A stretch of 64,000 nt of DNA from an uncultured Acidobacteriota bacterium (GTDB taxonomy: Bacteria; Acidobacteriota; Thermoanaerobaculia; Multivoradales; JAHEKO01): NCBI GenBank assembly GCA_963713825.1, contig CAVQNG010000003.1, forward strand, positions 992,001 through 1,056,000. The letters run 5' to 3'. The translations under genes were made by a program, and so were the position numbers. The notes below the pieces were generated by a model, which saw nothing but the letters and a program-made list of their open reading frames with translations, was not told where the DNA came from and made no database searches. Positions 1-64,000 of this stretch are shown in pieces. Numbering within the stretch: position 1 is the first letter of the stretch; each line of letters starts with the position of its first letter.

Positions 1-473
1 AGGCGACTCTGCACCAGGACCGGGAGGCGCTCTGGCACTGGGACATGGCTCAGATCATGGTGCCGAACCTGCGGGCCGAACTGGTGCAGAGCTACAGTGG
101 TCTGGTGGGTATGTTCGATGCCAGTCCCTTTCGCGATCAACCCTCGGCGATCGAGCGTTTGTCGGCCGAAGGTGAGTGGCTGCCTTCGGACGGCGGCGAG
201 ATTCAGCCCGCACGGGTCGTGGAGCGAGCCGACATTCCCTCGCCGAGCCGTAAGCGCAATGCCCTTGTCGGACAACGCGTCAAGGTGTCCTATCTGGTCG
301 ATACCCAGGGCAGGACCTATACCCCGGTGGTCGAAGAAGGTGGTGAGAACACCCTGGCGGTCTTCACCGTTCTCGAGTCCATCCTGGTGTGGCGGCACGA
401 GTCAGCGACGATCGATGGCGACGCTCGGTGGTCGCGCACGGGCGGTGTCTTTTCGTTCCAGAAAGATCGGTAG
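1..473 (+). CDS. Probably 5'-truncated protein ending in a TonB C-terminal-like domain
   Basis: C-terminal part reads VKVSYLVDTQGR..PVVEE..AVFTVLESILVWRHESATIDG, resembling the TonB_C pattern. The frame appears open to the window edge. Confidence 0.4.
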   Translation, partial: ATLHQDREALWHWDMAQIMVPNLRAELVQSYSGLVGMFDASPFRDQPSAIERLSAEGEWLPSDGGEIQPARVVERADIPSPSRKRNALVGQRVKVSYLVDTQGRTYTPVVEEGGENTLAVFTVLESILVWRHESATIDGDARWSRTGGVFSFQKDR

Positions 474-493
474 TTTGAGTCGAGACTCCATCT

Positions 494-1178
494 ATGAAAA
501 CCAGGGTCTGCATTGTCCTGCTGCTCCTGGTATTGCTACTCCCCGTAAGCTGGATCAGCCGTACCGAAGGGTTCCTCGATGGCAGTTGGCTAGGTGTATC
601 CACAGCCACCTGGTTCTGGCTCTCGATTCTGTTTCCCATTCTGCATCAGGTCTGGGTCTGGATCTGTTGGCGAATGGAGCTGCACTATCAATGGCTCAGC
701 CGGAGTCTCGGACCCTGGGGGTTCAGAGTCTACGGTGCCGGTTTTGCGCTGCTCTCCTTCGCACGGCTTTTCACCCTGACCGCCACGGCCGTTGCTGATC
801 AGGGCAGCCTGGACGTCAATCGTGGCTTGCTCCATCATACTGACCCTGGTGCTGGCGATTCCGACCTTCTATACCTTTTACTCCGTGAGTCGCTACTTTT
901 CCTACCGCCGCGCTCTTGGCATCGATCACTTCGACCCCTCCTATCGAACCAAGCCCTTCGTGCGAAAAGGCATCTTCCGGTTTACCAGAAACGGTATGTA
1001 CACCTTCGGTCTGATGATCGTCTGGCTACCAGGACTGATCTGGGCCTCGAAAGCGGCGCTTCTGTCGGCCGTCTTCTCGCATCTCTATATCTGGGTGCAC
1101 TACTACTGCACCGAGTTGCCGGACATGCGGCGAATCTACGGGGCAGCCAGGGCCGACGAGTCCACAAGGAACAGCTGA
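494..1178 (+). CDS. Phospholipid methyltransferase (PEMT/ICMT-like) membrane protein; frameshift near 830
   Basis: Hydrophobic N-half (ORF 494) joins the C-half (ORF 792..1178), which has GIDHFD..PFVRKGIFRFTRNGMY and HYYCTELPDMRRIYG. Confidence 0.65.
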
Positions 1179-1193
1179 ACAGGGAGACCCAAG

Positions 1194-2612
<1,419 letters not shown>

Positions 2613-2631
2613 TCGAAAGGCAGCGAACTTC

Positions 2632-3961
2632 ATGAGTCAAGGTGAACAGTCCGCGGGCAGAACGAATCACGGGTTCTTCCAGCGCTTTCTCCATTCCGAA
2701 GTGGCCGGCAGCGTGGTGCTGCTGGCTTGCACGATCCTGGCGCTGATCTGGGCCAACTCACCGGCCGCCGACAGCTACCGGCAGCTGACCCAGACCTATA
2801 TCGGCATCTCCTGGGGCGACCACGGCTTCAAGTTGTCGCTCCAGCACTGGATCAACGACCTTCTGATGGCGGTCTTCTTCTTCGTGGTCGGTCTCGAGAT
2901 CAAGCGGGAGATGGTTCTCGGTGAGCTTTCTTCGTTCAAGCAGGCGATCTTGCCGGTGACAGCGGCGATCGGCGGCATGGTCGTGCCAGCAGCGATCTAC
3001 CTCATGTTCAACGTCGGCGGCGAAGGTGAGGCTGGATGGGGAATCCCCATGGCGACCGACATCGCGTTTGCGCTCGGGTATTCTCGCGATCTTCGGCAAG
3101 CGGGTACCGCTCGGGTTGAAGATCTTTTTGACCGCCCTGGCGATCGCCGACGACATGGGTGCCGTTCTGGTGATCGCTCTGTTCTATACGGAGAAGGTCA
3201 ATCTGAGCGCGCTGATCGTGGCTGCGGTCTTCCTCTTCCTGCTGCTTGCGGCTTCCAAGGCCAATGTCCGTCGAGTCGGCGTCTACGTCTTTCTCCTGCT
3301 CGGGGTCTGGCTGGCGGTCTTCGCCTCGGGCGTGCACGCCACGGTCGCAGGCATCCTGGTTGCCATGGTGGTGCCGGTTCGTGCTCGACTGGATCCGCAC
3401 CAGTTCGTGGACATGCTCGAAACGAGTTGGCGCAAGCTCGAGAGTTCCACGCTGACGCAGGAGAGCATGGTTTCGAACAACGAGCAGTACGAGGCCTTAC
3501 GGACGATCGATCTTGCGGCTACCGACATGTTGCCGCCGGGCCTGGTCCTGGAGCGCTACCTGCACCTGGGGCAAGCGTTTCTGATCCTGCCGCTCTTTGC
3601 TTTCTTCAATGCGGGGGTCACGATTAGCGGAGATATCTTTCAGATCCTGGCCAACCCGGTGAGCCTCGGCATCGTTCTGGGTTTGGTGCTCGGCAAGCAG
3701 ATCGGCGTCTTCTTGTTCAGCTGGTTGGCTATCAAGTCCGGCCGGGCTGCCCTGCCGTCCGGGGTCACCTGGGGACAGATCTGGGGCGCCAGTTGTCTGG
3801 CCGGGGTTGGATTCACCATGTCGCTCTTCATCAGCGAACTCGCCTTCAAGGATCCCGACATCGTCAGTGAAGCCAAAATCGGCATCCTCGTGGCTTCGCT
3901 TGTCGCCGGTGTCCTGGGCTACTTCGTACTGACCAGGGCCCTACCCAAGAGAAAGTCGTAG
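2632..3961 (+). CDS. nhaA: Na+/H+ antiporter NhaA; frameshift near 3078
   Basis: Motifs HWINDLLMAVFFFVVGLEIKRE, GWGIPMATDIAFALG, FLTALAIADD and LAGVGFTMSLFI. Confidence 0.92.
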
Positions 3962-5679
3962 TGGCAGATCCGGCCCTCGCCGCGGGCGAGATTCAGCAGA
4001 TCGATTGGATGACCCTGGGGATGGGTCTCGCCGGTGGCCTGGCGATGTTCCTGTTCGGCCTCGACCTGATGGCGAAAGCCCTGCAGTCGGCCGCTGGCAC
4101 CAGCATGAAGTTCGTTCTGGGCAAGCTGACCAAGAACCGGGTCCTTGGGGCGATCACCGGAGCCTTTGTCACTGCGGTGCTGAATTCATCGTCAGTGACG
4201 ACGGTCCTCGTAGTGGGGTTCATCAGCGCCGGCCTGATGACGCTCGCCCAATCGATCAGCGTCATCATGGGCGCCAATATCGGCAGCACCTTCACGGCCC
4301 AGATCGTCGCCTTCAACGTCACGCAGTACGCCCTCGCGATGGTGGCCATCGGCTTTGCGATGATGTTCACGGCCAAGCGGGAGAAGGTGGAGCTCTACGG
4401 CTCGATGCTCTTGGGCCTGGGTCTGCTGTTCTATGGCATGGGTGTCATGGGATCGTCCATGGCGCCATTGGTCGATTACCAGCCCTTTCTGGAGTTCATG
4501 CAGCGGATGGAGGTTCCCATTCTGGGAATCCTGGCAGGGATGGTCTTCACCGCCATGGTCCAGTCGTCGGCTGCGACCACTGGAATCGCCATCGTCATGG
4601 CGAGCGAAGGACTGGTATCTCTCGAGGCGGGGATCGCTCTGGCCCTGGGCGCCAACATCGGCACCTGTGTCACCGCCCTGCTCGCGGCCATCGGAAAGAC
4701 CAGGGAAGCACAACGGGCCGCCGCTGCTCACATCCTGTTCAATGTCCTGGGCGTTCTTCTTTGGGTTGGCTTCATCGGTCAACTGGCAGAGTTGGTGCGA
4801 TGGATCTCACCGGTGCATGCGGAGCTACAAGGCTCAGCGAAGATGGCTGCTGAAGTGCCACGGCAGATTGCCAATGCCCACACCGTATTCAATGTGGCGA
4901 ACACCCTGATCTTTCTTCCCTTTACTGCCCAACTGGCTCGTCTCGTCGAGAAGCTGCTGCCCGACCGTCCAGAAGCCGCAGAGACGGTCATTGTCACGGC
5001 CAAGTACCTGGACGAGGCGCTCGTCGAAGCGCCCACCCTGGCGCTCGAGCGAGTCAGACTCGAGTTGGGGCACATGGGCGAGGTCGTCGAAGAGATGCTG
5101 GTGAGCCTGGGAGCGGCCTTGCAGAGCGGCAGCCAGAGTGCGCTCGATGAGATCCACCGGCTCGATGACCATGTAGACATTCTGCACAAACACATCTTGA
5201 CCTACCTCGGTGAGATCCGCCGGCAGCCCTTGACGGACAAGGAGAGTCAAGAGTTCCTTTCCCTCATGAGCACTAGCGACTATCTGGAGAGTATCGGCGA
5301 TGTGGTCGAGGATGGATTGGCCGAGGTCGGCCACAAGATGCTGAACGAGGGAGTCAGGCCCAGTGACGAGACTCTCCTGATGTTGAGGGATCTCTATGAC
5401 GCGGTGTCGAAAGCAGTGAGCAAGTCTATCGAGGCGGTGAAGGGCAACAATCAGAAGGCTGCCCAGGAGGTGTTGGCCCTGAAGGGTGAGGTCAACCGGA
5501 GCATCTCACAGGTCTTCGACCGACAGGCGGAACGCCTTGCCATCGACGATCCAGAGCGCCCAACCGTCTTCCGACGGGAAATGGCGATTGTCGACAACAT
5601 GAAGAGGATCTATACGCTCAGCAAGCGAATCGCCAAGCTCCTGCTACCCGAGGAGCTTCTCAGCGCCGAGGCAGAGTGA
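3961..5679 (+). CDS. Na/Pi cotransporter family protein with C-terminal PhoU domains
   Basis: Two (N/Q)SS..TT / GANIGT repeats, IANAHTVFN, and a soluble helical PhoU-like C-terminus. Confidence 0.88.
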   Translation: MADPALAAGEIQQIDWMTLGMGLAGGLAMFLFGLDLMAKALQSAAGTSMKFVLGKLTKNRVLGAITGAFVTAVLNSSSVTTVLVVGFISAGLMTLAQSISVIMGANIGSTFTAQIVAFNVTQYALAMVAIGFAMMFTAKREKVELYGSMLLGLGLLFYGMGVMGSSMAPLVDYQPFLEFMQRMEVPILGILAGMVFTAMVQSSAATTGIAIVMASEGLVSLEAGIALALGANIGTCVTALLAAIGKTREAQRAAAAHILFNVLGVLLWVGFIGQLAELVRWISPVHAELQGSAKMAAEVPRQIANAHTVFNVANTLIFLPFTAQLARLVEKLLPDRPEAAETVIVTAKYLDEALVEAPTLALERVRLELGHMGEVVEEMLVSLGAALQSGSQSALDEIHRLDDHVDILHKHILTYLGEIRRQPLTDKESQEFLSLMSTSDYLESIGDVVEDGLAEVGHKMLNEGVRPSDETLLMLRDLYDAVSKAVSKSIEAVKGNNQKAAQEVLALKGEVNRSISQVFDRQAERLAIDDPERPTVFRREMAIVDNMKRIYTLSKRIAKLLLPEELLSAEAE

Positions 5680-5764
5680 TTCGCGGCTTGGCCAGATCGG
5701 GGTTTTGCAGTCGAATCACAGATGTCGGAATGGGCATTGGAAGGGAGAGGAATTGGCAAGCCAG

Positions 5765-6202
5765 ATGACACACCGAGTCAGACTGCTGGTGGGTATTGGA
5801 GCTCTGGTGGCGGCGACCGCCATGGCCATGTTCGTGAATGTGGAGTTCCTCGGGGGAGTCGATATCGCGGCATTCTCCACTTATTCCTGGGTCGAGGGCA
5901 CGCCGCCGGCAAACTTCGAAGTGGCGCAGGCCATTCGGGGGACTGCCGACAAAGAGCTCGCCCAGAAGGGCTACAAGAAGGTGGAGGGACCCGCCGATTT
6001 CACGATGGCGATCCACACCGACCGCGACGATATGTTCCAGGGTGGAACCTTGCGAGTCGAGGCCTACGAAGGCTCCAGCGAAGAGCCGATGTGGCGCGGC
6101 AAGGCCGAAGGTGTCCTGACCACGACCAATCCCAACAAGCTGCCGCGGCTGGCAAGTCAGGCCACCAAGAAGATGTTCAAGAAGTTTCCCAAGGCAAGAT
6201 GA
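5765..6202 (+). CDS. Secreted DUF4136-like protein
   Basis: Signal peptide, FSTYSW, ELAQKGY..PADF, WRGKAEG, KMFKKFP. Confidence 0.6.
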   Translation: MTHRVRLLVGIGALVAATAMAMFVNVEFLGGVDIAAFSTYSWVEGTPPANFEVAQAIRGTADKELAQKGYKKVEGPADFTMAIHTDRDDMFQGGTLRVEAYEGSSEEPMWRGKAEGVLTTTNPNKLPRLASQATKKMFKKFPKAR

Positions 6203-6251
6203 TGGCACTGGGCCGAGGATGCAGTGCAGCCCTGAGCCCAATGTCGTGGGC

Positions 6252-6420
6252 AGGCCCGTCCGGGTGGTCCGCAGGCGGACGGCGACGGCTACTCAGACTG
6301 CGACGGGCGGGCCGCCGCCTCGTCTCGTCATCGCGCCCCATCTCCTGTGCACTATGGAGGACCTTGCGCTGCGCTCGACTCGGCGCCCCCTGCGAACCAC
6401 CCGAACGAACCTTTGGCACC
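6252..6420. repeat. 169-bp dispersed hairpin element, copy A (family 1)
   Basis: Gapless match to 47562..47730, about 74% identity by manual count. The two ends form a ~24-bp imperfect inverted repeat. Confidence 0.8.
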
Positions 6421-6445
6421 TGTGAAGGAAGTGGAGTCGATCAGA

Positions 6446-7384
6446 ATGAAAAGCCTATCTATAGCCGCGATGATGCTGGTTTTGGTCGGAGGTTGTAGTC
6501 CTCCGGAGGTCGAGCAAGCCTCCGAGCCGAGCCCTGTCGAACCGGTGGAGTTGGACGACGAAGCATGGACTGCCGCGCTTCTCGAGGAGAGGCAGGAGAT
6601 CGAAGAGGAGTTCAGGACGTCCAAGGAATCGCCGATGGCGGGCAGCCAGTACCTGAAGTCGGAGCCGATGGACGAGGTCTATCTGCTCCTCCGAGACGGG
6701 GTGTTCGAGCTGGCTGACTCACCGATGGATGGCACCGAGGTCGGAGTTGTCAAACAGGATGAGGCTTGGCATGTGCAGGGCCTGGGGCAGGATGTCGTAG
6801 GCCAAGTGGGCGAAGAGGCGGCGGTAGTGGGCGCCGCCCTTGAAGGGCCGGCATCCTTCGACATCGGCGAATTCCATCTCAACTTCTATCCGAGCGAGGA
6901 CCGGGTGACCTTCATTGTCTTCGATCCCCAGAGGCCTGAGATGGTGGAGTTCGAGCACCTCCTCTACTTCCCGCCAGACCGAAAGTACGAGGTCGACGCC
7001 AAGCTGGTCGTTCTTCCGGACCCCGAGAAGCTCGAGATTCCTACAACCCGGAACCTGATCAAGACTTTCTACAAGTACGCAGCGATCGAGTTCGAGATCG
7101 ATGGCGAAAAGCAGGAGTTGACCGCTCTCAAGAGTGCACTCGAAGGCGATGGCTCCGAAGGACTGTTCATCGCCTTCAAGGACACCACCACAGGGCGGGA
7201 GACCTACGGTGCCGGCCGGTATCTGATGATCGACGACCCGGAGAGCGAGAATTTCGTGCTCGACTTTAATCGCGCCTTCAACCCGCTGTGCAACTACTCG
7301 CCCGCCTACAACTGCACTCTCCCGCTCCGGGAGAACCACTTGGATGTCGCCATCCGGGCTGGCGAGTTGGCGTACCCGCACTAA
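6446..7384 (+). CDS. DUF1684 family lipoprotein
   Basis: Lipobox VGGC; FKDTTTGRETYGAGRYL; LDFNRAFNPLCNYSPAYNCTLP..NHL..IRAGE. Confidence 0.88.
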   Translation: MKSLSIAAMMLVLVGGCSPPEVEQASEPSPVEPVELDDEAWTAALLEERQEIEEEFRTSKESPMAGSQYLKSEPMDEVYLLLRDGVFELADSPMDGTEVGVVKQDEAWHVQGLGQDVVGQVGEEAAVVGAALEGPASFDIGEFHLNFYPSEDRVTFIVFDPQRPEMVEFEHLLYFPPDRKYEVDAKLVVLPDPEKLEIPTTRNLIKTFYKYAAIEFEIDGEKQELTALKSALEGDGSEGLFIAFKDTTTGRETYGAGRYLMIDDPESENFVLDFNRAFNPLCNYSPAYNCTLPLRENHLDVAIRAGELAYPH

Positions 7385-7477
7385 GGGTTGAGGCAGCCGG
7401 CGTTCCTTCGGCTGGTCTTTGAGGGCTTGGGGTTGAAGCAGCCGTCGCTGGCTCCGGCTGATCTTTTGGGCAGTGGG
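7385..7477 (+). repeat. Tandem doublet of ~46-bp REP-like hairpin unit (family 2)
   Basis: GGGTTGARGC..CCG..CGGCTG.TCTTT units start at 7385 and 7430. Homologous to 17679..17773 and to the reverse complement of 18013..18106. Confidence 0.75.
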
Positions 7478-7650
7478 GGGAACACTGCCACCTCGCCAGA
7501 GGCATTTCCGACCACCCACACAACCACGGATCGCCTCATTGCCTCGGAACCCCCAAGAAAAGATGGTCATCTGTTCAGGACCCAGGACCCGAGCCCCAGG
7601 ACGGGAGGGTGGGCTGGGATCGCCGGGCGCCTCAACCCGGAAGGCGAGCT

Positions 7651-10600
7651 CTACGCTGGTGTCTGAGGCGTCGGCGTCGGTTGTGGCGTCGGGGCTGGCT
7701 TTTTGCGGCTCATCTTCTCCGCCGCGGTCTGTACGACGAAGTACAGGAGCGGAATCATGAAGACGCCGGCCACGGTAGCCAGGAGCATGCCGCCGAAGAC
7801 GGCCGTTCCCAGGCTGACACGACTGTTCGCTCCAGCACCCGAGGCAATCACCAGTGGGATCACGCCGAGTAGGAATGACAGGGCGGTCATCAAGATCGGA
7901 CGGAAGCGGAGCCTGGCGGCCTCGCGGGCAGCCTCGACGATCGATTTACCGAATTCGTCTCGTTGCTGTTTGGCAAACTCGACGATAAGAATCGCGTTCT
8001 TCGCCGACATGCCAATGAGGAGCACAAAACCGATCTGGGTGTAGATGTTGTTATCGAACCCGCGCAGAAGGGTAAAGATAATGGCACCGAGAATCGCCAA
8101 AGGCACCGACAACAGCACCGCGATCGGTGTCGCCCAACTTTCGTACTGTGCCGCCAGAAAGAGAAAGACCATGATCAGCGCCAGAGAGAAGATCAAGGGC
8201 GCCACATTGCCCGACTCTTTCTGCTGCTGTGTGACGCCCGACCAGGCATAGCCCATCTGACTGGGAAGGATCTCCTTCGCAATCCGCTCGATCTCGTCGA
8301 CGGCTTGACCTTCGCTGTATCCGGGCGCTGGCGCACCCGTAATGGTCGACGAAGGGAACATGTTGAATCGGTTGATCACCGAGGGACCCACATCTTCATG
8401 CACGGAGAGCAAGGTGGAAAGCGGCACCATCAGGCCCTCGGCCGTGCGAACCTCGAGGCGTTGAATATCACTGACTCGATTCCGGAACGTCTCGTCGGCT
8501 TGCACCATGACGCGCCACGTGCGGCCAAAGCGGTTGAAATCGTTGACGTAGGCCGAGCCCAGATTGGCCTGCAAAGTGTCGAAAACGGTCTGCAGCGGAA
8601 TATTCAGTCGCTTGGTCTTCTCCCGATCCACATCGATATAGATCTGGGGAACATTCGACTGAAAGTTCTGATTCAAGCGGGTGATCTTGCCGCTTTGGTA
8701 GCCAGCCGTCACCATATCGTTGGCAAACGTCTCGAGCTGGAGCAGCCCTAAGCCACCAAGGTCTTGCAGCTCCATCTGAAAGCCACTGCCAGAGCCCAGA
8801 CCCTGAATCGGCGGGGGCCCAAATGCGAAGACGGTGCCCTCCCGCATCTTCGACAGTACTCCCTGGATCATCCCGATGGTCTCGAACACCGTGTTCTCTC
8901 GCTCACTCCAAGGCACGAGAGTAATGATCCCGGCACCAAAGTTGGGACCCTGTACTTGATCGAGGAATGAGTACCCACCAATGGCAATCGAGTTCTGAAT
9001 CCCGGGCAGCTTCTCGACCTCCGCCATGACGACGTCCATCACTTCCCGGGTTCTGGCGAGCGAAGCCGCATTGGGCAGCTGGATGTTGACAAAGAAGTAG
9101 CCTTCGTCTTCAGACGGAACGAAGCCACCAGGCATGGCGCCGAATCCGTAGACCATGGCTCCCACCAGCCCCGCAAAGATGATCATCACGATGATCGCTT
9201 TTCTTATCAAACCACCCACAGCGCGGCCGTAGGAGGCCGACATGCGATCGAAGTACTTGTTGAACTGCCGAAAGAACCAACCGGGCTCTTTGGCCTCGGA
9301 GCTCGGTTTCAGCAACATGCCGCAAAGCGCCGGGCTGAGTGTCAGGGCGTTGATGGAGGAGAAGATCGTGGCGACCGAAATGGTAATGGCAAAGGGCCGA
9401 TACATGCGCCCCGTCAGGCCGGGCATGACCAGCGTCGGCGCGAACACCGCCAGTAGCACGAGGGTTGTAGCAACGATGGCACCACCCACTTCGTCCATCG
9501 CCTTGGCCACGGCCTCTTTGGGACCCAGGCCCTCGGTGTCCATGATCCTCATGGTGTTCTCCACCACGACGATGGCATCGTCCACCACGATACCGATCGC
9601 CAGGACCAGTCCGAACAACGTCAGGTTGTTGATGGACTGACCGGTCACCAGCATGACGGAGAAGGTACCGATCAGGGCCACCGGAATCGTCACCGATGGC
9701 ACGACCGTGGTGCGAAAATCCTGCAAGAAGATATATACCGAGAAGATCACCAGGATGATGGCAATCACCAGCGATGTGACGACCTCCTTGATCGAGGCCT
9801 CGATGTAACGGGTCGCGTCGAAGGGAATCGAGTATTCCAGGCTCTCGGGAAACCGTGTCGACAGCTCTTCGAGAGCAGCGATCACACCTTGCGCCACGGC
9901 CAGTGCGTTCGAGCCCGGTAGCTGGTAGATCCCCATCGAGATGGCCGGCGCGCCATCGAGCTCGGAGTACCAGGCATAGGACAGGGCTCCCAATTCGACC
10001 CGGGCCACATCGGCAATACGAACCAACTGGCCCGCCTCGCCCCGCTTGACGATGATCTGCTCGAACTGGCTGACCTCAGCCAATCTACCGAGAGTCGTCA
10101 GGGTGTATTCGAAGTTGAGATTCCCCGAATTGGGCTCTTCGCCGATCTTGCCCGCCGCGACCTGGACATTTTGCTCTTTGAGGGCATTCAGAACTTCGTT
10201 GGTGGTCAGATTGCGGGCCTTGAGCAGCTCAGGATCCAACCAGATCCTCATGCTGTAGTCCTTGGCACCGAACATCATGACTTCGCCAACGCCATTCACC
10301 CGGGCCAGTACATCCTTGACCTGGGTGGTGGCATAGTTGCTCAGATAGAGCTCATCGCGCTTGCCGTCCGGAGAGTACAGAGCCGCCACCATGACCATGG
10401 AAGTGGACTGCTTCTTGGTGGTCACACCCTGTTGCTTCACCTCTGCGGGCAGCTTGGGGTCAGCGATGGAGACCCGATTCTGGGCCAGCACCTGGGCCAT
10501 GTCGGGGTCGGTGCCCACCGCAAAGGTAATGGTGAGGTTCATGCTGCCGGTGGCAGGGGCTCTTCGAGGACATGTAGAGCATGTTCTCGACGCCATTGAC

Positions 10601-10813
10601 CTCCTGCTCGATCGGTTGAGCGACCGTTTCGGCAAGAACCTCCGCACTGGCACCCGGATAGCTGGTAGAGACCTTGACAGTCGGCGGGGTGATGTTCGGA
10701 ACGCTCTCGACAGGCAGGATCGGGATCGAGAGCAAGCCGAGGAGCACGATCACGATAGCGATCACCATCGCGAAGATGGGTCGATAGATGAAGAATTTAC
10801 TGAATCCACCCAT
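7651..10813 (-). CDS. RND efflux permease (AcrB/MexF/BepE-like); frameshift near 10560
   Basis: N-terminus [13 protein letters not shown] (ORF 10460..10813), [34 protein letters not shown]. Confidence 0.93.
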
Positions 10814-10816
10814 CGA

Positions 10817-12070
10817 TCAACCGTCCTCGCTCGCGGGTTCGGCAGGCTGCTCGTCTTGACCGGTGGTTGCTTCGGGTTGACTCGCAGGCTGTGGCCGCTC
10901 GCTCGGCTCCGGAGTGTCGGACACTGTGTCGGGTGTCACCGGCATCCCAGGCCGCGCTCTCAACAGGCCTTCGACGATATAGGTCTCCGAGCCTTCGAGG
11001 CCCTCGAGGATTGGCACCATGCCGTCGGGTTCGACCACACCCAGCTGGACGTAGCGCCGCTCGACGAGGTTGTCATTACCCACGACGTAGACATAGCGCC
11101 CTCCCAGGTCGGTGCCGAGTGCTTGCTCGCGAATCAGCACGGCATCTTCCAGCAACTGGATGGGGATCCGCACCCGGACAAAGAGACCGGGGAACAGACT
11201 CAGCTCTTCATTGGGCAGTACAGCTCGTAGTTGGATGGTGCCTGTCGCCGCATCCACTGTGTTGGAGACATAGTCGATGGGACCGCTGAACGGGAAGTCA
11301 TCGTCGATCAAGGTCGCAACCTGGGCCATCGTCGTTTCTTGTCGCTCGAGTCTGGACTGGTCGATCTCCGTCGTCAGGTCCATGTTCCTCAACGCCCGCA
11401 GAACTATTTCCTCGGGAGCATCGAAGTAGACGAACATCGGCTGCATGCGATTGACCGTGGTCAGCAGCGTGCCCTCAGCTCCGCTGACGATGTTGCCGCG
11501 ATCCACCTGATTGCGGCCTACCTGGCCGGTAATGGGCGCACCGACTTGGGTGTAGGAGAGTTGAAGCTCGGCTCGATCGAGTGCCGCCTCGGCCGACAGC
11601 ACGGATGCTCTCGCCATGTCGCGATTGGCCCTGGCGAGATCCACGTCGGACTGGCTCACGGCGTTGGTCTTGACGGCCTGCTCGACCCGCTGGAGGTCGG
11701 ATTCGGTTCTTGCGAGATCCGCCTCGGCGGATTTGAGAGCCGCGTCCGCGGCATCCCGTTCCGCCTTGTACTGGCGCGGCTCGATCACAAACAGGGTCGC
11801 GCCCTCTTGCACGATCGTGCTGGGCTCGAAGGAGATCTGCTCGAGCTCGCCGGTGACTCGCGCCCTGACTTCGACCGACTCGAAGGCCCGAGTGGACCCG
11901 AGATGCTCCGAGAAGACCGTCACGTCGCGCAGGATCGGCTGGGCTACCCCGACATCAGGAGGTGGAGGCGGGCCGGTCTCGGCGTCTCCACCGCAGCCCA
12001 CGGCCAGAGCGGCCAGCGTCGCAAGAAGCAGGCAGCTCCATACGCTGCCCGGTCGGAAAGGTGTTCTCAT
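10817..12070 (-). CDS. RND periplasmic adaptor (MFP) subunit
   Basis: Lipobox AVGC, VEVRARVTG, APITG..GR, TGTIQLRA..PN..LFPGLFVRV. Confidence 0.92.
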   Translation of the reverse strand: MRTPFRPGSVWSCLLLATLAALAVGCGGDAETGPPPPPDVGVAQPILRDVTVFSEHLGSTRAFESVEVRARVTGELEQISFEPSTIVQEGATLFVIEPRQYKAERDAADAALKSAEADLARTESDLQRVEQAVKTNAVSQSDVDLARANRDMARASVLSAEAALDRAELQLSYTQVGAPITGQVGRNQVDRGNIVSGAEGTLLTTVNRMQPMFVYFDAPEEIVLRALRNMDLTTEIDQSRLERQETTMAQVATLIDDDFPFSGPIDYVSNTVDAATGTIQLRAVLPNEELSLFPGLFVRVRIPIQLLEDAVLIREQALGTDLGGRYVYVVGNDNLVERRYVQLGVVEPDGMVPILEGLEGSETYIVEGLLRARPGMPVTPDTVSDTPEPSERPQPASQPEATTGQDEQPAEPASEDG

Positions 12071-13563
12071 GGCTCGCTCCCTGCACTGTCGATCGAAGAG
12101 GAGATGACCTCGGCTTCCTCTTTCGGAGTGTTGTCGGGATTGGGGGGACCCCATCCGCCGCCGAGGGCTCGGTTGAGGGCGATCAGGTTCTGTACCACCT
12201 GGCCCTCGGACTCGGCCCAGGAATCCTGCTGGCTGGCCAGTGTCCTTTGAGCGTCGAGTAGGTTGAGGAAATCCGTCAATCCCGACATGTACTGGGTGCG
12301 GACCAACTCGACCGTTCGATTGCTGGCGTCCACGGCCTCGTAGAGACGGTCCCGGCGCTCCTTCTCGCGCTCATAGGCCACCATCGTGCTCTCGACCTCG
12401 TCCAGGGCGAACAGCACGGTCTGCTCATACGCGAAGAGGAGCTGTTGGGTCACGGCTTCCTGGACCCGGATGTTGTTGCGAATCTTGCCGCCGGAGAAGA
12501 TGTTCCAGCGCAGGCCCGGCACCAGCGACCAGGTGGTGCTGCCGCTGTCGAACAGGTCACTACTGTCGACGGACTCCAGGGCCAGGATTCCGGCCAGTGA
12601 GAAGGTCGGATAGAGGTCGGCCTTTGCCACCCCGATGAGAGCTGTTTGAGACGCGAGCTGCCGCTCGGCGGCTCGAATGTCCGGCCGGCGTCGCAGGAGA
12701 TCCGCCGGAATGCCCAGCGTCACGCCCTCGTCCGGATCGGGAATGGTGGACTCTCCGGTCAGCAGATCGTCGACGGCCCCGGGTGGCTTGCCCAGCAAGA
12801 CCGCCAGGCGGTTGGTTGCCGCAGCGAGCCTGGATTCGAGGGCTGGAATTGCAGCCTGCGAGTTGGCCAGGTTGTATTCGGCCTGGGTGACATCGGTCAG
12901 CGGGCTCAAACCGGCATCGAATCGATCTCGGGTGAGCTGCAGACTGCCTGCCTGAGCCTCGACGTTGGCTCTACCGTACTTGATGCGGTCCTGCAAAGTT
13001 CGGACTTCGATGTAGTTGGCGGCCACGTCGGCCATCAGGACCACCATGACGTCGCGGTAATCCTCGATGGAGGCCTCGAGTCCGGCCCTGGCCGACTCGG
13101 CTCCCCGGCGCAAGCGACCGAAGACATCGATCTCCCAGTTGAAGCCGACGCCGATGTTGTAGAGATCGAAGGGCTCGAACCCCCCTGGAGGCACAACGAA
13201 GGAGCTGTTCTCGCTGAGATCCTGACGCGAATAGGCAGCATCCAGGACTACATCGGGGTAGTAGCGGCCGGTGGCGATCCCCAATCGGGCTCGCGCTTCC
13301 TCAACCCGCGCCGCCGCGACCTGCAACGACAGGTTCTCTAGCCGCGCCTCGTGGATGAGCTCGAGGAGCTTCGGGTCGTTGAGAGTCGTCCACCATGTCT
13401 CCAAGGGTGAGCCGACTTCTTCGATCTCCTCTGCCGCCGCAGACTTCCAGGCATCCGGAACCTCCTGCTCCAGCGGCGGCGGCTCGTAGTTGGGACCCAC
13501 GGTGCAACCGACAAGGGCCACAAGTGACACGATGAAGATGAATACAGAGAGGTTCTTATTCAC
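12067..13563 (-). CDS. Outer membrane efflux lipoprotein (NodT/OprM family)
   Basis: Motifs GCTVGPNY, WEIDVFG, PADLLRRRPDIRAAE, LNRALGGGW. Confidence 0.92.
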   Translation of the reverse strand: MNKNLSVFIFIVSLVALVGCTVGPNYEPPPLEQEVPDAWKSAAAEEIEEVGSPLETWWTTLNDPKLLELIHEARLENLSLQVAAARVEEARARLGIATGRYYPDVVLDAAYSRQDLSENSSFVVPPGGFEPFDLYNIGVGFNWEIDVFGRLRRGAESARAGLEASIEDYRDVMVVLMADVAANYIEVRTLQDRIKYGRANVEAQAGSLQLTRDRFDAGLSPLTDVTQAEYNLANSQAAIPALESRLAAATNRLAVLLGKPPGAVDDLLTGESTIPDPDEGVTLGIPADLLRRRPDIRAAERQLASQTALIGVAKADLYPTFSLAGILALESVDSSDLFDSGSTTWSLVPGLRWNIFSGGKIRNNIRVQEAVTQQLLFAYEQTVLFALDEVESTMVAYEREKERRDRLYEAVDASNRTVELVRTQYMSGLTDFLNLLDAQRTLASQQDSWAESEGQVVQNLIALNRALGGGWGPPNPDNTPKEEAEVISSSIDSAGSEP

Positions 13564-13742
13564 GGCTAGCTACCCTACCACCTTGGTGGCGTCAGGATTC
13601 TCCACCACTCGTCTTTCGGGAGTGCTCCATTTCCAGAGACACCAACCTGGCGAGGACCACCGCCAGATAGAGCTGGGCGAGCAGGGCATTTCTGTCGTCT
13701 CAATCGATCGGTGGGTCGAAGCAGCTCTTCTCCTGACTATCC

Positions 13743-14564
13743 CTACTCGCCTTCAGTGCCAAAGCCGACCTGGAGCGAGCCGCTTTCGTCTCGCAGCTCC
13801 AGTCTCTCGGGCGTCAGGCTGAAGGTGCCCGCCCGCCCGAGGGCTTCGAAGAACTGCTGCTCCTGGTCCATGACTCCCTCGGGCTCCTCGCAGAACATAC
13901 GGGTAGCCGCGGCGGGCCCGATGGTGATCTGGTCACCGTCGATCTCGTAGGTGGCCGTGAACTGATTGCAGCCACCTGTGCCGCTGAGCTGGCCTTCTGC
14001 GAACACCGCGGTCGACAAGGAAGTGGTCGCGGTCGAGACCACACCACCTTTGCCATTGTTGATGCCGGTGGCCTGCCACTCCGTGTTCTCGAGACTCGCA
14101 GGCTCGGTCGCCACGAACCTGAGAAGAGTCGCCGAGTCGGCATCTTGAAGTAGGAGGTGGTCGGCTTTCCGGTCTGCAGTCGCTACTTGACCGAGAAGTG
14201 CCAGGTAACGCTGCTCCTGAGCCATGATCTCCGGCGGGCAGGCCATCTGGGTCGAGCCCATCTCTGAGCCCAGAATCAGTTGATTCGCTTCTCCGAGACT
14301 GTACGTGCCGAAGTACCGGTTGCAGCCCGCGGTGCCTCCCAACTCGCCCCCAGTGAACGTCAAATCGACAGTTGTCTGGTCGAGTATCGGCGTCATCTCG
14401 CCGGACTCGATCTGGAGCTCGACGAGGCGCCAGAGAATACCCTCGAACTCGGGCTGATTCATGGTCTCGGTTTCCTGCGAAGCAGTAGGGGCGGTCTCGC
14501 TACCGCAGGCGGCACCCATCACGCAGACTGCGGCCAACATCACCATCAAGGATAGGTGTTTCAT
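13743..14564 (-). CDS. Lipoprotein with two META domains (HslJ-like)
   Basis: Lipobox AAC. Two repeats of G.(A/G)GCN.(Y/F)..Y..T.M.C..MxQEQ. Confidence 0.85.
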   Translation of the reverse strand: MKHLSLMVMLAAVCVMGAACGSETAPTASQETETMNQPEFEGILWRLVELQIESGEMTPILDQTTVDLTFTGGELGGTAGCNRYFGTYSLGEANQLILGSEMGSTQMACPPEIMAQEQRYLALLGQVATADRKADHLLLQDADSATLLRFVATEPASLENTEWQATGINNGKGGVVSTATTSLSTAVFAEGQLSGTGGCNQFTATYEIDGDQITIGPAAATRMFCEEPEGVMDQEQQFFEALGRAGTFSLTPERLELRDESGSLQVGFGTEGE

Positions 14565-14753
14565 GAACGTTCTCTCCTCCACAACGAAATCGTCGAACTG
14601 GATCCAAGACTCGCCGTAGGTCTCGGCAAGGCGCGTCCACCGGCTAGTCTACTGCGAGCTTCTCCCTGATCGATGCCAGCGGATGAGGCAGCTACCTACG
14701 CTCACCGACGGGGAGGGATGTCTTGGCAGGCTCGAGAGGATAGAGTTTGGAGA

Positions 14754-15462
14754 ATGACTGACAAGAACGACAGCCACGATTTCGTCATGCCGGAGGCCGA
14801 GCTGCTGCGAGGCTCTGACGACCTGCTGGCCGACTTCGACCGCGGCGTGACGGTCTTCAACGAATTCGTCACCGGATGCCGGAATCTCTTCGACATCGGC
14901 ACCGCTGTGACCGTTTTCGGTTCAGCGCGCTTCGACGAGAGCCACCGCTATTACAAACTGGCGCGGAAGCTGGGCCGGGAGTTGGCTGGCGCAGGCTACA
15001 CAGTGCTTACCGGAGGTGGTCCCGGCATCATGGCGGCGGCCAATCGGGGCGCCCAGGAGGGTGGGGGCTTGAGTGTCGGCTGCAATATCACCCTGCCGCA
15101 TGAGCAGGCCCCCAATGCCTACCTGGACCGCTGCATCGAGTTCGACCATTTCTTCGTGCGCAAGGTGATGCTGGTCAAGTACTCGTCGGCCTTCGTCTTC
15201 ATGCCGGGAGGATTCGGTACCCTGGACGAGATGTTCGAGACGATCACGTTGATCCAGACCGGCAAGATGGAGACGGTTCCCGCTGGTGGCCATGGGCCAG
15301 GACTATTGGGACGAGCTTCTGGACTTCATTCAGAAGAGAATGCTGCGAGAAAAGACCATCAACGAGGGCGAGGTGGCGGTTTTCGCGACCGATTCTCCCG
15401 CCGAGGCGGTGTCCCATATCGACAGTGTCGTAAAGAACTCAGTAGGCGTCGAAGGGGACTGA
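14754..15462 (+). CDS. LOG family / TIGR00730 Rossmann-fold protein; frameshift near 15272
   Basis: Motifs VTVFGSAR, TGGGPGIM.AANRGA, FFVRKVMLVKYS, PGGFGTLDE. The C-terminus FPLVAMGQDYW lies in another frame. Confidence 0.88.
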
Positions 15463-15496
15463 GACAGCGCCTCGAGCGAAGGGCAAAGGAGTAGCG

Positions 15497-16306
15497 ATGA
15501 GCAAGAAGAAGGACGACAAGAAGGGAGCCAAGCTCGACCGCAAGACGTTCGACAAAGAGCTCAAGAAGCTCCAAACGGAGCTGGTGAAGCTCCAGGAGTG
15601 GGTCAAGCACGAAGGACTCAAGGTCGTCGTGGTCTTCGAGGGCCGTGATGCCGCCGGCAAAGGCGGGGTGATCAAGCGGATCATGGAGCGGGTGAGTTCA
15701 AGGGTCTTTCGAGTCGTCGCCCTGCCAGCGCCCAGCGATAGGGAGAAGACTCAGTTCTACTACCAGCGCTATCTAACGCATCTGCCAGCGGCGGGCGAGG
15801 TCGTGCTCTTCGACCGCAGTTGGTACAACCGCGCCGGTGTCGAGCGGGTCATGGGTTTCTGCACGGACAAGCAGTATGAACAGTTCATGCAGACCTGCCC
15901 CGGTTGGGAACGTGCTCTGGTGGAATCGGGGATCATCCTCATCAAGTACTGGTTGACGGTCGACAACGAGGAGCAGGCGAAGCGATTCCAGGAGAGGATC
16001 GAGGATCCCCGGAAGCACTGGAAGCTCAGCCCGATGGACGTCGAGGCGAGGAGCAAGTGGTACGACTACGCCCGCGCCAGGGACGCGATGTTCGATGCCA
16101 CGGACACCGCATGGGCGCCCTGGTATGTCGTTGACTCCAACGACCAGCGGAGGGGTAGGCTCAACTGCATTTCACATTTGCTGGGCCTGATTCCATACAA
16201 GGATCTGCCGCACGAAGAAGTTGAGCTGCCACCGCGCGGCAAGAAAGATGCCTACGACGACGAGGCGGCTCTCGAGACGAGGACGTGGGTGCCGGAGGAG
16301 TACTAG
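15497..16306 (+). CDS. ppk2: Polyphosphate kinase 2
   Basis: Motifs FEGRDAAGKGG, FDRSWYNRAGVERVMGF, WKLSPMD. Confidence 0.95.
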   Translation: MSKKKDDKKGAKLDRKTFDKELKKLQTELVKLQEWVKHEGLKVVVVFEGRDAAGKGGVIKRIMERVSSRVFRVVALPAPSDREKTQFYYQRYLTHLPAAGEVVLFDRSWYNRAGVERVMGFCTDKQYEQFMQTCPGWERALVESGIILIKYWLTVDNEEQAKRFQERIEDPRKHWKLSPMDVEARSKWYDYARARDAMFDATDTAWAPWYVVDSNDQRRGRLNCISHLLGLIPYKDLPHEEVELPPRGKKDAYDDEAALETRTWVPEEY

Positions 16307-16323
16307 GCGCCCAAGGCGCCTAG

Positions 16324-16487
16324 TAGGCTTGGGGCTTGGGTCCTGGGCAGTGGGAAGTGGGAAGTGAGTAGGGGCGTATAGGCGCAGGGGATATAGGGGA
16401 GGGGCTTGTCCCCTCCCGCTGTTCGGTGCCAGGGTCATTGGCCAGGAAGGGTTGAAGCGGCCGGCGCCCCTGCCGGCCGATCTCTGG
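16324..16487 (+). repeat. Composite intergenic repeat cluster: heptamer tandem, octamer tandem, GTAG-type REP-like hairpin, family-2 unit
   Basis: Six heptamers at 16324-16365 (GGGGCTT/GGGTCCT/GGGAAGT); TAGGGGCG-like octamers; ATAG-GGGAGGGG-CTTGT-CCCCTCCC at 16393-16417; GGGTTGAAGCGGCCGGCGCCCCTGCCGGCCG at 16449. Confidence 0.7.
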
Positions 16488-16499
16488 TGCATTGAAGTA

Positions 16500-17250
16500 A
16501 TGGGAAGCTACGAGAAATACGTTCCAGCCACCGAGTCCCGATCGGGAGTCTCGCTCATTTGGGTAGTGGCCGCTATCGCCATAGCAGGGGTAGCGGGCTC
16601 GGTGCTGATCTCGCAGAGAGCCAGAGAGGCCGAGCGGGCCGCGGTAGACAGCTTGGCGCGAGCAGAGCTTGCGTCCACAGAACTCGAGACCTGAAGCGGC
16701 CACTGTAACCAGTTCGCCGGTCAGTGTGGCTGGATCGCCCTACGCCAAGGATGCGCGCATCGTCGAGCTCGAGATGCAGCTCAGGGACAAGGAATTCGAG
16801 TTGTCGAGAAGAGGTCCGAGATCGAGTCCTTCGAGGTCGCGCGTAGGACAACTGCAGGAGGACTCGGAACGCTACAGAGCAGGGTTGGATCAGGCGGTGG
16901 CCGAGCTGAATGAGCTTCGCGCCGAGATCGGACGACTCGAAGGCCCGGCAAGAGCTACCCCTCAGGGACAAGCCGGTCCTCGACCGTCAGCTGGCGTGCA
17001 GCCGGTAGGGCCGCCCTACGTCACCATCAGTCCAATGGGCTTTGTAACGGTGAGCGGCTTCGTCAGTAACCCGACTCGCTATGCCTCCCGGGGCAAGCTG
17101 CAGGTCAGTCTGGTCGGTTCCGCCGGAGTCATTGAGACCCGTGATTTCCCCATGTACATCCCGCCGAACAAGCAGGAGCGCTACGACCTCACCTTTCCAG
17201 GGATCTTCCCGACGGAGCGCATTGCCGCTCAGGCAAGCTGGGTGCCGTAG
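16500..17250 (+). CDS. Hypothetical membrane-anchored coiled-coil protein with C-terminal beta-rich domain; frameshift near 16680
   Basis: N-terminal TM segment (ORF 16452) continues into ORF 16669..17250, which has heptad-like segments and an Ig-like tail. Confidence 0.55.
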
Positions 17251-17678
17251 TCGGCTTTTCCAGGCGTTCAGGTGTCCCTGATAGAGGACGAGTCTGGGGC
17301 TCGGTGACTGGGTACGAGGGTCTCAGCTTATCCGAGGCTGAGGCCCAGGTTGAAAGCCGAAGCGAGCAGGGTCAGCCACAGCAGGAACAGGGAGAACAAT
17401 GCCCAGTGACCGATGACGATCGGCTGTGACCTTCCGCCCTGGCCACTTGCGTCTTCTGAATCACGTGCTCATGGATCATGTCGGTTCTCCTTTCTCGCTG
17501 GTCGCGTTTACCTTCTCGTCATCTTCCTGATTGCATCTCTCGTGCCGGCTTTCGTCGTGGCCGATCACGAAGTGTCGCCTCCAGTAAGTAGGTGTCGGAA
17601 CCTGCGAGAAAGTTACAGTTCTCCGCGAGAAAAGGCAGTGGCGATAGGCGCCAATTCCTTGGCGCATGGCGCCAAGGA

Positions 17679-18106
17679 GGGTTGAGGCGCCCGGTCGTGC
17701 CTCCCGGTCGATCGTTGTAGCTTGGGGGTTGAGGAGTCCGTCGCTTGCTCCAGCCGATCCTCGAGGCAGTGGGGCTGGGGTCACACGGAAAAGACTCTCC
17801 AGCACGTGACCGTCCCTACAATTGGTTGAATACGGCCAATGGGTTGAATTTGGTAATTTGAATGTAGGTGAGGAGAGCCCACTGACCCAAGGATCGGCCG
17901 TTGGCCACTTTGGCCCTCGAGTTGTACATTTTGGGCGCTAAGAGGAGCCTTTTGGACGGTGGGCTGGCACAGCTATCGCCAGGTTCGCACAAGAGAAGGC
18001 GAGGGAGGGGGACCCACTGCCTCAAAGGCCGGTCGGCGAAGTCGCCGAGCGCTTCAACCCCCAAGCCCTCAAAGGTCGGCCGAAGGGACGCCGGCCGCTC
18101 CAACCC
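17679..18106. repeat. Inverted pair of family-2 doublets flanking a ~240-bp non-coding spacer (REPIN/MITE-like)
   Basis: 17679..17773 (+) and 18013..18106 (-) are homologous doublets in opposite orientation. Confidence 0.7.
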
Positions 18107-18115
18107 CCGCGGTCC

Positions 18116-19216
18116 TCAGCGTAGCTGCAGGACCGCCAGGATTCCGAAGTGATCCGACGGGTACATTCCGTCCTTGTCCAGGTTCAGCACCATTTCCGCT
18201 GAAACAACCTCGAAGTCGGGCGAGACGAAGATGTGGTCGATCTGCCTGGGAGTCGTGCTGCGGTGGGCGAGCAGCTCTTGAACCTCGGGCTTGTCGAAGG
18301 TGGGTAGAGGATCGTGCCTACGCGTGCCGATCCCATAGTTGACCTCGTTGGTGACCGGGTCCCAGGTATGAAAGTCGGGACCGGTTCCGGCTTCGACGAA
18401 CCCTGCTGCCTTGATGGCGGCGATTCCCGGAGTGGTCGGTTCGGCATTGAAGTCGCCACCCAGAATCACCGGAACGTCGGAGCCGAGGCGGGATCGGCGC
18501 TTCTCGATCTCTTGAACAAGGAGCTTTGCCTCGCCCGTGGCCCGCTGGACCTTCTGCTCACGAGCAGCGAGGATCTCGTCCCGCTGTGCTGGTTCCAGGA
18601 TCCCCTGCTCGACGAGCTGATCGAGATCCTCGTCGAAGCTCGGGAGTACGAAGGGGGCGGAAAAGAGGTGAGCTGTAGTCACGAGGACTTTCTTGCCGTT
18701 CACCGTAATCTCGCCAAACAGGGCATAGCGAGATTCCTTGGTCTGAAAGCCCCAGGTGGCACTGCACGTAGCGTTGCCACTCAGACGCTTCTTGCCAACG
18801 CGGCGTAACCCCAGCTCGGGTTTGGCGAGGATCGCGATGCCCTCGTTCATGTTCTTCGGAATCTTGTAGATGCCACCGAGATGGAGACCACAACTCGTGA
18901 CCTTGTGGATCTCGTCGTACCCGAGCTGCTCCGCGTACCAGCGGGCCAGTGGTTGATTCGGATTGACTTCTTGAAAAAAGAGCAGGTCGGGGTCGAGCCG
19001 CTTCAGCTCCTCGATCTGCCAGGCCAGCCGACGCTCCTTGCGCTCCGGATCCTCTCCGGGAAAGCGCTTGTTGCTCTCGCCACTCCGCAGCCCGTGCCAG
19101 ACATTGAAGGTGATCGCCTCGAGGGTCGGCCCCGAGGCATCCTGTGCTCTCGTGGCCACAGGAGCCAGCACCACTACAGCAAGGAGTAGGCAGATCAGAG
19201 TTGTAGCTCTCGACAT
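18116..19216 (-). CDS. Secreted endonuclease/exonuclease/phosphatase (EEP) family protein
   Basis: Signal peptide; TFNVWHG, FQEV, ILGGDFNA, QIDHIFVS, PSDHFG. Confidence 0.88.
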   Translation of the reverse strand: MSRATTLICLLLAVVVLAPVATRAQDASGPTLEAITFNVWHGLRSGESNKRFPGEDPERKERRLAWQIEELKRLDPDLLFFQEVNPNQPLARWYAEQLGYDEIHKVTSCGLHLGGIYKIPKNMNEGIAILAKPELGLRRVGKKRLSGNATCSATWGFQTKESRYALFGEITVNGKKVLVTTAHLFSAPFVLPSFDEDLDQLVEQGILEPAQRDEILAAREQKVQRATGEAKLLVQEIEKRRSRLGSDVPVILGGDFNAEPTTPGIAAIKAAGFVEAGTGPDFHTWDPVTNEVNYGIGTRRHDPLPTFDKPEVQELLAHRSTTPRQIDHIFVSPDFEVVSAEMVLNLDKDGMYPSDHFGILAVLQLR

Positions 19217-19332
19217 GGTCTCACCTCGATCTCGGTTCGATGTCTGGGGGCTCTGCTGCCCCATTGTAGTCTCGAATGTCCTCTGGAACCCCAGGCCCAT
19301 GAAAGACTGGCCCTATTCCGGTCGGGCGGCAC

Positions 19333-20115
19333 CTAGTCAACGACGCGCGGCAGGACGCCGCCGGGTCTACCGAAATGCGGTACGGCGTCCGAGGCCTTTC
19401 GAGGATCGACAAACCTCTGCTGAGAAGGGCTGTAGTAGAGGCAGCCGATCTCGTCGGACGGTCTGGAATCCACGAATGGCTCCACCGAATCGAGGGCCTC
19501 CAGCCACAGTCGTTTCATCTCGTGGAGGTCGATCGGCTCTGCGAGATCGAGTCGTGCGAGGTCCTCGTCTCGAACCCGCCCGCGCCTTCGCAGCAACTCC
19601 AGAAGGGAGAGCGGAGTGAACCCAGGGTCCTTGCCACAGGCAGCCCAGCAGAGTGCGCCGAGAACGAGGACATGCTCGTGTAGGTACAGCGCGTCCACGA
19701 CATCGCGCGGCTCATCGCGGCCACCGAGCGCCAGCACCTTATTGACAGCGAGATCGACTGGATGGAGTACGAAGCCAACCCGATCGTCCCGAACCGTGGG
19801 CATGAACCGCCATGCCGAGTCACGTGCCCACTCGATCTTGGCGGCGTGTTCTTCTTTGCGAACGACGGCGCGTACGAAGCCGGGTTGATTCAAGTCCACC
19901 TCGAGGGAGTGCCCATCGTCTTCGAGCAAGACTCGGTCAGCGGCATAGGCCTCCGCGACTCGTACCTCGGAGTCGTGAAAGTAGTCGAGGTCGCGGCTGA
20001 AGCGAGTCGTGCTCGGCTCGATCAGAATGGCGGCGCCACCCGCCAGGTACGAATCAAAGGACCGGTTCTCAGAGAGCAACCGGGTGAGTTTTGCTTGGTA
20101 GTCAGTTAGTGGCAC
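19333..20115 (-). CDS. AbiEii-like nucleotidyltransferase (putative toxin)
   Basis: YLAGGAA..RFSRDLDYF, NKVLAL.GR.EPRD..D. Overlaps the upstream small gene. Confidence 0.75.
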   Translation of the reverse strand: MPLTDYQAKLTRLLSENRSFDSYLAGGAAILIEPSTTRFSRDLDYFHDSEVRVAEAYAADRVLLEDDGHSLEVDLNQPGFVRAVVRKEEHAAKIEWARDSAWRFMPTVRDDRVGFVLHPVDLAVNKVLALGGRDEPRDVVDALYLHEHVLVLGALCWAACGKDPGFTPLSLLELLRRRGRVRDEDLARLDLAEPIDLHEMKRLWLEALDSVEPFVDSRPSDEIGCLYYSPSQQRFVDPRKASDAVPHFGRPGGVLPRVVD

Positions 20116-20372
20116 AGCTTCTCCGCAGCTTCCCAGGCGTCACGCCCACCGTGCCTGCGAAGCTGGTCTGCCACCCAGGCGACGTCCGATGCGCCAATTC
20201 GATAGTCGGGATCGAAGGACCAGAAGCACTCGGGATGAAATCGCCGGTACATCCGACGCGCCTCTCGCACTCGGACCATGGCACGCGCCGTTTCGGGGTC
20301 CAGAGCCCGGCGACTCTTCCGGCCGCCACGTCGCCCGATCTCGGCGAGATACTCTTTCACCTTGCTCTCCAT
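20106..20372 (-). CDS. Small putative antitoxin partner
   Basis: 88 aa with YLAEIGRRGGRKS and CFWSFDP..VADQLRRHGG. Translationally coupled to the NTase gene. Confidence 0.65.
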   Translation of the reverse strand: MESKVKEYLAEIGRRGGRKSRRALDPETARAMVRVREARRMYRRFHPECFWSFDPDYRIGASDVAWVADQLRRHGGRDAWEAAEKLCH

Positions 20373-20377
20373 GTCAA

Positions 20378-20398
20378 TATCATAACCCGCTTATGATA
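20378..20398. promoter_or_regulatory. Perfect palindromic operator TATCATAA-N5-TTATGATA overlapping a -10-like hexamer
   Basis: 8-bp perfect AT-rich inverted repeat. On the minus strand TATGAT lies 6 nt before the ATG, suggesting a leaderless transcript. Confidence 0.6.
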
Positions 20399-20578
20399 GG
20401 AATTCAAAGCCTAGAGTCTTCAGCGATGGGTTTTCGAACGGGGTCGCAGAAGCAGGTATCGTCCCGATGCCGTTGCGGAAATATCGCACCTCGGGCGCGG
20501 CCCAGCAGTTGCATGACGACCTGGGTGAGGCTTTGCGCGGGTCTGGAGTCGGGTGTGTCGCGTGCTTATGCTTATCGA

Positions 20579-22705
20579 CTATTCGGGGAGTCCGGACATC
20601 GACTCGAACACCTCGACCAGGTTGCCGTCGGCGTCGAAGGTGAAGATACTCTGAGCCGCGAGGTCACCGACCCAGACCCTACCGTCGGCTGCCCGGGCCA
20701 CGGAGAGCGGTTGCTGGAATTCAGGAATCGCAGCGAACAGCTCCGGCGGCGAGCAGCCGTCGGCATTTCGAGGGCAATTGACTTCGAGGACTCTCTTGCC
20801 GGTGGTGTCGATCAGCAAGAGGGAGGAATCGGCCTCAGAGAACTCCAGTTCGGAAACAGATCCGAGGTCGCTGGCCAGCAGCAGCGGAATCGGAGAATCC
20901 GAGCTCAGATCCACCAAGTGCAGAGTGCCAGCCTCTTGATCAGTGGCCAGGATACGGTTGCCGGCCCTGTCGAACACCATCTGGTCGAAGCCGATCGTGT
21001 CGTCGAAGCTGCTGAGCAGCTCGGGCTGGGGCTTCTTGGCAGTCATATCTGCAACGTAGAGCTCGCCCGGCCTGGCGAGGTAGACCAGGTGTTTGCCCGT
21101 ATCTACAGTCGCGGCAGTGAAGAGTAGATCGGAGTGGATTTCGGCCCACTCCAGGCTCTCCGATCCCACGAGACCGAAGTCGAAGGCGACCACATCGGTC
21201 TCGATCTTCGTCTTCTTTCCGTCCTGGACCGCTGCACTGGCAACGACGATTGCGCGCTCGCCTTCATAGAACACACCAATGACCGTTTCGGGCTGAATGA
21301 CCGCTGGGAGGCATGCGAGAGCGAACGGTCTGCTGTTGTCCTCACTCAGCAAGAAGAATCGTCGTGACCCCTCGAGAAAAGCCAGATCACCATTAGGCAG
21401 AGCGAACAGATCGATGGGTCTGACGCCGTCCTCTCGGACGATGAGGGTCCGCTCGGTCTTGTCCGAAGCGCCACTCAAGACCATTAGCGCTCGGATCATC
21501 TGGACCGTGTTGTAGGTGAAGATCTCGGAATGATCGCGGATCAACTCCGGCGGCGCCGGCATGATCCAGTAAGGGGTGTCGTTGTAGCTGAGCGGCAACT
21601 GCTGGATCGTGAACAGGTTCTCCTGGCCAGGGAACGTGTATCGATTTTCGCCCGTCTTCGGATCGACGGACAGCTCCAAGACCATCTGCGAGTCGTCCAC
21701 GGATCCCGCTTCGATCGAACCCGTGGTAGTGATGACATGGCTGAACAGCACCGGGTTGTGGCCCGCGGTCTTGGTGTAGAACTGCTTCTGCTCCGGTGCG
21801 GGACTGCAGTCGGTCAACTCATACTCGCGGAATTTCTTCGACCACCCTTTCATGCTCAGGGCCAGCGGATAGAGATGCCCGGTAGCCGTGTCTCCGGTCG
21901 ATGTCACCGAAACGATCAGCGGCGCTTCTCGTCGATTGCCTTCCGAGTCCTCGCGATAGAACTTCAAGCGATTGCGCTTCAGCATTGACACCATGCTCTT
22001 GGCCTGCATTGACTGCGAGGCGGGGTTGACCAGGATGACCATGTCGGCGGAGGGCTTCATCTCGGACCCCGAATTGAGGGTGTAGCCGACAACGGCCTGG
22101 CTGAGTGCGCTCTCGACAATCATGCCGCCGAAAGAGTGCCCGATCACGATCCCAACGGATTGAGGATTCTTCTTGGCGGTGTTCATCACCCGCAGAATCG
22201 CCTCTGTGGTCGACACACTGGCCACGCGCTGACCGGCCCCGCGCCGGGAGTAAAACGTCAACGGTTGAAGAAGCCCGACGTCGGTCGAGCGCCCCCGCCA
22301 ACTGAGATAGACGCCGATCAGGGCGACTTCGTCGGGGCCGTCGCCCCCTCGCTGTAGCAGCTGGCGGGTGGTGTTCAGCAGGCGCTGGAAGCCCTCGACG
22401 TTGTTGTCATCCTTGCGGTCCTCGCGCTGGGAAGCATCGTTTTGCCAGCCGTGTACGAACAACAGGACCACGGCGCTCTTGCCGCTGCTGTTGACCTCAT
22501 CGATCACCTGAATCGTGTGCTCGAGCTGGGCCGGCGCCCAGGGCTCGCCTTGATCGTCGAACTCGATGAAGGTGAGCGTGTAGTCGTCTTTCTCCTCGAC
22601 GCTCTTCGGCCGGTACATCTTGGCCGACACGCACCCGGTCAGGGCGACGACAAGAGCGAGCAGAAGGATGCGACTGGCCGCTGCTGGTATACCCGTTGAT
22701 CTCAT
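20579..22705 (-). CDS. Lipoprotein: alpha/beta-hydrolase-like N-domain plus beta-propeller-like C-domain
   Basis: Lipobox LTGC, FIEFDDQG, LFVHGW, GHSFGG nucleophile elbow. Repeated short beta-strand units in the C-half. Confidence 0.65.
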   Translation of the reverse strand: MRSTGIPAAASRILLLALVVALTGCVSAKMYRPKSVEEKDDYTLTFIEFDDQGEPWAPAQLEHTIQVIDEVNSSGKSAVVLLFVHGWQNDASQREDRKDDNNVEGFQRLLNTTRQLLQRGGDGPDEVALIGVYLSWRGRSTDVGLLQPLTFYSRRGAGQRVASVSTTEAILRVMNTAKKNPQSVGIVIGHSFGGMIVESALSQAVVGYTLNSGSEMKPSADMVILVNPASQSMQAKSMVSMLKRNRLKFYREDSEGNRREAPLIVSVTSTGDTATGHLYPLALSMKGWSKKFREYELTDCSPAPEQKQFYTKTAGHNPVLFSHVITTTGSIEAGSVDDSQMVLELSVDPKTGENRYTFPGQENLFTIQQLPLSYNDTPYWIMPAPPELIRDHSEIFTYNTVQMIRALMVLSGASDKTERTLIVREDGVRPIDLFALPNGDLAFLEGSRRFFLLSEDNSRPFALACLPAVIQPETVIGVFYEGERAIVVASAAVQDGKKTKIETDVVAFDFGLVGSESLEWAEIHSDLLFTAATVDTGKHLVYLARPGELYVADMTAKKPQPELLSSFDDTIGFDQMVFDRAGNRILATDQEAGTLHLVDLSSDSPIPLLLASDLGSVSELEFSEADSSLLLIDTTGKRVLEVNCPRNADGCSPPELFAAIPEFQQPLSVARAADGRVWVGDLAAQSIFTFDADGNLVEVFESMSGLPE

Positions 22706-22720
22706 CGCTCCTCTGTTCTC

Positions 22721-23224
22721 CTAGTTCATGAAATCTACCGCAGTAGCGGCAAACGATGCCGGAAAAGCGACGATAATCGTCCTCGTCGGCGTGAGGCCCA
22801 GATCGTCGAGAGGCGCCTTGTCCCACAGGAACAGCAGCGAGAGTGCGACCAGGAAGGTCACGAGGTAGGTCGACAAACAGCGCTTGAAGAAATGGCTCGG
22901 GAACTCCCTGATCCGCTGGCCATAGAACAGGGACCAGATGAACCCGGCCAGGATGATCAGAGAAACAGCGAAAATCGCGAGTGCCCGAAGGGGAGAGAAA
23001 TCCGCCGCCAGATTCCACACTTCCTCCGTCAGCGAGACGGGCAATGCCATCACAGCTGCGCCTGCGACGAGTTGCAGGAGGTCCTGCACGTGGAACTCGA
23101 CCTTGAGTGGGCCCGTGATCGTGGAAACTACGTTTCCGTCGTCGTCAAGCACATGGTGGATGAAGTGCAATCGGCCGTTGATTCGTTGCAGCTTCGGAGT
23201 GGCTGGCTTCTCGGTCTGACTCAT
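22721..23224 (-). CDS. DUF2391-like integral membrane protein
   Basis: Q..AGA..MALP..LTEEVWNLA and AFPASFAAT.VD; four TM segments. Confidence 0.7.
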   Translation of the reverse strand: MSQTEKPATPKLQRINGRLHFIHHVLDDDGNVVSTITGPLKVEFHVQDLLQLVAGAAVMALPVSLTEEVWNLAADFSPLRALAIFAVSLIILAGFIWSLFYGQRIREFPSHFFKRCLSTYLVTFLVALSLLFLWDKAPLDDLGLTPTRTIIVAFPASFAATAVDFMN

Positions 23225-23682
23225 GAGTTCTTTCCGTGGCCGATCTTCCAGCCGCGTTGGATCACGGCGAACAGCAAGGCGGTAGTCAGGCCGATGACTG
23301 TGATTCCGGCCATGCCTTCCATCGGACCCAGGAGCTGCCACTCTGGGCTGAGCGTCACGTCACCGTAGCCGAGCGTCGTGAAGGAGACCAGCGAGAAGTA
23401 GACTGCGTCGCCCGGGCTCGACAGCCCGGCCTGGGATGGCAGCACCCTATAGAGGAGTGCCCAGAGCCAGGCTTCGAAGAAGTGCAGGGTCAACAGCACC
23501 ATGCCGGTCGAGAGGATGTCGATCGTAAGGTGCAGCGTTCGCGCAGAGGACTTCCGGCTGGCATGCCATTTCCCGACGAAGCCGAGCCAGTGAGCCGAGC
23601 CAATGGCATGGACCGCCAGGGTTACCGCGATCATCAGGGTGCCGATCAGTATGACCCTCATGAGCTCAACTCCTATTCGCAT
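23221..23682 (-). CDS. Potassium channel family protein (Ion_trans_2)
   Basis: Selectivity filter YFSLVSFTTLGYGD. Confidence 0.85.
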   Translation of the reverse strand: MRIGVELMRVILIGTLMIAVTLAVHAIGSAHWLGFVGKWHASRKSSARTLHLTIDILSTGMVLLTLHFFEAWLWALLYRVLPSQAGLSSPGDAVYFSLVSFTTLGYGDVTLSPEWQLLGPMEGMAGITVIGLTTALLFAVIQRGWKIGHGKNS

Positions 23683-23703
23683 CGGCCCGACACAGGATCG
23701 GAC

Positions 23704-25305
23704 CTACAGTTTTTTCTTGAGCTTCTTCTCAACCTTCATCAGTTTTTCTCTGTCGATCTCGGCGGCCTCATCCGGGTCCGGTTCGGGTTCTTCCGTACCT
23801 CGCGCGACGGCCACCCGGTGGCGAATCGAGGCAGCAAGACACAGGACAGCACTCGCGGCTACCGTGAGCCACAGCCGGCTCGGGGAGGCCATCATTAGCG
23901 CCATGCCCACCAATGGTGCCACCAGCACCGGACCGATGGTGAAGTAGTGCGGAACCGGAGGGCCGGAGCGCGCAGCGAACGCGAACAGGAGTGCCAGACT
24001 GAGGGCAGCCAGCAAGAAGGGAATGAAATTCAGCCAGCCAGCTCCCCGATCGAGTATCAACAGCGGTGCAGCGAAGTGGGAGCAGGTCCCCATGGCAACC
24101 AGGGCGAAGATCGTACCCACCGCTCTGGCGCCTCTGGAGCCTGGCACGATGTCGGTCAGGCGGGCTTGCCCGATCCAGGCCATCGATCCACCGCCGAGGA
24201 TGACGAGCAACCCGAGTGCCCCTGGCCACCACAACCCAGCCACTGCCAGGGCGCTGGCATCCGGGATGAACTTCCTCAGGATGATGATCACGGCAATGGC
24301 GAAGATCCTGCCGAACAGGAAGAGTGCGGCGCCGATAACCAGCCTGGAGAAGATCTTGAACGGCTGACCGCGTCGCCATTTCACGGATGCGGCCCAGGCC
24401 AGCGCCAAGACAAAAAGCGCCAGTTGGACCATGAGGATGGTTCGATACTGGTCTCTTCGGTCCCGTGCCGAACCGACAACAGTGAAGCTCTCGATGCGGA
24501 CCATCAAGGGGGCGTCGACAGGGCTTCCCTGGATTACCGCTCCTGGTTGGAAGTAGTCTCCATGAATCGTCTGGACATGGGCGTCCTCGAGCTCCACCGA
24601 TTGACCGATGGTCAGTACCAGGAGGCTGACAGCGTCTAGTGCGGTCGCGATGCGATCGATGAGCTGAGGCTCGAACTCGCCGCGATCGAACGCCGCCAGA
24701 TCCTCGGGACCGAGGGTTGTGACCAGTGTCTTGCGATTGTAGGGTGTCGACCGTCCATCTCGCAGCAACTCCTCGGAGGCGACATTCTCGAGATGCCGAT
24801 TCGGTGGAGAGCTCCTGAAGACGACATAGGGGTGACGGTACTCGTCAAGCAGATCGGCGACTTTGCGCGTGGCTGCCATCACGGCCGCCTCGTCCGGTGC
24901 GTGAAAGACCTGCTCGGTGAACACGAACCCTTCGTCAGCGAGGAGCCAAGGCACGGTCAGGCGCGCTAGTGGAAACACCCCGAAGAATCGGTCCTCATAG
25001 AGCTCGAAAAGGTCCTCGAGATCCTCTCGCACCGCCGCGAGCTCCAGGGTCAGCTCGGCTTCGTCTGATGTCGAGAGGTCGGCCTTGGCTAGTCGATTCT
25101 CTGCCTCACCGAGCAGAATTTCTGCCTCTTCGAAGGAACGGCTCGCACCCATTTCGGCTACACCCAACCGCATCAAGGCGTCAGCTCGAGCGGCCAGGTC
25201 GCGCACTTCTGACGCCTCGGAGGCAAGGACGGGCGCGACGAAGAGCGGGGAACTACACAAGGAAATACAGACGATGCGACAGAACCTGTCGATTCTCATG
25301 ACCAC
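23704..25305 (-). CDS. Hypothetical membrane protein (periplasmic N-domain, multi-TM C-half)
   Basis: 533-aa ORF with a signal peptide and about 7 hydrophobic segments. No family recognised. Confidence 0.6.
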   Translation of the reverse strand: MVMRIDRFCRIVCISLCSSPLFVAPVLASEASEVRDLAARADALMRLGVAEMGASRSFEEAEILLGEAENRLAKADLSTSDEAELTLELAAVREDLEDLFELYEDRFFGVFPLARLTVPWLLADEGFVFTEQVFHAPDEAAVMAATRKVADLLDEYRHPYVVFRSSPPNRHLENVASEELLRDGRSTPYNRKTLVTTLGPEDLAAFDRGEFEPQLIDRIATALDAVSLLVLTIGQSVELEDAHVQTIHGDYFQPGAVIQGSPVDAPLMVRIESFTVVGSARDRRDQYRTILMVQLALFVLALAWAASVKWRRGQPFKIFSRLVIGAALFLFGRIFAIAVIIILRKFIPDASALAVAGLWWPGALGLLVILGGGSMAWIGQARLTDIVPGSRGARAVGTIFALVAMGTCSHFAAPLLILDRGAGWLNFIPFLLAALSLALLFAFAARSGPPVPHYFTIGPVLVAPLVGMALMMASPSRLWLTVAASAVLCLAASIRHRVAVARGTEEPEPDPDEAAEIDREKLMKVEKKLKKKL

Positions 25306-25477
25306 CCTCCCTGCCAGCTAGAAAGCCAGCCGCATGCTCAGCACACTACCGACCCAGAGCGTGCTCTTCAAGTCGGTTGGTCATGTCCGGTAGAGTAATG
25401 CGATTGGTTCGATCCGCCTATTGGGAGAAGAGATGGCATCTAGACCTTTGAATCCATCTGTCGTTACCGCGAGCTTC

Positions 25478-26238
25478 ATGAGTATCCTGGCGAATCGATC
25501 AGCTGTGGCGCTCGGAGTTGCAAGCGGCGTGATCACTCTCCTCGCTGGCCCCTCGGCGGGCGGCTTGGCTGCGCAGGACAAAACCACGGAGCATGTCGAG
25601 ACAATCGTGGGAGATAGTGACACGGCCGAACTGGCCAAGGCTTCGCAGAACCCTGTTGGGAGTTTGATCTCTTTGCCACTGCAGAACAACACCAACTGCG
25701 GATATGGACCCGGGGACGATGTTCAGAACATCCTCAACATCCAGCCAGTCATTCCGGTAAGCCTGAGCAAGAAGTGGAATCTGATCAATCGGACCATTAT
25801 TCCCGTGATGTATCAGCCCGAAGTTGTCACGGGTAGTGGGAGCACGACCGGAATTGGGGATACCAGCTACACCGGCTTCATCTCACCGCGAGAGCCCGGT
25901 ACGCTGATCTGGGGTGCGGGGCCCGTGATCTCGATTCCCACCCGGACCGATGACGCCCTGGGTAGCGGCGAGTGGGCTGCTGGGCCAAGTGTGGTGCTCT
26001 TGGCCATGCCCGGGTCGTGGGTCACTGGCATCCTGATGTCGAACCTCTGGTCCTTCGATAGCGATTCCACCGTGAACTTCTTTTTGAGTCAGGTTTTCGC
26101 CAACTACAACATGGACAAGGGCTGGTTCCTGACTTCGCAACCCATCATTACGGCCAATTGAGAGGCGGCGAGTGGGGAGCAGTGGACGGTGCCGATTGGC
26201 AGCTACGGGTCCAGTTCACATTCCTGTTTCCGAAGTAG
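25478..26238 (+). pseudogene. Outer-membrane beta-barrel-like protein ('neuromedin U'-annotated family) with nonsense codon and internal deletion
   Basis: LAKASQNPVGSLISLPLQNN and LNIQPVIP. ITAN-TGA(26159)-EAASGEQWTVPIG is followed directly by WQLRVQFTFLFPK* in another frame. Confidence 0.7.
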
Positions 26239-26531
26239 GGTGCTGGCCCACCAGGGGATCCTAGCCAGCGAACAGTTGTACGACGTCAACCCCGTCTGTG
26301 CCTTGCGGTGTTCGGCCTCGAGTTTCAAGAACTCCCACACCCGCCCCGTCGCTGACCAACGAAGATCTGTAGGCACGACGCGAGGGCTTCCTGGCCTCAG
26401 CCGTCGACAACAACTTCAAGGCCCACGAGCTTGGGCAAGTGCAATACGAAATCGGCAAGATCGATCTGCTGAGCCTCCTGCAGATGCAACCCCGCTGAAT
26501 AGGTTCCGCCAAGGCACCGTTAGTTGTGTCC

Positions 26532-26588
26532 ACCTAATAAGTAGGTTAATATACCTAGAAATTAGGTTTCGTCACCTAATAAACGGGT
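26532..26588. promoter_or_regulatory. Three tandem ACCTA-N5-TAGGT operator sites at 21-bp spacing
   Basis: Sites start at 26532, 26553 and 26574 (third has a degenerate right half, CGGGT). AT-rich and upstream of a wHTH gene. Confidence 0.7.
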
Positions 26589-26622
26589 AAATAAGACAGC
26601 TCTGTTGACGGTTTGTAGAGTC

Positions 26623-26982
26623 ATGGACACCGTGAAAGAAGCGACGATCTCGGAGGCGCCTCTCTTTGGGCTGTTCGGAAGCAAAGCCGCCTATCAGGTT
26701 CTGATGTATCTCGAGAACTACGGTCAGGGCTACGCGGCCGAGATCGCCAGAACATTCGGCATGTCGCTAAGCCAGGTTCAGAACCAGCTTCGCAAGTTCG
26801 AGGAGCTCGGTCTGTTTGTCAGTCGGAAAGAGGGTACAGCCCGCGTCTATTATTTCAATCGTAATCCGATCGCCGACACGCTCCGTGAGTTCCTTCGCTC
26901 GGTACTCGATCGTCTGCCGGATGCGACGATTCAGAAGTTCTATCGAGAGCGCAAGAGGCCTAGACGGTACGACAAGAGGTAG
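26623..26982 (+). CDS. Winged-helix (ArsR-like) regulator / putative antitoxin
   Basis: LFGSKAAYQVLMYL..YAAEIARTFGMSLSQVQNQLRKFEELGLFVSRKEG..RVYYFN. Confidence 0.75.
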   Translation: MDTVKEATISEAPLFGLFGSKAAYQVLMYLENYGQGYAAEIARTFGMSLSQVQNQLRKFEELGLFVSRKEGTARVYYFNRNPIADTLREFLRSVLDRLPDATIQKFYRERKRPRRYDKR

Positions 26983-27012
26983 AGGGGTCGGAGAGGGCGA
27001 GCAGGCAGCTTC

Positions 27013-27630
27013 GTGACGAGTCGAACGAGTATCACTGAAGAGACCACGATGATCGAGCTGGCCGCTCGGGTCTCCGAGGAGTTGGAAGCGGCAGGCATTC
27101 TCGCAACGCTTTCGGGGGGCAGCGCTGTGTCTGTCTATACCGAGAATCGATACCAGTCCGAGGACCTGGACTTCGTCACGTCAGCCTTGCTGGACGAGCT
27201 CAAACCGGTTCTCGAGGCCCTGGGGTTCGTCCACACAGGGAGTCCGCGCCTGTCCGTATTCGAGCACCCAGCCACGAGGTGGTACTTGGAGTTCCCACCT
27301 GCACCGTTAAGCTTTGGTGGCACCTACGTCGACTCATCGAAGTGTGCAGTGCTTTCGACACCGGCGGGAAACGTGCGCATCATCACCCCAACGCTCTCGG
27401 TTATGGACCGGCTTATCGCAGCTGCCTCGTGGCAAGACGCTCAATCTCTCGAACAGGCGGTGCTCGTGGCGACCCATCAGTCCGAAAACATCGACTGGGA
27501 CCAGATCGACACCTGGGTGGTCGCTGAAGGAGTCACCAACGCGCGGGAGGTGATCGAGTTCTACAGAGCCGTTTTGCGATCTCCGTCGACAGGCCAAGGG
27601 ACAAGAGACGGCCAGCGCTTGGGAGAATGA
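27013..27630 (+). CDS. Pol-beta-type nucleotidyltransferase (DUF6036-like, putative toxin)
   Basis: LSGGSAVSVYT..YQSEDLDFV. Confidence 0.7.
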   Translation: MTSRTSITEETTMIELAARVSEELEAAGILATLSGGSAVSVYTENRYQSEDLDFVTSALLDELKPVLEALGFVHTGSPRLSVFEHPATRWYLEFPPAPLSFGGTYVDSSKCAVLSTPAGNVRIITPTLSVMDRLIAAASWQDAQSLEQAVLVATHQSENIDWDQIDTWVVAEGVTNAREVIEFYRAVLRSPSTGQGTRDGQRLGE

Positions 27631-27642
27631 GCGATTCCCGCT

Positions 27643-28260
27643 ATGACCACACAAGTGTTCGAGGTGTTCTCCGACTACATATGACCGTGGTGCTATCTCA
27701 GTACCGTGCGTATTGAACGGATCCGGGAGACCTTCGACGTCGACCTGAAGATCACCCAGTTTCCCCTCCATCCGGACACACCTCCCGAAGGGATGACCCT
27801 GGAGCAGCTGTTCAGAGGTCGGTCGTTCGACCTCGAGGCAGCACAGGAACGGCTCGTGACCTTGATGGCGGGACAGGGACTGCCCTATGGCAGGCGTACC
27901 CATACCTATAACAGTCGGCTGGCGCAGGAGCTGGCCAAATGGGCCGAGCTCCAGCCGGGCGGTGAAGCCATTCACGATACTCTGTTCAGGGCCTACTTTG
28001 TCGACGGGATCAATTTGGCCCGGGTCGACAAGCTGGTGCAGATCGCGGGTTCGGTCGGTCTGTCGGAAGAGGAGGCTGGCGAAGCGCTTGAGAGCCACTC
28101 CTTTGCAGCCAGCGTCGACGACGATTGGCGCCGAGCCTCCGAGTTGGGCATCACCGGTGTGCCGACCTTTGTGATCAACGGTCGTGGAGTGGTCGGTGCC
28201 CAGCCGTACGACACCCTGGAGCAGCTGGTAACGCAGAATGGTGCCGAAAGACGCCCGTAG
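27643..28260 (+). CDS. DsbA/FrnE family oxidoreductase, selenoprotein (UGA at 27682 read as Sec; UxxC)
   Basis: ATG 27643 reads MTTQVFEVFSDYI-TGA-PWCYLS in frame with ORF 27706, which has FPLHPDTP, LFRAYF, GITGVPTF and GAQPY. Confidence 0.85.
27685..27720 (+). promoter_or_regulatory. Putative bacterial SECIS element
   Basis: Upper stem TCAGTAC/GTATTGA (one G-U pair); loop CGTGC begins 20 nt after the UGA with G at position 2; lower stem CCGT/ACGG. Confidence 0.7.
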
Positions 28261-28418
28261 AAGGAGGGGCGAGATTCGGCCGGCAGCTGTAGAGGACCGC
28301 AGCCGCGCCCAGTTGAGGAGGCCTGAGTGCAACCACGACTCCAGGCCTCACCTAACAGTGAAAAAGAGTCTGCCCGAGGACTTCAAGCCCAAGACAGCGT
28401 GATAGCCTGATTGCAGTC

Positions 28419-28688
28419 ATGAGCAAGTTGCGAGAAGCGCTTTCCGACACCGACCCGAGCTCCGAGTTGGTTCGCATCAGGATCCTTCGGGAGATGCCTC
28501 CTCGCCGCAAGATCGAGCTGGTAGAAGACGCGAATCGGACCAGTCGTCTTCTGGCACTTGCCGGAATCAGGGCCCGCCATCCGGAGCTTTCGGTCGAACA
28601 GCAGCAACGCAAGTTGATGGATCTGGTTCTGGGTAGAGAGTTAGCCGAACAGGTCTATGGTTCCAACGCAGAACCGGCAGTCCAATGA
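28419..28688 (+). CDS. Small putative antitoxin partner
   Basis: DT.P..E..RI.ILREMPP.RK..AGIRARHPE; ATGA overlap with the downstream NTase. Confidence 0.65.
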   Translation: MSKLREALSDTDPSSELVRIRILREMPPRRKIELVEDANRTSRLLALAGIRARHPELSVEQQQRKLMDLVLGRELAEQVYGSNAEPAVQ

Positions 28689-29269
28689 CACCCAACGATC
28701 CGGAGGCCCTGCAGGTCGCCTTCCTGGTGTTCGACGTGCTCGACGCACTCGGTCGTCGATACCACCTGGGGGGCTCCTATGCCAGCTCGATTCACGGCAT
28801 ACCGAGGCAAACTCAGGACATCGACATCGTTTGCGACCTGCAACCAGGTGATGCTGAACGTCTGGCAACTAAATTCGCCGAAGACTTCTATTGCGATCGA
28901 GATCGCATTGCACAGGCCATCTCCAAACATGCCTCATTCAATCTCGTGCACCTGAAGACGGGCGTCAAGATCGACCTCTTTCCAAAGGGCAACGATCGCT
29001 ATGACAGCGAGGAGCTCGAGCGTAGCCAGATGCTAGAGCTGGGCGAGCCATCCCGAGCAGTCCCTGTCAAGACGGCCGAGGACACGATCCTGCGAAAGCT
29101 CGAGTGGTATCGACAGGGCGGTGAGGTCTCCGATCGTCAATGGGGGGATGTCCTCGGCATCCTGCGCACCCAGGAGGATCGACTGAATCTCGACTATCTT
29201 CGGTCCCGATCCCAGAATTTGAAGGTCGAGGATTTGCTGGCGAGAGCCCTCGAAGAGATCGAGGGATAG
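28685..29269 (+). CDS. Nucleotidyltransferase (putative toxin)
   Basis: LGGSYASSIHGIPRQTQDIDIV and AEDTILRKLEWY..SDRQW.DV. Confidence 0.75.
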   Translation: MTPNDPEALQVAFLVFDVLDALGRRYHLGGSYASSIHGIPRQTQDIDIVCDLQPGDAERLATKFAEDFYCDRDRIAQAISKHASFNLVHLKTGVKIDLFPKGNDRYDSEELERSQMLELGEPSRAVPVKTAEDTILRKLEWYRQGGEVSDRQWGDVLGILRTQEDRLNLDYLRSRSQNLKVEDLLARALEEIEG

Positions 29270-29551
29270 GGCTTTCAATTCGGCACTGCCGATCAAGACG
29301 TGCTTCCATTCGGGGCGGCGTTCCTCAGTCCGCATCTCAGCGCCTGGATCTGGCCCCTCTTTTTCATACCTGCAGAGGCGGTGACACGACGAAATCGGCA
29401 ACTTCCCAAGGAAGTGCTTTCACCTTTGGCACACAATGGCCGGTTTCGCAGAAGATCGGCGGGTAACATGGGCGCTGTCGTTCAACACGTGTCCCCACCT
29501 TGGGGTGCACGCCAGGCGCTGCTGACAGCGCCGATTCAAGAGGAGTCGAGA

Positions 29552-29911
29552 ATGGACTACTCAGAGATCAAGACCAAGCTACTCGACAAACAGCGTGAGC
29601 TTTCCAATCGACTGAAAGCGACCCAAGCGACGGAGGGGCACGAGGTCAGGGACGGCCTGGACTCCAACGCTCAGCTGTGGGAGGTCCCAGAGGTCCGGGA
29701 CGGCCTGGACAACGAGGGCGCTACAGAGCTGAACCAGGTCAACGACGCGCTGGCCCGCCTCGATGCGGGGGAGTACGGTAACTGCAAGTCGTGCGGCAAC
29801 CCGATCGGCGAGATCCGGCTGGAAGCCATGCCCTTCGCCACGCTGTGCATCGACTGCGCCGAGGGTGAGGAAGAGTTGAACAAGGAGGCACTGGATCCCG
29901 ATGAGTATTGA
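29552..29911 (+). CDS. TraR/DksA C4-type zinc finger protein
   Basis: ALARLDAGEYGNCKSCG.PI...RLEAMPFATLCIDCA. Confidence 0.88.
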   Translation: MDYSEIKTKLLDKQRELSNRLKATQATEGHEVRDGLDSNAQLWEVPEVRDGLDNEGATELNQVNDALARLDAGEYGNCKSCGNPIGEIRLEAMPFATLCIDCAEGEEELNKEALDPDEY

Positions 29912-29986
29912 TGCCAAGCACGAAGTGGTAGCGATTTTGGACTTTCTCAAGCGGGCCGGGGTGACACCGGAATCTGAGGTGTAGCC

Positions 29987-30700
29987 GTGGAGACGACCCT
30001 GTTCTATGTTATCGCCGGGTTGGTCTTTCTGTTCTCTCTCGGAGTCCGCCAGCATCTGAAGTCGACGTACAGTCGCTGGAGTCAGGTTCGCAGCGCAACC
30101 GGGAAACCGGGCGGTCAGGTGGCCCGGATCATCCTCGACTCCAATCGGCTCCAGGCCGTGCCGGTCGAGCCCGTTCAGGGCAAGCTCACCGACCACTACG
30201 ACCCTCGTCACAAGCTGCTGCGTCTTGCCAGGGAGAATTATGTCGGCAACAGCGTCGCCGCCACTGCGGTCTCGGCGCACGAGTGCGGCCACGCCTTGCA
30301 GGATGCTGACAACTATCGCCCGATGGAGTTTCGAACGGCCATGGTCCCAATCGCCAATCTCGGGTCCCGGTTCGGGATACCGCTGGCCATCTTTGGATCC
30401 ATGTATGGATCGACGGCGATGGTGCAGATCGGGACTCTGGCCTATGTCGGCGCGATCCTGCTCACGTTCTCGACCCTTCCGGTGGAGTTCAATGCGAGCA
30501 AGCGTGCGCTCAACCAACTCGACCGGCTCGATCTCATCTCACCCGATGGTCAGGAGGGCGCGGAGAAAGTGCTCAGGGCAGCCGCCATGACGTACGTGGC
30601 AGGTGTGGCGTCGTCGGCCTGGTACTTGGTGTATCTGGTGTTCGCTGGCGGGCGTTCGCTCCTGGGACGGCCCAAGCCACCGCCGGTGCCCCCGGCCTGA
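29987..30700 (+). CDS. Membrane zinc metallopeptidase (YugP / Zn_peptidase_2 family)
   Basis: LTDHYDP, AHECGHALQ, TLPVEFNAS.RA, VLRAAAMTYVA. Confidence 0.9.
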   Translation: METTLFYVIAGLVFLFSLGVRQHLKSTYSRWSQVRSATGKPGGQVARIILDSNRLQAVPVEPVQGKLTDHYDPRHKLLRLARENYVGNSVAATAVSAHECGHALQDADNYRPMEFRTAMVPIANLGSRFGIPLAIFGSMYGSTAMVQIGTLAYVGAILLTFSTLPVEFNASKRALNQLDRLDLISPDGQEGAEKVLRAAAMTYVAGVASSAWYLVYLVFAGGRSLLGRPKPPPVPPA

Positions 30701-30734
30701 GGGGGAATTGCATCGAGACAAGAGGACGCCTCTC

Positions 30735-32570
30735 ATGGACAGTGACCAGAAGCTCAAGGCCCGGTTCTCGGTTCTCTACGTCGTCGGAGCCCTTCTCGCG
30801 GTGCTTCTCCTCCAGGAGTACGTGATCGGACCGATGGTGGCCGGCGAGGAAGAGGTTCCGTACAGCCAGTTTCGCCAGGATCTGGCGGACGGCACGATTG
30901 CCGAGGTGACGGTCGAGCCGGAACGGATTCTCTACACGGTCTCCCAGTCGGGCGACGCAACCGATGAGACAGCAACGGAGCGCAAAGTCGTCGGGATCGA
31001 GGACGACGATCTGGTCGAGGAGCTCGTCGACGCCGGAGTCGAGTTTCAGGCTCGAGCGCAGTCCAAGAGTCTTGTGGAGTCGCTGTTCGGGTGGATCCTG
31101 CCGGTTCTGCCGTTCGTGGTGATCTGGTGGTTCCTGATGAAACGGATGGGGAAGGGCGCCGGGGGCATGCTGTCGATCGGCAAGAGCAAGGCCACCGAGA
31201 TCTCCGGCGAGATGACCAACGTGACTTTCGCCGATGTCGGCGGTGCCGAGCAGGTCGAGGTCGAGCTCAGGGAGATCATCGAGTTCTTGAATCACCCGGA
31301 GCGCTTCGTCGCGGTGGGAGCGAAGCTGCCGAAGGGCATCCTGCTTGTGGGTCCGCCCGGCACTGGCAAGACGCTTCTTGCCAAGGCCACGGCCGGCGAG
31401 GCCGGTGTGCCCTTCTTCTCGATCAGTGGATCGGAGTTCGTCGAGATGTTCGTCGGGGTGGGTGCTTCGAGGGTGCGTGACCTCTTCGATCAGGCGAAGG
31501 CGAAAGCTCCGGACATCATCTTTATCGACGAGATCGACGCCATCGGGCAGTCCCGCTCGGGTGCTGTGGCCATGCGCTCCAACGACGAGCGCGAGCAGAC
31601 GCTGAACCAACTCCTGTACGAGATGGACGGTTTCGACTCCAACGAGGGCGTCGTCATCATGGCCGCTACCAATCGACCCGAGGTTTTGGACAAAGCCTTG
31701 CTGCGGGCCGGCCGGTTCGACTGGCAGATCGAGGTGCCGTTGCCGACCGAAAAGGGGCGACTCCAGATTCTCCAGATTCACGCCAAGAACGTGGCCATGG
31801 CTGCCGATGTGGATCTGGATCGGATGGCACAGATCACGGCCGGTTTCTCGGGCGCCGATCTCGCCAACCTGGTCAACGAAGCCGCGCTGCTGGCTGTGCG
31901 AAGAGGAGAGCAGACGGTCACCATGGCCGATTTCGATCTCGGGATCGAGCGGGTCGTTGCCGGTCTGCAGCGAGACATGCCCCTTGATGGGGAGATTCGA
32001 ACGATGGTGGCCTACCACGAAGGGGGGCACGCCCTGGTGTCGCAGCTGTTGCCGCTGACGGACAGGGTCCACAGGGTGAGCATCATCCCGACCTCCAAGG
32101 GGGCACTCGGGTACACCATGGAATTGCCGGAAGAGGATCGGCATCTGATGACCAAACCAGCGCTCGAGCAACGCCTGGCGGTCATGTTGGGTGGCCGCGC
32201 CGCCGAGAGCCTGACCTTTCAGCAGACCTCTACCGGTGCCTCCAACGATCTCGAGCGAGCTACCGACCTCGCTCGACGGATGGTCACCGAGTTCGGGATG
32301 TCGAAGGCCCTCGGGCCGGTGCGCTACGCGGCTCCGGCCGGCTCCGGCTATCTCGGCGGCCAGGCGGCGACCCGAAACCTGAGCCCCGAGATCGAGAACC
32401 TGATCGACACCGAGATGCGGCGGCTACTCGATGATGCCGAGGCAACGGCTCTCGAGTTGATCGGAACCCACGAAGCTGAACTCAACGAGATTGCCCGCGT
32501 CCTCCAGGAGGACGAGGTGATTGACGGTGATACCCTGGCGCGAATCGTCGCGGAGAAGCCGGCAACGTGA
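30735..32570 (+). CDS. ftsH: ATP-dependent zinc metalloprotease FtsH (likely a paralogue)
   Basis: Two N-terminal TMs, [45 protein letters not shown]. Confidence 0.93.
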
Positions 32571-32595
32571 ACCTGCTGAATCTTAGGAAACGCTC

Positions 32596-34035
32596 ATGAA
32601 ACGAAGGACCAGAAAGATGTGGATCGTGATTGCTTTGATTGTCGTTGCTCATATTGCCGGCTTCTTGTCGTCGATCAACGCCGTGATGAGCACCCGTACC
32701 TCGCAGGGGGCGATCGCGTGGGCGGTGTCGCTCAATACGTTCCCCTACCTGGCGGTGCCGGCTTATTGGGTGCTCGGGCGAAGCCGTTTCGAAGGGTACG
32801 TCGATGCCAGGCAGGGCGGTGATGAAGAGATCCGACATATCGCCGTGCGGGCCGGGGAGCAGGTGAAGCATGCGCGCTCGACTCGATCGCAGGAGAGTCA
32901 GTGGTCGGCCGCTGGTGAGCGGATCGCGAGAATCCCCTATTTGACCGGCAATGAAGTCGAGCTGCTGGTGGACGGACAGGAGACCTTCGACAACATCTTC
33001 GCTGGGATCGAGGCCGCCAAGGAGTACATCCTGGTGCAGTTCTTTATCGTCAAGGACGATGAGATCGGGCGCGACCTCCACGCGAGGCTCGTAGCCAAGG
33101 CCAAAGAGGGGGTGCGTGTCTACTTTCTTTACGATGAAGTCGGCAGCAACTCCCTGACCAAGACCTACATCAACGAGCTGCGGGAAGCTGGGGCTGAAAT
33201 CGTCGACTTCCACACCCGCAAGGGCCCTGGCAACCGCTTTCAGATCAACTTCCGCAATCACCGCAAGATCGTCGTGGTGGACGGCCACACCGCCTGGGTT
33301 GGCGGTCACAACGTTGGTGATGAGTACATGGGTCGCGATCCCGAGTTCGGCCACTGGCGAGACACGCATGTCAGGATTACGGGGCCTGCGGCGCTCGCTG
33401 TTCAGCTGACCTTCCTCGAAGACTGGTACTGGGCCACCGGTAAGACTCTGGAAATCGGCTGGTCGCCTCATCTCCCAGGAGGGGAGGGCAAGGATGTGCT
33501 GATCTTCCCGACGGGTCCCGCAGACCGTCTGGAGTCGGCAACCCTGTTGTTTCTGGCCGGCATCAACTCCGCTCGGGAGAGGATCTGGATCGCGAGCCCC
33601 TATTTCGTACCTGACGAGTCGCTGATGAACGCTCTGCACCTGGCCGCCCTGAGGGGCGTCGATGTGCGCATCATCATCCCGGACAAGGCAGATCACACAC
33701 TGGTATGGCTCGCCGCCTACTCGTACTTCGAGGAGGCTTCAGAGACGGGTATCCGATTCTTTCGGTACATGGACGGCTTCCTGCACCAGAAAGTGGTGCT
33801 GATCGACGACGGCATGAGCGCTGTCGGCACCGCCAACTTCGACAACCGTTCGTTCCGGCTCAACTTCGAGATCATGGCGGTTGTCGCCGACGAGGCATTC
33901 GCTACGGAGATCGAGCAGATGCTCCTCGCCGATATGGAAAAATCGGTGGAGATGCAGCCAGGAGACCTCGCCAATAAGTCCTTCTGGTTCAGGCTCGGTA
34001 CCCGGCTGGCACGGTTGACATCGCCTGTTCAGTAA
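32596..34035 (+). CDS. cls: Cardiolipin synthase
   Basis: Two HKD motifs (NHRKIVVVDG; LHQKVVLIDD) and NFDNRSFRLNFE. Confidence 0.92.
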   Translation: MKRRTRKMWIVIALIVVAHIAGFLSSINAVMSTRTSQGAIAWAVSLNTFPYLAVPAYWVLGRSRFEGYVDARQGGDEEIRHIAVRAGEQVKHARSTRSQESQWSAAGERIARIPYLTGNEVELLVDGQETFDNIFAGIEAAKEYILVQFFIVKDDEIGRDLHARLVAKAKEGVRVYFLYDEVGSNSLTKTYINELREAGAEIVDFHTRKGPGNRFQINFRNHRKIVVVDGHTAWVGGHNVGDEYMGRDPEFGHWRDTHVRITGPAALAVQLTFLEDWYWATGKTLEIGWSPHLPGGEGKDVLIFPTGPADRLESATLLFLAGINSARERIWIASPYFVPDESLMNALHLAALRGVDVRIIIPDKADHTLVWLAAYSYFEEASETGIRFFRYMDGFLHQKVVLIDDGMSAVGTANFDNRSFRLNFEIMAVVADEAFATEIEQMLLADMEKSVEMQPGDLANKSFWFRLGTRLARLTSPVQ

Positions 34036-34052
34036 AGACAGGGTACTGTCCT

Positions 34053-34111
34053 GAGAGGTGCCGGCCGATTCTGGGCATCGGCCCGCGGTTCCAATATTCG
34101 GTTGGTACCCT
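34053..34111. repeat. Miniature palindrome of the GGTGCC end-motif family (family 3)
   Basis: GGTGCCGGCCGA pairs with TCGGTTGGTACC (12 bp, with G-U pairs). The left arm matches the transposase end motif. Confidence 0.6.
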
Positions 34112-34125
34112 GGCTAGGAGGGTGA

Positions 34126-36693
34126 ATGCAACTCGTCAGAAGCAGTCGTTTCCTGTGCCCGCGCATCATGGCAGCCGGGTCAATAGCGCTCCTGTGCTTG
34201 GCGGTTGCCGTACCTGGAACGGCTCAGTTTGCCGAGCAGCCCTCCGAAGCGACGCCGTCGCCAACGCAGCAGCCGCCGCCGCCACCTGAGCCGAAGCCGA
34301 TCCCTGCCTCGGACATTCCGTCCCGAGCGGCCGCGGCCGCCGACATTGCACGCGAGGCCGTCACCAATGCTGCACCCGACGCCCGAGTCCAGGACATCCA
34401 ACAGGGCTTTCCTGCCGAGCAGGCAAGAATCAACCAACTCCGCGAAGCAACCACGAAACAGCTGAAGGCTCCCGGGCCGGCGTCGACAATCAAGGAAACC
34501 CAGAACGCCGTCGCGCGATCGCGCGATCGACTCGACCGCTGGCTGGCGGATCTGTCGACGCGGTCGAGCGCCCTCGACACTACCCTCGAGGACCTTCAAA
34601 GTCGAACCTCGATCTGGCGGCTCACTCGTGACAACGAGTCCGCGGCCGCGCTGCCGGAAGAGTTGATTCAGCAAGTTGCGGACACCATCGAGGCTCTCAC
34701 CGACGCCGAGAACCAGGTGCTGTCCGCGAGAGACTCGATCCTCGGCCTGCAGGCGAGCATCGCGCAGGAGAAGAGCGGCGTGGACGCGTTGCTGGCCGAC
34801 CAGCAGAGCGAGATTTCCAAGCGGACCAAGGGCCTGTTCGGCATCGATAGCCCCCCGTTGTGGAAGGCCTTCGGGGGCGAGGGTGATTCCGGCGACGCTT
34901 TGAGCCAGTTCGCGGCGATCCAGCAGGAGCATTGGCGATCGCTTGAGAGCTACGTGACCGAGCAGGGGTGGTCGCTCCTGATTTGGATACTGATGTGGCC
35001 TGCGCTCGCCCTGCTGATGGTCGCCATGAAGCGCAAGGCAACGGTTTGGGTGCAGCAGGACACCTCTCTGCAGAGGGCGGTCGAGGTGCTGAGTAGGCCG
35101 GTGTCGGCGGCTCTTGCCGTGACAGCGATCCTCAACGAATCCCTGCAGCCAAAGGCCCCGAGTGTGTGGGTCGTCGTGGTCAGCCTGGCCCTGGTAGTGG
35201 CGCTGCTGAGGTTGCTCCCCGTGTTGCTGCCCCAGTCGATGAGCCTGGCCTCTGTTCTGGTCGCGCTGCTCTACCTCATGCGACGGGCAGTCAGGCTGGC
35301 GCCTGAGGGGTTCGTCGTCCACCGGTTGGCACTACTGTTCCTGGCGGCCGTGGGTATCGTGACCTGTGTCTGGGTGATCCACGTTCTGAAGACGGATCCC
35401 GGGAGGCTGTCGAAGGCCTGGCATCGTGCTGTCCTTCTTGGTGCGCGTGCGGCACTTGCCCTGTTTACAGTCGGCGCGCTCGCGGATGTCATCGGCAGCG
35501 TCGAGTTCTCGGCGCTGGCGCTCACGGGAACGGCATACGCCTTGCTCGCCGCCGTCTTGATCTGGGTGGTGAGTGTGATTCTACGGTCGATGGTGCGGAT
35601 CGTGCTCCTTTCCGACGCTGCTCGCCGGTCGGGGATTGCGCCGGACCATTCGGAGACGGTCCGCAGGACGGTCTTCCGCTTCATCAGCGTCTTGGCGGTG
35701 GTCTGGTGGGTGGTGGCTGTGCTCAAGAGCTTTTTCCTCTTGGACCCCCTGCTCCTCGACGTTCGTCATGCCCTCGATTGGAAGCTCGCGGTCGGTGAAT
35801 TCTCCATAGCTCCCGGCGACATTCTGATCTTCGGTTTCACCATCTGGCTGTCGATGAAGCTCGCCACCTTCGTCCAGTTCATCCTCAACGTCGATCTGCT
35901 GCCCCGGGTCGATCTGCCCCGCGGTGTGCCCCAGACGATCTCGCGACTGGCGCGTTACGCGGTGATCACTGTCGGAGCTGTGGTCGCGAGTGCGGCAGCC
36001 GGCCTGGATATCAGCAAGGTCACGATCATCGTCGGAGCACTCGGTGTAGGCATCGGCTTCGGACTGCAGAACATCGTCAACAACTTCGTATCGGGCCTGA
36101 TCCTGCTCTTCGAACGACCGATCCGGGTTGGCGATACGCTCGACCTCCACAACACCGGCGGCGTGGTGGAGACGATCGGCATGCGGGCCAGCATCGTCAA
36201 CACCTGGGAGGGGGCCGAGATCATTGTCCCCAACGCCAACTTGATCTCGGAAGATGTCGTCAACTGGACCCTGACCCATGACCGCCGGCGCATCTCACTT
36301 CCGGTGGGAGTGGCCTATGGCACCGACCCCGAGAAGGCCGCGCAACTGATCGTCGATGTCGCCCACGATCACAAAGCTGTCGACGCCAGCCCCAAGCCGA
36401 TCTGCCTGTTCGTCGGGTTCGGCGACAGCTCGCTCGATCTCGAGCTGCGCGCCTGGGCCGCAGGGTCGGACTTCCTGCAAGTTGCCAGCGACCTGCGGTT
36501 CACCATTGTTCGCAAATTGACCGAGGCCGGGATCGAGATCCCCTTCCCCCAACGCGAGATCCACCTCCACAACTCCACGCAGGTGCCAGCCGTTTCTGAA
36601 ACCGCAGCCGAATTGACCACCGATTCGAGCTCCAAGCCGGGCCCAGGGGCAGAGCAAAAGACCGTCGAATCGAAGGAGAGGACTGATGATTAG
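34126..36693 (+). CDS. Large MscS-family mechanosensitive channel (MscK-like)
   Basis: Periplasmic coiled-coil, multiple TMs, GVGIGFGLQNIVNNFVSGLILLFERPIRVGD, IEIPFPQRE. Confidence 0.9.
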   Translation: MQLVRSSRFLCPRIMAAGSIALLCLAVAVPGTAQFAEQPSEATPSPTQQPPPPPEPKPIPASDIPSRAAAAADIAREAVTNAAPDARVQDIQQGFPAEQARINQLREATTKQLKAPGPASTIKETQNAVARSRDRLDRWLADLSTRSSALDTTLEDLQSRTSIWRLTRDNESAAALPEELIQQVADTIEALTDAENQVLSARDSILGLQASIAQEKSGVDALLADQQSEISKRTKGLFGIDSPPLWKAFGGEGDSGDALSQFAAIQQEHWRSLESYVTEQGWSLLIWILMWPALALLMVAMKRKATVWVQQDTSLQRAVEVLSRPVSAALAVTAILNESLQPKAPSVWVVVVSLALVVALLRLLPVLLPQSMSLASVLVALLYLMRRAVRLAPEGFVVHRLALLFLAAVGIVTCVWVIHVLKTDPGRLSKAWHRAVLLGARAALALFTVGALADVIGSVEFSALALTGTAYALLAAVLIWVVSVILRSMVRIVLLSDAARRSGIAPDHSETVRRTVFRFISVLAVVWWVVAVLKSFFLLDPLLLDVRHALDWKLAVGEFSIAPGDILIFGFTIWLSMKLATFVQFILNVDLLPRVDLPRGVPQTISRLARYAVITVGAVVASAAAGLDISKVTIIVGALGVGIGFGLQNIVNNFVSGLILLFERPIRVGDTLDLHNTGGVVETIGMRASIVNTWEGAEIIVPNANLISEDVVNWTLTHDRRRISLPVGVAYGTDPEKAAQLIVDVAHDHKAVDASPKPICLFVGFGDSSLDLELRAWAAGSDFLQVASDLRFTIVRKLTEAGIEIPFPQREIHLHNSTQVPAVSETAAELTTDSSSKPGPGAEQKTVESKERTDD

Positions 36694-37966
36694 AACCAAG
36701 TCGATGCTATGGCCGCTTGTGGGCCTGTGTATTTCCCTCATGATCCCGGTGAGCGCTGGCGCGGCCGGGGCCAAGAAGAACGACAGGTGCGAGGGTACGA
36801 AGAAGCAGCGCAAGCAGAAGATGGAGCTGCGAAGTCTCACCGATTACCAACTCGAGCAGCTGGACGAGGAATACAAGAAGACCATTGCTGCCGACCATGA
36901 GCGGATGGCGGAGACGGTTCTGCGCCGGCTCGAGCGTGAATACAAAGAGCACCAAGAATCAGGAAAGCCCTTCATCTACGATATTCTGGTCATCTCGGGT
37001 GGAGGGGAGAAGGGGGCTTTCGGAGCCGGTTTCCTCGAGGGCTGGGGCACGATCGAATCAGGCCCGGCGGTGAGGCCGGAATTCGATGTGGTCACAGGTG
37101 TCAGCACCGGAGCCCTGATTGCGCCGTTCGCATTCGCCGACACCCAGGAAGAATACGTCGAGGTTTCCAAGTTCTACGCCAACCCCGAGCCGAATTGGGT
37201 CAAGAAGCGTGGGAAACTCGCGCTCCTTCCCCACCACGTCTCGATATTCAACGACTGTCACCTTCAGGACACCGTCCGGAAGGCGGTCGATCCGGCGCTT
37301 GTTGCGGCCGTAGCGCAGGGTGCGGAAAAGGACCGATTGCTGCTGATTGGCACTACGAATCTCGATGCAGGCCGAGGGCGCGCCTTCGACCTGAGTAAAG
37401 AGGCGCAGGCCGCACCCGAGGCCGGACCGTTCGAACGCTTCAACTCGATCCTACTGGCCTCGAGCGCGATACCGACGGTCTTTCCCCCGGTCGAGATCGA
37501 TGGGATGTACTACGCCGATGGGGGTGCCACCTCCAATCTATTTCTCGTCGTATTCTCCAGAAGCGCAGGACCGCTCGACAAGTTCGTGGCGCGGCACCCG
37601 GAAGCGCCCAAGCCGAAGCTCCGCATCTGGGTCGTAGTCAACGAGCGGCTGGTCCTGGCACCGGAGGTCACTCAACCGAGATGGATGGCCGTGGCGGCCA
37701 GGGCTCTGGGTACCTTGACGATGTCGAACGAGCTGTTCGCGTTGAACCTGATCAAGGACGTCGTGGAGGACTACCGCGATACTCGTGGAGTCGATGCCGA
37801 GTTTCGCATGGTGGCGATCCCTGCAGATGCCCCGTACCCCGAGACCGATGCCATGTTCGACAAGAAGTACATGTTGCTCTTGGAAGAGCTCGGCCGAAAC
37901 TTGGGTACCGATCCATCGGTCTGGACAACCAAAGTGCCTTCGGCCTACTCGTTCCGACTGGACTGA
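36686..37966 (+). CDS. Secreted patatin-like phospholipase
   Basis: ISGGGEKGAFGAG, GVSTG, ASSAIP.VFPP, DGG. Confidence 0.85.
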   Translation: MIRTKSMLWPLVGLCISLMIPVSAGAAGAKKNDRCEGTKKQRKQKMELRSLTDYQLEQLDEEYKKTIAADHERMAETVLRRLEREYKEHQESGKPFIYDILVISGGGEKGAFGAGFLEGWGTIESGPAVRPEFDVVTGVSTGALIAPFAFADTQEEYVEVSKFYANPEPNWVKKRGKLALLPHHVSIFNDCHLQDTVRKAVDPALVAAVAQGAEKDRLLLIGTTNLDAGRGRAFDLSKEAQAAPEAGPFERFNSILLASSAIPTVFPPVEIDGMYYADGGATSNLFLVVFSRSAGPLDKFVARHPEAPKPKLRIWVVVNERLVLAPEVTQPRWMAVAARALGTLTMSNELFALNLIKDVVEDYRDTRGVDAEFRMVAIPADAPYPETDAMFDKKYMLLLEELGRNLGTDPSVWTTKVPSAYSFRLD

Positions 37967-38016
37967 CAAGAGGTGGTTCGAAGGCTGAATCCGGCATTCC
38001 TAGCCGGGTCGATCCC

Positions 38017-38058
38017 CCGAAGAGGTGCCCCCCGGAGAATCGGCTGGCACCTTTCTGG
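38017..38058. repeat. Miniature joined-end palindrome (family 3)
   Basis: CCGAAGAGGTGCCCCCCGGA followed by GAATCGGCTGGCACC: left-end-like and right-end-like arms of the 39098..40341 element, fused. Confidence 0.7.
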
Positions 38059-38078
38059 CTTCGGGACCTCTTGCTTCC

Positions 38079-39074
38079 TCAACAGTTGGGTTCGGTCTCG
38101 GTCTTCCACTCCGACAGCTTCTCAGCGATCCTGATCTTCAGCTCTTCCTTGGCCGGTAGCGCCTGCCGGTAGATCTCGTCCGCCCTGTAGAACTGCAGGG
38201 TGCGGATGTCGCTGAGCTCGGGTTTGAAATAGATATCGGGAGGGTGTATCTCGATCTCTCGATCCATGATCGCCTGCTGCATGATCTGGACGGAACCGAA
38301 AACGGTGTCGAAGTACCCGGGCACCGACCCTGGTTCGGCTGGGCTTGGGCCGTTGATGTCGACAGCGATCACGAGGTCACAGGAATCCGTCAATACGTCG
38401 TAGGGCACCGGATTCACCGTGCCTCCGTCGATGAGCACGCGCCCGCCGAGCTCGACCGGCGAGAAGAGACCGGGCAGTGCCATACTGGCCTGGACGGCCG
38501 GTTGCAGCGGCCCGGAGTCGAGGACGACGGTTCGGCGCTCCCAGAAGTCGGTGGCGACCACGGTCAACGGTACGACGAGCTCCTCGAACGTCGTGCCCTG
38601 TTGGTCCTCGAACAACTGGGCCATGATCGACGTGCTCTCGATGAGTCCGCTGTTCTGAAAGTCGGCGTCGATCATCCTCATCCACTTCCTGATCTTCCGG
38701 TTGGCGACCACGCCACGGAGCGTGTCACTCTTGGTAATCGCCAGACGGGCGAGTTTCTCCTTCATCTCCAATGGCGACAGCCCCGAGGCATAGAGTGCAC
38801 CCATCACCGCACCGATGCTGCAGCCGGCTACTCGGTGGGGGACGATCCCGAGCTCGTCCAGTGCTTCGAGCATCGCAACATGAGCGATGCCCTTGGCACC
38901 GCCCGCACCGAGAGCGATCCCGATCTTCGGTTGCGAATCCGGTTCCGGGTGGCGTTTCTGTGGACCAGGATCCGTGGAGGATTTGGCCAGGGGCATCCTG
39001 CCTGTTCCAAACCGAGTGACTGCAGTCGCTGCCGCGAGCCCACGCATGAATGACCTACTCTTGATCTGCATCAT
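38079..39074 (-). CDS. Patatin-like phospholipase (RssA/NTE-like)
   Basis: LGAGGAKGIAH, GCSIG, ASMALPGLF.P, DGG..NPVP. Confidence 0.88.
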   Translation of the reverse strand: MMQIKSRSFMRGLAAATAVTRFGTGRMPLAKSSTDPGPQKRHPEPDSQPKIGIALGAGGAKGIAHVAMLEALDELGIVPHRVAGCSIGAVMGALYASGLSPLEMKEKLARLAITKSDTLRGVVANRKIRKWMRMIDADFQNSGLIESTSIMAQLFEDQQGTTFEELVVPLTVVATDFWERRTVVLDSGPLQPAVQASMALPGLFSPVELGGRVLIDGGTVNPVPYDVLTDSCDLVIAVDINGPSPAEPGSVPGYFDTVFGSVQIMQQAIMDREIEIHPPDIYFKPELSDIRTLQFYRADEIYRQALPAKEELKIRIAEKLSEWKTETEPNC

Positions 39075-39097
39075 GGTCTGCTGATGCTACCTGAGCT

Positions 39098-40341
39098 CCG
39101 AAGAGGTGCCACCCGAATCTGAAAGATGTTGGGGGTTTACAGCGTCCTATGATTTATGTCTAGGAGATTACGGTTCATCCCAGAAGGCGGTGCCCTGGTT
39201 GAGGTGACGTGCCGGACCATTCAGGGGCGTTTTCTGCTGAAGCCGTCCGAGGAGCTGCGGTCCATCGTCATCGGGGTCCTGGCACGGGCGCAGAGGCTCT
39301 TCCCGATTGAGCTCCATGCCTTTGTCTTTCTCTCGAATCACTATCACCTTCTCTTGAGTGCGCAGAACGCCCATCAGCTAGCGCGATTCATGAATTACCT
39401 CAACTCGAATCTGGCGCGAGAAGCAGGCCGAGTACATGGCTGGAGAGAGAAGTTCTGGAGTCGCAGATACCAGGCGATCGTTGTCAGTGAAGAAGAGGCC
39501 GCTCAGACAGGTCGCCTGCGGTATCTGTTGTCCCATGGGTGTAAAGAGGGTCTCGTGTCTCGGCCACGAGAGTGGCCTGGAGCCCATTGCGCAGAGGCGC
39601 TGGTCGAAGGCCGGTTGCTCGAGGGTTTGTGGTTTGACCGCAGCCAGGAGTACGCGGCGCGAACCCGACGAGAAGAGATTGACCGCCTCGCGTACGCAAC
39701 GGCTGAAACGATACGGCTCGAACCCTTGCCCTGCTGGCAACATCTCTCGGAGGAGATGTACCGATGCCGGGTCGGTGAGCTAATCCTGCAGATCGAGGCA
39801 GAAACCGCCGAACTCCATGCCAAGGAGGGAACCCAGCCTCTGGGAGTCGGTGCCGTCTTGGCCCAGAATCCCCACGACAGGCCCCTGAGGTCGAAGAAGG
39901 CCTGGGCGCCGGCATTTCATGCGGCTACAAAGGTAGCCCGCAGAGAACTGGTCGAGGCCTATGGCTGGTTTCTGGGTGCCTATCGCGAGGCTGCGGAGAA
40001 GCTATGCTGCGGCGACCTCGGAGCGAGTTTTCCCGAGGGATGCTTTCCTCCACGACTTCCCTTTGTCGGATGGGTCCCTGACTTGGCGCCTGGCTAGCGA
40101 TAGGTCGGCATCTCATCGGAACGTTTGGCAGATCAGAGAGCACGAGGCAGTTCGTGGCAAGAGGCTTCATGTGTAGACCGCCCCCGGTCGACGCACTCAC
40201 TGTCCCCTTTGGAGACTCAGCTCCGTCGATTCCCCTCTATTGCCGCTTCGAATCGATGACCACGGAGTCCGACAGTGGATGAATCGTGGCCTTATACCGG
40301 TCAAGGTTGCCAACGTCCAGATTCGGCTGGCACTTCTTCAG
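39098..40341 (+). mobile_element. Putative HUH-transposase element bounded by 26-bp imperfect inverted repeats
   Basis: Left CCGAAGAGGTGCCACCCGAATCTGAA (39098-39123) versus reverse complement of 40316-40341, CTGAAGAAGTGCCAGCCGAATCTGGA: 22/26 identical. Confidence 0.65.
39156..40097 (+). CDS. Y1/HUH transposase, RAYT-like (IS200/IS605 TnpA superfamily) with C-terminal extension
   Basis: EVTCR, HAFVFLSNHYHLL (HUH), FWSRRY, RYLLSHGCKEGLV..P.EW. Confidence 0.85.
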   Translation: MSRRLRFIPEGGALVEVTCRTIQGRFLLKPSEELRSIVIGVLARAQRLFPIELHAFVFLSNHYHLLLSAQNAHQLARFMNYLNSNLAREAGRVHGWREKFWSRRYQAIVVSEEEAAQTGRLRYLLSHGCKEGLVSRPREWPGAHCAEALVEGRLLEGLWFDRSQEYAARTRREEIDRLAYATAETIRLEPLPCWQHLSEEMYRCRVGELILQIEAETAELHAKEGTQPLGVGAVLAQNPHDRPLRSKKAWAPAFHAATKVARRELVEAYGWFLGAYREAAEKLCCGDLGASFPEGCFPPRLPFVGWVPDLAPG

Positions 40342-43300
40342 TCTCGGGCGGAGGAGGGAGAAAGCAGATATCCGACCCGTCGGTGGGCAGGGGCTTCTTC
40401 AGGACCTGCGTGTAGATCGTCAGCCACCACATATAGATTCTGAAGGCCGTACCTACGAACCCCCCTTTGGTCAAGAGAGATCGATGGATCTGCTATGGGT
40501 CCCTTGATCTTGGCTGGTGTTGCGAGGGTCAAGAAGGTCCTCTTCTTTGGCCGTGGGCGCAGTGTCATGTTGAGGGTCATGTCTTCGAGGCTGATTGATC
40601 CCTTGCCCCGGGCTCGAATGCTCGAGGTGTCGAACCAGAACTCTTCGACCGTCATCTGTCCTTCGGCAACCGAAAAGGTTCCCACCATGCAATTGAGAAC
40701 GGACTCATCGGTCGGATCTACCACGCGGACCATCGACCGGAACAGGCCGGCACCCCAGAGGCTGAGTAGGGTGGTGTCGATGTCGCGGGGGAAGAGCGCG
40801 AGGCGAAAGTTCCCTCCCGTGGCTGTGAGGATCTGATCGGCCGGTACGCTCGGGGTCACCAATCGGGTCTCTAGATCGATGCTGCCATGGCCTTCCGCCT
40901 CCGGATTGAGGAGTTCGAGGATCGGGCCGTACTCCAAGTTGTCGATAGCAAGCTCCAGCTCGGTGGCAACGCGGCCCGCCTCAGCAACCAGGGTGGCCTG
41001 GCCGTCAATGTTCCCGTCGGCCAACGCCAGGCTGAAAGGCCCAAGGGTTAGCCGACCCTTTTCGGACTGGATCTCGACATGTCCACCGCCACCCGTCTCG
41101 CCACCCCAGTAGATGTCTTCTGACTGCAAGCTCAGGTCGAGATCCATCTTCGCGAGCTTGCTCGACTGGAGCTTCTCCAGCCAACTCTCCTGATCCTCGT
41201 CCTCTGTGCCGCTGTCGGGCTCCGCTGACGCCGCGGTGTCGCTCTGGGTCTCGTCAGGGGTCCCAGTATTGGCGGAGATCTCGGCGAGATGGATGCGCCG
41301 CGACGAGAAGTCGGCGGAGAGACGAGGTCGAGCACCCGTGAGGTCCAAGGAGACGCTTCCATGGGCGTCGGATTCTCCGACTTCGAGGGAGAGGTCCTGC
41401 AAGGTGAAGCTGTCAGGACGGATTGCGAGGTCTCCTGAGGCTGCTACGGGTCCGATTTCGGAGATCCGGTGTCCGGTGAACGGTTCGAAGCTACTGACAC
41501 GATCGGCTGCCAGCGAGAAGCTGAAGTCGAGGTTGTCGGGAGTGACGGGTGGCGTGAGCACAGCCCTTGTTTCCAGCTGGGCGTCTCCCATACTCAGAAC
41601 CATATCGACCGGGAAATGGTTGTCATCGAGACCCGCTTGGTCCTTGTTGTGAAGGGTGAGCTGGAGGTCGACAGGCCACTCCCAGAGGTGGCCGTCAGCA
41701 GTTACCTGGAGGGGTTTGCCAGGGGACTCGGAAATCGCCGCCTGGTCCATGGTGAGCTCGAGGGGTTTCGCTTCGTCGAGGGAAGGGGCGGACAGGTAGA
41801 CCCCCTCGGCACGACCCGACATGACCACACCTTCGTGGAGCATCTCGCGCAGCGTCTCCGCGGCGCTATCGACCTCGAGGTCGAATCGCTGGGCCCGAAC
41901 GACGAAATTCGGTGCGACTTCTCCGAGCGGGACGAGCCGACCGAGATCTGTCGCCTCGCCGCTCAAATCCAGGCTCATTTCGGGGGGATCTGTTCCCCAG
42001 TCGAGATCCAGCTCACCCCGGTAGCTGGCCTCGTCGGCTCGACCGGAGAAGGCGACTCGCTTCAGATGACTTTGGGAAACGACCGCGTCCACGACGACAT
42101 TCGAGAAGTCGGCGAGCTCTTCCGAGTCGCGGATGACTCTGTCGAGCTCGAGATGAGCCCTGACATCCGGAAGGGGCAGCTCCTCTGGCCAGATCGGCAC
42201 GTCGACGGTGAGAACAGGATTCGATGAGAGCTTTTCCTCCTCGGCGCTGATCAAGCTCACCAGTTCGTCGAAAGCCACAATAGAGGCATCGAGATCGACA
42301 AGGATGGGGGAGCCCTTCTGCGGCGGAACTTGCAGGCTCAGCGCGGTGGTGGTTTGGCCTACGCGCAGCGTGTCGAGATGCAGCTCTCGCCGCTCCGGTT
42401 CGACGATCAGCCTCCCGTGCGCCTCGTAGGAGTAGTCAGCGTCTGCCGGAACTCCCCACCAGGGCTCGAGGTCTCCGATGCGGTCACCGGTGACGTCGAG
42501 CTCCAGTTCCAAGAAGAAGTCGTCGGTCTCGAAGGAAACGCTGCCTTCGATCGATGTTTTCCCTCCCAGCCCTTCGCCGACCAGTGTGAACGGCCAGGGC
42601 TCCCTGGATTCCCAGTCTTTGCTGGCTTGCCCCTTCAGCTCGATGCTGTAGGGGTATCCCCGCAGGTCTCCGTCGAGGCTCACTTGCACGGGCACTTGCG
42701 GGCTACGTTTCAACTCCAGGCGTGTGAGGTTGAGATCGACTTGTCTTTCACCGTCGAGACTGCTGAGGCGAACCTGCGTATCTCCGGTCTCGAGCTGAAT
42801 CTCGAACTGATTGAGCATCTCGCCGAGTGTTTCACCGGAGCTCGAAGCCGACAGGTTCAGCTGTCCGACGGTGCCTGTTGTCAGGCCCTTTCCCAGGTCT
42901 GCCGTGAGCTGATCGAGGGGAAACGTGGCTGACGAGAGGTCGAGGGCCAGCTCCAGCAGACCTCGAGTGCTTGCAACCCTCACCTCCCCCTCGACGGAAG
43001 TTCCTGCCAGCTGGAGCTCGTACGGCAGGGTCAAGTGCCCGTCTTGGAGAATCAGCTCTCCCTTCATCTCTTCGACGGTAGTTTGGAGACCGTCGAGTCC
43101 CTCGATGCTGATGTCGAGGTCGACGTTCATCGCGGCCAGAGCGTTTTCGAGTAGCTCTGTTGGGATGGGCCGCTCGAAGATTCGGTATTCAGTCGCGACC
43201 TCTGTCTTCGGGTCATCGCCAGTTGGGGGAAGATCGAGCCATGGGCCTAGGTCGATTCGGCCGGTATCCAGTCTGCCGTCGAGTGTGAGCTTCTCGCTCT

Positions 43301-44204
43301 CGAAGCTCAGTTGGAGATCACCGCTCAGCTGGGCTTCGCCGATCCGGCTTTGGAGCTCGGACAGGTGGAATGGACCCCCGGAGTGAGTCAGGCTGCCTTG
43401 GACCTGGAAGGAGCCCAGCGAAGGGACGCGGATTCCGGCGGCTGCGAGTGTGATCTCGAGATCGTCTCCCTGGAGACTGAATTCGAGGGCAAGGGTCGGT
43501 GGGTTGGACTGCCTGCTGAGAGTGCCTTCGAGGGTGAGATTGGCGCCGGCGACATCGAGGGCCGCCTCCATTGGAATCGTCGAATCTGAATTGAGGAGAT
43601 CTTCCAGTGTGGGACCCCCAGCCTCGAATCGCAGAGCCGTGTCGTCGAAGCTCCCACGAGCTACGAGCTTCAACGGAGAGGTCCGGGTGATTCCACCGTC
43701 GAGCTCGTCGATCACGAGCCGGTGGTCACCGCCGAGGTCGTCCGTGACATTCACCTGAACCTGGTCGAACTCGAGGATCTTGAGGGCGTCCACCCGATAC
43801 GGGGATTTCGGGCGATCCTCTTGTCCGATCCAGCTCTTCACCAATTCGAGCGTCGGGCGCAGTTGCACCGTCACCTGATCCAGTTTCAGGGAGTCGATGG
43901 AGATATGGCGTTTCAGGAGCGGTATCAACTCGATCTGGAGCTGAGTCGTCTCGACGCTTGCCAGATCTCCCGCTCGCAGGTTTCGGATCTCCACAGTCGG
44001 TTCGAGAGATGTCGTCAGGAAGAGCTCTTCCAGAGTTATTGGAGCTCCGGTGAGGCCGGTCAACTGTGCCTCGAGAAGGCCCTTGAATGGGCTCAGGTTC
44101 AGGGTGGGCTGCAAAAGGAGAAGAAACGCCACGAAGGCGACGACGACAACCACGCAGACCGCAAGAGCGATCACCAGCCGTCGCAGCCATGGATGCTTGG
44201 TCAC
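40301..44204 (-). CDS. AsmA family protein; frameshift near 40470
   Basis: N-terminal TM anchor and repeated beta-groove segments; C-terminal LNC..F...G..G.G.ISL..P..I.GP...P. The corrected frame ends at TGA 40301-40303. Confidence 0.8.
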
Positions 44205-44232
44205 GGGTTTTGTCTTTCAGCCGCTGACTGTC

Positions 44233-45066
44233 TCAGGCTATCTGGTGGCTACGGTGGGGCGTGAAGGCCTGTGGCAGCAACTCGCCGTGATCCACGATCA
44301 CCACACTCGACTCGGGTATCTCCACCCAGAGATCGGTCAGATCGCTGAAAGGTTCCGACACCACGATCCGGAGATCGTCAGGAAGCTCTCCTACGTCGGG
44401 GTGCAGTTCCTGAATGGCTTCCTTGCTGACGCTGTGAAACAGGGAGCGGGAATTGCCCTCGCTGGAATAGCGAAAGGCCCAGATGCGCTGGCCGTCGCTG
44501 ATACCGAGGGTCATCTGGAGCGGATTCTCGATGCCATGGTTTGCGGCCGCCTCTTCGATACAGCCGGCCATTCTCTCCACTGCTCCGACGACGTCCTTTT
44601 GCATCCCGAACGTGAGAGCCAGATAGAACATGATCTCCGAGTCTGTCGTGCCCTCGATGAGCGGAAAGAGGTCTGGAGCTACTGCCAAAGCCAACTCCCG
44701 GCGCAGACTTCGGAACTGTTCGATGGAGCCGTTGTGCACGAACAGCCAGTTGCCATGGCGAAAGGGATGACAGTTGGTCTGCTGCACCGCCGTGCCGGTA
44801 GCGGCGCGCACATGGGCGAGGAACAAGGGAGACTCGATCTGGGCAGCGAGGTCACGGAGATTGTCGTCGTTCCAGGCCGGTTGCGTTTCGCGGTAGACCC
44901 CGGGTAGATCCCGGCTTCCGTACCAACCGATCCCGAATCCGTCACCGTTGGTTGTGGTATCGCCGCCGTAGGACGACAGACTCTGATCGATCAGCGAGTG
45001 CTTCGGCTTGAAGATCAGCTCTTCGAGGAACAAGGGGGCTCCAGAATAGGCCAGCCAACGACACAT
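44233..45066 (-). CDS. Class II glutamine amidotransferase (EgtC/YafJ-like)
   Basis: MCRWLAY (catalytic Cys2), NGDGFGIGWY, AHVRAAT, NCHPF, HNG, GTTDSE. Confidence 0.92.
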   Translation of the reverse strand: MCRWLAYSGAPLFLEELIFKPKHSLIDQSLSSYGGDTTTNGDGFGIGWYGSRDLPGVYRETQPAWNDDNLRDLAAQIESPLFLAHVRAATGTAVQQTNCHPFRHGNWLFVHNGSIEQFRSLRRELALAVAPDLFPLIEGTTDSEIMFYLALTFGMQKDVVGAVERMAGCIEEAAANHGIENPLQMTLGISDGQRIWAFRYSSEGNSRSLFHSVSKEAIQELHPDVGELPDDLRIVVSEPFSDLTDLWVEIPESSVVIVDHGELLPQAFTPHRSHQIA

Positions 45067-45140
45067 GGTGCTACCTCCTCGGCCAGGGATTTACCAGCAA
45101 CACGATTCTACAGAGTCGGCACGGATCGAGGGCCTAGACG

Positions 45141-46766
45141 ATGAGTGATAATGCTCGGATGAAGAACAATCCCTACCAAGTCCTGGGCCCCACAGTGCCG
45201 CCCTTGCTCGGACGTCGGGATCTGATCGAAAGGGTGCGCGCCCACCTCGACAAAGAGCGCCCCGAGCACGTCTCGGTCATGGGGCCGGCTCTGTATGGCA
45301 AGAGCGTGTTGCTTCAGGAGATAGCCAGGATCTACGCGGAGGACCAGCCAGGGTATCTGGGAGCGGCCTACTTCGATCTGCGGCGGCGGACTCCGCTGAC
45401 CGATGACGAGCTGCGCGAGAGGTTCGCCGAGAAGCTGTCGACAGCAGTGGAGCAGTCCTGGCCCGAAGGTGCCGAGCTACTTCGATTCGATGACGTGGAG
45501 ATCAGCGAACGCCTCAGTCTGGTGGCTCGCGAGCTCGCGAAAACCGAGGACGCGGTGCTGATGGTCATGGATGGTTTTGACGATGTGCTGGCCAACCCCG
45601 GCATCACCGCCGAGATCTGGGACGGTCTGCTGCGAATCGCCTCGGAGCCGGTTCTGCGCTATGTGACCGGCAGTCGACTCCCCCTGCGGGAGCTGTGTCG
45701 AACCGAAGAATCACGCACCTCGGATTTCTGGGAGATCTTCCACGACGCCCCGGTCATCGTCGGCTGCCTGGATGAGAGCGATTGGGAGGCCTTTCTCTCG
45801 CCGTTCGAGCAAGGGGGAGTCACACTCGACAAGGCGGCTCGCCAGCGGCTTCAGTACTGGACCGGGAGTATTCCGATTCTGCTGACGGCCCTTCTGCAGT
45901 CGACGTGGGAGGGGGCCGAGCCCGGAGCAACAGTAGCCGGTGAGGACGTGGATCGATTGGCCGAGCGCCTCATGCAAGGTCGGCGACAGCTCCTCGCCGC
46001 TGTGTGGGAAGAGTGCACCGCGGAAATGAAGACGGATCTCGCAGACCTGAGCCGTGGCGAGTTGCGGGTCAGGGCGGTTCCGGAGTCGCGTTTACGGCGC
46101 CTGGAGCGTAGGGGGTTCGTCCGACGAGAAGGCAAGCGGATCGTCTCCGCTTGTGGCCTCATGGAACGGTTCGTAGAGCAGGAGTCGGCGGGTGTGAGTA
46201 GCCTGCAGCGAGTCTTCGGAGATGCCGAACTGTTCCAACAGAACGTTCGCATGCTTCTCGAGGTTCGCTTGGCGCAGGTTCCGATAGCGGATCCGACACT
46301 CCACGGCTACGTCGAGCAGGCGATCCGGCATCTGCAACCGGAGCCGCGCCACTCGACCGTTTGGGTGAGGAGCATCGCGGACCGGGCGCTCGATCTCATC
46401 TGGGAGCGGGAGCTCAGGGATGGAGTCACCCTCCCCGAGTCGTGGATCATCGCCTGGCAACGGGCCGGAATTCAGCATCTTCCCGACGACGGCCATGGCC
46501 GAGTGCCTTCCGAGCGAGGCCGGCAGCTGCGGCTACTGCGCTACGCCACCGGCTCTGGTGTCGGAGGTCGCTCCCTGAAGCGGCTGACGAGATGGGTGAC
46601 GAAGCCGACGGCATTGCTCGTCGATCACCTGCAATCGGTGGGGAACTTCGGCCAGCACCAGGATGACGAAGTCACGTCTTCGTTTGCGGTGTCGACCTGC
46701 AACTCGGCGATCGCTCTCTGTGAGAGCCTGGCTGGTGATCTGAGAATCGAAGCCGACAAACCATGA
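45141..46766 (+). CDS. STAND/AAA-like P-loop ATPase with possible DUF4145/HEPN-like C-terminal domain
   Basis: NPY..LLGRRDL, Walker A GPALYGKS, Walker B LMVMDGFD, WTGSIPILL. C-terminus has RSIADRAL..LVDHLQSVGNFGQH. Confidence 0.7.
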   Translation: MSDNARMKNNPYQVLGPTVPPLLGRRDLIERVRAHLDKERPEHVSVMGPALYGKSVLLQEIARIYAEDQPGYLGAAYFDLRRRTPLTDDELRERFAEKLSTAVEQSWPEGAELLRFDDVEISERLSLVARELAKTEDAVLMVMDGFDDVLANPGITAEIWDGLLRIASEPVLRYVTGSRLPLRELCRTEESRTSDFWEIFHDAPVIVGCLDESDWEAFLSPFEQGGVTLDKAARQRLQYWTGSIPILLTALLQSTWEGAEPGATVAGEDVDRLAERLMQGRRQLLAAVWEECTAEMKTDLADLSRGELRVRAVPESRLRRLERRGFVRREGKRIVSACGLMERFVEQESAGVSSLQRVFGDAELFQQNVRMLLEVRLAQVPIADPTLHGYVEQAIRHLQPEPRHSTVWVRSIADRALDLIWERELRDGVTLPESWIIAWQRAGIQHLPDDGHGRVPSERGRQLRLLRYATGSGVGGRSLKRLTRWVTKPTALLVDHLQSVGNFGQHQDDEVTSSFAVSTCNSAIALCESLAGDLRIEADKP

Positions 46767-47401
46767 TGTTGACAGAAAGAGGGAGTGCCTGGGGGGACAT
46801 CGTGGCGATGACCGCCGTGCTCCTGTCCTACATGTGGCTCTGGCAGCGGACCTTTGCTGGAGAGTTGTTCGTTTGCATAGCTCTGGTGGTAGGGCTGGCA
46901 GTTTGGAGCCATTGGCGCCGGGGCGAGACTCCACGCGACCTTGGGTTTAGGACCGACAATCTGGCTCCAGCCGCGATCAAGGTCTTTTCCTTTGTCGGTC
47001 CCTTGATTGTCTTCATCCTGATCGGTGGTGTTGCGCTGGGCACCTTTCGCGTCCCGGCCCGGGACGAGTTCTTGGCCAGACTGATTGTCTTGCCGCTGTT
47101 TGGCCTGGGACAGCAATACCTGCTGCTTGGTTTCTATCTGCGCCGATACGAGGAGGCGCTACCTGGAGAGCGACTGCCGATCTTGGCAACGGCCCTGACC
47201 TTCTCCCTTCTACACCTGCCGAACAGCTTTTTGGTCGGCGCGACCTTTCTGATTGGACTCGGTTCGTGTTGGCTCTACGGCCGGGCCAGGAATCTCTGGG
47301 TCCTGGGCCTTGCCCATGGCCTGCTGTCCCTGGCCTTTTCGGTCTCGATCTCCAAGAGCCTCGCCTCCGGAATGAAGGTTGGGTCGAGAGCGCTGAAGTG
47401 A
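46763..47401 (+). CDS. CPBP (Abi/CAAX) family intramembrane protease-like protein, QQ variant
   Basis: RDLGF; FGLGQQYLLLGF in place of EExxxR; FSLLHLPN; LGLAHG. Confidence 0.7.
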   Translation: MMLTERGSAWGDIVAMTAVLLSYMWLWQRTFAGELFVCIALVVGLAVWSHWRRGETPRDLGFRTDNLAPAAIKVFSFVGPLIVFILIGGVALGTFRVPARDEFLARLIVLPLFGLGQQYLLLGFYLRRYEEALPGERLPILATALTFSLLHLPNSFLVGATFLIGLGSCWLYGRARNLWVLGLAHGLLSLAFSVSISKSLASGMKVGSRALK

Positions 47402-47531
47402 GGCAGTGAAGCAGTGAGGCACTGAGGCAGTGAGGCAGTGAGGCAGTGAGAGGGAATAAGGGCGTAAGGGCTTAGGGGCGTAGGGGATAGAAAGCCCGTG
47501 GGTGAAGCGGCCGGTGCCCCTGCCGGCCGTT
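47399..47531 (+). repeat. Octamer tandem repeats (TGAGGCAG x6-7, then TAGGGGCG-like x4-5) followed by a family-2 unit
   Basis: Read directly: tgaggcag tgaagcag tgaggcac tgaggcag tgaggcag tgaggcag; taagggcg taagggct taggggcg taggggat; GGGTGAAGCGGCCGGTGCCCCTGCCGGCCG at 47500. Confidence 0.8.
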
Positions 47532-47561
47532 TGTCCGTCTAACTGAGAAGTCGTCGCGTGG

Positions 47562-47730
47562 AGGTCCGTCCGCGTGGTCCGCAAGGGGACGGCGTCGTCC
47601 ACTCAGACTTTGATGAATGAGCCGCCACCTGCGCTCTCCGGCGCGCCGGATCTGTCGTGCACTTCGACGACTCTTGCGCTGCGCTTGTCGAGAGCCCCCC
47701 TGCGGACCACCCGAACGAACCTCTGGCACC
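47562..47730. repeat. 169-bp dispersed hairpin element, copy B (family 1)
   Basis: Same length and orientation as 6252..6420. Shared blocks ACTCAGACT, GTGCACT, CTTGCGCTGCGCT and ACCACCCGAACGAACCT.TGGCACC. Confidence 0.8.
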
Positions 47731-48138
47731 ATTAGAGGCTAACGACCGCCAGGGCCGCCCCCACGATGAGTTCCTGGCGGGCTCAGATCGAGCAAGGGGT
47801 CTCCTTCGTCGGAGGGGCATGGTTGGGCAGGTCGCTGGTGCTTTCAGGCGGCTCGACATTGCTGGCGCCCACCGAAGACGGACCGGCGGTCATCAAGAGT
47901 AGCGTCAGGACCCAGAGTGTTGGGCGCACTGTCGCGATGCTACTCACCCCCTGTAGCTCGATCAACGAGAGGCTTGGCGCCCGGGGCAATGATCTTGGCG
48001 CCCGTAGCTATCTCTATCTTCGGTGATCTTCGCGAAACTGGAGTCAGTGGAGCTCGCTCTTTTCCCGGAACCTTGACCCTCGGCACGAGGCTAGGCCGGG
48101 GTGTTCCTTGTGGAGAGAGCGATCGAGGAGGTCTAGTA

Positions 48139-48735
48139 ATGGCGAATCAATGGTCCAAGAAAGCCAGTGGGAGCGAGGATTCGACAGCGCCACTTGGCGA
48201 CTCGGGCGAAAGCAACGAGCAAGCTCAATCCCGGTCAAGCGATCCAGTCGTTGTTGGTCTGTGCAGGGGGATGGTTGGTCTCAGCCTTGCTCTGCTCGTT
48301 GGTCTCATGACTTTGGCCTGGGTCCTGTTGCGCAGTGACATCGATTGGGACGCGTCGGTGGTCAAGGCGAGCCGTCGCGAGGCTCTTGTGGAAGCCTCCG
48401 ATGAGCCATCCAACGGTGAGGCGGCGACTGCGACAGCAGGCGTGATTCGGTTCGATTCGAGCCGATTGAATAGTGAGGGCCTGGTGGGCCCTCCTGACGG
48501 ACTGCGTGCGTTGAGCTACGAGTTCTGCATTCCGGCTGTCGAATCCCATGTCAGTGAGGTCGAGTCGATCGATTCGACGATTACGATTCAGCGCAGCTCG
48601 CCAGGCAGGATCGGCTGCGGGTCGGATGAGTATCTGGCGATCGGTAGCACCCACCAACCCGGGTTCCGGGAGGTTCTGGATCGACTCAGTCGCCTTCCCT
48701 ATGTGAACGAGATCCAAGAAGCCCATTTCGAGTAG
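48139..48735 (+). CDS. Hypothetical membrane-anchored protein
   Basis: One TM segment; conserved-looking GL.GPPDGLRALSYEFCIP..SPGRIGC..LAIGSTHQ. Confidence 0.6.
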   Translation: MANQWSKKASGSEDSTAPLGDSGESNEQAQSRSSDPVVVGLCRGMVGLSLALLVGLMTLAWVLLRSDIDWDASVVKASRREALVEASDEPSNGEAATATAGVIRFDSSRLNSEGLVGPPDGLRALSYEFCIPAVESHVSEVESIDSTITIQRSSPGRIGCGSDEYLAIGSTHQPGFREVLDRLSRLPYVNEIQEAHFE

Positions 48736-48839
48736 ATCTGCTGGTCCTTTCCTCTATCTTCTGAGCCGCTAACGGTCGCCTCTCACCGGGCCTCTTTGCG
48801 GAGTAGCCGGGTGCTACGATTGGCCCTCTTAAGAGGATT

Positions 48840-51768
48840 ATGGTGAGAGGCAATTCGGGATCCATTCCAACTCGGTCTTGGGGAGTTCTGCCGACTCTCC
48901 TCGCCCTAGGCCTGCTCTGTTCAGGCTCCATTCAGGCTCAGTTGAGGCCGCTTGCCCCGCAGCCTACCGAAGGGTGGCTGGTTATCGGCGACTTCACAGG
49001 CTCGGCCGACGTCGGTCTCAGGAGCCTGGTGAGCAACTGGTTCTTCGAGTACGAGCGAGGCGACAGTCTGTATCGGGACATGGGAGATCTCGGTGTCGGA
49101 ATCGGCGGCGATATCGGAGACGTGAGAGCGAACCTCAACTGGTACTTCCGGCGGCGGGTAGCGAGGTCGCAGGAAGTCAAGCCAGCCGGCTCGATGATTA
49201 CGGGCCAGGACATCTCCTACCTGAGCAATATCAATACCTCGCGGCTTCGACTGCGAGCCGACTGGAACTACCTCGAGAACACTGACGAATGGGCCTCCGT
49301 AGGTGTGCGAACCGAGGGTGGCTTTTCCGTGACGATGGCTCGCAAGCGTCAGCCCACGATCCATCTTCCCGAGTCCATACCTACCGAGGACCTCGATTCT
49401 CCATGGGCGGAATTCAAGGAGTTCTTCGTCGAGGAAGACGTCAATCTGCAGGAGAACAACGTCGTCTACGTCGGGGTGGGTTCCATGGCGGCGGTGGTGG
49501 ATGGTGCGGCGGCGGCCGCCGGCAATCGTTTCGCGAATACCGAGCACGCCGCAGTTTATTGGGACGAGTACTCCCGCCCCATGATGCTCTTCCCGGAGAC
49601 CGGAATCCCGGTCAAGCTGAGCGTCTTCACCGGTGACGATCCGACCCTGGCGGTCGGGGACTCCCTCAGGTTCTTGACGTTTGTGGGCCTTTCGCCGCTC
49701 GCCGCAGGAGTGGATCGATATGGAGTCCGGTTGGGGTATCAGCGGTATCTCCGGCTGTTGCGGGAAACAACAGTGGTCAAGGAGCCCGATGGCGAGGTAC
49801 TGGTCCGAGTTCGGGATTGGCGGGGCAATGGGAATGAGCTGACGCCCTTCAAGTACCGCCCCGAGGTCCGACTCTGGATCATCAGGCTCGGCTACACGTT
49901 CTTCGAATCGGTCGTCGATCGCTATCGGGAGAGAGTCTCCGATGTCACGTATCGCATCGATCTCGAGAGCGAGGCGGGGCTGGAGAGCTTCAAGCAGCTG
50001 CTCAAGAAGGGCGCCCGGGTGCGGGTGACTCCAGAGGTTCCGGGAGCCGAGCCGGAAGCCGAAGATGGTGTCGAGACTCTGTACACGGAGCTCGACCGCG
50101 GCAAAACCTATAACGCCCGGGTCAGAGCAAACTTCTTCGCCTGGTTCAACTATCACCTGCGGCAGTTGGGCAACACCCGCCGCATCGTGACCCGGGACGC
50201 TGAGTTCCGGGAGATCACGCGAGGTCGGATGAAGGACTTCTACAACGTGATCACGCAGAAGCGCAACGCGAAGCTGCGATCGGTGATCCGCGTCCAGTCC
50301 GACATCAACTGGTTCGACACAGAAGTCGCCGATGTCGCGCGAGAGGACGAGCGGTTGGCCACGACGATTACCACCAATATTTCATTGGGTTTTGCGAGTC
50401 AGGCAGAGGTGCGGACGTTGGTGAAGGGCGTCGGGGCGATCCTGGGCCTGAAGGAACTGGATCCGGCTCTGGGTGAGTTGATGCTTCGCAAGGTGGATGA
50501 CAGAACAGAGTTCGCTCTCGATATGGTCGTGAGCTTTGGGCCGAAAGAAATCAGCAGATTCGAAGGGGTTGCCGAGGACGACGTCTGGAGAGCGCTGGCG
50601 GAGCTCCTGTTGGGTCCCGAGCACGGGGAGGCCTGGGCGACTGCAACCGCTCGTCACTGGTGGGAACCTGGTGCTCCTGCCTATGTGGGGCCGCAGCCCT
50701 CGGTACGCCACATCGGCCTCTACTACGACAGTGTGCGAGGCTACGAGAAACCCCCCGCAGGGAATCGGTTCTTCGATCCGCAGTACAAGAGGAGCCAGAA
50801 GCTATACAGGATGGCGAAGAAGGCCGTGCGGAAATTCGATCGGTTGAAGGCAGCCTTCGGCGAGGAGAGTGACTGCCTCCAATGCCTGATCGACGGCTAT
50901 GCCACGGAGCTCGACTTCTACCTGATGCAGGCCTTGGCAGTTCGCTTTGGCGGCGGAGTCGAGGGAGGCGGCGTGGGTTTCGAATTCCGGTTCCTGCTCG
51001 GGGATATGACCAAACCCGTTGGTGGTTCCAACGATGTTCTGCACGGGTTTCATCTCGATTCGGCCGAGATCGTTCCAAACACCGAGACCATCCGTGATTC
51101 GCCTCCCCGCATCCGGAATGGGCAGGCCCTGCTCAACGTCATCTGGCTCCGAGCCGGAGTTGCAGGTGGCCAATGCTCCCTGCTGGAAGATCCGCCTTTT
51201 CAGCGACTACCTGTTTGCCGACGACCTGAGAGTCAGGTTGCAGGGGAGGAGATCCAAGAAGATCAAGAAAGACGAGACCCTGGTCACGCTTCTCCTCCCA
51301 CTCGGGAAGCCGAATCCCATCGAGGAGCTGCCCGAGATCGAGTTGGCCAGGGAGCTCTTCGACCCTCGGACCAAGATGAGTCTGAGCAGTGAGTATGCCG
51401 TCGGGCGAAACTACTCGGAGCATCTGGGAGGCGATGCTTCATGGGCCTCGGAGATGGAGCTGCCCGAGTACTTCTATGAGATCGACGTCCCCCCGGTAGA
51501 AGAATCGACTCTCGAGCAGGACTACACCGTCTTGCTCCGTGTCGTGAACACAATCGGTTTGCCAGTCACGGAGGAACAGGAGATTCGCCTACGAGTTCCC
51601 GAGGATTGGGCGGGGGAGGTTCCTGAGCATTGCGGGCTGCAGGTGATAGCCGCCACTTCAGGGCGAGCAAGGATGGCTCCCCAAGATCCCTCCCCTAATA
51701 CCCTAAGCCCTTCCTCAGTCGAGTGTGTCCATCTACTGCGCGGCCAACGGCGGTTCGAAGCGTCGTAG
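48840..51768 (+). CDS. Large secreted hypothetical protein (~970 aa); frameshift near 51145
   Basis: Signal peptide. ORF 48840..51392 degrades after NVIW and continues in ORF 51019..51768. Confidence 0.6.
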
Positions 51769-53999
51769 TCGTAGGCTATTGGTGACGACAAAGATGCTGG
51801 ACACGCTCATGGCTGCCGCTGCGAGCATCGGACTCAGCAGGACTCCCAACCAGGGGTAGAGGACTCCAGCCGCCAGCGGGATCAGCGCCACGTTATACGC
51901 ATAGGCCCAGAAGAAGTTGCCAAGGATGGTGCGAAAAGTCTTCGTGCCAAGGCGACGGCATTAACGATACCGCGCAGATCACCGGACATGAGGATCACTT
52001 CGCCGGCCTCGATCGCGATGTCGGTGCCGGTGCCGATAGCGATTCCGACGTCGGCCTGGGCCAGGGCCGGAGCATCATTGATGCCGTCGCCGACAAAGGC
52101 GACCCGATTTCCGTTGGCCTGCAGCCGCTTCACCTCTTCGGCCTTCTGCCCCGGCAGTACCTCTGAGAGTATCCGGTCGATTCCGGCCCGGCGAGCGACG
52201 GCCTTGGCGGTGCGGTCGTTGTCTCCGGTGACCATGGCGACCTGGATTCGCGAGTCTCGAAGTGCCTTCACAGCTTCTGCGCTGCCTTCCTTGAGGGAGT
52301 CCGCGACTGCCAGCACGGCGGCGAGCTCTCCGTCCACAGCGGCGTACAAGGGGGTCTTGGCCTCGTCGGCAAGCTCCTCGGCGATGGTGCCGGCAGCGGT
52401 CAGGTCGACACCGAGTTGCTCCATGTAGCGATCGGCGCCTATATGGATATTGTGTCCCTCGATTCTGGCCTCGAGGCCAAAGCCAGGCTCGGCCTGGAAG
52501 GAATCGGGCCGAGTCCACCGTAGCCCGCGCCGCCGGGCGGCCGCGACGATGGCCTGGGCGATGGGGTGCTCGCTCTGCTCCTCGGCGGCCGCCACCCAGG
52601 CCAGGACTTCCTCTTCAGTGTGGCCGAAAGCGGTCAGATCGGTGAGCTCCGGCCGGCCCCTCGTCAGCGTACCCGTCTTGTCCAGGACAACGATGTCGAC
52701 CTTGGCCAGGGTTTCGAGGGCGGCTCCCCGCCGGAAGAGAACCCCCATCTCGGCACCCCTTCCGGTGCCGACCATGATCGCTGTAGGCGTAGCCAGGCCC
52801 ATCGCGCAAGGGCAGGCGATGACCAGCACGCTGACCGCCGCCACGAAGGCATAGTTGAGAGATGGAGTCGGGCCGAACATCAGCCAGAGGCCGAAGGTCA
52901 GTGCCGCGATAGCGATGACCACCGGGACGAAAACACCGGCGATGCGGTCTGCGAGGCGCTGGATCGGAGGCTTGCCGGCTTGGGCCTCCTGCACAAGGCG
53001 GATGATCTGAGCCAGGACCGTGTCGGCGCCTACGCGGGTGGCCTGAAAGAGGAATGCGCCAGTGCCATTGATCGTGCCGCCGACCACCTCCGACCCGAGC
53101 CCCTTTTCCACCGGCACCGGTTCGCCCGAGATCATGCTCTCGTCGACGAAGCTCGTGCCCTCCGTGACCTGGCCGTCGACGGCGATCTTCTCTCCAGGTC
53201 TGACCTGGACCACATCTCCAGGGACCACCGCTTCGATTGGGACCTCTATCGTCTCGCCACCCCGAATCACTCGTGCCGTCTTGACCTGCAGCCGCATGAG
53301 TTTGCGAATGGCATCCGAGGTGCGACCCTTGGCTCGGGCCTCCAGGAACCTCCCGAACAGGATGAGCGTGATGATGACTGCCGCTGCCTCGAAGTAGAGG
53401 TTGGCGGTCCCTACCGGGAAGAATTGAGGCGCGAGGACAGCGAGCAGGGAGTAGAAATAGGCCGCGGAGCTACCTATCATGACCAGCGAGCTCATCCCAG
53501 GGCTGCCGTGGCGGATCTCGGCCCAGCCTTGCGTGTAGAAGCGTCGCCCAGCAACGAACTGAACGGGTGTTGCCAATAGGAGCTCGATCCAGTGCCACGC
53601 GTTGGCCGGCAGCACGGACAACATCAACTCCTCGAGACCGGGCACCAACATGGGCCCCATGGAGACCGCGAGCAGGGGTAGCGTCAGGGCCGCAGCCAGA
53701 CGCAGATCGCGCAGCAGGTCGCGATGATCCTCCTCGCGAACCGACCTCTCTTCGTCGGCCGTGTCGGGTATCTCGACTGGTACGTAGCCCGCTTTGGTGA
53801 TGGCTTCCTGAATCTGCTGTGGTCCGACTTGCTCGGGCAGGAAGTCGATCGTCGCGCTCTCGGTAGCCAGGTTGACGGTTGCCGACTCGATGCCGGGCTG
53901 CTTTTCGAGGGTACGCTCCACCCGGGCCACGCAGGCGGCGCAGGTCATGCCCCGGATTCCTATCTGGAGCCTGTCGGCTATGGTTTTGCTCTGTGCCAT
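51733..53999 (-). CDS. copA: Cu(I)-translocating P1B-type ATPase; frameshift near 51940
   Basis: [39 protein letters not shown]-terminal [16 protein letters not shown] lies in the shifted frame. Confidence 0.93.
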
Positions 54000-54028
54000 G
54001 GCGATGGTGCTTACTAGCTCTACTTCAG

Positions 54029-54322
54029 TTAGCGGTACTTCAGCACCTCCATGAGCTCGTCGACGATCTCGTCCACATCACCACGCTGCTGGGCCGTGAC
54101 GACGTGGTCCCGCAAATGGCTCCGCAGGACGAGGGCTCCGACCTTGTCGAGGGCTCCGTTGACCGCCTTGATCTGCTTCAGGGCATCGACGCAGTAGACC
54201 GTGTCATCGTCGAGCATGCGGAGAATGCCCTCGACGTGACCCTTGATGGAGAGGAGTCTGCGGCGGGTGTCCTCGCGAGTCTTGGGGTCGAGATGAAGCC
54301 CGTGACACTCGGCGTGGTTCAT
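54029..54322 (-). CDS. csoR: CsoR/RcnR family metal-sensing repressor
   Basis: [13 protein letters not shown]....YC.D...QI.AV..AL..H...HV; lies between copZ and copA. Confidence 0.85.
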
Positions 54323-54522
54323 TGGACGACCTCGGCGCGATAACCCTCTTCCTCGACGGCAGCGATCAGCGCCGCGGTCTCGGCGTTGCCTTCGAGGAGG
54401 GCCTCACCCCGGTCGAGACTCACCTCCAAGACGGTCTCGACTCCAGGAACCCCTTCGAGAGCGCCGGAAACGGCTCGTACGCAGTGCTCGCAGGACATTC
54501 CGTCGATCTTCAGTTTCGTCAT
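54319..54522 (-). CDS. copZ: Copper chaperone
   Basis: GMSCEHC HMA motif, 67 aa. Confidence 0.9.
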   Translation of the reverse strand: MTKLKIDGMSCEHCVRAVSGALEGVPGVETVLEVSLDRGEALLEGNAETAALIAAVEEEGYRAEVVQ

Positions 54523-54558
54523 TGCTTGTTCTCCTGTCGGGTGCAGCGATTCGTCCCA

Positions 54559-54575
54559 CCCCACCCGGGGAGGGG
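54559..54575. promoter_or_regulatory. Possible CsoR operator (C-tract/G-tract palindrome)
   Basis: CCCCACCC-G-GGGAGGGG about 37 bp upstream of copZ. CsoR sites are typically G/C-tract pseudo-palindromes. Confidence 0.45.
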
Positions 54576-54635
54576 CATGGTCGCGATTCTAGAGCATGAT
54601 CGGGACTCACTTCGATAGACCTTGGGGGAATGTCG

Positions 54636-54842
54636 TCAGGCAGCCGTCCGGGCGGATGGCTCTTCTTCTATCGCCCGGTCACGGTTGGGGCAGGTGGCGC
54701 AGTTCAGCGATTGCCCATCAGGACCGAGGACGTCGGGGCCACCGCAAGAGCCTCGTAGGCAACGATTGCTCAGCAGCACGCCCACCGACATGCCCAGCAT
54801 GGCGACTGCGATGACCACGGCGCTCAGGATGAATAACTGCAT
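54636..54842 (-). CDS. nqrM: Na+-NQR maturation factor
   Basis: One TM segment, MSVGV....LRGSCGG...C..C; downstream of nqrF/apbE. Confidence 0.8.
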   Translation of the reverse strand: MQLFILSAVVIAVAMLGMSVGVLLSNRCLRGSCGGPDVLGPDGQSLNCATCPNRDRAIEEEPSARTAA

Positions 54843-54891
54843 CTCACTGATCCTAACAATTCCTACGGTGCGGCAATTCCTGAGTCCCGCC

Positions 54892-55884
54892 TCAATCCTC
54901 AGTGCGAGGCCTTCGCCGGAAAGACCTTGCCAGGGCTCGTGCAAAAGCACCCAATCGGACTTCCAGTGGATGGAGCCAATCGCGCAAGGGGGAATCGTAG
55001 AGGCGAAACAGTGCTCCCCTGAGGCTGGCTGGTGGTCGCCAACCGCGCCAATCGGTGCGGTCCAGATACTCGTAGAACAGCTCGTCGCTGGGTTTCTGAG
55101 CCCGGTAGTCCCATGGCTTGAGGCGTCCGCCGAAGTGAAAGATCCACGGATCGCGAGACATTTTCTCGACCGTGGCAGCGTCGAGGTGGCGGGCCGCCAA
55201 GCGGGGTCGTTGCAGGAGTCGGGGGTGGATCTGCCAACGTGGGTCGAGCTCGCCCCACCTGTCGTGGAGGACAGCGTTGAGCACATCCTGGTCGCCGAAG
55301 CGAATGCTGTCACCGAAACGGGCGACAAAGTCCGCCGCCGCACGAGGAATCTCGTCGCGACGCCATTTTGCGATATCGATCAGCATCACAGCTGAGTTCA
55401 GATAGGGGGCCCGAGGTGGAAGCCCGGCGCTCTTCCACTCGACCAGACCATCCGGATGCGACAGGGTAGGGACAAACGGGTCCCGCGTCGCCAGGGCATG
55501 ATGGTCGCCTAACGACTGTTGCCACAAGCGGCCCAGGTCGGTCATCACCAGGACATCCGGATCGAGGAAGATCAGGCGATCCCAGTCCTCCGGCACGTAG
55601 CTCGGGGCGGCAAGACGAGCCATGTAGATAGGCGCGAGCCCAGGCGCTTCTGGTAACTCGATCCGGCCTCCAAGATCTACTGGCAGCCACTCGACAGTCG
55701 TGCGTTCCAGATTCCACGATCGCAATAGGCGCTCTTTGGATCGGGCGGAAATCCCGTCTTCGATGATCCTGACCACCAGGGACTGGCCGGTTCCGAGGTT
55801 GTCGGTCATCGAGCGGACAGCCGCGGCGAGCCGCAGCAGATAGCTCTCCCGGCCGATCACCATCACCCGAACGGGATCCGCCAT
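54892..55884 (-). CDS. Glycosyltransferase family 8
   Basis: LIFLDPDVLV (DxD), YLNSAVMLID, DQDVLN, HFGG..KPW. Confidence 0.88.
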   Translation of the reverse strand: MADPVRVMVIGRESYLLRLAAAVRSMTDNLGTGQSLVVRIIEDGISARSKERLLRSWNLERTTVEWLPVDLGGRIELPEAPGLAPIYMARLAAPSYVPEDWDRLIFLDPDVLVMTDLGRLWQQSLGDHHALATRDPFVPTLSHPDGLVEWKSAGLPPRAPYLNSAVMLIDIAKWRRDEIPRAAADFVARFGDSIRFGDQDVLNAVLHDRWGELDPRWQIHPRLLQRPRLAARHLDAATVEKMSRDPWIFHFGGRLKPWDYRAQKPSDELFYEYLDRTDWRGWRPPASLRGALFRLYDSPLRDWLHPLEVRLGAFARALARSFRRRPRTED

Positions 55885-55948
55885 GGCGCGCTCTGCCTCG
55901 GAGCTTTCCGACGCGGCTTCTTCAGCGCTGGTCAACAAAGGGGGATTC

Positions 55949-57034
55949 TCAGTTTGCGACCAAGCTCGAGAACGCGGTTGTCCTGCGCTCCGCGAAGTCT
56001 CCAGCGGGACTACGCGTCAGGAAATAGGCTGCCAGACCGAGCTCTTCCGCCAGCTCATAGCCCTCGGGGCCGAGGACCAGCAGGGCGGTTGCGAACGCGT
56101 CTGCCTGCACGCACTCCCGATGGATAACCGTGACGGAGGCCACAGAGTGGCTGATGGGCCAACCGGTGCGAGGATCGATCGTGTGGGAAATGCGTTTGCC
56201 GCCCTCTTCGTAGTAGTTCCGATAGTCCCCAGAAGTGGCCATGGAGAGGTTCCTCAGCGGGATGACGACCTCAATCGCTTGCCGGCTGGGGTCGGGTTTT
56301 TCAATGGCGATCTGCCAAGGATTGCCGTTCGGGTTCGAGCCCAGGGTACGGATCTCGCCCCCGACCTCGACCATGTAGTGTTGGATGTCCTCGCTTTCCA
56401 GGGCTTCAGCCACCTGATCCACACCAAACCCCTTCGCAATCGCGGACAGATCCATGGTGAGCTGTGGAACGAGCTTGCGAACGGCAGGCCCGTCGGGCAG
56501 AAGCTGGAGGAACTCCCATCCGGTCATCATGAGCAATCGGTCGATGGCCTGCTGATCGGGTGCCTCGGTGGGCCTGCCGGGTGGTCCGAACCCCCAGGCG
56601 TCGACCAACGGTCCGATGGTGACATCGAAAGCGCCACCGGTGAGTTGGCTGATCCGGAGGGCGTGGTTGAGTACCTCGAAGGTCTCCTGTGAGATCGAAT
56701 AGGGCTCGACGCTGTGCCATTGGTTGAGCAGCGTCAATTCGGAATCGCCGAGGTAGTGGGACATCTTGGAGTTCACCTCGGCGAGCTTGCTCTGGATCAA
56801 CTTCTGGAGGACGGCTCGGCGCTCGTCGTCGAGGTCTTTGGCCACGACCTTGACCGTGTAATCGGTGCCCATCGTGGGCCCTGAGAACGTATGGAGCCGT
56901 GGCCCCTGGGGCCTCTGTCCGCAGGACAGGAGTAAACCTGTCGCCGCCAACAGGGGCAGCGACAGCCAGAGGAAGTAGGGCAATCGGGCAGTAGGGGCGT
57001 AGGGCTTCGAGACACTGCGGTCTATGCGGATCAT
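55949..57034 (-). CDS. apbE: FAD:protein FMN transferase
   Basis: TMGT, GAFDVT.GPL...WGF, DLSAIAKG, ATSGDYRN, SHTIDPRTG, ADAFATAL. Confidence 0.93.
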   Translation of the reverse strand: MIRIDRSVSKPYAPTARLPYFLWLSLPLLAATGLLLSCGQRPQGPRLHTFSGPTMGTDYTVKVVAKDLDDERRAVLQKLIQSKLAEVNSKMSHYLGDSELTLLNQWHSVEPYSISQETFEVLNHALRISQLTGGAFDVTIGPLVDAWGFGPPGRPTEAPDQQAIDRLLMMTGWEFLQLLPDGPAVRKLVPQLTMDLSAIAKGFGVDQVAEALESEDIQHYMVEVGGEIRTLGSNPNGNPWQIAIEKPDPSRQAIEVVIPLRNLSMATSGDYRNYYEEGGKRISHTIDPRTGWPISHSVASVTVIHRECVQADAFATALLVLGPEGYELAEELGLAAYFLTRSPAGDFAERRTTAFSSLVAN

Positions 57035-57183
57035 TGCCGGATGGCCTTCCTGTCAGTTCCCATGCGAGAGGATCTCTCGTGAGACACCGTCCCTGACAGG
57101 TCTTGTCCTGTCCACCAACACCCTACTACCAGAGTACTAGGCCTGTCTGTGATCTCGGTGCTGGGGTCTGCGCCCCTGGGCCC

Positions 57184-57211
57184 CCAAGCCCCAGGACCCA
57201 AGTCCCAGGTC
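57184..57211. repeat. Heptamer tandem repeat (CCAAGCC/CCAGGAC/CCAAGTC/CCAGGTC)
   Basis: Four units. Reverse-complement relative of the heptamers at 16331 and same-strand relative of those at ~7582-7602. Confidence 0.55.
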
Positions 57212-57227
57212 GGATGGATGGGTGGGA

Positions 57228-58455
57228 TCACCCGAAATCGTCGTAGAGGACGTTCTCTTCTTCGACCCCCAGGTCCTCGAACATATTGCGGCAGGCCGAG
57301 AGCATCAGCGGCGGGCCGCACAGGTAGTACTCGATGTCCTCGGGGGCAGGATGGTCCTTGAGGTAGTTGTCGTAGACCACCTGATGAATGAAGCCGGTCA
57401 TGCCGGTCCAGTTGTCCTCGGGCAGCGGCTCCGAAAGCGCCAGATGCCACGTGAAGTTGGGGTGCTTCGCCGCGAGCTCGTCGAACTCGTCCTGATAGAA
57501 GGCTTCGCGCAAGCTGCGGGCTCCGTACCAGAATGTGATCTTGCGCTTGCTGTTCAGCCGCTTGAGCTGGTCGAAGATGTGGGAGCGCATCGGTGCCATG
57601 CCGGCACCACCACCGATGAACATCATCTCGGCATCGGTGTCCTTGGCGTAGAACTCGCCGTAGGGGCCGGAGATGGTCACTTCGTCACCCGGCTTGAGAT
57701 TGAAGATGTAGGAGGACATCTTGCCAGGTGGTGTGCCTTCGGGTGCTCTCGGCGGCGGCGAGGCTACCCGCACGTTGAGCAGAATGGTGCCTTTCTCCTC
57801 GCGGGTAGTTGGCCATCGAGTAGGCTCGCGTGACTTCCTCGTCCACCTTCGAAACGAAGCGCCACATGTCGAACTTGTCCCATTCTTCGCGGTACTCGTC
57901 GTCGATCACGAAGTCCTTGTACTTCGCTACGTGAGGTGGGCTCTCGATCTGGATGTAGCCGCCGGCCCGGAAGGGGACTTCGTCGCCTTCCGGGAGCTGC
58001 AGCTTGAGCTCCTTGATGAAGGTGGCGACGTTCTTGTTGGAGACTACGGTGCACTTCCACTTGCGGACACTGAAGACCTCGGGTGGCAGCTCGATTTCCA
58101 TGTCGCCTTTGACCTTGACCTGACAGGACAGGCGGACACCCTCTCGCGCCTCGCCCCGATTGATGTGGCTGACTTCGGTAGGCAGCATGGCGCCGCCGCC
58201 CTTCGTCACGGTGACCTTGCAGACTCCGCAGCTTCCCTTGCCGCCACAGGCCGAGGGGATGAAGATCTTGTTGCCCGACAGCGTGCCCAGCAGAGTGCTG
58301 CCCGCAGCTGTCTTCAGAGCCTTGTCCATATCGTCGTTGACGAGGATGGTCACCTCGCCCGTGGCCACCAGCTTGCTCCGGGCAACCATGAGGAACGCCA
58401 CCAACGCCACGATGACGAAGGTGAACATGAATACGCCGAGTGCGATGGTAGTCAT
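57228..58455 (-). CDS. nqrF: Na+-translocating NADH:quinone reductase subunit F; frameshift near 57800
   Basis: [50 protein letters not shown]. Confidence 0.95.
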
Positions 58456-58459
58456 GGTT

Positions 58460-59077
58460 CTAGAGTTGGATTCCACCAAAGGCCATGAAGCCGATGGCCA
58501 TCAGGCCGGTGATAATGAATGTGATACCCAGGCCGCGCAGCGCAGCCGGAATGTCGTGATAGCGAAGACGCTCGCGAATGGCCGCCAGCGCCACAATAGC
58601 CAGGGCCCAACCTATCCCTGAGCTGATGCCGAAGACCGTGCTCTCGGCGAGGGTGTAGTCACGCTCCACCATCCAGAGCGATGCACCGAGAATGGCGCAG
58701 TTGACCGCGATGAGCGGTAAGAAGACACCCAGGGCGGCATAGAGCTTCGGCATATAGCGATCGAGCACCATCTCGACGATCTGGACCATGGCAGCGATGG
58801 TGCCGATGTAGGTGAGGAAGCCGAGAAAGGAGAGGTCGTACTGGGCCAGATTCGGGCTGATCCAGGCGAGCGCACCCTCTTGCAGCAAATAGTTGTAAAT
58901 CAGGTTGTTCATCGGCACCGTGATGCCGAGCACGAAGATGACGGCGGAGCCCAGACCGAGGGCGGTCTCGACCTTGCGGGAGACGGCGAGGAACGAGCAC
59001 ATGCCCAGGAAGAAGGCAAGGGCCATGTTCTCGACGAAGATGGATTTGACGGCGAGGCTCAGATAGTGCTCTACCAT
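58460..59077 (-). CDS. nqrE: Na+-NQR subunit E
   Basis: [12 protein letters not shown] and [11 protein letters not shown]. Confidence 0.95.
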
Positions 59078-59078
59078 C

Positions 59079-59702
59079 TCAGTCTTCCTCCACCTGGTCC
59101 GGTTTCCAGACCCTGAGGCCCCATATCAAGAAGCCGATAATGAAGAAGGCGGCCGGCGAGTACAGCATCATGCCGTTGGGGTTGTACCAACCACCATCCG
59201 AGACGAGAGGCATGACCTGTTTGCCGAACAGGGAGCCGGAGCCGAAGAACTCTCGCAGGAAAGCGGTGATCATCAGGATGAGTGCGTAGCCCAGGCCGTT
59301 ACCGATACCGTCCAACAGGCTCATGCCCGGTGGGTTGGCCATGGCGTAGGCCTCCGCCCGCCCCATGATGATGCAGTTGGTGATGATGAGACCGACGAAC
59401 ACCGACAGCTGCTTCGAGATGTCCCAGAGATAGGCCTTGAGGATCTGATCGGTGACGATCACCAACGAGGCGATGACCGTCAACTGGACGATAATCCGGA
59501 TGTTGGTGGGGATGCTATTTCGCATCAGGCTGATGAAGACGTTGGACAGCGTCAGCACGCAGATCACGGCGATGCTCATGACCAGGGACGTGTCCATGCG
59601 AGTCGTCACCGCCAGCGCCGAGCAAATGCCAAGCACCTGTAGGGTGATCGGGTTCTCGTTGAACAGGGGATCGACCAGCGCTTCCTGAGTCTTGCTTGCC
59701 AT
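59079..59702 (-). CDS. nqrD: Na+-NQR subunit D
   Basis: [16 protein letters not shown] and [18 protein letters not shown]. Confidence 0.95.
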
Positions 59703-60477
59703 CAGGTCGCCCTCCTTTGCGAAAGGTTCTCAGGTAGGGGCCGAGGACCTCGTCCCCCAGCCAGAAGTGCACCAGGTTGGTGACCCCCCGGGCCGTGAGA
59801 GTGGCTCCTGACAGGCCGTCGACCCGGTAGGGGTCCTCGGCGGGCGGACCGGCAGGACCTTTGATCACCGTGATCTTCGGTTCGCCGTCGTCGCCGAAGG
59901 CTTTCCGACCCACCCAGCGCGCTTTCCATTTGGGGTTGTCCACCTCGCCTCCGAGGCCGGGCGTTTCGCCATGTTGATAAAACGTGATGCCGCGGACTGT
60001 GTCGACGTCGTTGTCGAGGGCGATAAAGCCGTACAGCGTGGACCAGAGTCCGTAGCCTTCGATGGGTAGCACGATGGCCTCGACCCCGGCATCGCCGAGA
60101 ACCTCGTAAACCAGCACGTCGTCCGGCAGCCGCTGGACCAGGGCTCGATTCGCCGGCGCGACGCTGCTCGTAGCCGGGTCCTTGGCCGCTCGAGCCTGAT
60201 CGAAGGTGACGGGGTCGATGTCCGCGTTCTCCTCACCGGTCTCGAGGTTGACGACAACCATGCGGATGTTGTCGAAGCGGTGTTGGACCTCGGCCGCGTC
60301 GACCTTTTCGCCGGCTTCCAGGAGGCCTGCCGCCAGCAGTACGTTGCGCTGCTTCTCGAGGGCGGCGTTGATGTCCTGGGCGGGCTTCAGGGAAACGGCT
60401 GCCGAGGAGACGACGATCGCACAGATGATGCAGACCGCCGTGGCGAAGAGGATCGTATAGAGCGCGTTACGTTGCAT
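59702..60477 (-). CDS. nqrC: Na+-NQR subunit C; probable frameshift just before the stop
   Basis: [28 protein letters not shown] (FMN-Thr). The ORF runs on into nqrD, whereas a TGATG overlap exists at 59700-59704. Confidence 0.92.
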
Positions 60478-61684
60478 AGCGTCGCATTCTCCGTTTGACA
60501 TTGCCGACCACCACGAAGTGGTCGATCAATGGGGCCATGACGTTCATGAGGAGAATTGCCAGCATCATGCCTTCCGGGTAGGCCGGGTTGACGACCCGGA
60601 TCAGCACGACGAGGACTCCGATCAGAAAGCCGTAGATCCACCGACCCTTGTCAGTCTGTGCCGCCGAGACCGGGTCGGTGGCCATGAAGACCATACCGAA
60701 AGCCCAGCCGCCGAGGACGAAATGCCACCAGAATGGGGTCGCGAAGAAGGGGTTCGTATCGGAGCCGATGGCGTTGAGCCCCAGCACCATGACGACAGTG
60801 CCGAGGACGACTCCGGTCATGATGCGCCAAGAGGCAACCCGGGTGACCAATAAGATGACCGCTCCGATCAGGCAGGCCAGAACCGACGTCTCTCCCATGG
60901 AGCCCGGAATGAAGCCCAGGAAGGCGTCTCTTAAGGAAACTCCCTGGGCGACGGCAGCCTGCCCCTGCTCGGCTGCCGTGGCCAGCCAGGTGGCCCCACT
61001 GACCCCGTCGGCGCTGGTTTGTGCGGCGATCCACACGGAGTCTCCCGAGATCTCAATCGGGTAAGCGAAGAACAAGAAAGCCCGGGACAGCAAGGCCACG
61101 TTGAGGAAGTTCATTCCGGTGCCGCCAAAGATCTCCTTGCCCAGCACGACGCCGAAACTGATTCCCATCGCGACCTGCCAGAGAGGGATGGTTGCCGGCA
61201 GAATGAGAGGGAAGAGAAAGCCCGTAACAAAGAATCCCTCGGCCACCTCGTGCTTGCGAATCGAGGAGAAGAGGACCTCCCAGAAGCCGCCAGCTGCAAA
61301 GGTCACGATCAGCACGGGGAAGAAATATAGTGCGCCATGCACCATGCAGGCCCAGATGCTTCCCGGGTCGAAGCCCAGACCCATCGCTTCCATGGCGCTG
61401 GTCTGCCAACGATCCAGGGGTGCTGCACCCTTGGAAATCGCCAGGTGAGCCTGGTAGCCGGTGTTGTAGAGCGCCATCAGGATGGCAGGAACCAGGGCCC
61501 AGACGACGGTCATCATCATCCGCTTGAGATCGAGGCCGTCGCGCACGTGGGACGGGCCAGTGGTCACCTTCCCCGGCGTATAGAGGATGGTGTCTCCGGC
61601 CTCCCAGAGGGCGTGCAGCTTCTCGAGCTTCCCGCCCGCCTCGAAGTGCTTGGCCTGTTGGTCTAGTAACGAACGGAGAGACAC
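60467..61684 (-). CDS. nqrB: Na+-NQR subunit B
   Basis: [41 protein letters not shown]. Confidence 0.95.
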
Positions 61685-61686
61685 GA

Positions 61687-63069
61687 TCAGCCTTCCTTTT
61701 CAATGAGAGTCAGGACGTCTCGCAGATACGGTCCGTAGTCGTTCTTGCCTGGACAGACGAAGGAGCACAAAGCCACGTCCTCCTCCGCCAGTTCGAGGCA
61801 ACCGAGCCTCTCGGCAGTCTCGACGTCGCGCATCAGCAGGGATTTGAGAAGTTGTGTCGGCATCAGGTCGAAAGGCATGACTTTCTCGTACGTGCCGATC
61901 GGTACGATGGCGCGCTTCGATCCATGTGTCGAAGTCGTGAAGGCGAAGCGCTTGCCTGGAATGAGAGCTCCCAGATGGGTCTTGACGACGGAGTACTTGT
62001 CGCTGCCAGGCGTCAGCCAGCCCAGGAATTCCCGTTCTCTTCCTTCGGCCAGCACGGTGAACTTGATTGTCGTAGCGACCCTAGAAATCCAAGCTCGTCA
62101 CCTCGCGCGATACGGCCGGAGAGCGCCGAGCCCGAGATGACCCGGACCTCACCCTCGCTGAGCTCCCCGTCCACCAGGGCATCGGTCGAGGCGCCGATGC
62201 GGGTGCGAAGCAGGCGCGGCTGCTTGACCATCGGCCCGGCGAGTGAGATGACGCGATCCAGATAGAGCTCACCCGAATCGAAGAGCTCGCCGATCGCCAC
62301 GACGTCTTGATATCCGAGATACCAGACCAACTTACTGCGATCGACCGGATCGAGTTTGTGAATGTGATAGCCAACGGTGCCGGATGGGTGTGGGCCACTG
62401 AACTGTTCGACCTGGATGCGACTTTCGTCGGGAAGGTCGAGTGAGATCCCAGGTTCGGTGCAAACGAAGACCGTGCCTTCGGTGAGCTTGGCGATCGCGG
62501 CCAGTCCGAGCTGGAAGCGGTGACCCTGGTCGGTCATGGCCACGGCGACCGACGGAGCCAGGGGATTGGAGTCGGTTACGGTGACAAAAATAGAATGGGG
62601 TTGACCCTCGGGATTGGCCACTCGAGCGAAGGGTCTGCCTCGCAGGGCCGTCCACATCCCCGATTCGATCAGCAGTTGCCTTACCGCGTCGCCGGCCAAG
62701 CTCGCCGGGTGCTTACCGGTGTAGTTGCTGAAAGCATACCTGCTCGGCGCCACCACTGCGGCCTTCGAGCTCGGATCGGCTGAGCTCGATGACCATGGAT
62801 TGGAAGACGCGTTTCTCGCCACGGTTGACCGCCACCACCTTGCCGGCTCCCGGTGCCGTGAAGCGAACTCCCGGCATCTTCTTGTCTTCGAAGAGCAGCT
62901 GACCGCGCTTGACGGTCTCTCCCACCTTGGCGTGCAGGGTGGGCCGAAGGCCGGGATAGTCGGCCCCCAGGAGGGCGATACGAGTGGGCGTGCGGGCGGC
63001 TTCGACCTGCTGTGTGGGCTCACCCTGAATGGGCAGACGCAGGCCACGTTTCGACTTGTGCAGTGCCAT
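61687..63069 (-). CDS. nqrA: Na+-NQR subunit A; frameshifts near 62735, 62080 and 62060
   Basis: [47 protein letters not shown], spread across three ORFs. Confidence 0.92.
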
Positions 63070-63314
63070 CGGATTTGAGTTCCGCTGCGGAGTTAGGTCT
63101 ATTGGGGCGGCGGCTCCCGGCGTCGTCGACATGTGGGCGGGAGCACACCACGACTCGGGCCTTGATTCTTCCATCTTGTGAGAAAAAAGGCTAGCCATCG
63201 AACCCACAATCTCGTTCGCCCTCTGGTAGCATCGCGTTGGAGTCAGGTGATTGACAGCGGCTTCGCTTGTCCTTCGAAACGGGACGCCCGAAGCGGTTGC
63301 CAGGGAGGCGAGAA

Positions 63315-63857
63315 ATGGACAAGTCGAAGATCCCAACGGCCCGTCAACTCATGGAGAAGGTGCCAACCACCTTTCCTCCGGATATGAGCCTTGTCGAAGC
63401 CATCGAGACGCTGGCGGAGATGCACATTGCAGCGGCCCCGGTGGTCGATGACGACAAGTGCTTTCTCGGCATGTTGACCGACAAGGACTGCCTTCGCATC
63501 GTCTCGATCTCAGCGTTTCATCGACCCCGAGGCGGCAGGGTCGCAGACTTCCTGTCACCGGTATCGCAGGCCGTCGAGATCGAGATGGACCTGTTCCGAA
63601 TCGCCGAGATTTTCTTGACCACCCACTTCACCGTCCTGCCGGTTCTCGAGCGCGGCAGACTGGTGGGCTGCATCAACCGCGAGGGTCTGCTCAATGGCAT
63701 CACCTTCCTTACCAAGGTGTTGGAAGACGAAGGTGTCAAGGTCGAGGTGGAAGCCAGCGAGGCAATGGTGCGTCCGAGCTCGATCGGCGACCTGCAGCAG
63801 GCGTTCGCCAGGCTCTCCAAGGAACAGTTGGTCCGACGTGTCGGACGCCGCAGCTGA
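63315..63857 (+). CDS. CBS domain-containing protein
   Basis: APVVDD....GMLTDKD and LPVLE.G.LVG.I.R. Confidence 0.85.
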   Translation: MDKSKIPTARQLMEKVPTTFPPDMSLVEAIETLAEMHIAAAPVVDDDKCFLGMLTDKDCLRIVSISAFHRPRGGRVADFLSPVSQAVEIEMDLFRIAEIFLTTHFTVLPVLERGRLVGCINREGLLNGITFLTKVLEDEGVKVEVEASEAMVRPSSIGDLQQAFARLSKEQLVRRVGRRS

Positions 63858-64000
63858 GTTCCCCACCCTAGCAGCCCTACTGTTGGCCGGATTGGTGCTC
63901 CTGCCGAGTTGTGGGTCTCGAGAGGAGGGATCGATTCCTGAGGAGGCCGGCAGCACTCCCGAGGCCACCTACGTCGGCAGGGAGGCGTGCTCGAGTTGTC
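63838..64000 (+). CDS. 5' end of a lipoprotein c-type cytochrome (probably multiheme), truncated by the window
   Basis: Manual translation: ..LAALLLAGLVLLPSC..ATYVGREACSSC(c..), the start of a CxxCH motif after YVG. Confidence 0.6.
   Translation, partial: MSDAAAEFPTLAALLLAGLVLLPSCGSREEGSIPEEAGSTPEATYVGREACSSC

Follow-up and report, generated by a model that had tools for sequence, protein, structure and literature searches.

A RAYT-like Y1 transposase gene bounded by inverted copies of an 18-nt motif in an Acidobacteriota genome: a probable TIRtron-type element

Introduction

Known Y1 enzymes (IS608, ISDra2, TnpA-REP) recognise hairpins, and, to our knowledge, all the Y1/HUH transposases that have been studied biochemically read DNA hairpins on single strands. 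How, then, would an enzyme of this kind recognise an element whose ends do not fold? The question is raised by a gene at positions 39156-40097 (+ strand) of the window, by which we mean the whole 64-kb stretch of DNA analysed here, from an uncultured Acidobacteriota bacterium. The gene encodes a RAYT-like Y1/HUH enzyme of 313 aa and lies between inverted repeats, and an earlier reading, made from the sequence alone, had proposed it as an undescribed mobile-element system.

The word undescribed proved too strong for the type of element. The names TIRYT and TIRtron were introduced in 2013 for RAYT-like genes that have terminal inverted repeats (TIRs), and not REP hairpins, on either side (Di Nocera, De Gregorio, Rocco 2013, PMC3733652); the TIRYT proteins described there include a well-defined acidobacterial group. 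They were discussed again by Quentin et al. (2018, PMC6006769), who largely equated TIRtrons with subclass 2.1 of TnpA-Y1. According to the latter source, the signature of class 2 TnpA-Y1 is Y---NP, the ends of IS200/IS605 elements are subterminal hairpins without TIRs, and IS200/IS605 transposases are about 150 aa long and have no extra domain, the copies of these elements being about 99% identical (Table 1, PMC6006769). Class 3, described there as intermediate between IS and REPtron, is found in Planctomycetes, Acidobacteria and Proteobacteria.

Results

The enzyme and its family

The reading frame was as the sequence-only reading had described it: both SNHYHLL, with its NHYH motif, and the variant tyrosine helix, RYLLSHGCKEGLV, are present in the translation. 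The protein matched Pfam Y1_Tnp (PF01797) with 32.9 bits at a cut-off of 23, which places it in the superfamily, and the same match was obtained for 18/18 aligned family members. As this match covers residues 38-115 only, the long C-terminal extension that had been claimed (residues ~140-313) is real. The HUH motif is formed by H62 and H64, and the candidate catalytic tyrosine is Y123; all three, which make up the HUH/tyrosine signature of the TnpA-Y1 superfamily, are invariant in the alignment of 18 sequences, and Y123 aligned to the tyrosine of KYIESQ in ISDra2 TnpA, close to where that chain ends at its C-terminus. H127 is a candidate for the third metal ligand, which we presume by analogy. 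The best Foldseek match was the E. coli TnpA-REP protein (4er8_A, E 3.2e-6, TM 0.67 on the target), followed by ISDra2 TnpA, and the fold also matched 2xm3. Clearly, the catalytic fold is that of TnpA-REP/IS200, with the HUH histidines and the tyrosine intact; since these residues are invariant, the nicking activity has probably been retained. A structure prediction with two copies of the protein gave a score of 0.33 against a mark of 0.42, which has no bearing either way on a dimer.

Despite this fold, the protein stays below the thresholds of the named families. It reached 51.5 bits with NCBIfam REP_Tyr_transpos (cut-off 80) and 21 bits with transpos_IS200 (cut-off 55), and is thus assigned to neither the RAYT/TnpA-REP nor the IS200/IS605 equivalog. 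Its tyrosine motif, YLLSHG, is not the Y---NP of class 2. It belongs to a large family in Acidobacteriota, for which 1035 clusters (50% identity) reached E<=1e-30 and which has the tyrosine motif Y-x-L-x-[QHN]-G-x-KEGLV. This pattern fitted 90 of 150 cluster representatives, with Q (42), H (33), N (12) or A (3) at position +4 from the tyrosine and G at position +5 in 85. The C-terminal domain of the family had no Pfam match, and Bac_DnaA_C, HTH_23 and HTH_28 in particular were not matched at E<=5 in any of 18 members. The model of this domain did not match PDB folds (best E 1.6), and its look-alikes in the Atlas were unnamed clusters from Acidobacteriota and Myxococcota.

The ends of the window element

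The left terminal repeat occupies 39100-39128 (+ strand), with its core at 39103-39120 (position weight matrix, PWM, score 24.8); the start codon lies 53 nt downstream of the first position of the core and 50 nt downstream of that of its GTGCCA hexamer. The right terminal repeat lies at 40311-40339 (- strand), with its core at 40319-40336 (-, PWM score 24.5), and is separated from the stop codon by a non-coding 3' spacer (40098-40310). The inverted repeats of 26 bp (22/26) that had been noticed by eye fall inside 29-nt arms found by the search program, which are 83% complementary (24/29). Their ungapped inverted-repeat score was 16, the maximum in shuffles being 13, and 0/300 dinucleotide shuffles of the downstream flank reached 16. 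The statement that the repeats are not hairpins themselves was also borne out: as single-stranded DNA they folded no better than shuffles (z -0.49 and +0.24). Ends of this kind, unstructured and carrying inverted repeats, differ from those of IS200/IS605, which are subterminal hairpins without TIRs.

The neighbours of the gene are a patatin-like gene (38079-39074, - strand) and an AsmA/YhdP-like gene (40338-44204, - strand), and tnpB is not adjacent, as had been stated. The same reading had the right repeat overlapping the last codons of the AsmA gene, as expected for an insertion. This was borne out only marginally: the arm reaches no more than 2 nt into the stop codon (ORF end 40338), the core at 40319-40336 lies outside, and in the syntenic locus L003 the motif stops about 13 nt ahead of the AsmA stop codon at 5185.

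Several candidate features of the ends and of the spacer were rejected. A comparison of the window spacer with the spacers of other loci by tblastx revealed no conserved reading frame, and a small ORF considered there was dropped, as the tblastx frames were inconsistent. RNAalifold predicted no pairs in a consensus structure of 12 spacer sequences; a CACGAG/CTCGTG stem was paired in 64% of cells, was equalled by 97/500 shuffles and had no covariation support. TGGCAC could be taken for part of a sigma-54 promoter, but on inspection the conserved part of the motif is on the wrong side and the right arm has no GC at -12.

Conservation of the inverted ends

Homologues without conserved inverted flanks would have spoken against a distinct group, but more than half of the loci have them. 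Across 70 homologous loci with full flanks, searched with a regular expression for the motif, both motifs were present and inverted in 38, whereas both in the opposite orientation were found in 0/70; the left motif alone was found in 8 loci, the right alone in 8, and neither in 16. The core motif, of about 18 nt, reads R-AGGTGCCA-S-CCGATTC. The left copy, on the + strand, precedes the ATG by about 50 nt; the right copy, on the - strand, follows the gene at about 230-260 nt, its median distance from the stop codon being 247.5 nt (IQR 231.5-257.75, 50 loci). The 3' spacer thus keeps its length across loci, but not its sequence. Down to 54% protein identity, the pair of motifs was conserved together with its orientation and spacing. 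Strict ungapped scoring of inverted repeats (mismatch -2) gave a score of at least 12 in only 23/75 loci, the motif-based count being more sensitive.

The PWM gave a similar picture: 72 of 74 matches within 300 nt upstream of the gene were on the + strand, and 55 of 60 within 400 nt downstream were on the - strand; coding sequence (72 kb) and shuffled loci (624 kb) both gave 0 matches. The counts at the flanks are partly circular because the PWM was trained on flanking copies; the regular-expression count (38/70) and the matches away from the flanks are free of this circularity. Within a locus, the left and right motifs were identical at a fraction of 0.515 of 22 variable positions, compared with 0.446 between loci, and 0/5000 permutations reached 0.515. 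Thus, the two ends of one element are more alike than the ends of different elements.

Away from the flanks, the motif occurred at a density of 0.13-0.36 per kb, as against 0 in shuffled loci. Some copies stood alone, others made up direct tandem arrays, and an occasional copy formed a hairpin; neighbouring copies formed 61 direct pairs and only 8 inverted pairs. The sequence-only reading had proposed that the two half-sites would form a hairpin only once brought together; this excess of direct pairs does not speak for hairpins as the principle by which the copies are arranged.

Motif copies elsewhere in the window

With a PWM score of at least 16, the 64-kb window contained 5 matches, compared with 0 in 30 shuffles. 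All 5 are within 6.3 kb of the gene, and none was found in the remaining ~58 kb. Besides the two ends, they comprise the small copies that had been reported near 34053 and 38017, both of which the PWM recovered, and one within a gene. The first, at 34055-34072 (+, PWM 19.2), is a solo copy in the 90-nt gap between an ORF at 32596-34035 and an MscS-like gene. The copy at 36580-36597 (+, PWM 24.6) falls within the 3' tail of the MscS-like ORF, at about codons 819-824 of 855, beyond residue 805, the end of the last Pfam domain. The third, at 38016-38065 (-), is a solo copy with its core at 38036-38053 (-) and the highest score in the window (PWM 27.4), and is placed between two convergent patatin-like genes. 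It does form the hairpin that had been seen there, folding as single-stranded DNA at -16.1 kcal/mol (z -3.5, 0/200 shuffles as good). We infer that the small copies may have been mobilised by the enzyme. A 169-bp element ending in TGGCACC had tentatively been added to them; the repeat itself exists, as a 178-nt pair at 6243-6420 and 47553-47730 (80% identical) that does end in TGGCACC, but the motif PWM does not score it, and its link to the gene found no support.

Scans of the whole 64-kb window with Rfam gave 0 matches at gathering scores, and PADLOC defence models gave 0 matches. A possible second Y1 gene was indicated by tblastn only (E 0.84 at 17485-17682), had no Pfam match and was taken as chance.

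Copies within genomes and alternative explanations

Copies of the gene from the same genome were 85-92% identical in nucleotide sequence over 1150-1370 bp, and their similarity faded at the motifs, which therefore bound the unit. Clearly, a unit of about 1.15-1.37 kb that is bounded by the motifs has given rise to duplicates in the same genome. In the protein tree, loci of one genome clustered together in six groups (L064/L072/L076, L055/L057/L063, L060/L080, L014/L019, L004/L006 and L046/L047/L059), and partial gene fragments adjoined full copies in L001, L060, L063, L077 and L079.

Could such a gene nevertheless be domesticated and immobile? The motifs would then be operator- or iteron-like double-strand sites for the C-terminal domain, in self-regulation or a host function, and the unit would be duplicated by segmental duplication or recombination between motif arrays. 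We consider this doubtful, although much of the local context agrees with it. The position on the AsmA side is kept in L003 (77% protein identity), where the AsmA-like neighbour is also present and just 60% identical, and synteny extends over 6-7 kb between the loci L005/L008 and between L018/L022. The ORFs are intact, with their full length conserved across the family; the left motif is at a fixed distance from the ATG, beside a conserved [GT]CAAGAT box; the direct tandem arrays of the motif resemble those of iterons; and local tandem duplications occur, such as the 873-bp repeat of 99.5% identity that flanks the gene in L060. In contrast, the invariance of the catalytic HUH histidines and tyrosine speaks for an enzyme that probably still nicks DNA. 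Moreover, copies from the same genome were found in unrelated contexts on different contigs, with the similarity ending at the motifs, so that plain segmental duplication is not an easy explanation. Nor did a search of the left end reveal a sigma-70-like promoter (0 sites).

It is improbable that the element is simply an insertion sequence belonging to a new family, in which a classical Y1 transposase acts on the 29-nt arms as duplex-bound TIRs and the small copies are decayed MITE-like derivatives. In favour of this, TIRs mark the limits of the unit, single assemblies contributed as many as 6 of the 80 loci, partial copies exist, and many homologues lie on short contigs or contig ends, as is often the case with repeats. 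However, the copies are 85-92% and not nearly 100% identical, and the paralogues represent old clades of the protein tree that are common to several genomes. Most motif-only copies stand alone or in direct arrays, and not as TIR pairs; no target-site duplication was seen in the flanks inspected; and only 2 plasmid matches were obtained, both distant (26-28% identity, 28-35% query cover, residues 31-141 and 53-141). Among the 80 loci, no dispersed pair of full copies exceeded about 92% identity, unlike the near-identical copies of IS200/IS605. The comparison thus gives no sign of recent transposition, which also counts against the TIRtron-type reading preferred below; young repeats, however, are often collapsed or broken in metagenome-derived assemblies, so that recent copies could have been missed.

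A chance inverted repeat next to an isolated IS200-like remnant, which the modest arm length and nothing else would suggest, can practically be dismissed, as no shuffle reached the score of the arms and the motif pair recurs in more than half of the homologous loci.

Comparison with known systems

The TIRtron/TIRYT description is the closest. As there (PMC3733652), a RAYT-like Y1 gene lies between terminal inverted repeats that are not REPs, the distance between TIRs and gene varies little, and the TIRs also form a repeated family of single, dimeric and clustered copies, of which the window has 3 extra. The common TIR motif published for TIRtrons is GGGGWSAS, whereas the core here is GGTGCCAS, which fits that consensus at 6/8 positions. 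The proteins appear to be different. Subclass 2.1 is defined by Y---NP and by C-terminal domains of the HTH type (Bac_DnaA_C, HTH_23, HTH_28; PMC6006769), and the present family has neither. None of the subclass signatures in Table 1 of that paper appears to fit the protein subfamily found here. The distinction is drawn from these published descriptions. A search of the literature since 2018 on Y1/HUH transposases and terminal inverted repeats gave nothing on the family of the window gene, and one on REP element-mobilizing transposases in Acidobacteria gave no match.

REPtrons (RAYT/TnpA-REP, PDB 4ER8) share with the element the best structural match of the catalytic domain and the best NCBIfam match, inverted flanking repeats with the same repeat elsewhere in intergenic DNA, and paralogues that are divergent and not near-identical. 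In contrast to the GTAG-tagged REP hairpins, however, the repeat is non-palindromic and its motif has no GTAG; its copies pair directly and not as REPIN-like inverted doublets; and the protein lacks Y---NP, is about twice as long and is encoded by several copies per genome. With IS200/IS605 the element shares the HUH/Y1 fold (ISDra2, IS608 TnpA) and, with IS200, a polar residue at tyrosine +4, which is Q in IS200 (PMC6006769) and Q, H or N in the present family. It differs in having TIRs without end hairpins, a protein of 313 aa in place of a short transposase, copies at most 92% identical and no adjacent tnpB. Class 3 TnpA-Y1 is likewise found in Acidobacteria and has a flanking tetranucleotide, CnGA, comparable to CCGA in the motif, but its proteins are about 178 aa long with NHVH and Y----Q, as against 313 aa, NHYH and Y-x-x-x-H-G, and its flanks form atypical secondary structures, whereas the flanks of the window element are unstructured (PMC6006769).

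Discussion

The locus is probably a TIRtron-type element, in which a gene for a RAYT-like HUH/Y1 single-strand DNA nuclease-ligase is bounded by inverted copies of the enzyme's own ~18-nt recognition motif. The claim that the enzyme represents a distinct group was upheld, in that the family has its own tyrosine motif and conserved inverted ends that are not hairpins. Although the general type of element has been known since 2013, the protein subfamily, with this tyrosine motif and its C-terminal domain, appears to differ from those described. The copy in the window seems to be an old resident of its genome: like its relative in L003 it is placed beside the AsmA-like gene, so that it would mostly behave as a vertically inherited, domesticated-like gene and not as an active insertion sequence.

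How would such an element work? The enzyme would bind the motif, probably with the help of the family-specific C-terminal domain, as the motif by itself provides no hairpin. The enzyme may then nick single-stranded DNA at the outer edge of the motif, or close to it, via a 5'-phosphotyrosine intermediate, and nicking might lead to occasional copying of the whole unit and to the seeding of motif-only copies nearby. Since the flanking motifs do not fold and neighbouring copies are mostly direct, the mode of recognition must differ from that of known Y1 enzymes.

A broader reading goes further, and we put it forward tentatively: a large branch of HUH/Y1 enzymes would have a linear, non-hairpin 18-nt motif read by the C-terminal domain, with inverted copies serving as ends and motif-only copies laid down as direct tandem arrays. 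If true, ends would be recognised and copies spread in a third way, beside those that use the subterminal hairpins of IS200/IS605 and the palindromes of RAYT/REP.

The TIRtron class has been defined bioinformatically, and we know of no biochemistry on it. The present family offers its best-documented example, with the motif, its orientation and spacing, the co-varying ends and the unit boundaries all described. For annotation, it means that genes of this family, which are now labelled 'RayT' or 'transposase', fall below both NCBIfam equivalog cut-offs. With conserved ends that are not hairpins, this large family leads one to ask how an enzyme of this kind locates its sites, and a defined 18-nt substrate together with clear catalytic mutants makes this question directly testable.

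A predicted HUH/Y1 core joined to a family-specific C-terminal half

The RAYT-like gene, called as an ORF at 39156..40097 on the plus strand, encodes 313 aa that include SNHYHLL (HUH) and RYLLSHGCKEGLV. Pfam Y1_Tnp covered residues 38-115 of the protein (32.9 bits, cut-off 23), and neither the ORFs nor the Pfam matches placed a tnpB adjacent to the gene, in agreement with the sequence-only reading of a 313-aa Y1 enzyme with NHYH and no tnpB. As the NCBIfam models REP_Tyr_transpos (51.5 bits, cut-off 80) and transpos_IS200 (21 bits, cut-off 55) both scored under their cut-offs, the protein qualifies neither as a RAYT nor as an IS200 transposase in the curated sense. An AlphaFold2 model based on 18 sequences (pLDDT 70.5, pTM 0.71) had as its top PDB match in Foldseek 4er8_A, E. 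coli TnpA-REP in complex with a REP hairpin (E 3.2e-6, TM 0.67 on target), followed by the ISDra2 and IS608 TnpA proteins. ISDra2 TnpA was also recovered by a profile search of PDB sequences (E 1.2e-3), whose alignment pairs Y123 with the KYIESQ tyrosine close to the C-terminal end of the ISDra2 chain. H62, H64, Y105 and Y123 were invariant in the 18-sequence alignment, as were many positions of the C-terminal half. Taken together, the alignment and the model demonstrate a predicted HUH/Y1 catalytic core that is intact and has TnpA-REP as its nearest likeness.

In 18 members searched against Pfam, the C-terminal half (residues ~140-313) matched no model, even with the threshold relaxed to E<=5. 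Modelled alone (pLDDT 76.8), it had no fold match in the PDB (best Foldseek E 1.6), and its look-alikes in the Atlas were only unnamed clusters from Acidobacteriota and Myxococcota.

A word-indexed search in which 8000 candidates were scored gave 2305 proteins with E<=0.001; the best 120 of them were 62-99% identical to the query over 89-100% of its length, most spanning all 313 residues. Where the sources named them, the names were 'REP element-mobilizing transposase RayT', 'putative transposase', 'hypothetical protein' and 'transposase [Thermoanaerobaculia bacterium]'. When representatives of clusters at 50% identity were searched exhaustively with a profile, 9383 matched at E<=1e-3; this number fell to 3767 at E<=1e-10 and to 1035 at E<=1e-30. 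The tyrosine helix reads Y-[LVI]-L-[AS]-[QHN]-G-[VC]-K-E-G-L-V in 90 of the 150 top representatives, the other 60 falling outside this strict pattern.

Inverted motifs at both ends of the gene

A repeat search placed the gene between two 29-nt arms that are 83% complementary and 1182 nt apart, the left one at 39100-39128 (plus strand) and the right one at 40311-40339 (minus strand). When the downstream flank was dinucleotide-shuffled 300 times, the ungapped inverted-repeat score peaked at 13, short of the observed 16. As ssDNA, the arm regions formed no more stable structures than shuffled sequence (z -0.49 and +0.24). Both results bear out the earlier view of the arms as inverted repeats that are not hairpins.

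The conservation of these ends was followed in the best 80 of 256 relative-encoding stretches from a scan of a species-representative genome collection. By their record titles, all 80 loci are Acidobacteriota MAGs, with Thermoanaerobaculia predominating, and their accession prefixes point to 41 assemblies, each contributing six loci at most. The strict core GTGCCA-N-[GC]-C was sought up to 300 nt upstream on the plus strand and up to 400 nt downstream on the minus strand in the 70 loci with flanks of full length. Both motifs were present in 38/70, the left alone in 8, the right alone in 8 and neither in 16, several of the last group having variants such as GTGTCA or GCCAGACGATTCC. In the opposite-orientation control, matches occurred upstream in 2 loci, downstream in 6 and on both sides in none. 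The inverted flanks are conserved among homologues, a point that the sequence-only reading had proposed to check.

The end motifs are not palindromes, and the consensus common to both ends is AGGTGCCA-g-CCG-at-T-c. A position weight matrix (PWM) of the motif, with its threshold set for no match in 624 kb of shuffled loci, found 224 sites in the loci. Of these, 74 lay up to 300 nt upstream (72 on the plus strand; 3.26 per kb) and 60 up to 400 nt downstream (55 on the minus strand; 2.0 per kb), flank counts that are partly circular because the matrix was trained on flank copies, from which the strict-core counts and the off-flank matches are exempt. There were no sites in 72 kb of Y1 genes and 0.13-0.36 per kb beyond the flanks. 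At 22 variable positions, left and right motifs were 51.5% identical within a locus versus 44.6% between loci, an excess that none of 5000 permutations equalled (40 loci, window included), indicating that both ends of one element evolve together.

The median distance between the start of the left GTGCCA and the ATG is 69 nt (IQR 50-102); in the clade of the window gene it is exactly 50 nt. The equivalent point of the right motif lies a median of 247.5 nt past the stop codon (IQR 231.5-257.75). The spacer (40098-40310 in the window) keeps its length family-wide (median ~248 nt), and conservation of sequence, reading frame or structure was not detected in it or its counterparts in the loci. A [GT]CAAGAT box (39119-39127), found ~40-45 nt upstream of the start codon in nearly all clades, is retained even where the GGTGCCA motif sits farther upstream (L064, L060, L046), and a conserved CGTC lies between it and the start codon. 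Box and CGTC may be parts of a promoter or 5' UTR.

Motif copies away from the gene and other repeats

Five sites in the window scored at least 16 with the PWM, compared with none in 30 shuffles, and two of them are the ends of the element itself. The others are all upstream of the Y1 gene, none farther than 5.1 kb from it, and the other ~58 kb of the window held no strong match. One is a solo motif inside a 90-nt intergenic gap (34055-34072, plus strand). A high-scoring copy (36580-36597, plus strand) lies in the 3' coding tail of an MscS-like ORF, past its last Pfam domain, so part of this tail may be repeat-derived. The third, also solo (38036-38053, minus strand), lies between two convergent patatin-like genes, within a strong hairpin at 38016-38065 (-16.1 kcal/mol, z -3.5 in ssDNA folding). 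Small copies had been claimed near 34053 and 38017, and the first and third sites confirm both.

In the loci, direct tandem arrays of the motif with periods of ~17-80 nt are frequent, for example upstream of the genes of L074 and L077, and neighbouring motifs up to 150 nt apart formed 61 direct versus 8 inverted pairs. In this preponderance of direct pairs the family differs from the REP/REPIN organisation. It also argues against hairpins as the form in which the motif normally occurs, with the one at 38016-38065 as the exception. Pairing of both ends on one strand, as proposed earlier, would give a 24-of-29-bp stem and may occur; as a general rule it is not favoured, given the direct pairs.

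A 178-nt repeat with long internal inverted arms and a TGGCACC end occurs at 6243-6420 and 47553-47730 (80% identical), and matched nothing in Rfam at gathering scores. The first copy ends ~25 nt upstream of the ATG at 6446-6448, and 186 nt separate the second from an ORF that starts downstream of it at 47917; the repeat could be a leader or structured element common to two genes. The proposed link of a 169-bp TGGCACC element to the Y1 gene found no support: the motif PWM gave the repeat no score, and nothing ties the two. The heptamer itself occurs 21 times on both strands of the window (8.9 expected; none of 100 shuffles reached 21), with eight copies on the plus strand from 4095 to 11018, far from the Y1 gene.

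The window also contains a palindromic REP-like family, consisting of GGGTTGA(A/G)G, a GC-rich stem-loop and then GATCTCTG, at 7385-7432, 16449-16494, 17720-17773, 18013-18066, 18059-18106 and 47500-47529. Its 3' part (GCCGGCCGATCTCTG) is similar to the inner half of the Y1-element end motif. Inverted copies flank a ~1.6-kb stretch, 16449..18106, in which no Y1 gene was recognisable (tblastn match E 0.84; no Pfam match). A tandem array built of the 8-nt unit TGAGGCAG and variants (47399-47454, ~7 copies) lies just upstream of a palindromic copy and the 178-nt repeat.

Duplication of the unit, its residency and a proposed mechanism

All-against-all blastn of the loci found gene-centred similarity of 85-92% over 1150-1370 bp between different contigs of the same assembly (for example L014/L019, L024/L027, L055/L057/L063, L060/L080, L064/L072/L076). 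In alignments of these within-assembly sets, similarity ended on the right at the outer motif edge or a few bases from it, and on the left at the motif or just inside, most cleanly in L004/L006. The unit has thus been duplicated, with the motifs as its boundaries. Duplicates arising from ordinary recombination are part of the main rival explanation, which we regard as rather unlikely and in which the gene is domesticated and the motifs serve, like operators or iterons, as sites bound in duplex form. No dispersed full-copy pair exceeded ~92% identity among the 80 loci, which counts against recent mobility.

In a maximum-likelihood tree of 75 proteins, which excludes six loci whose ORFs were broken, over-long or incomplete, some clusters were confined to one genome and others were cross-genome orthologue pairs (L005/L008, L018/L022, L024/L031, L027/L028). 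Gene fragments adjoin full copies in L001, L060, L063, L077 and L079. Within 8.9 kb, L063 has three partial copies besides two full ones, and in L060 an 873-bp direct repeat (3004-3876 and 5439-6311; 99.5% identical) brackets the gene, with more partial copies downstream; these two loci look like local duplication hot spots.

The window gene adjoins, by ORF and Pfam, a patatin-like gene (38079..39074, minus strand) and an AsmA/YhdP-like gene (40338..44204, minus strand). L003 was the sole locus with a neighbour in common with the window, its AsmA-like protein being 60% and its Y1 protein 77% identical, which argues that the window copy is a long-standing resident beside the AsmA-like gene. The reported overlap with the last AsmA codons shrank to 2 nt: the right arm touches the stop codon, but the 18-nt core (40319-40336) stays clear, and in L003 the motif, read by eye, stops ~13 nt short of the AsmA stop codon at 5185.

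The reading that we consider fairly probable is that the Y1 enzyme would recognise the motif, probably through the family-specific C-terminal domain, since the ends offer no hairpin, and would nick and rejoin ssDNA near the outer edge of the motif via Y123. The metal would be held by H62 and H64, and by analogy with IS608 the residue at +4 from the tyrosine (H127 here; Q, H or N family-wide) is presumably the third ligand. The whole unit would occasionally be copied, or motif copies would be seeded nearby.

Relation to TIRtrons

RAYT-like genes flanked by TIRs were named 'TIRtrons', and their proteins 'TIRYT', by Di Nocera et al. (2013; PMC3733652), whose passages on them describe TIRs that keep a constant distance from the gene and have a common motif GGGGWSAS, TIR repeat families with single, dimeric or clustered copies, and acidobacterial TIRYT as a sharply defined group. 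The family studied here has the same gene-plus-TIR arrangement. Its motif, compared by eye, fits only 6 of the 8 positions of GGGGWSAS as given there. In the classification passages of Quentin et al. (2018; PMC6006769), 20 of 26 TIRYT belong to subclass 2.1, with Y---NP and HTH-type C-terminal domains, neither of which the analysed members of the present family show. In the table of TnpA-Y1 tyrosine signatures given there, class 1 has Y---Q, class 2 has Y---NP throughout and class 3 has Y----Q, and Y-[LVI]-L-[AS]-[QHN]-G differs from every one of them. The system had been called a candidate undescribed one; its general arrangement was in print in 2013, while our search found nothing published on this family itself. 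With the arrangement known and the Y---NP and HTH features missing, we take the family to be a variant within the bioinformatically defined TIRtron kind and not a categorically new system.
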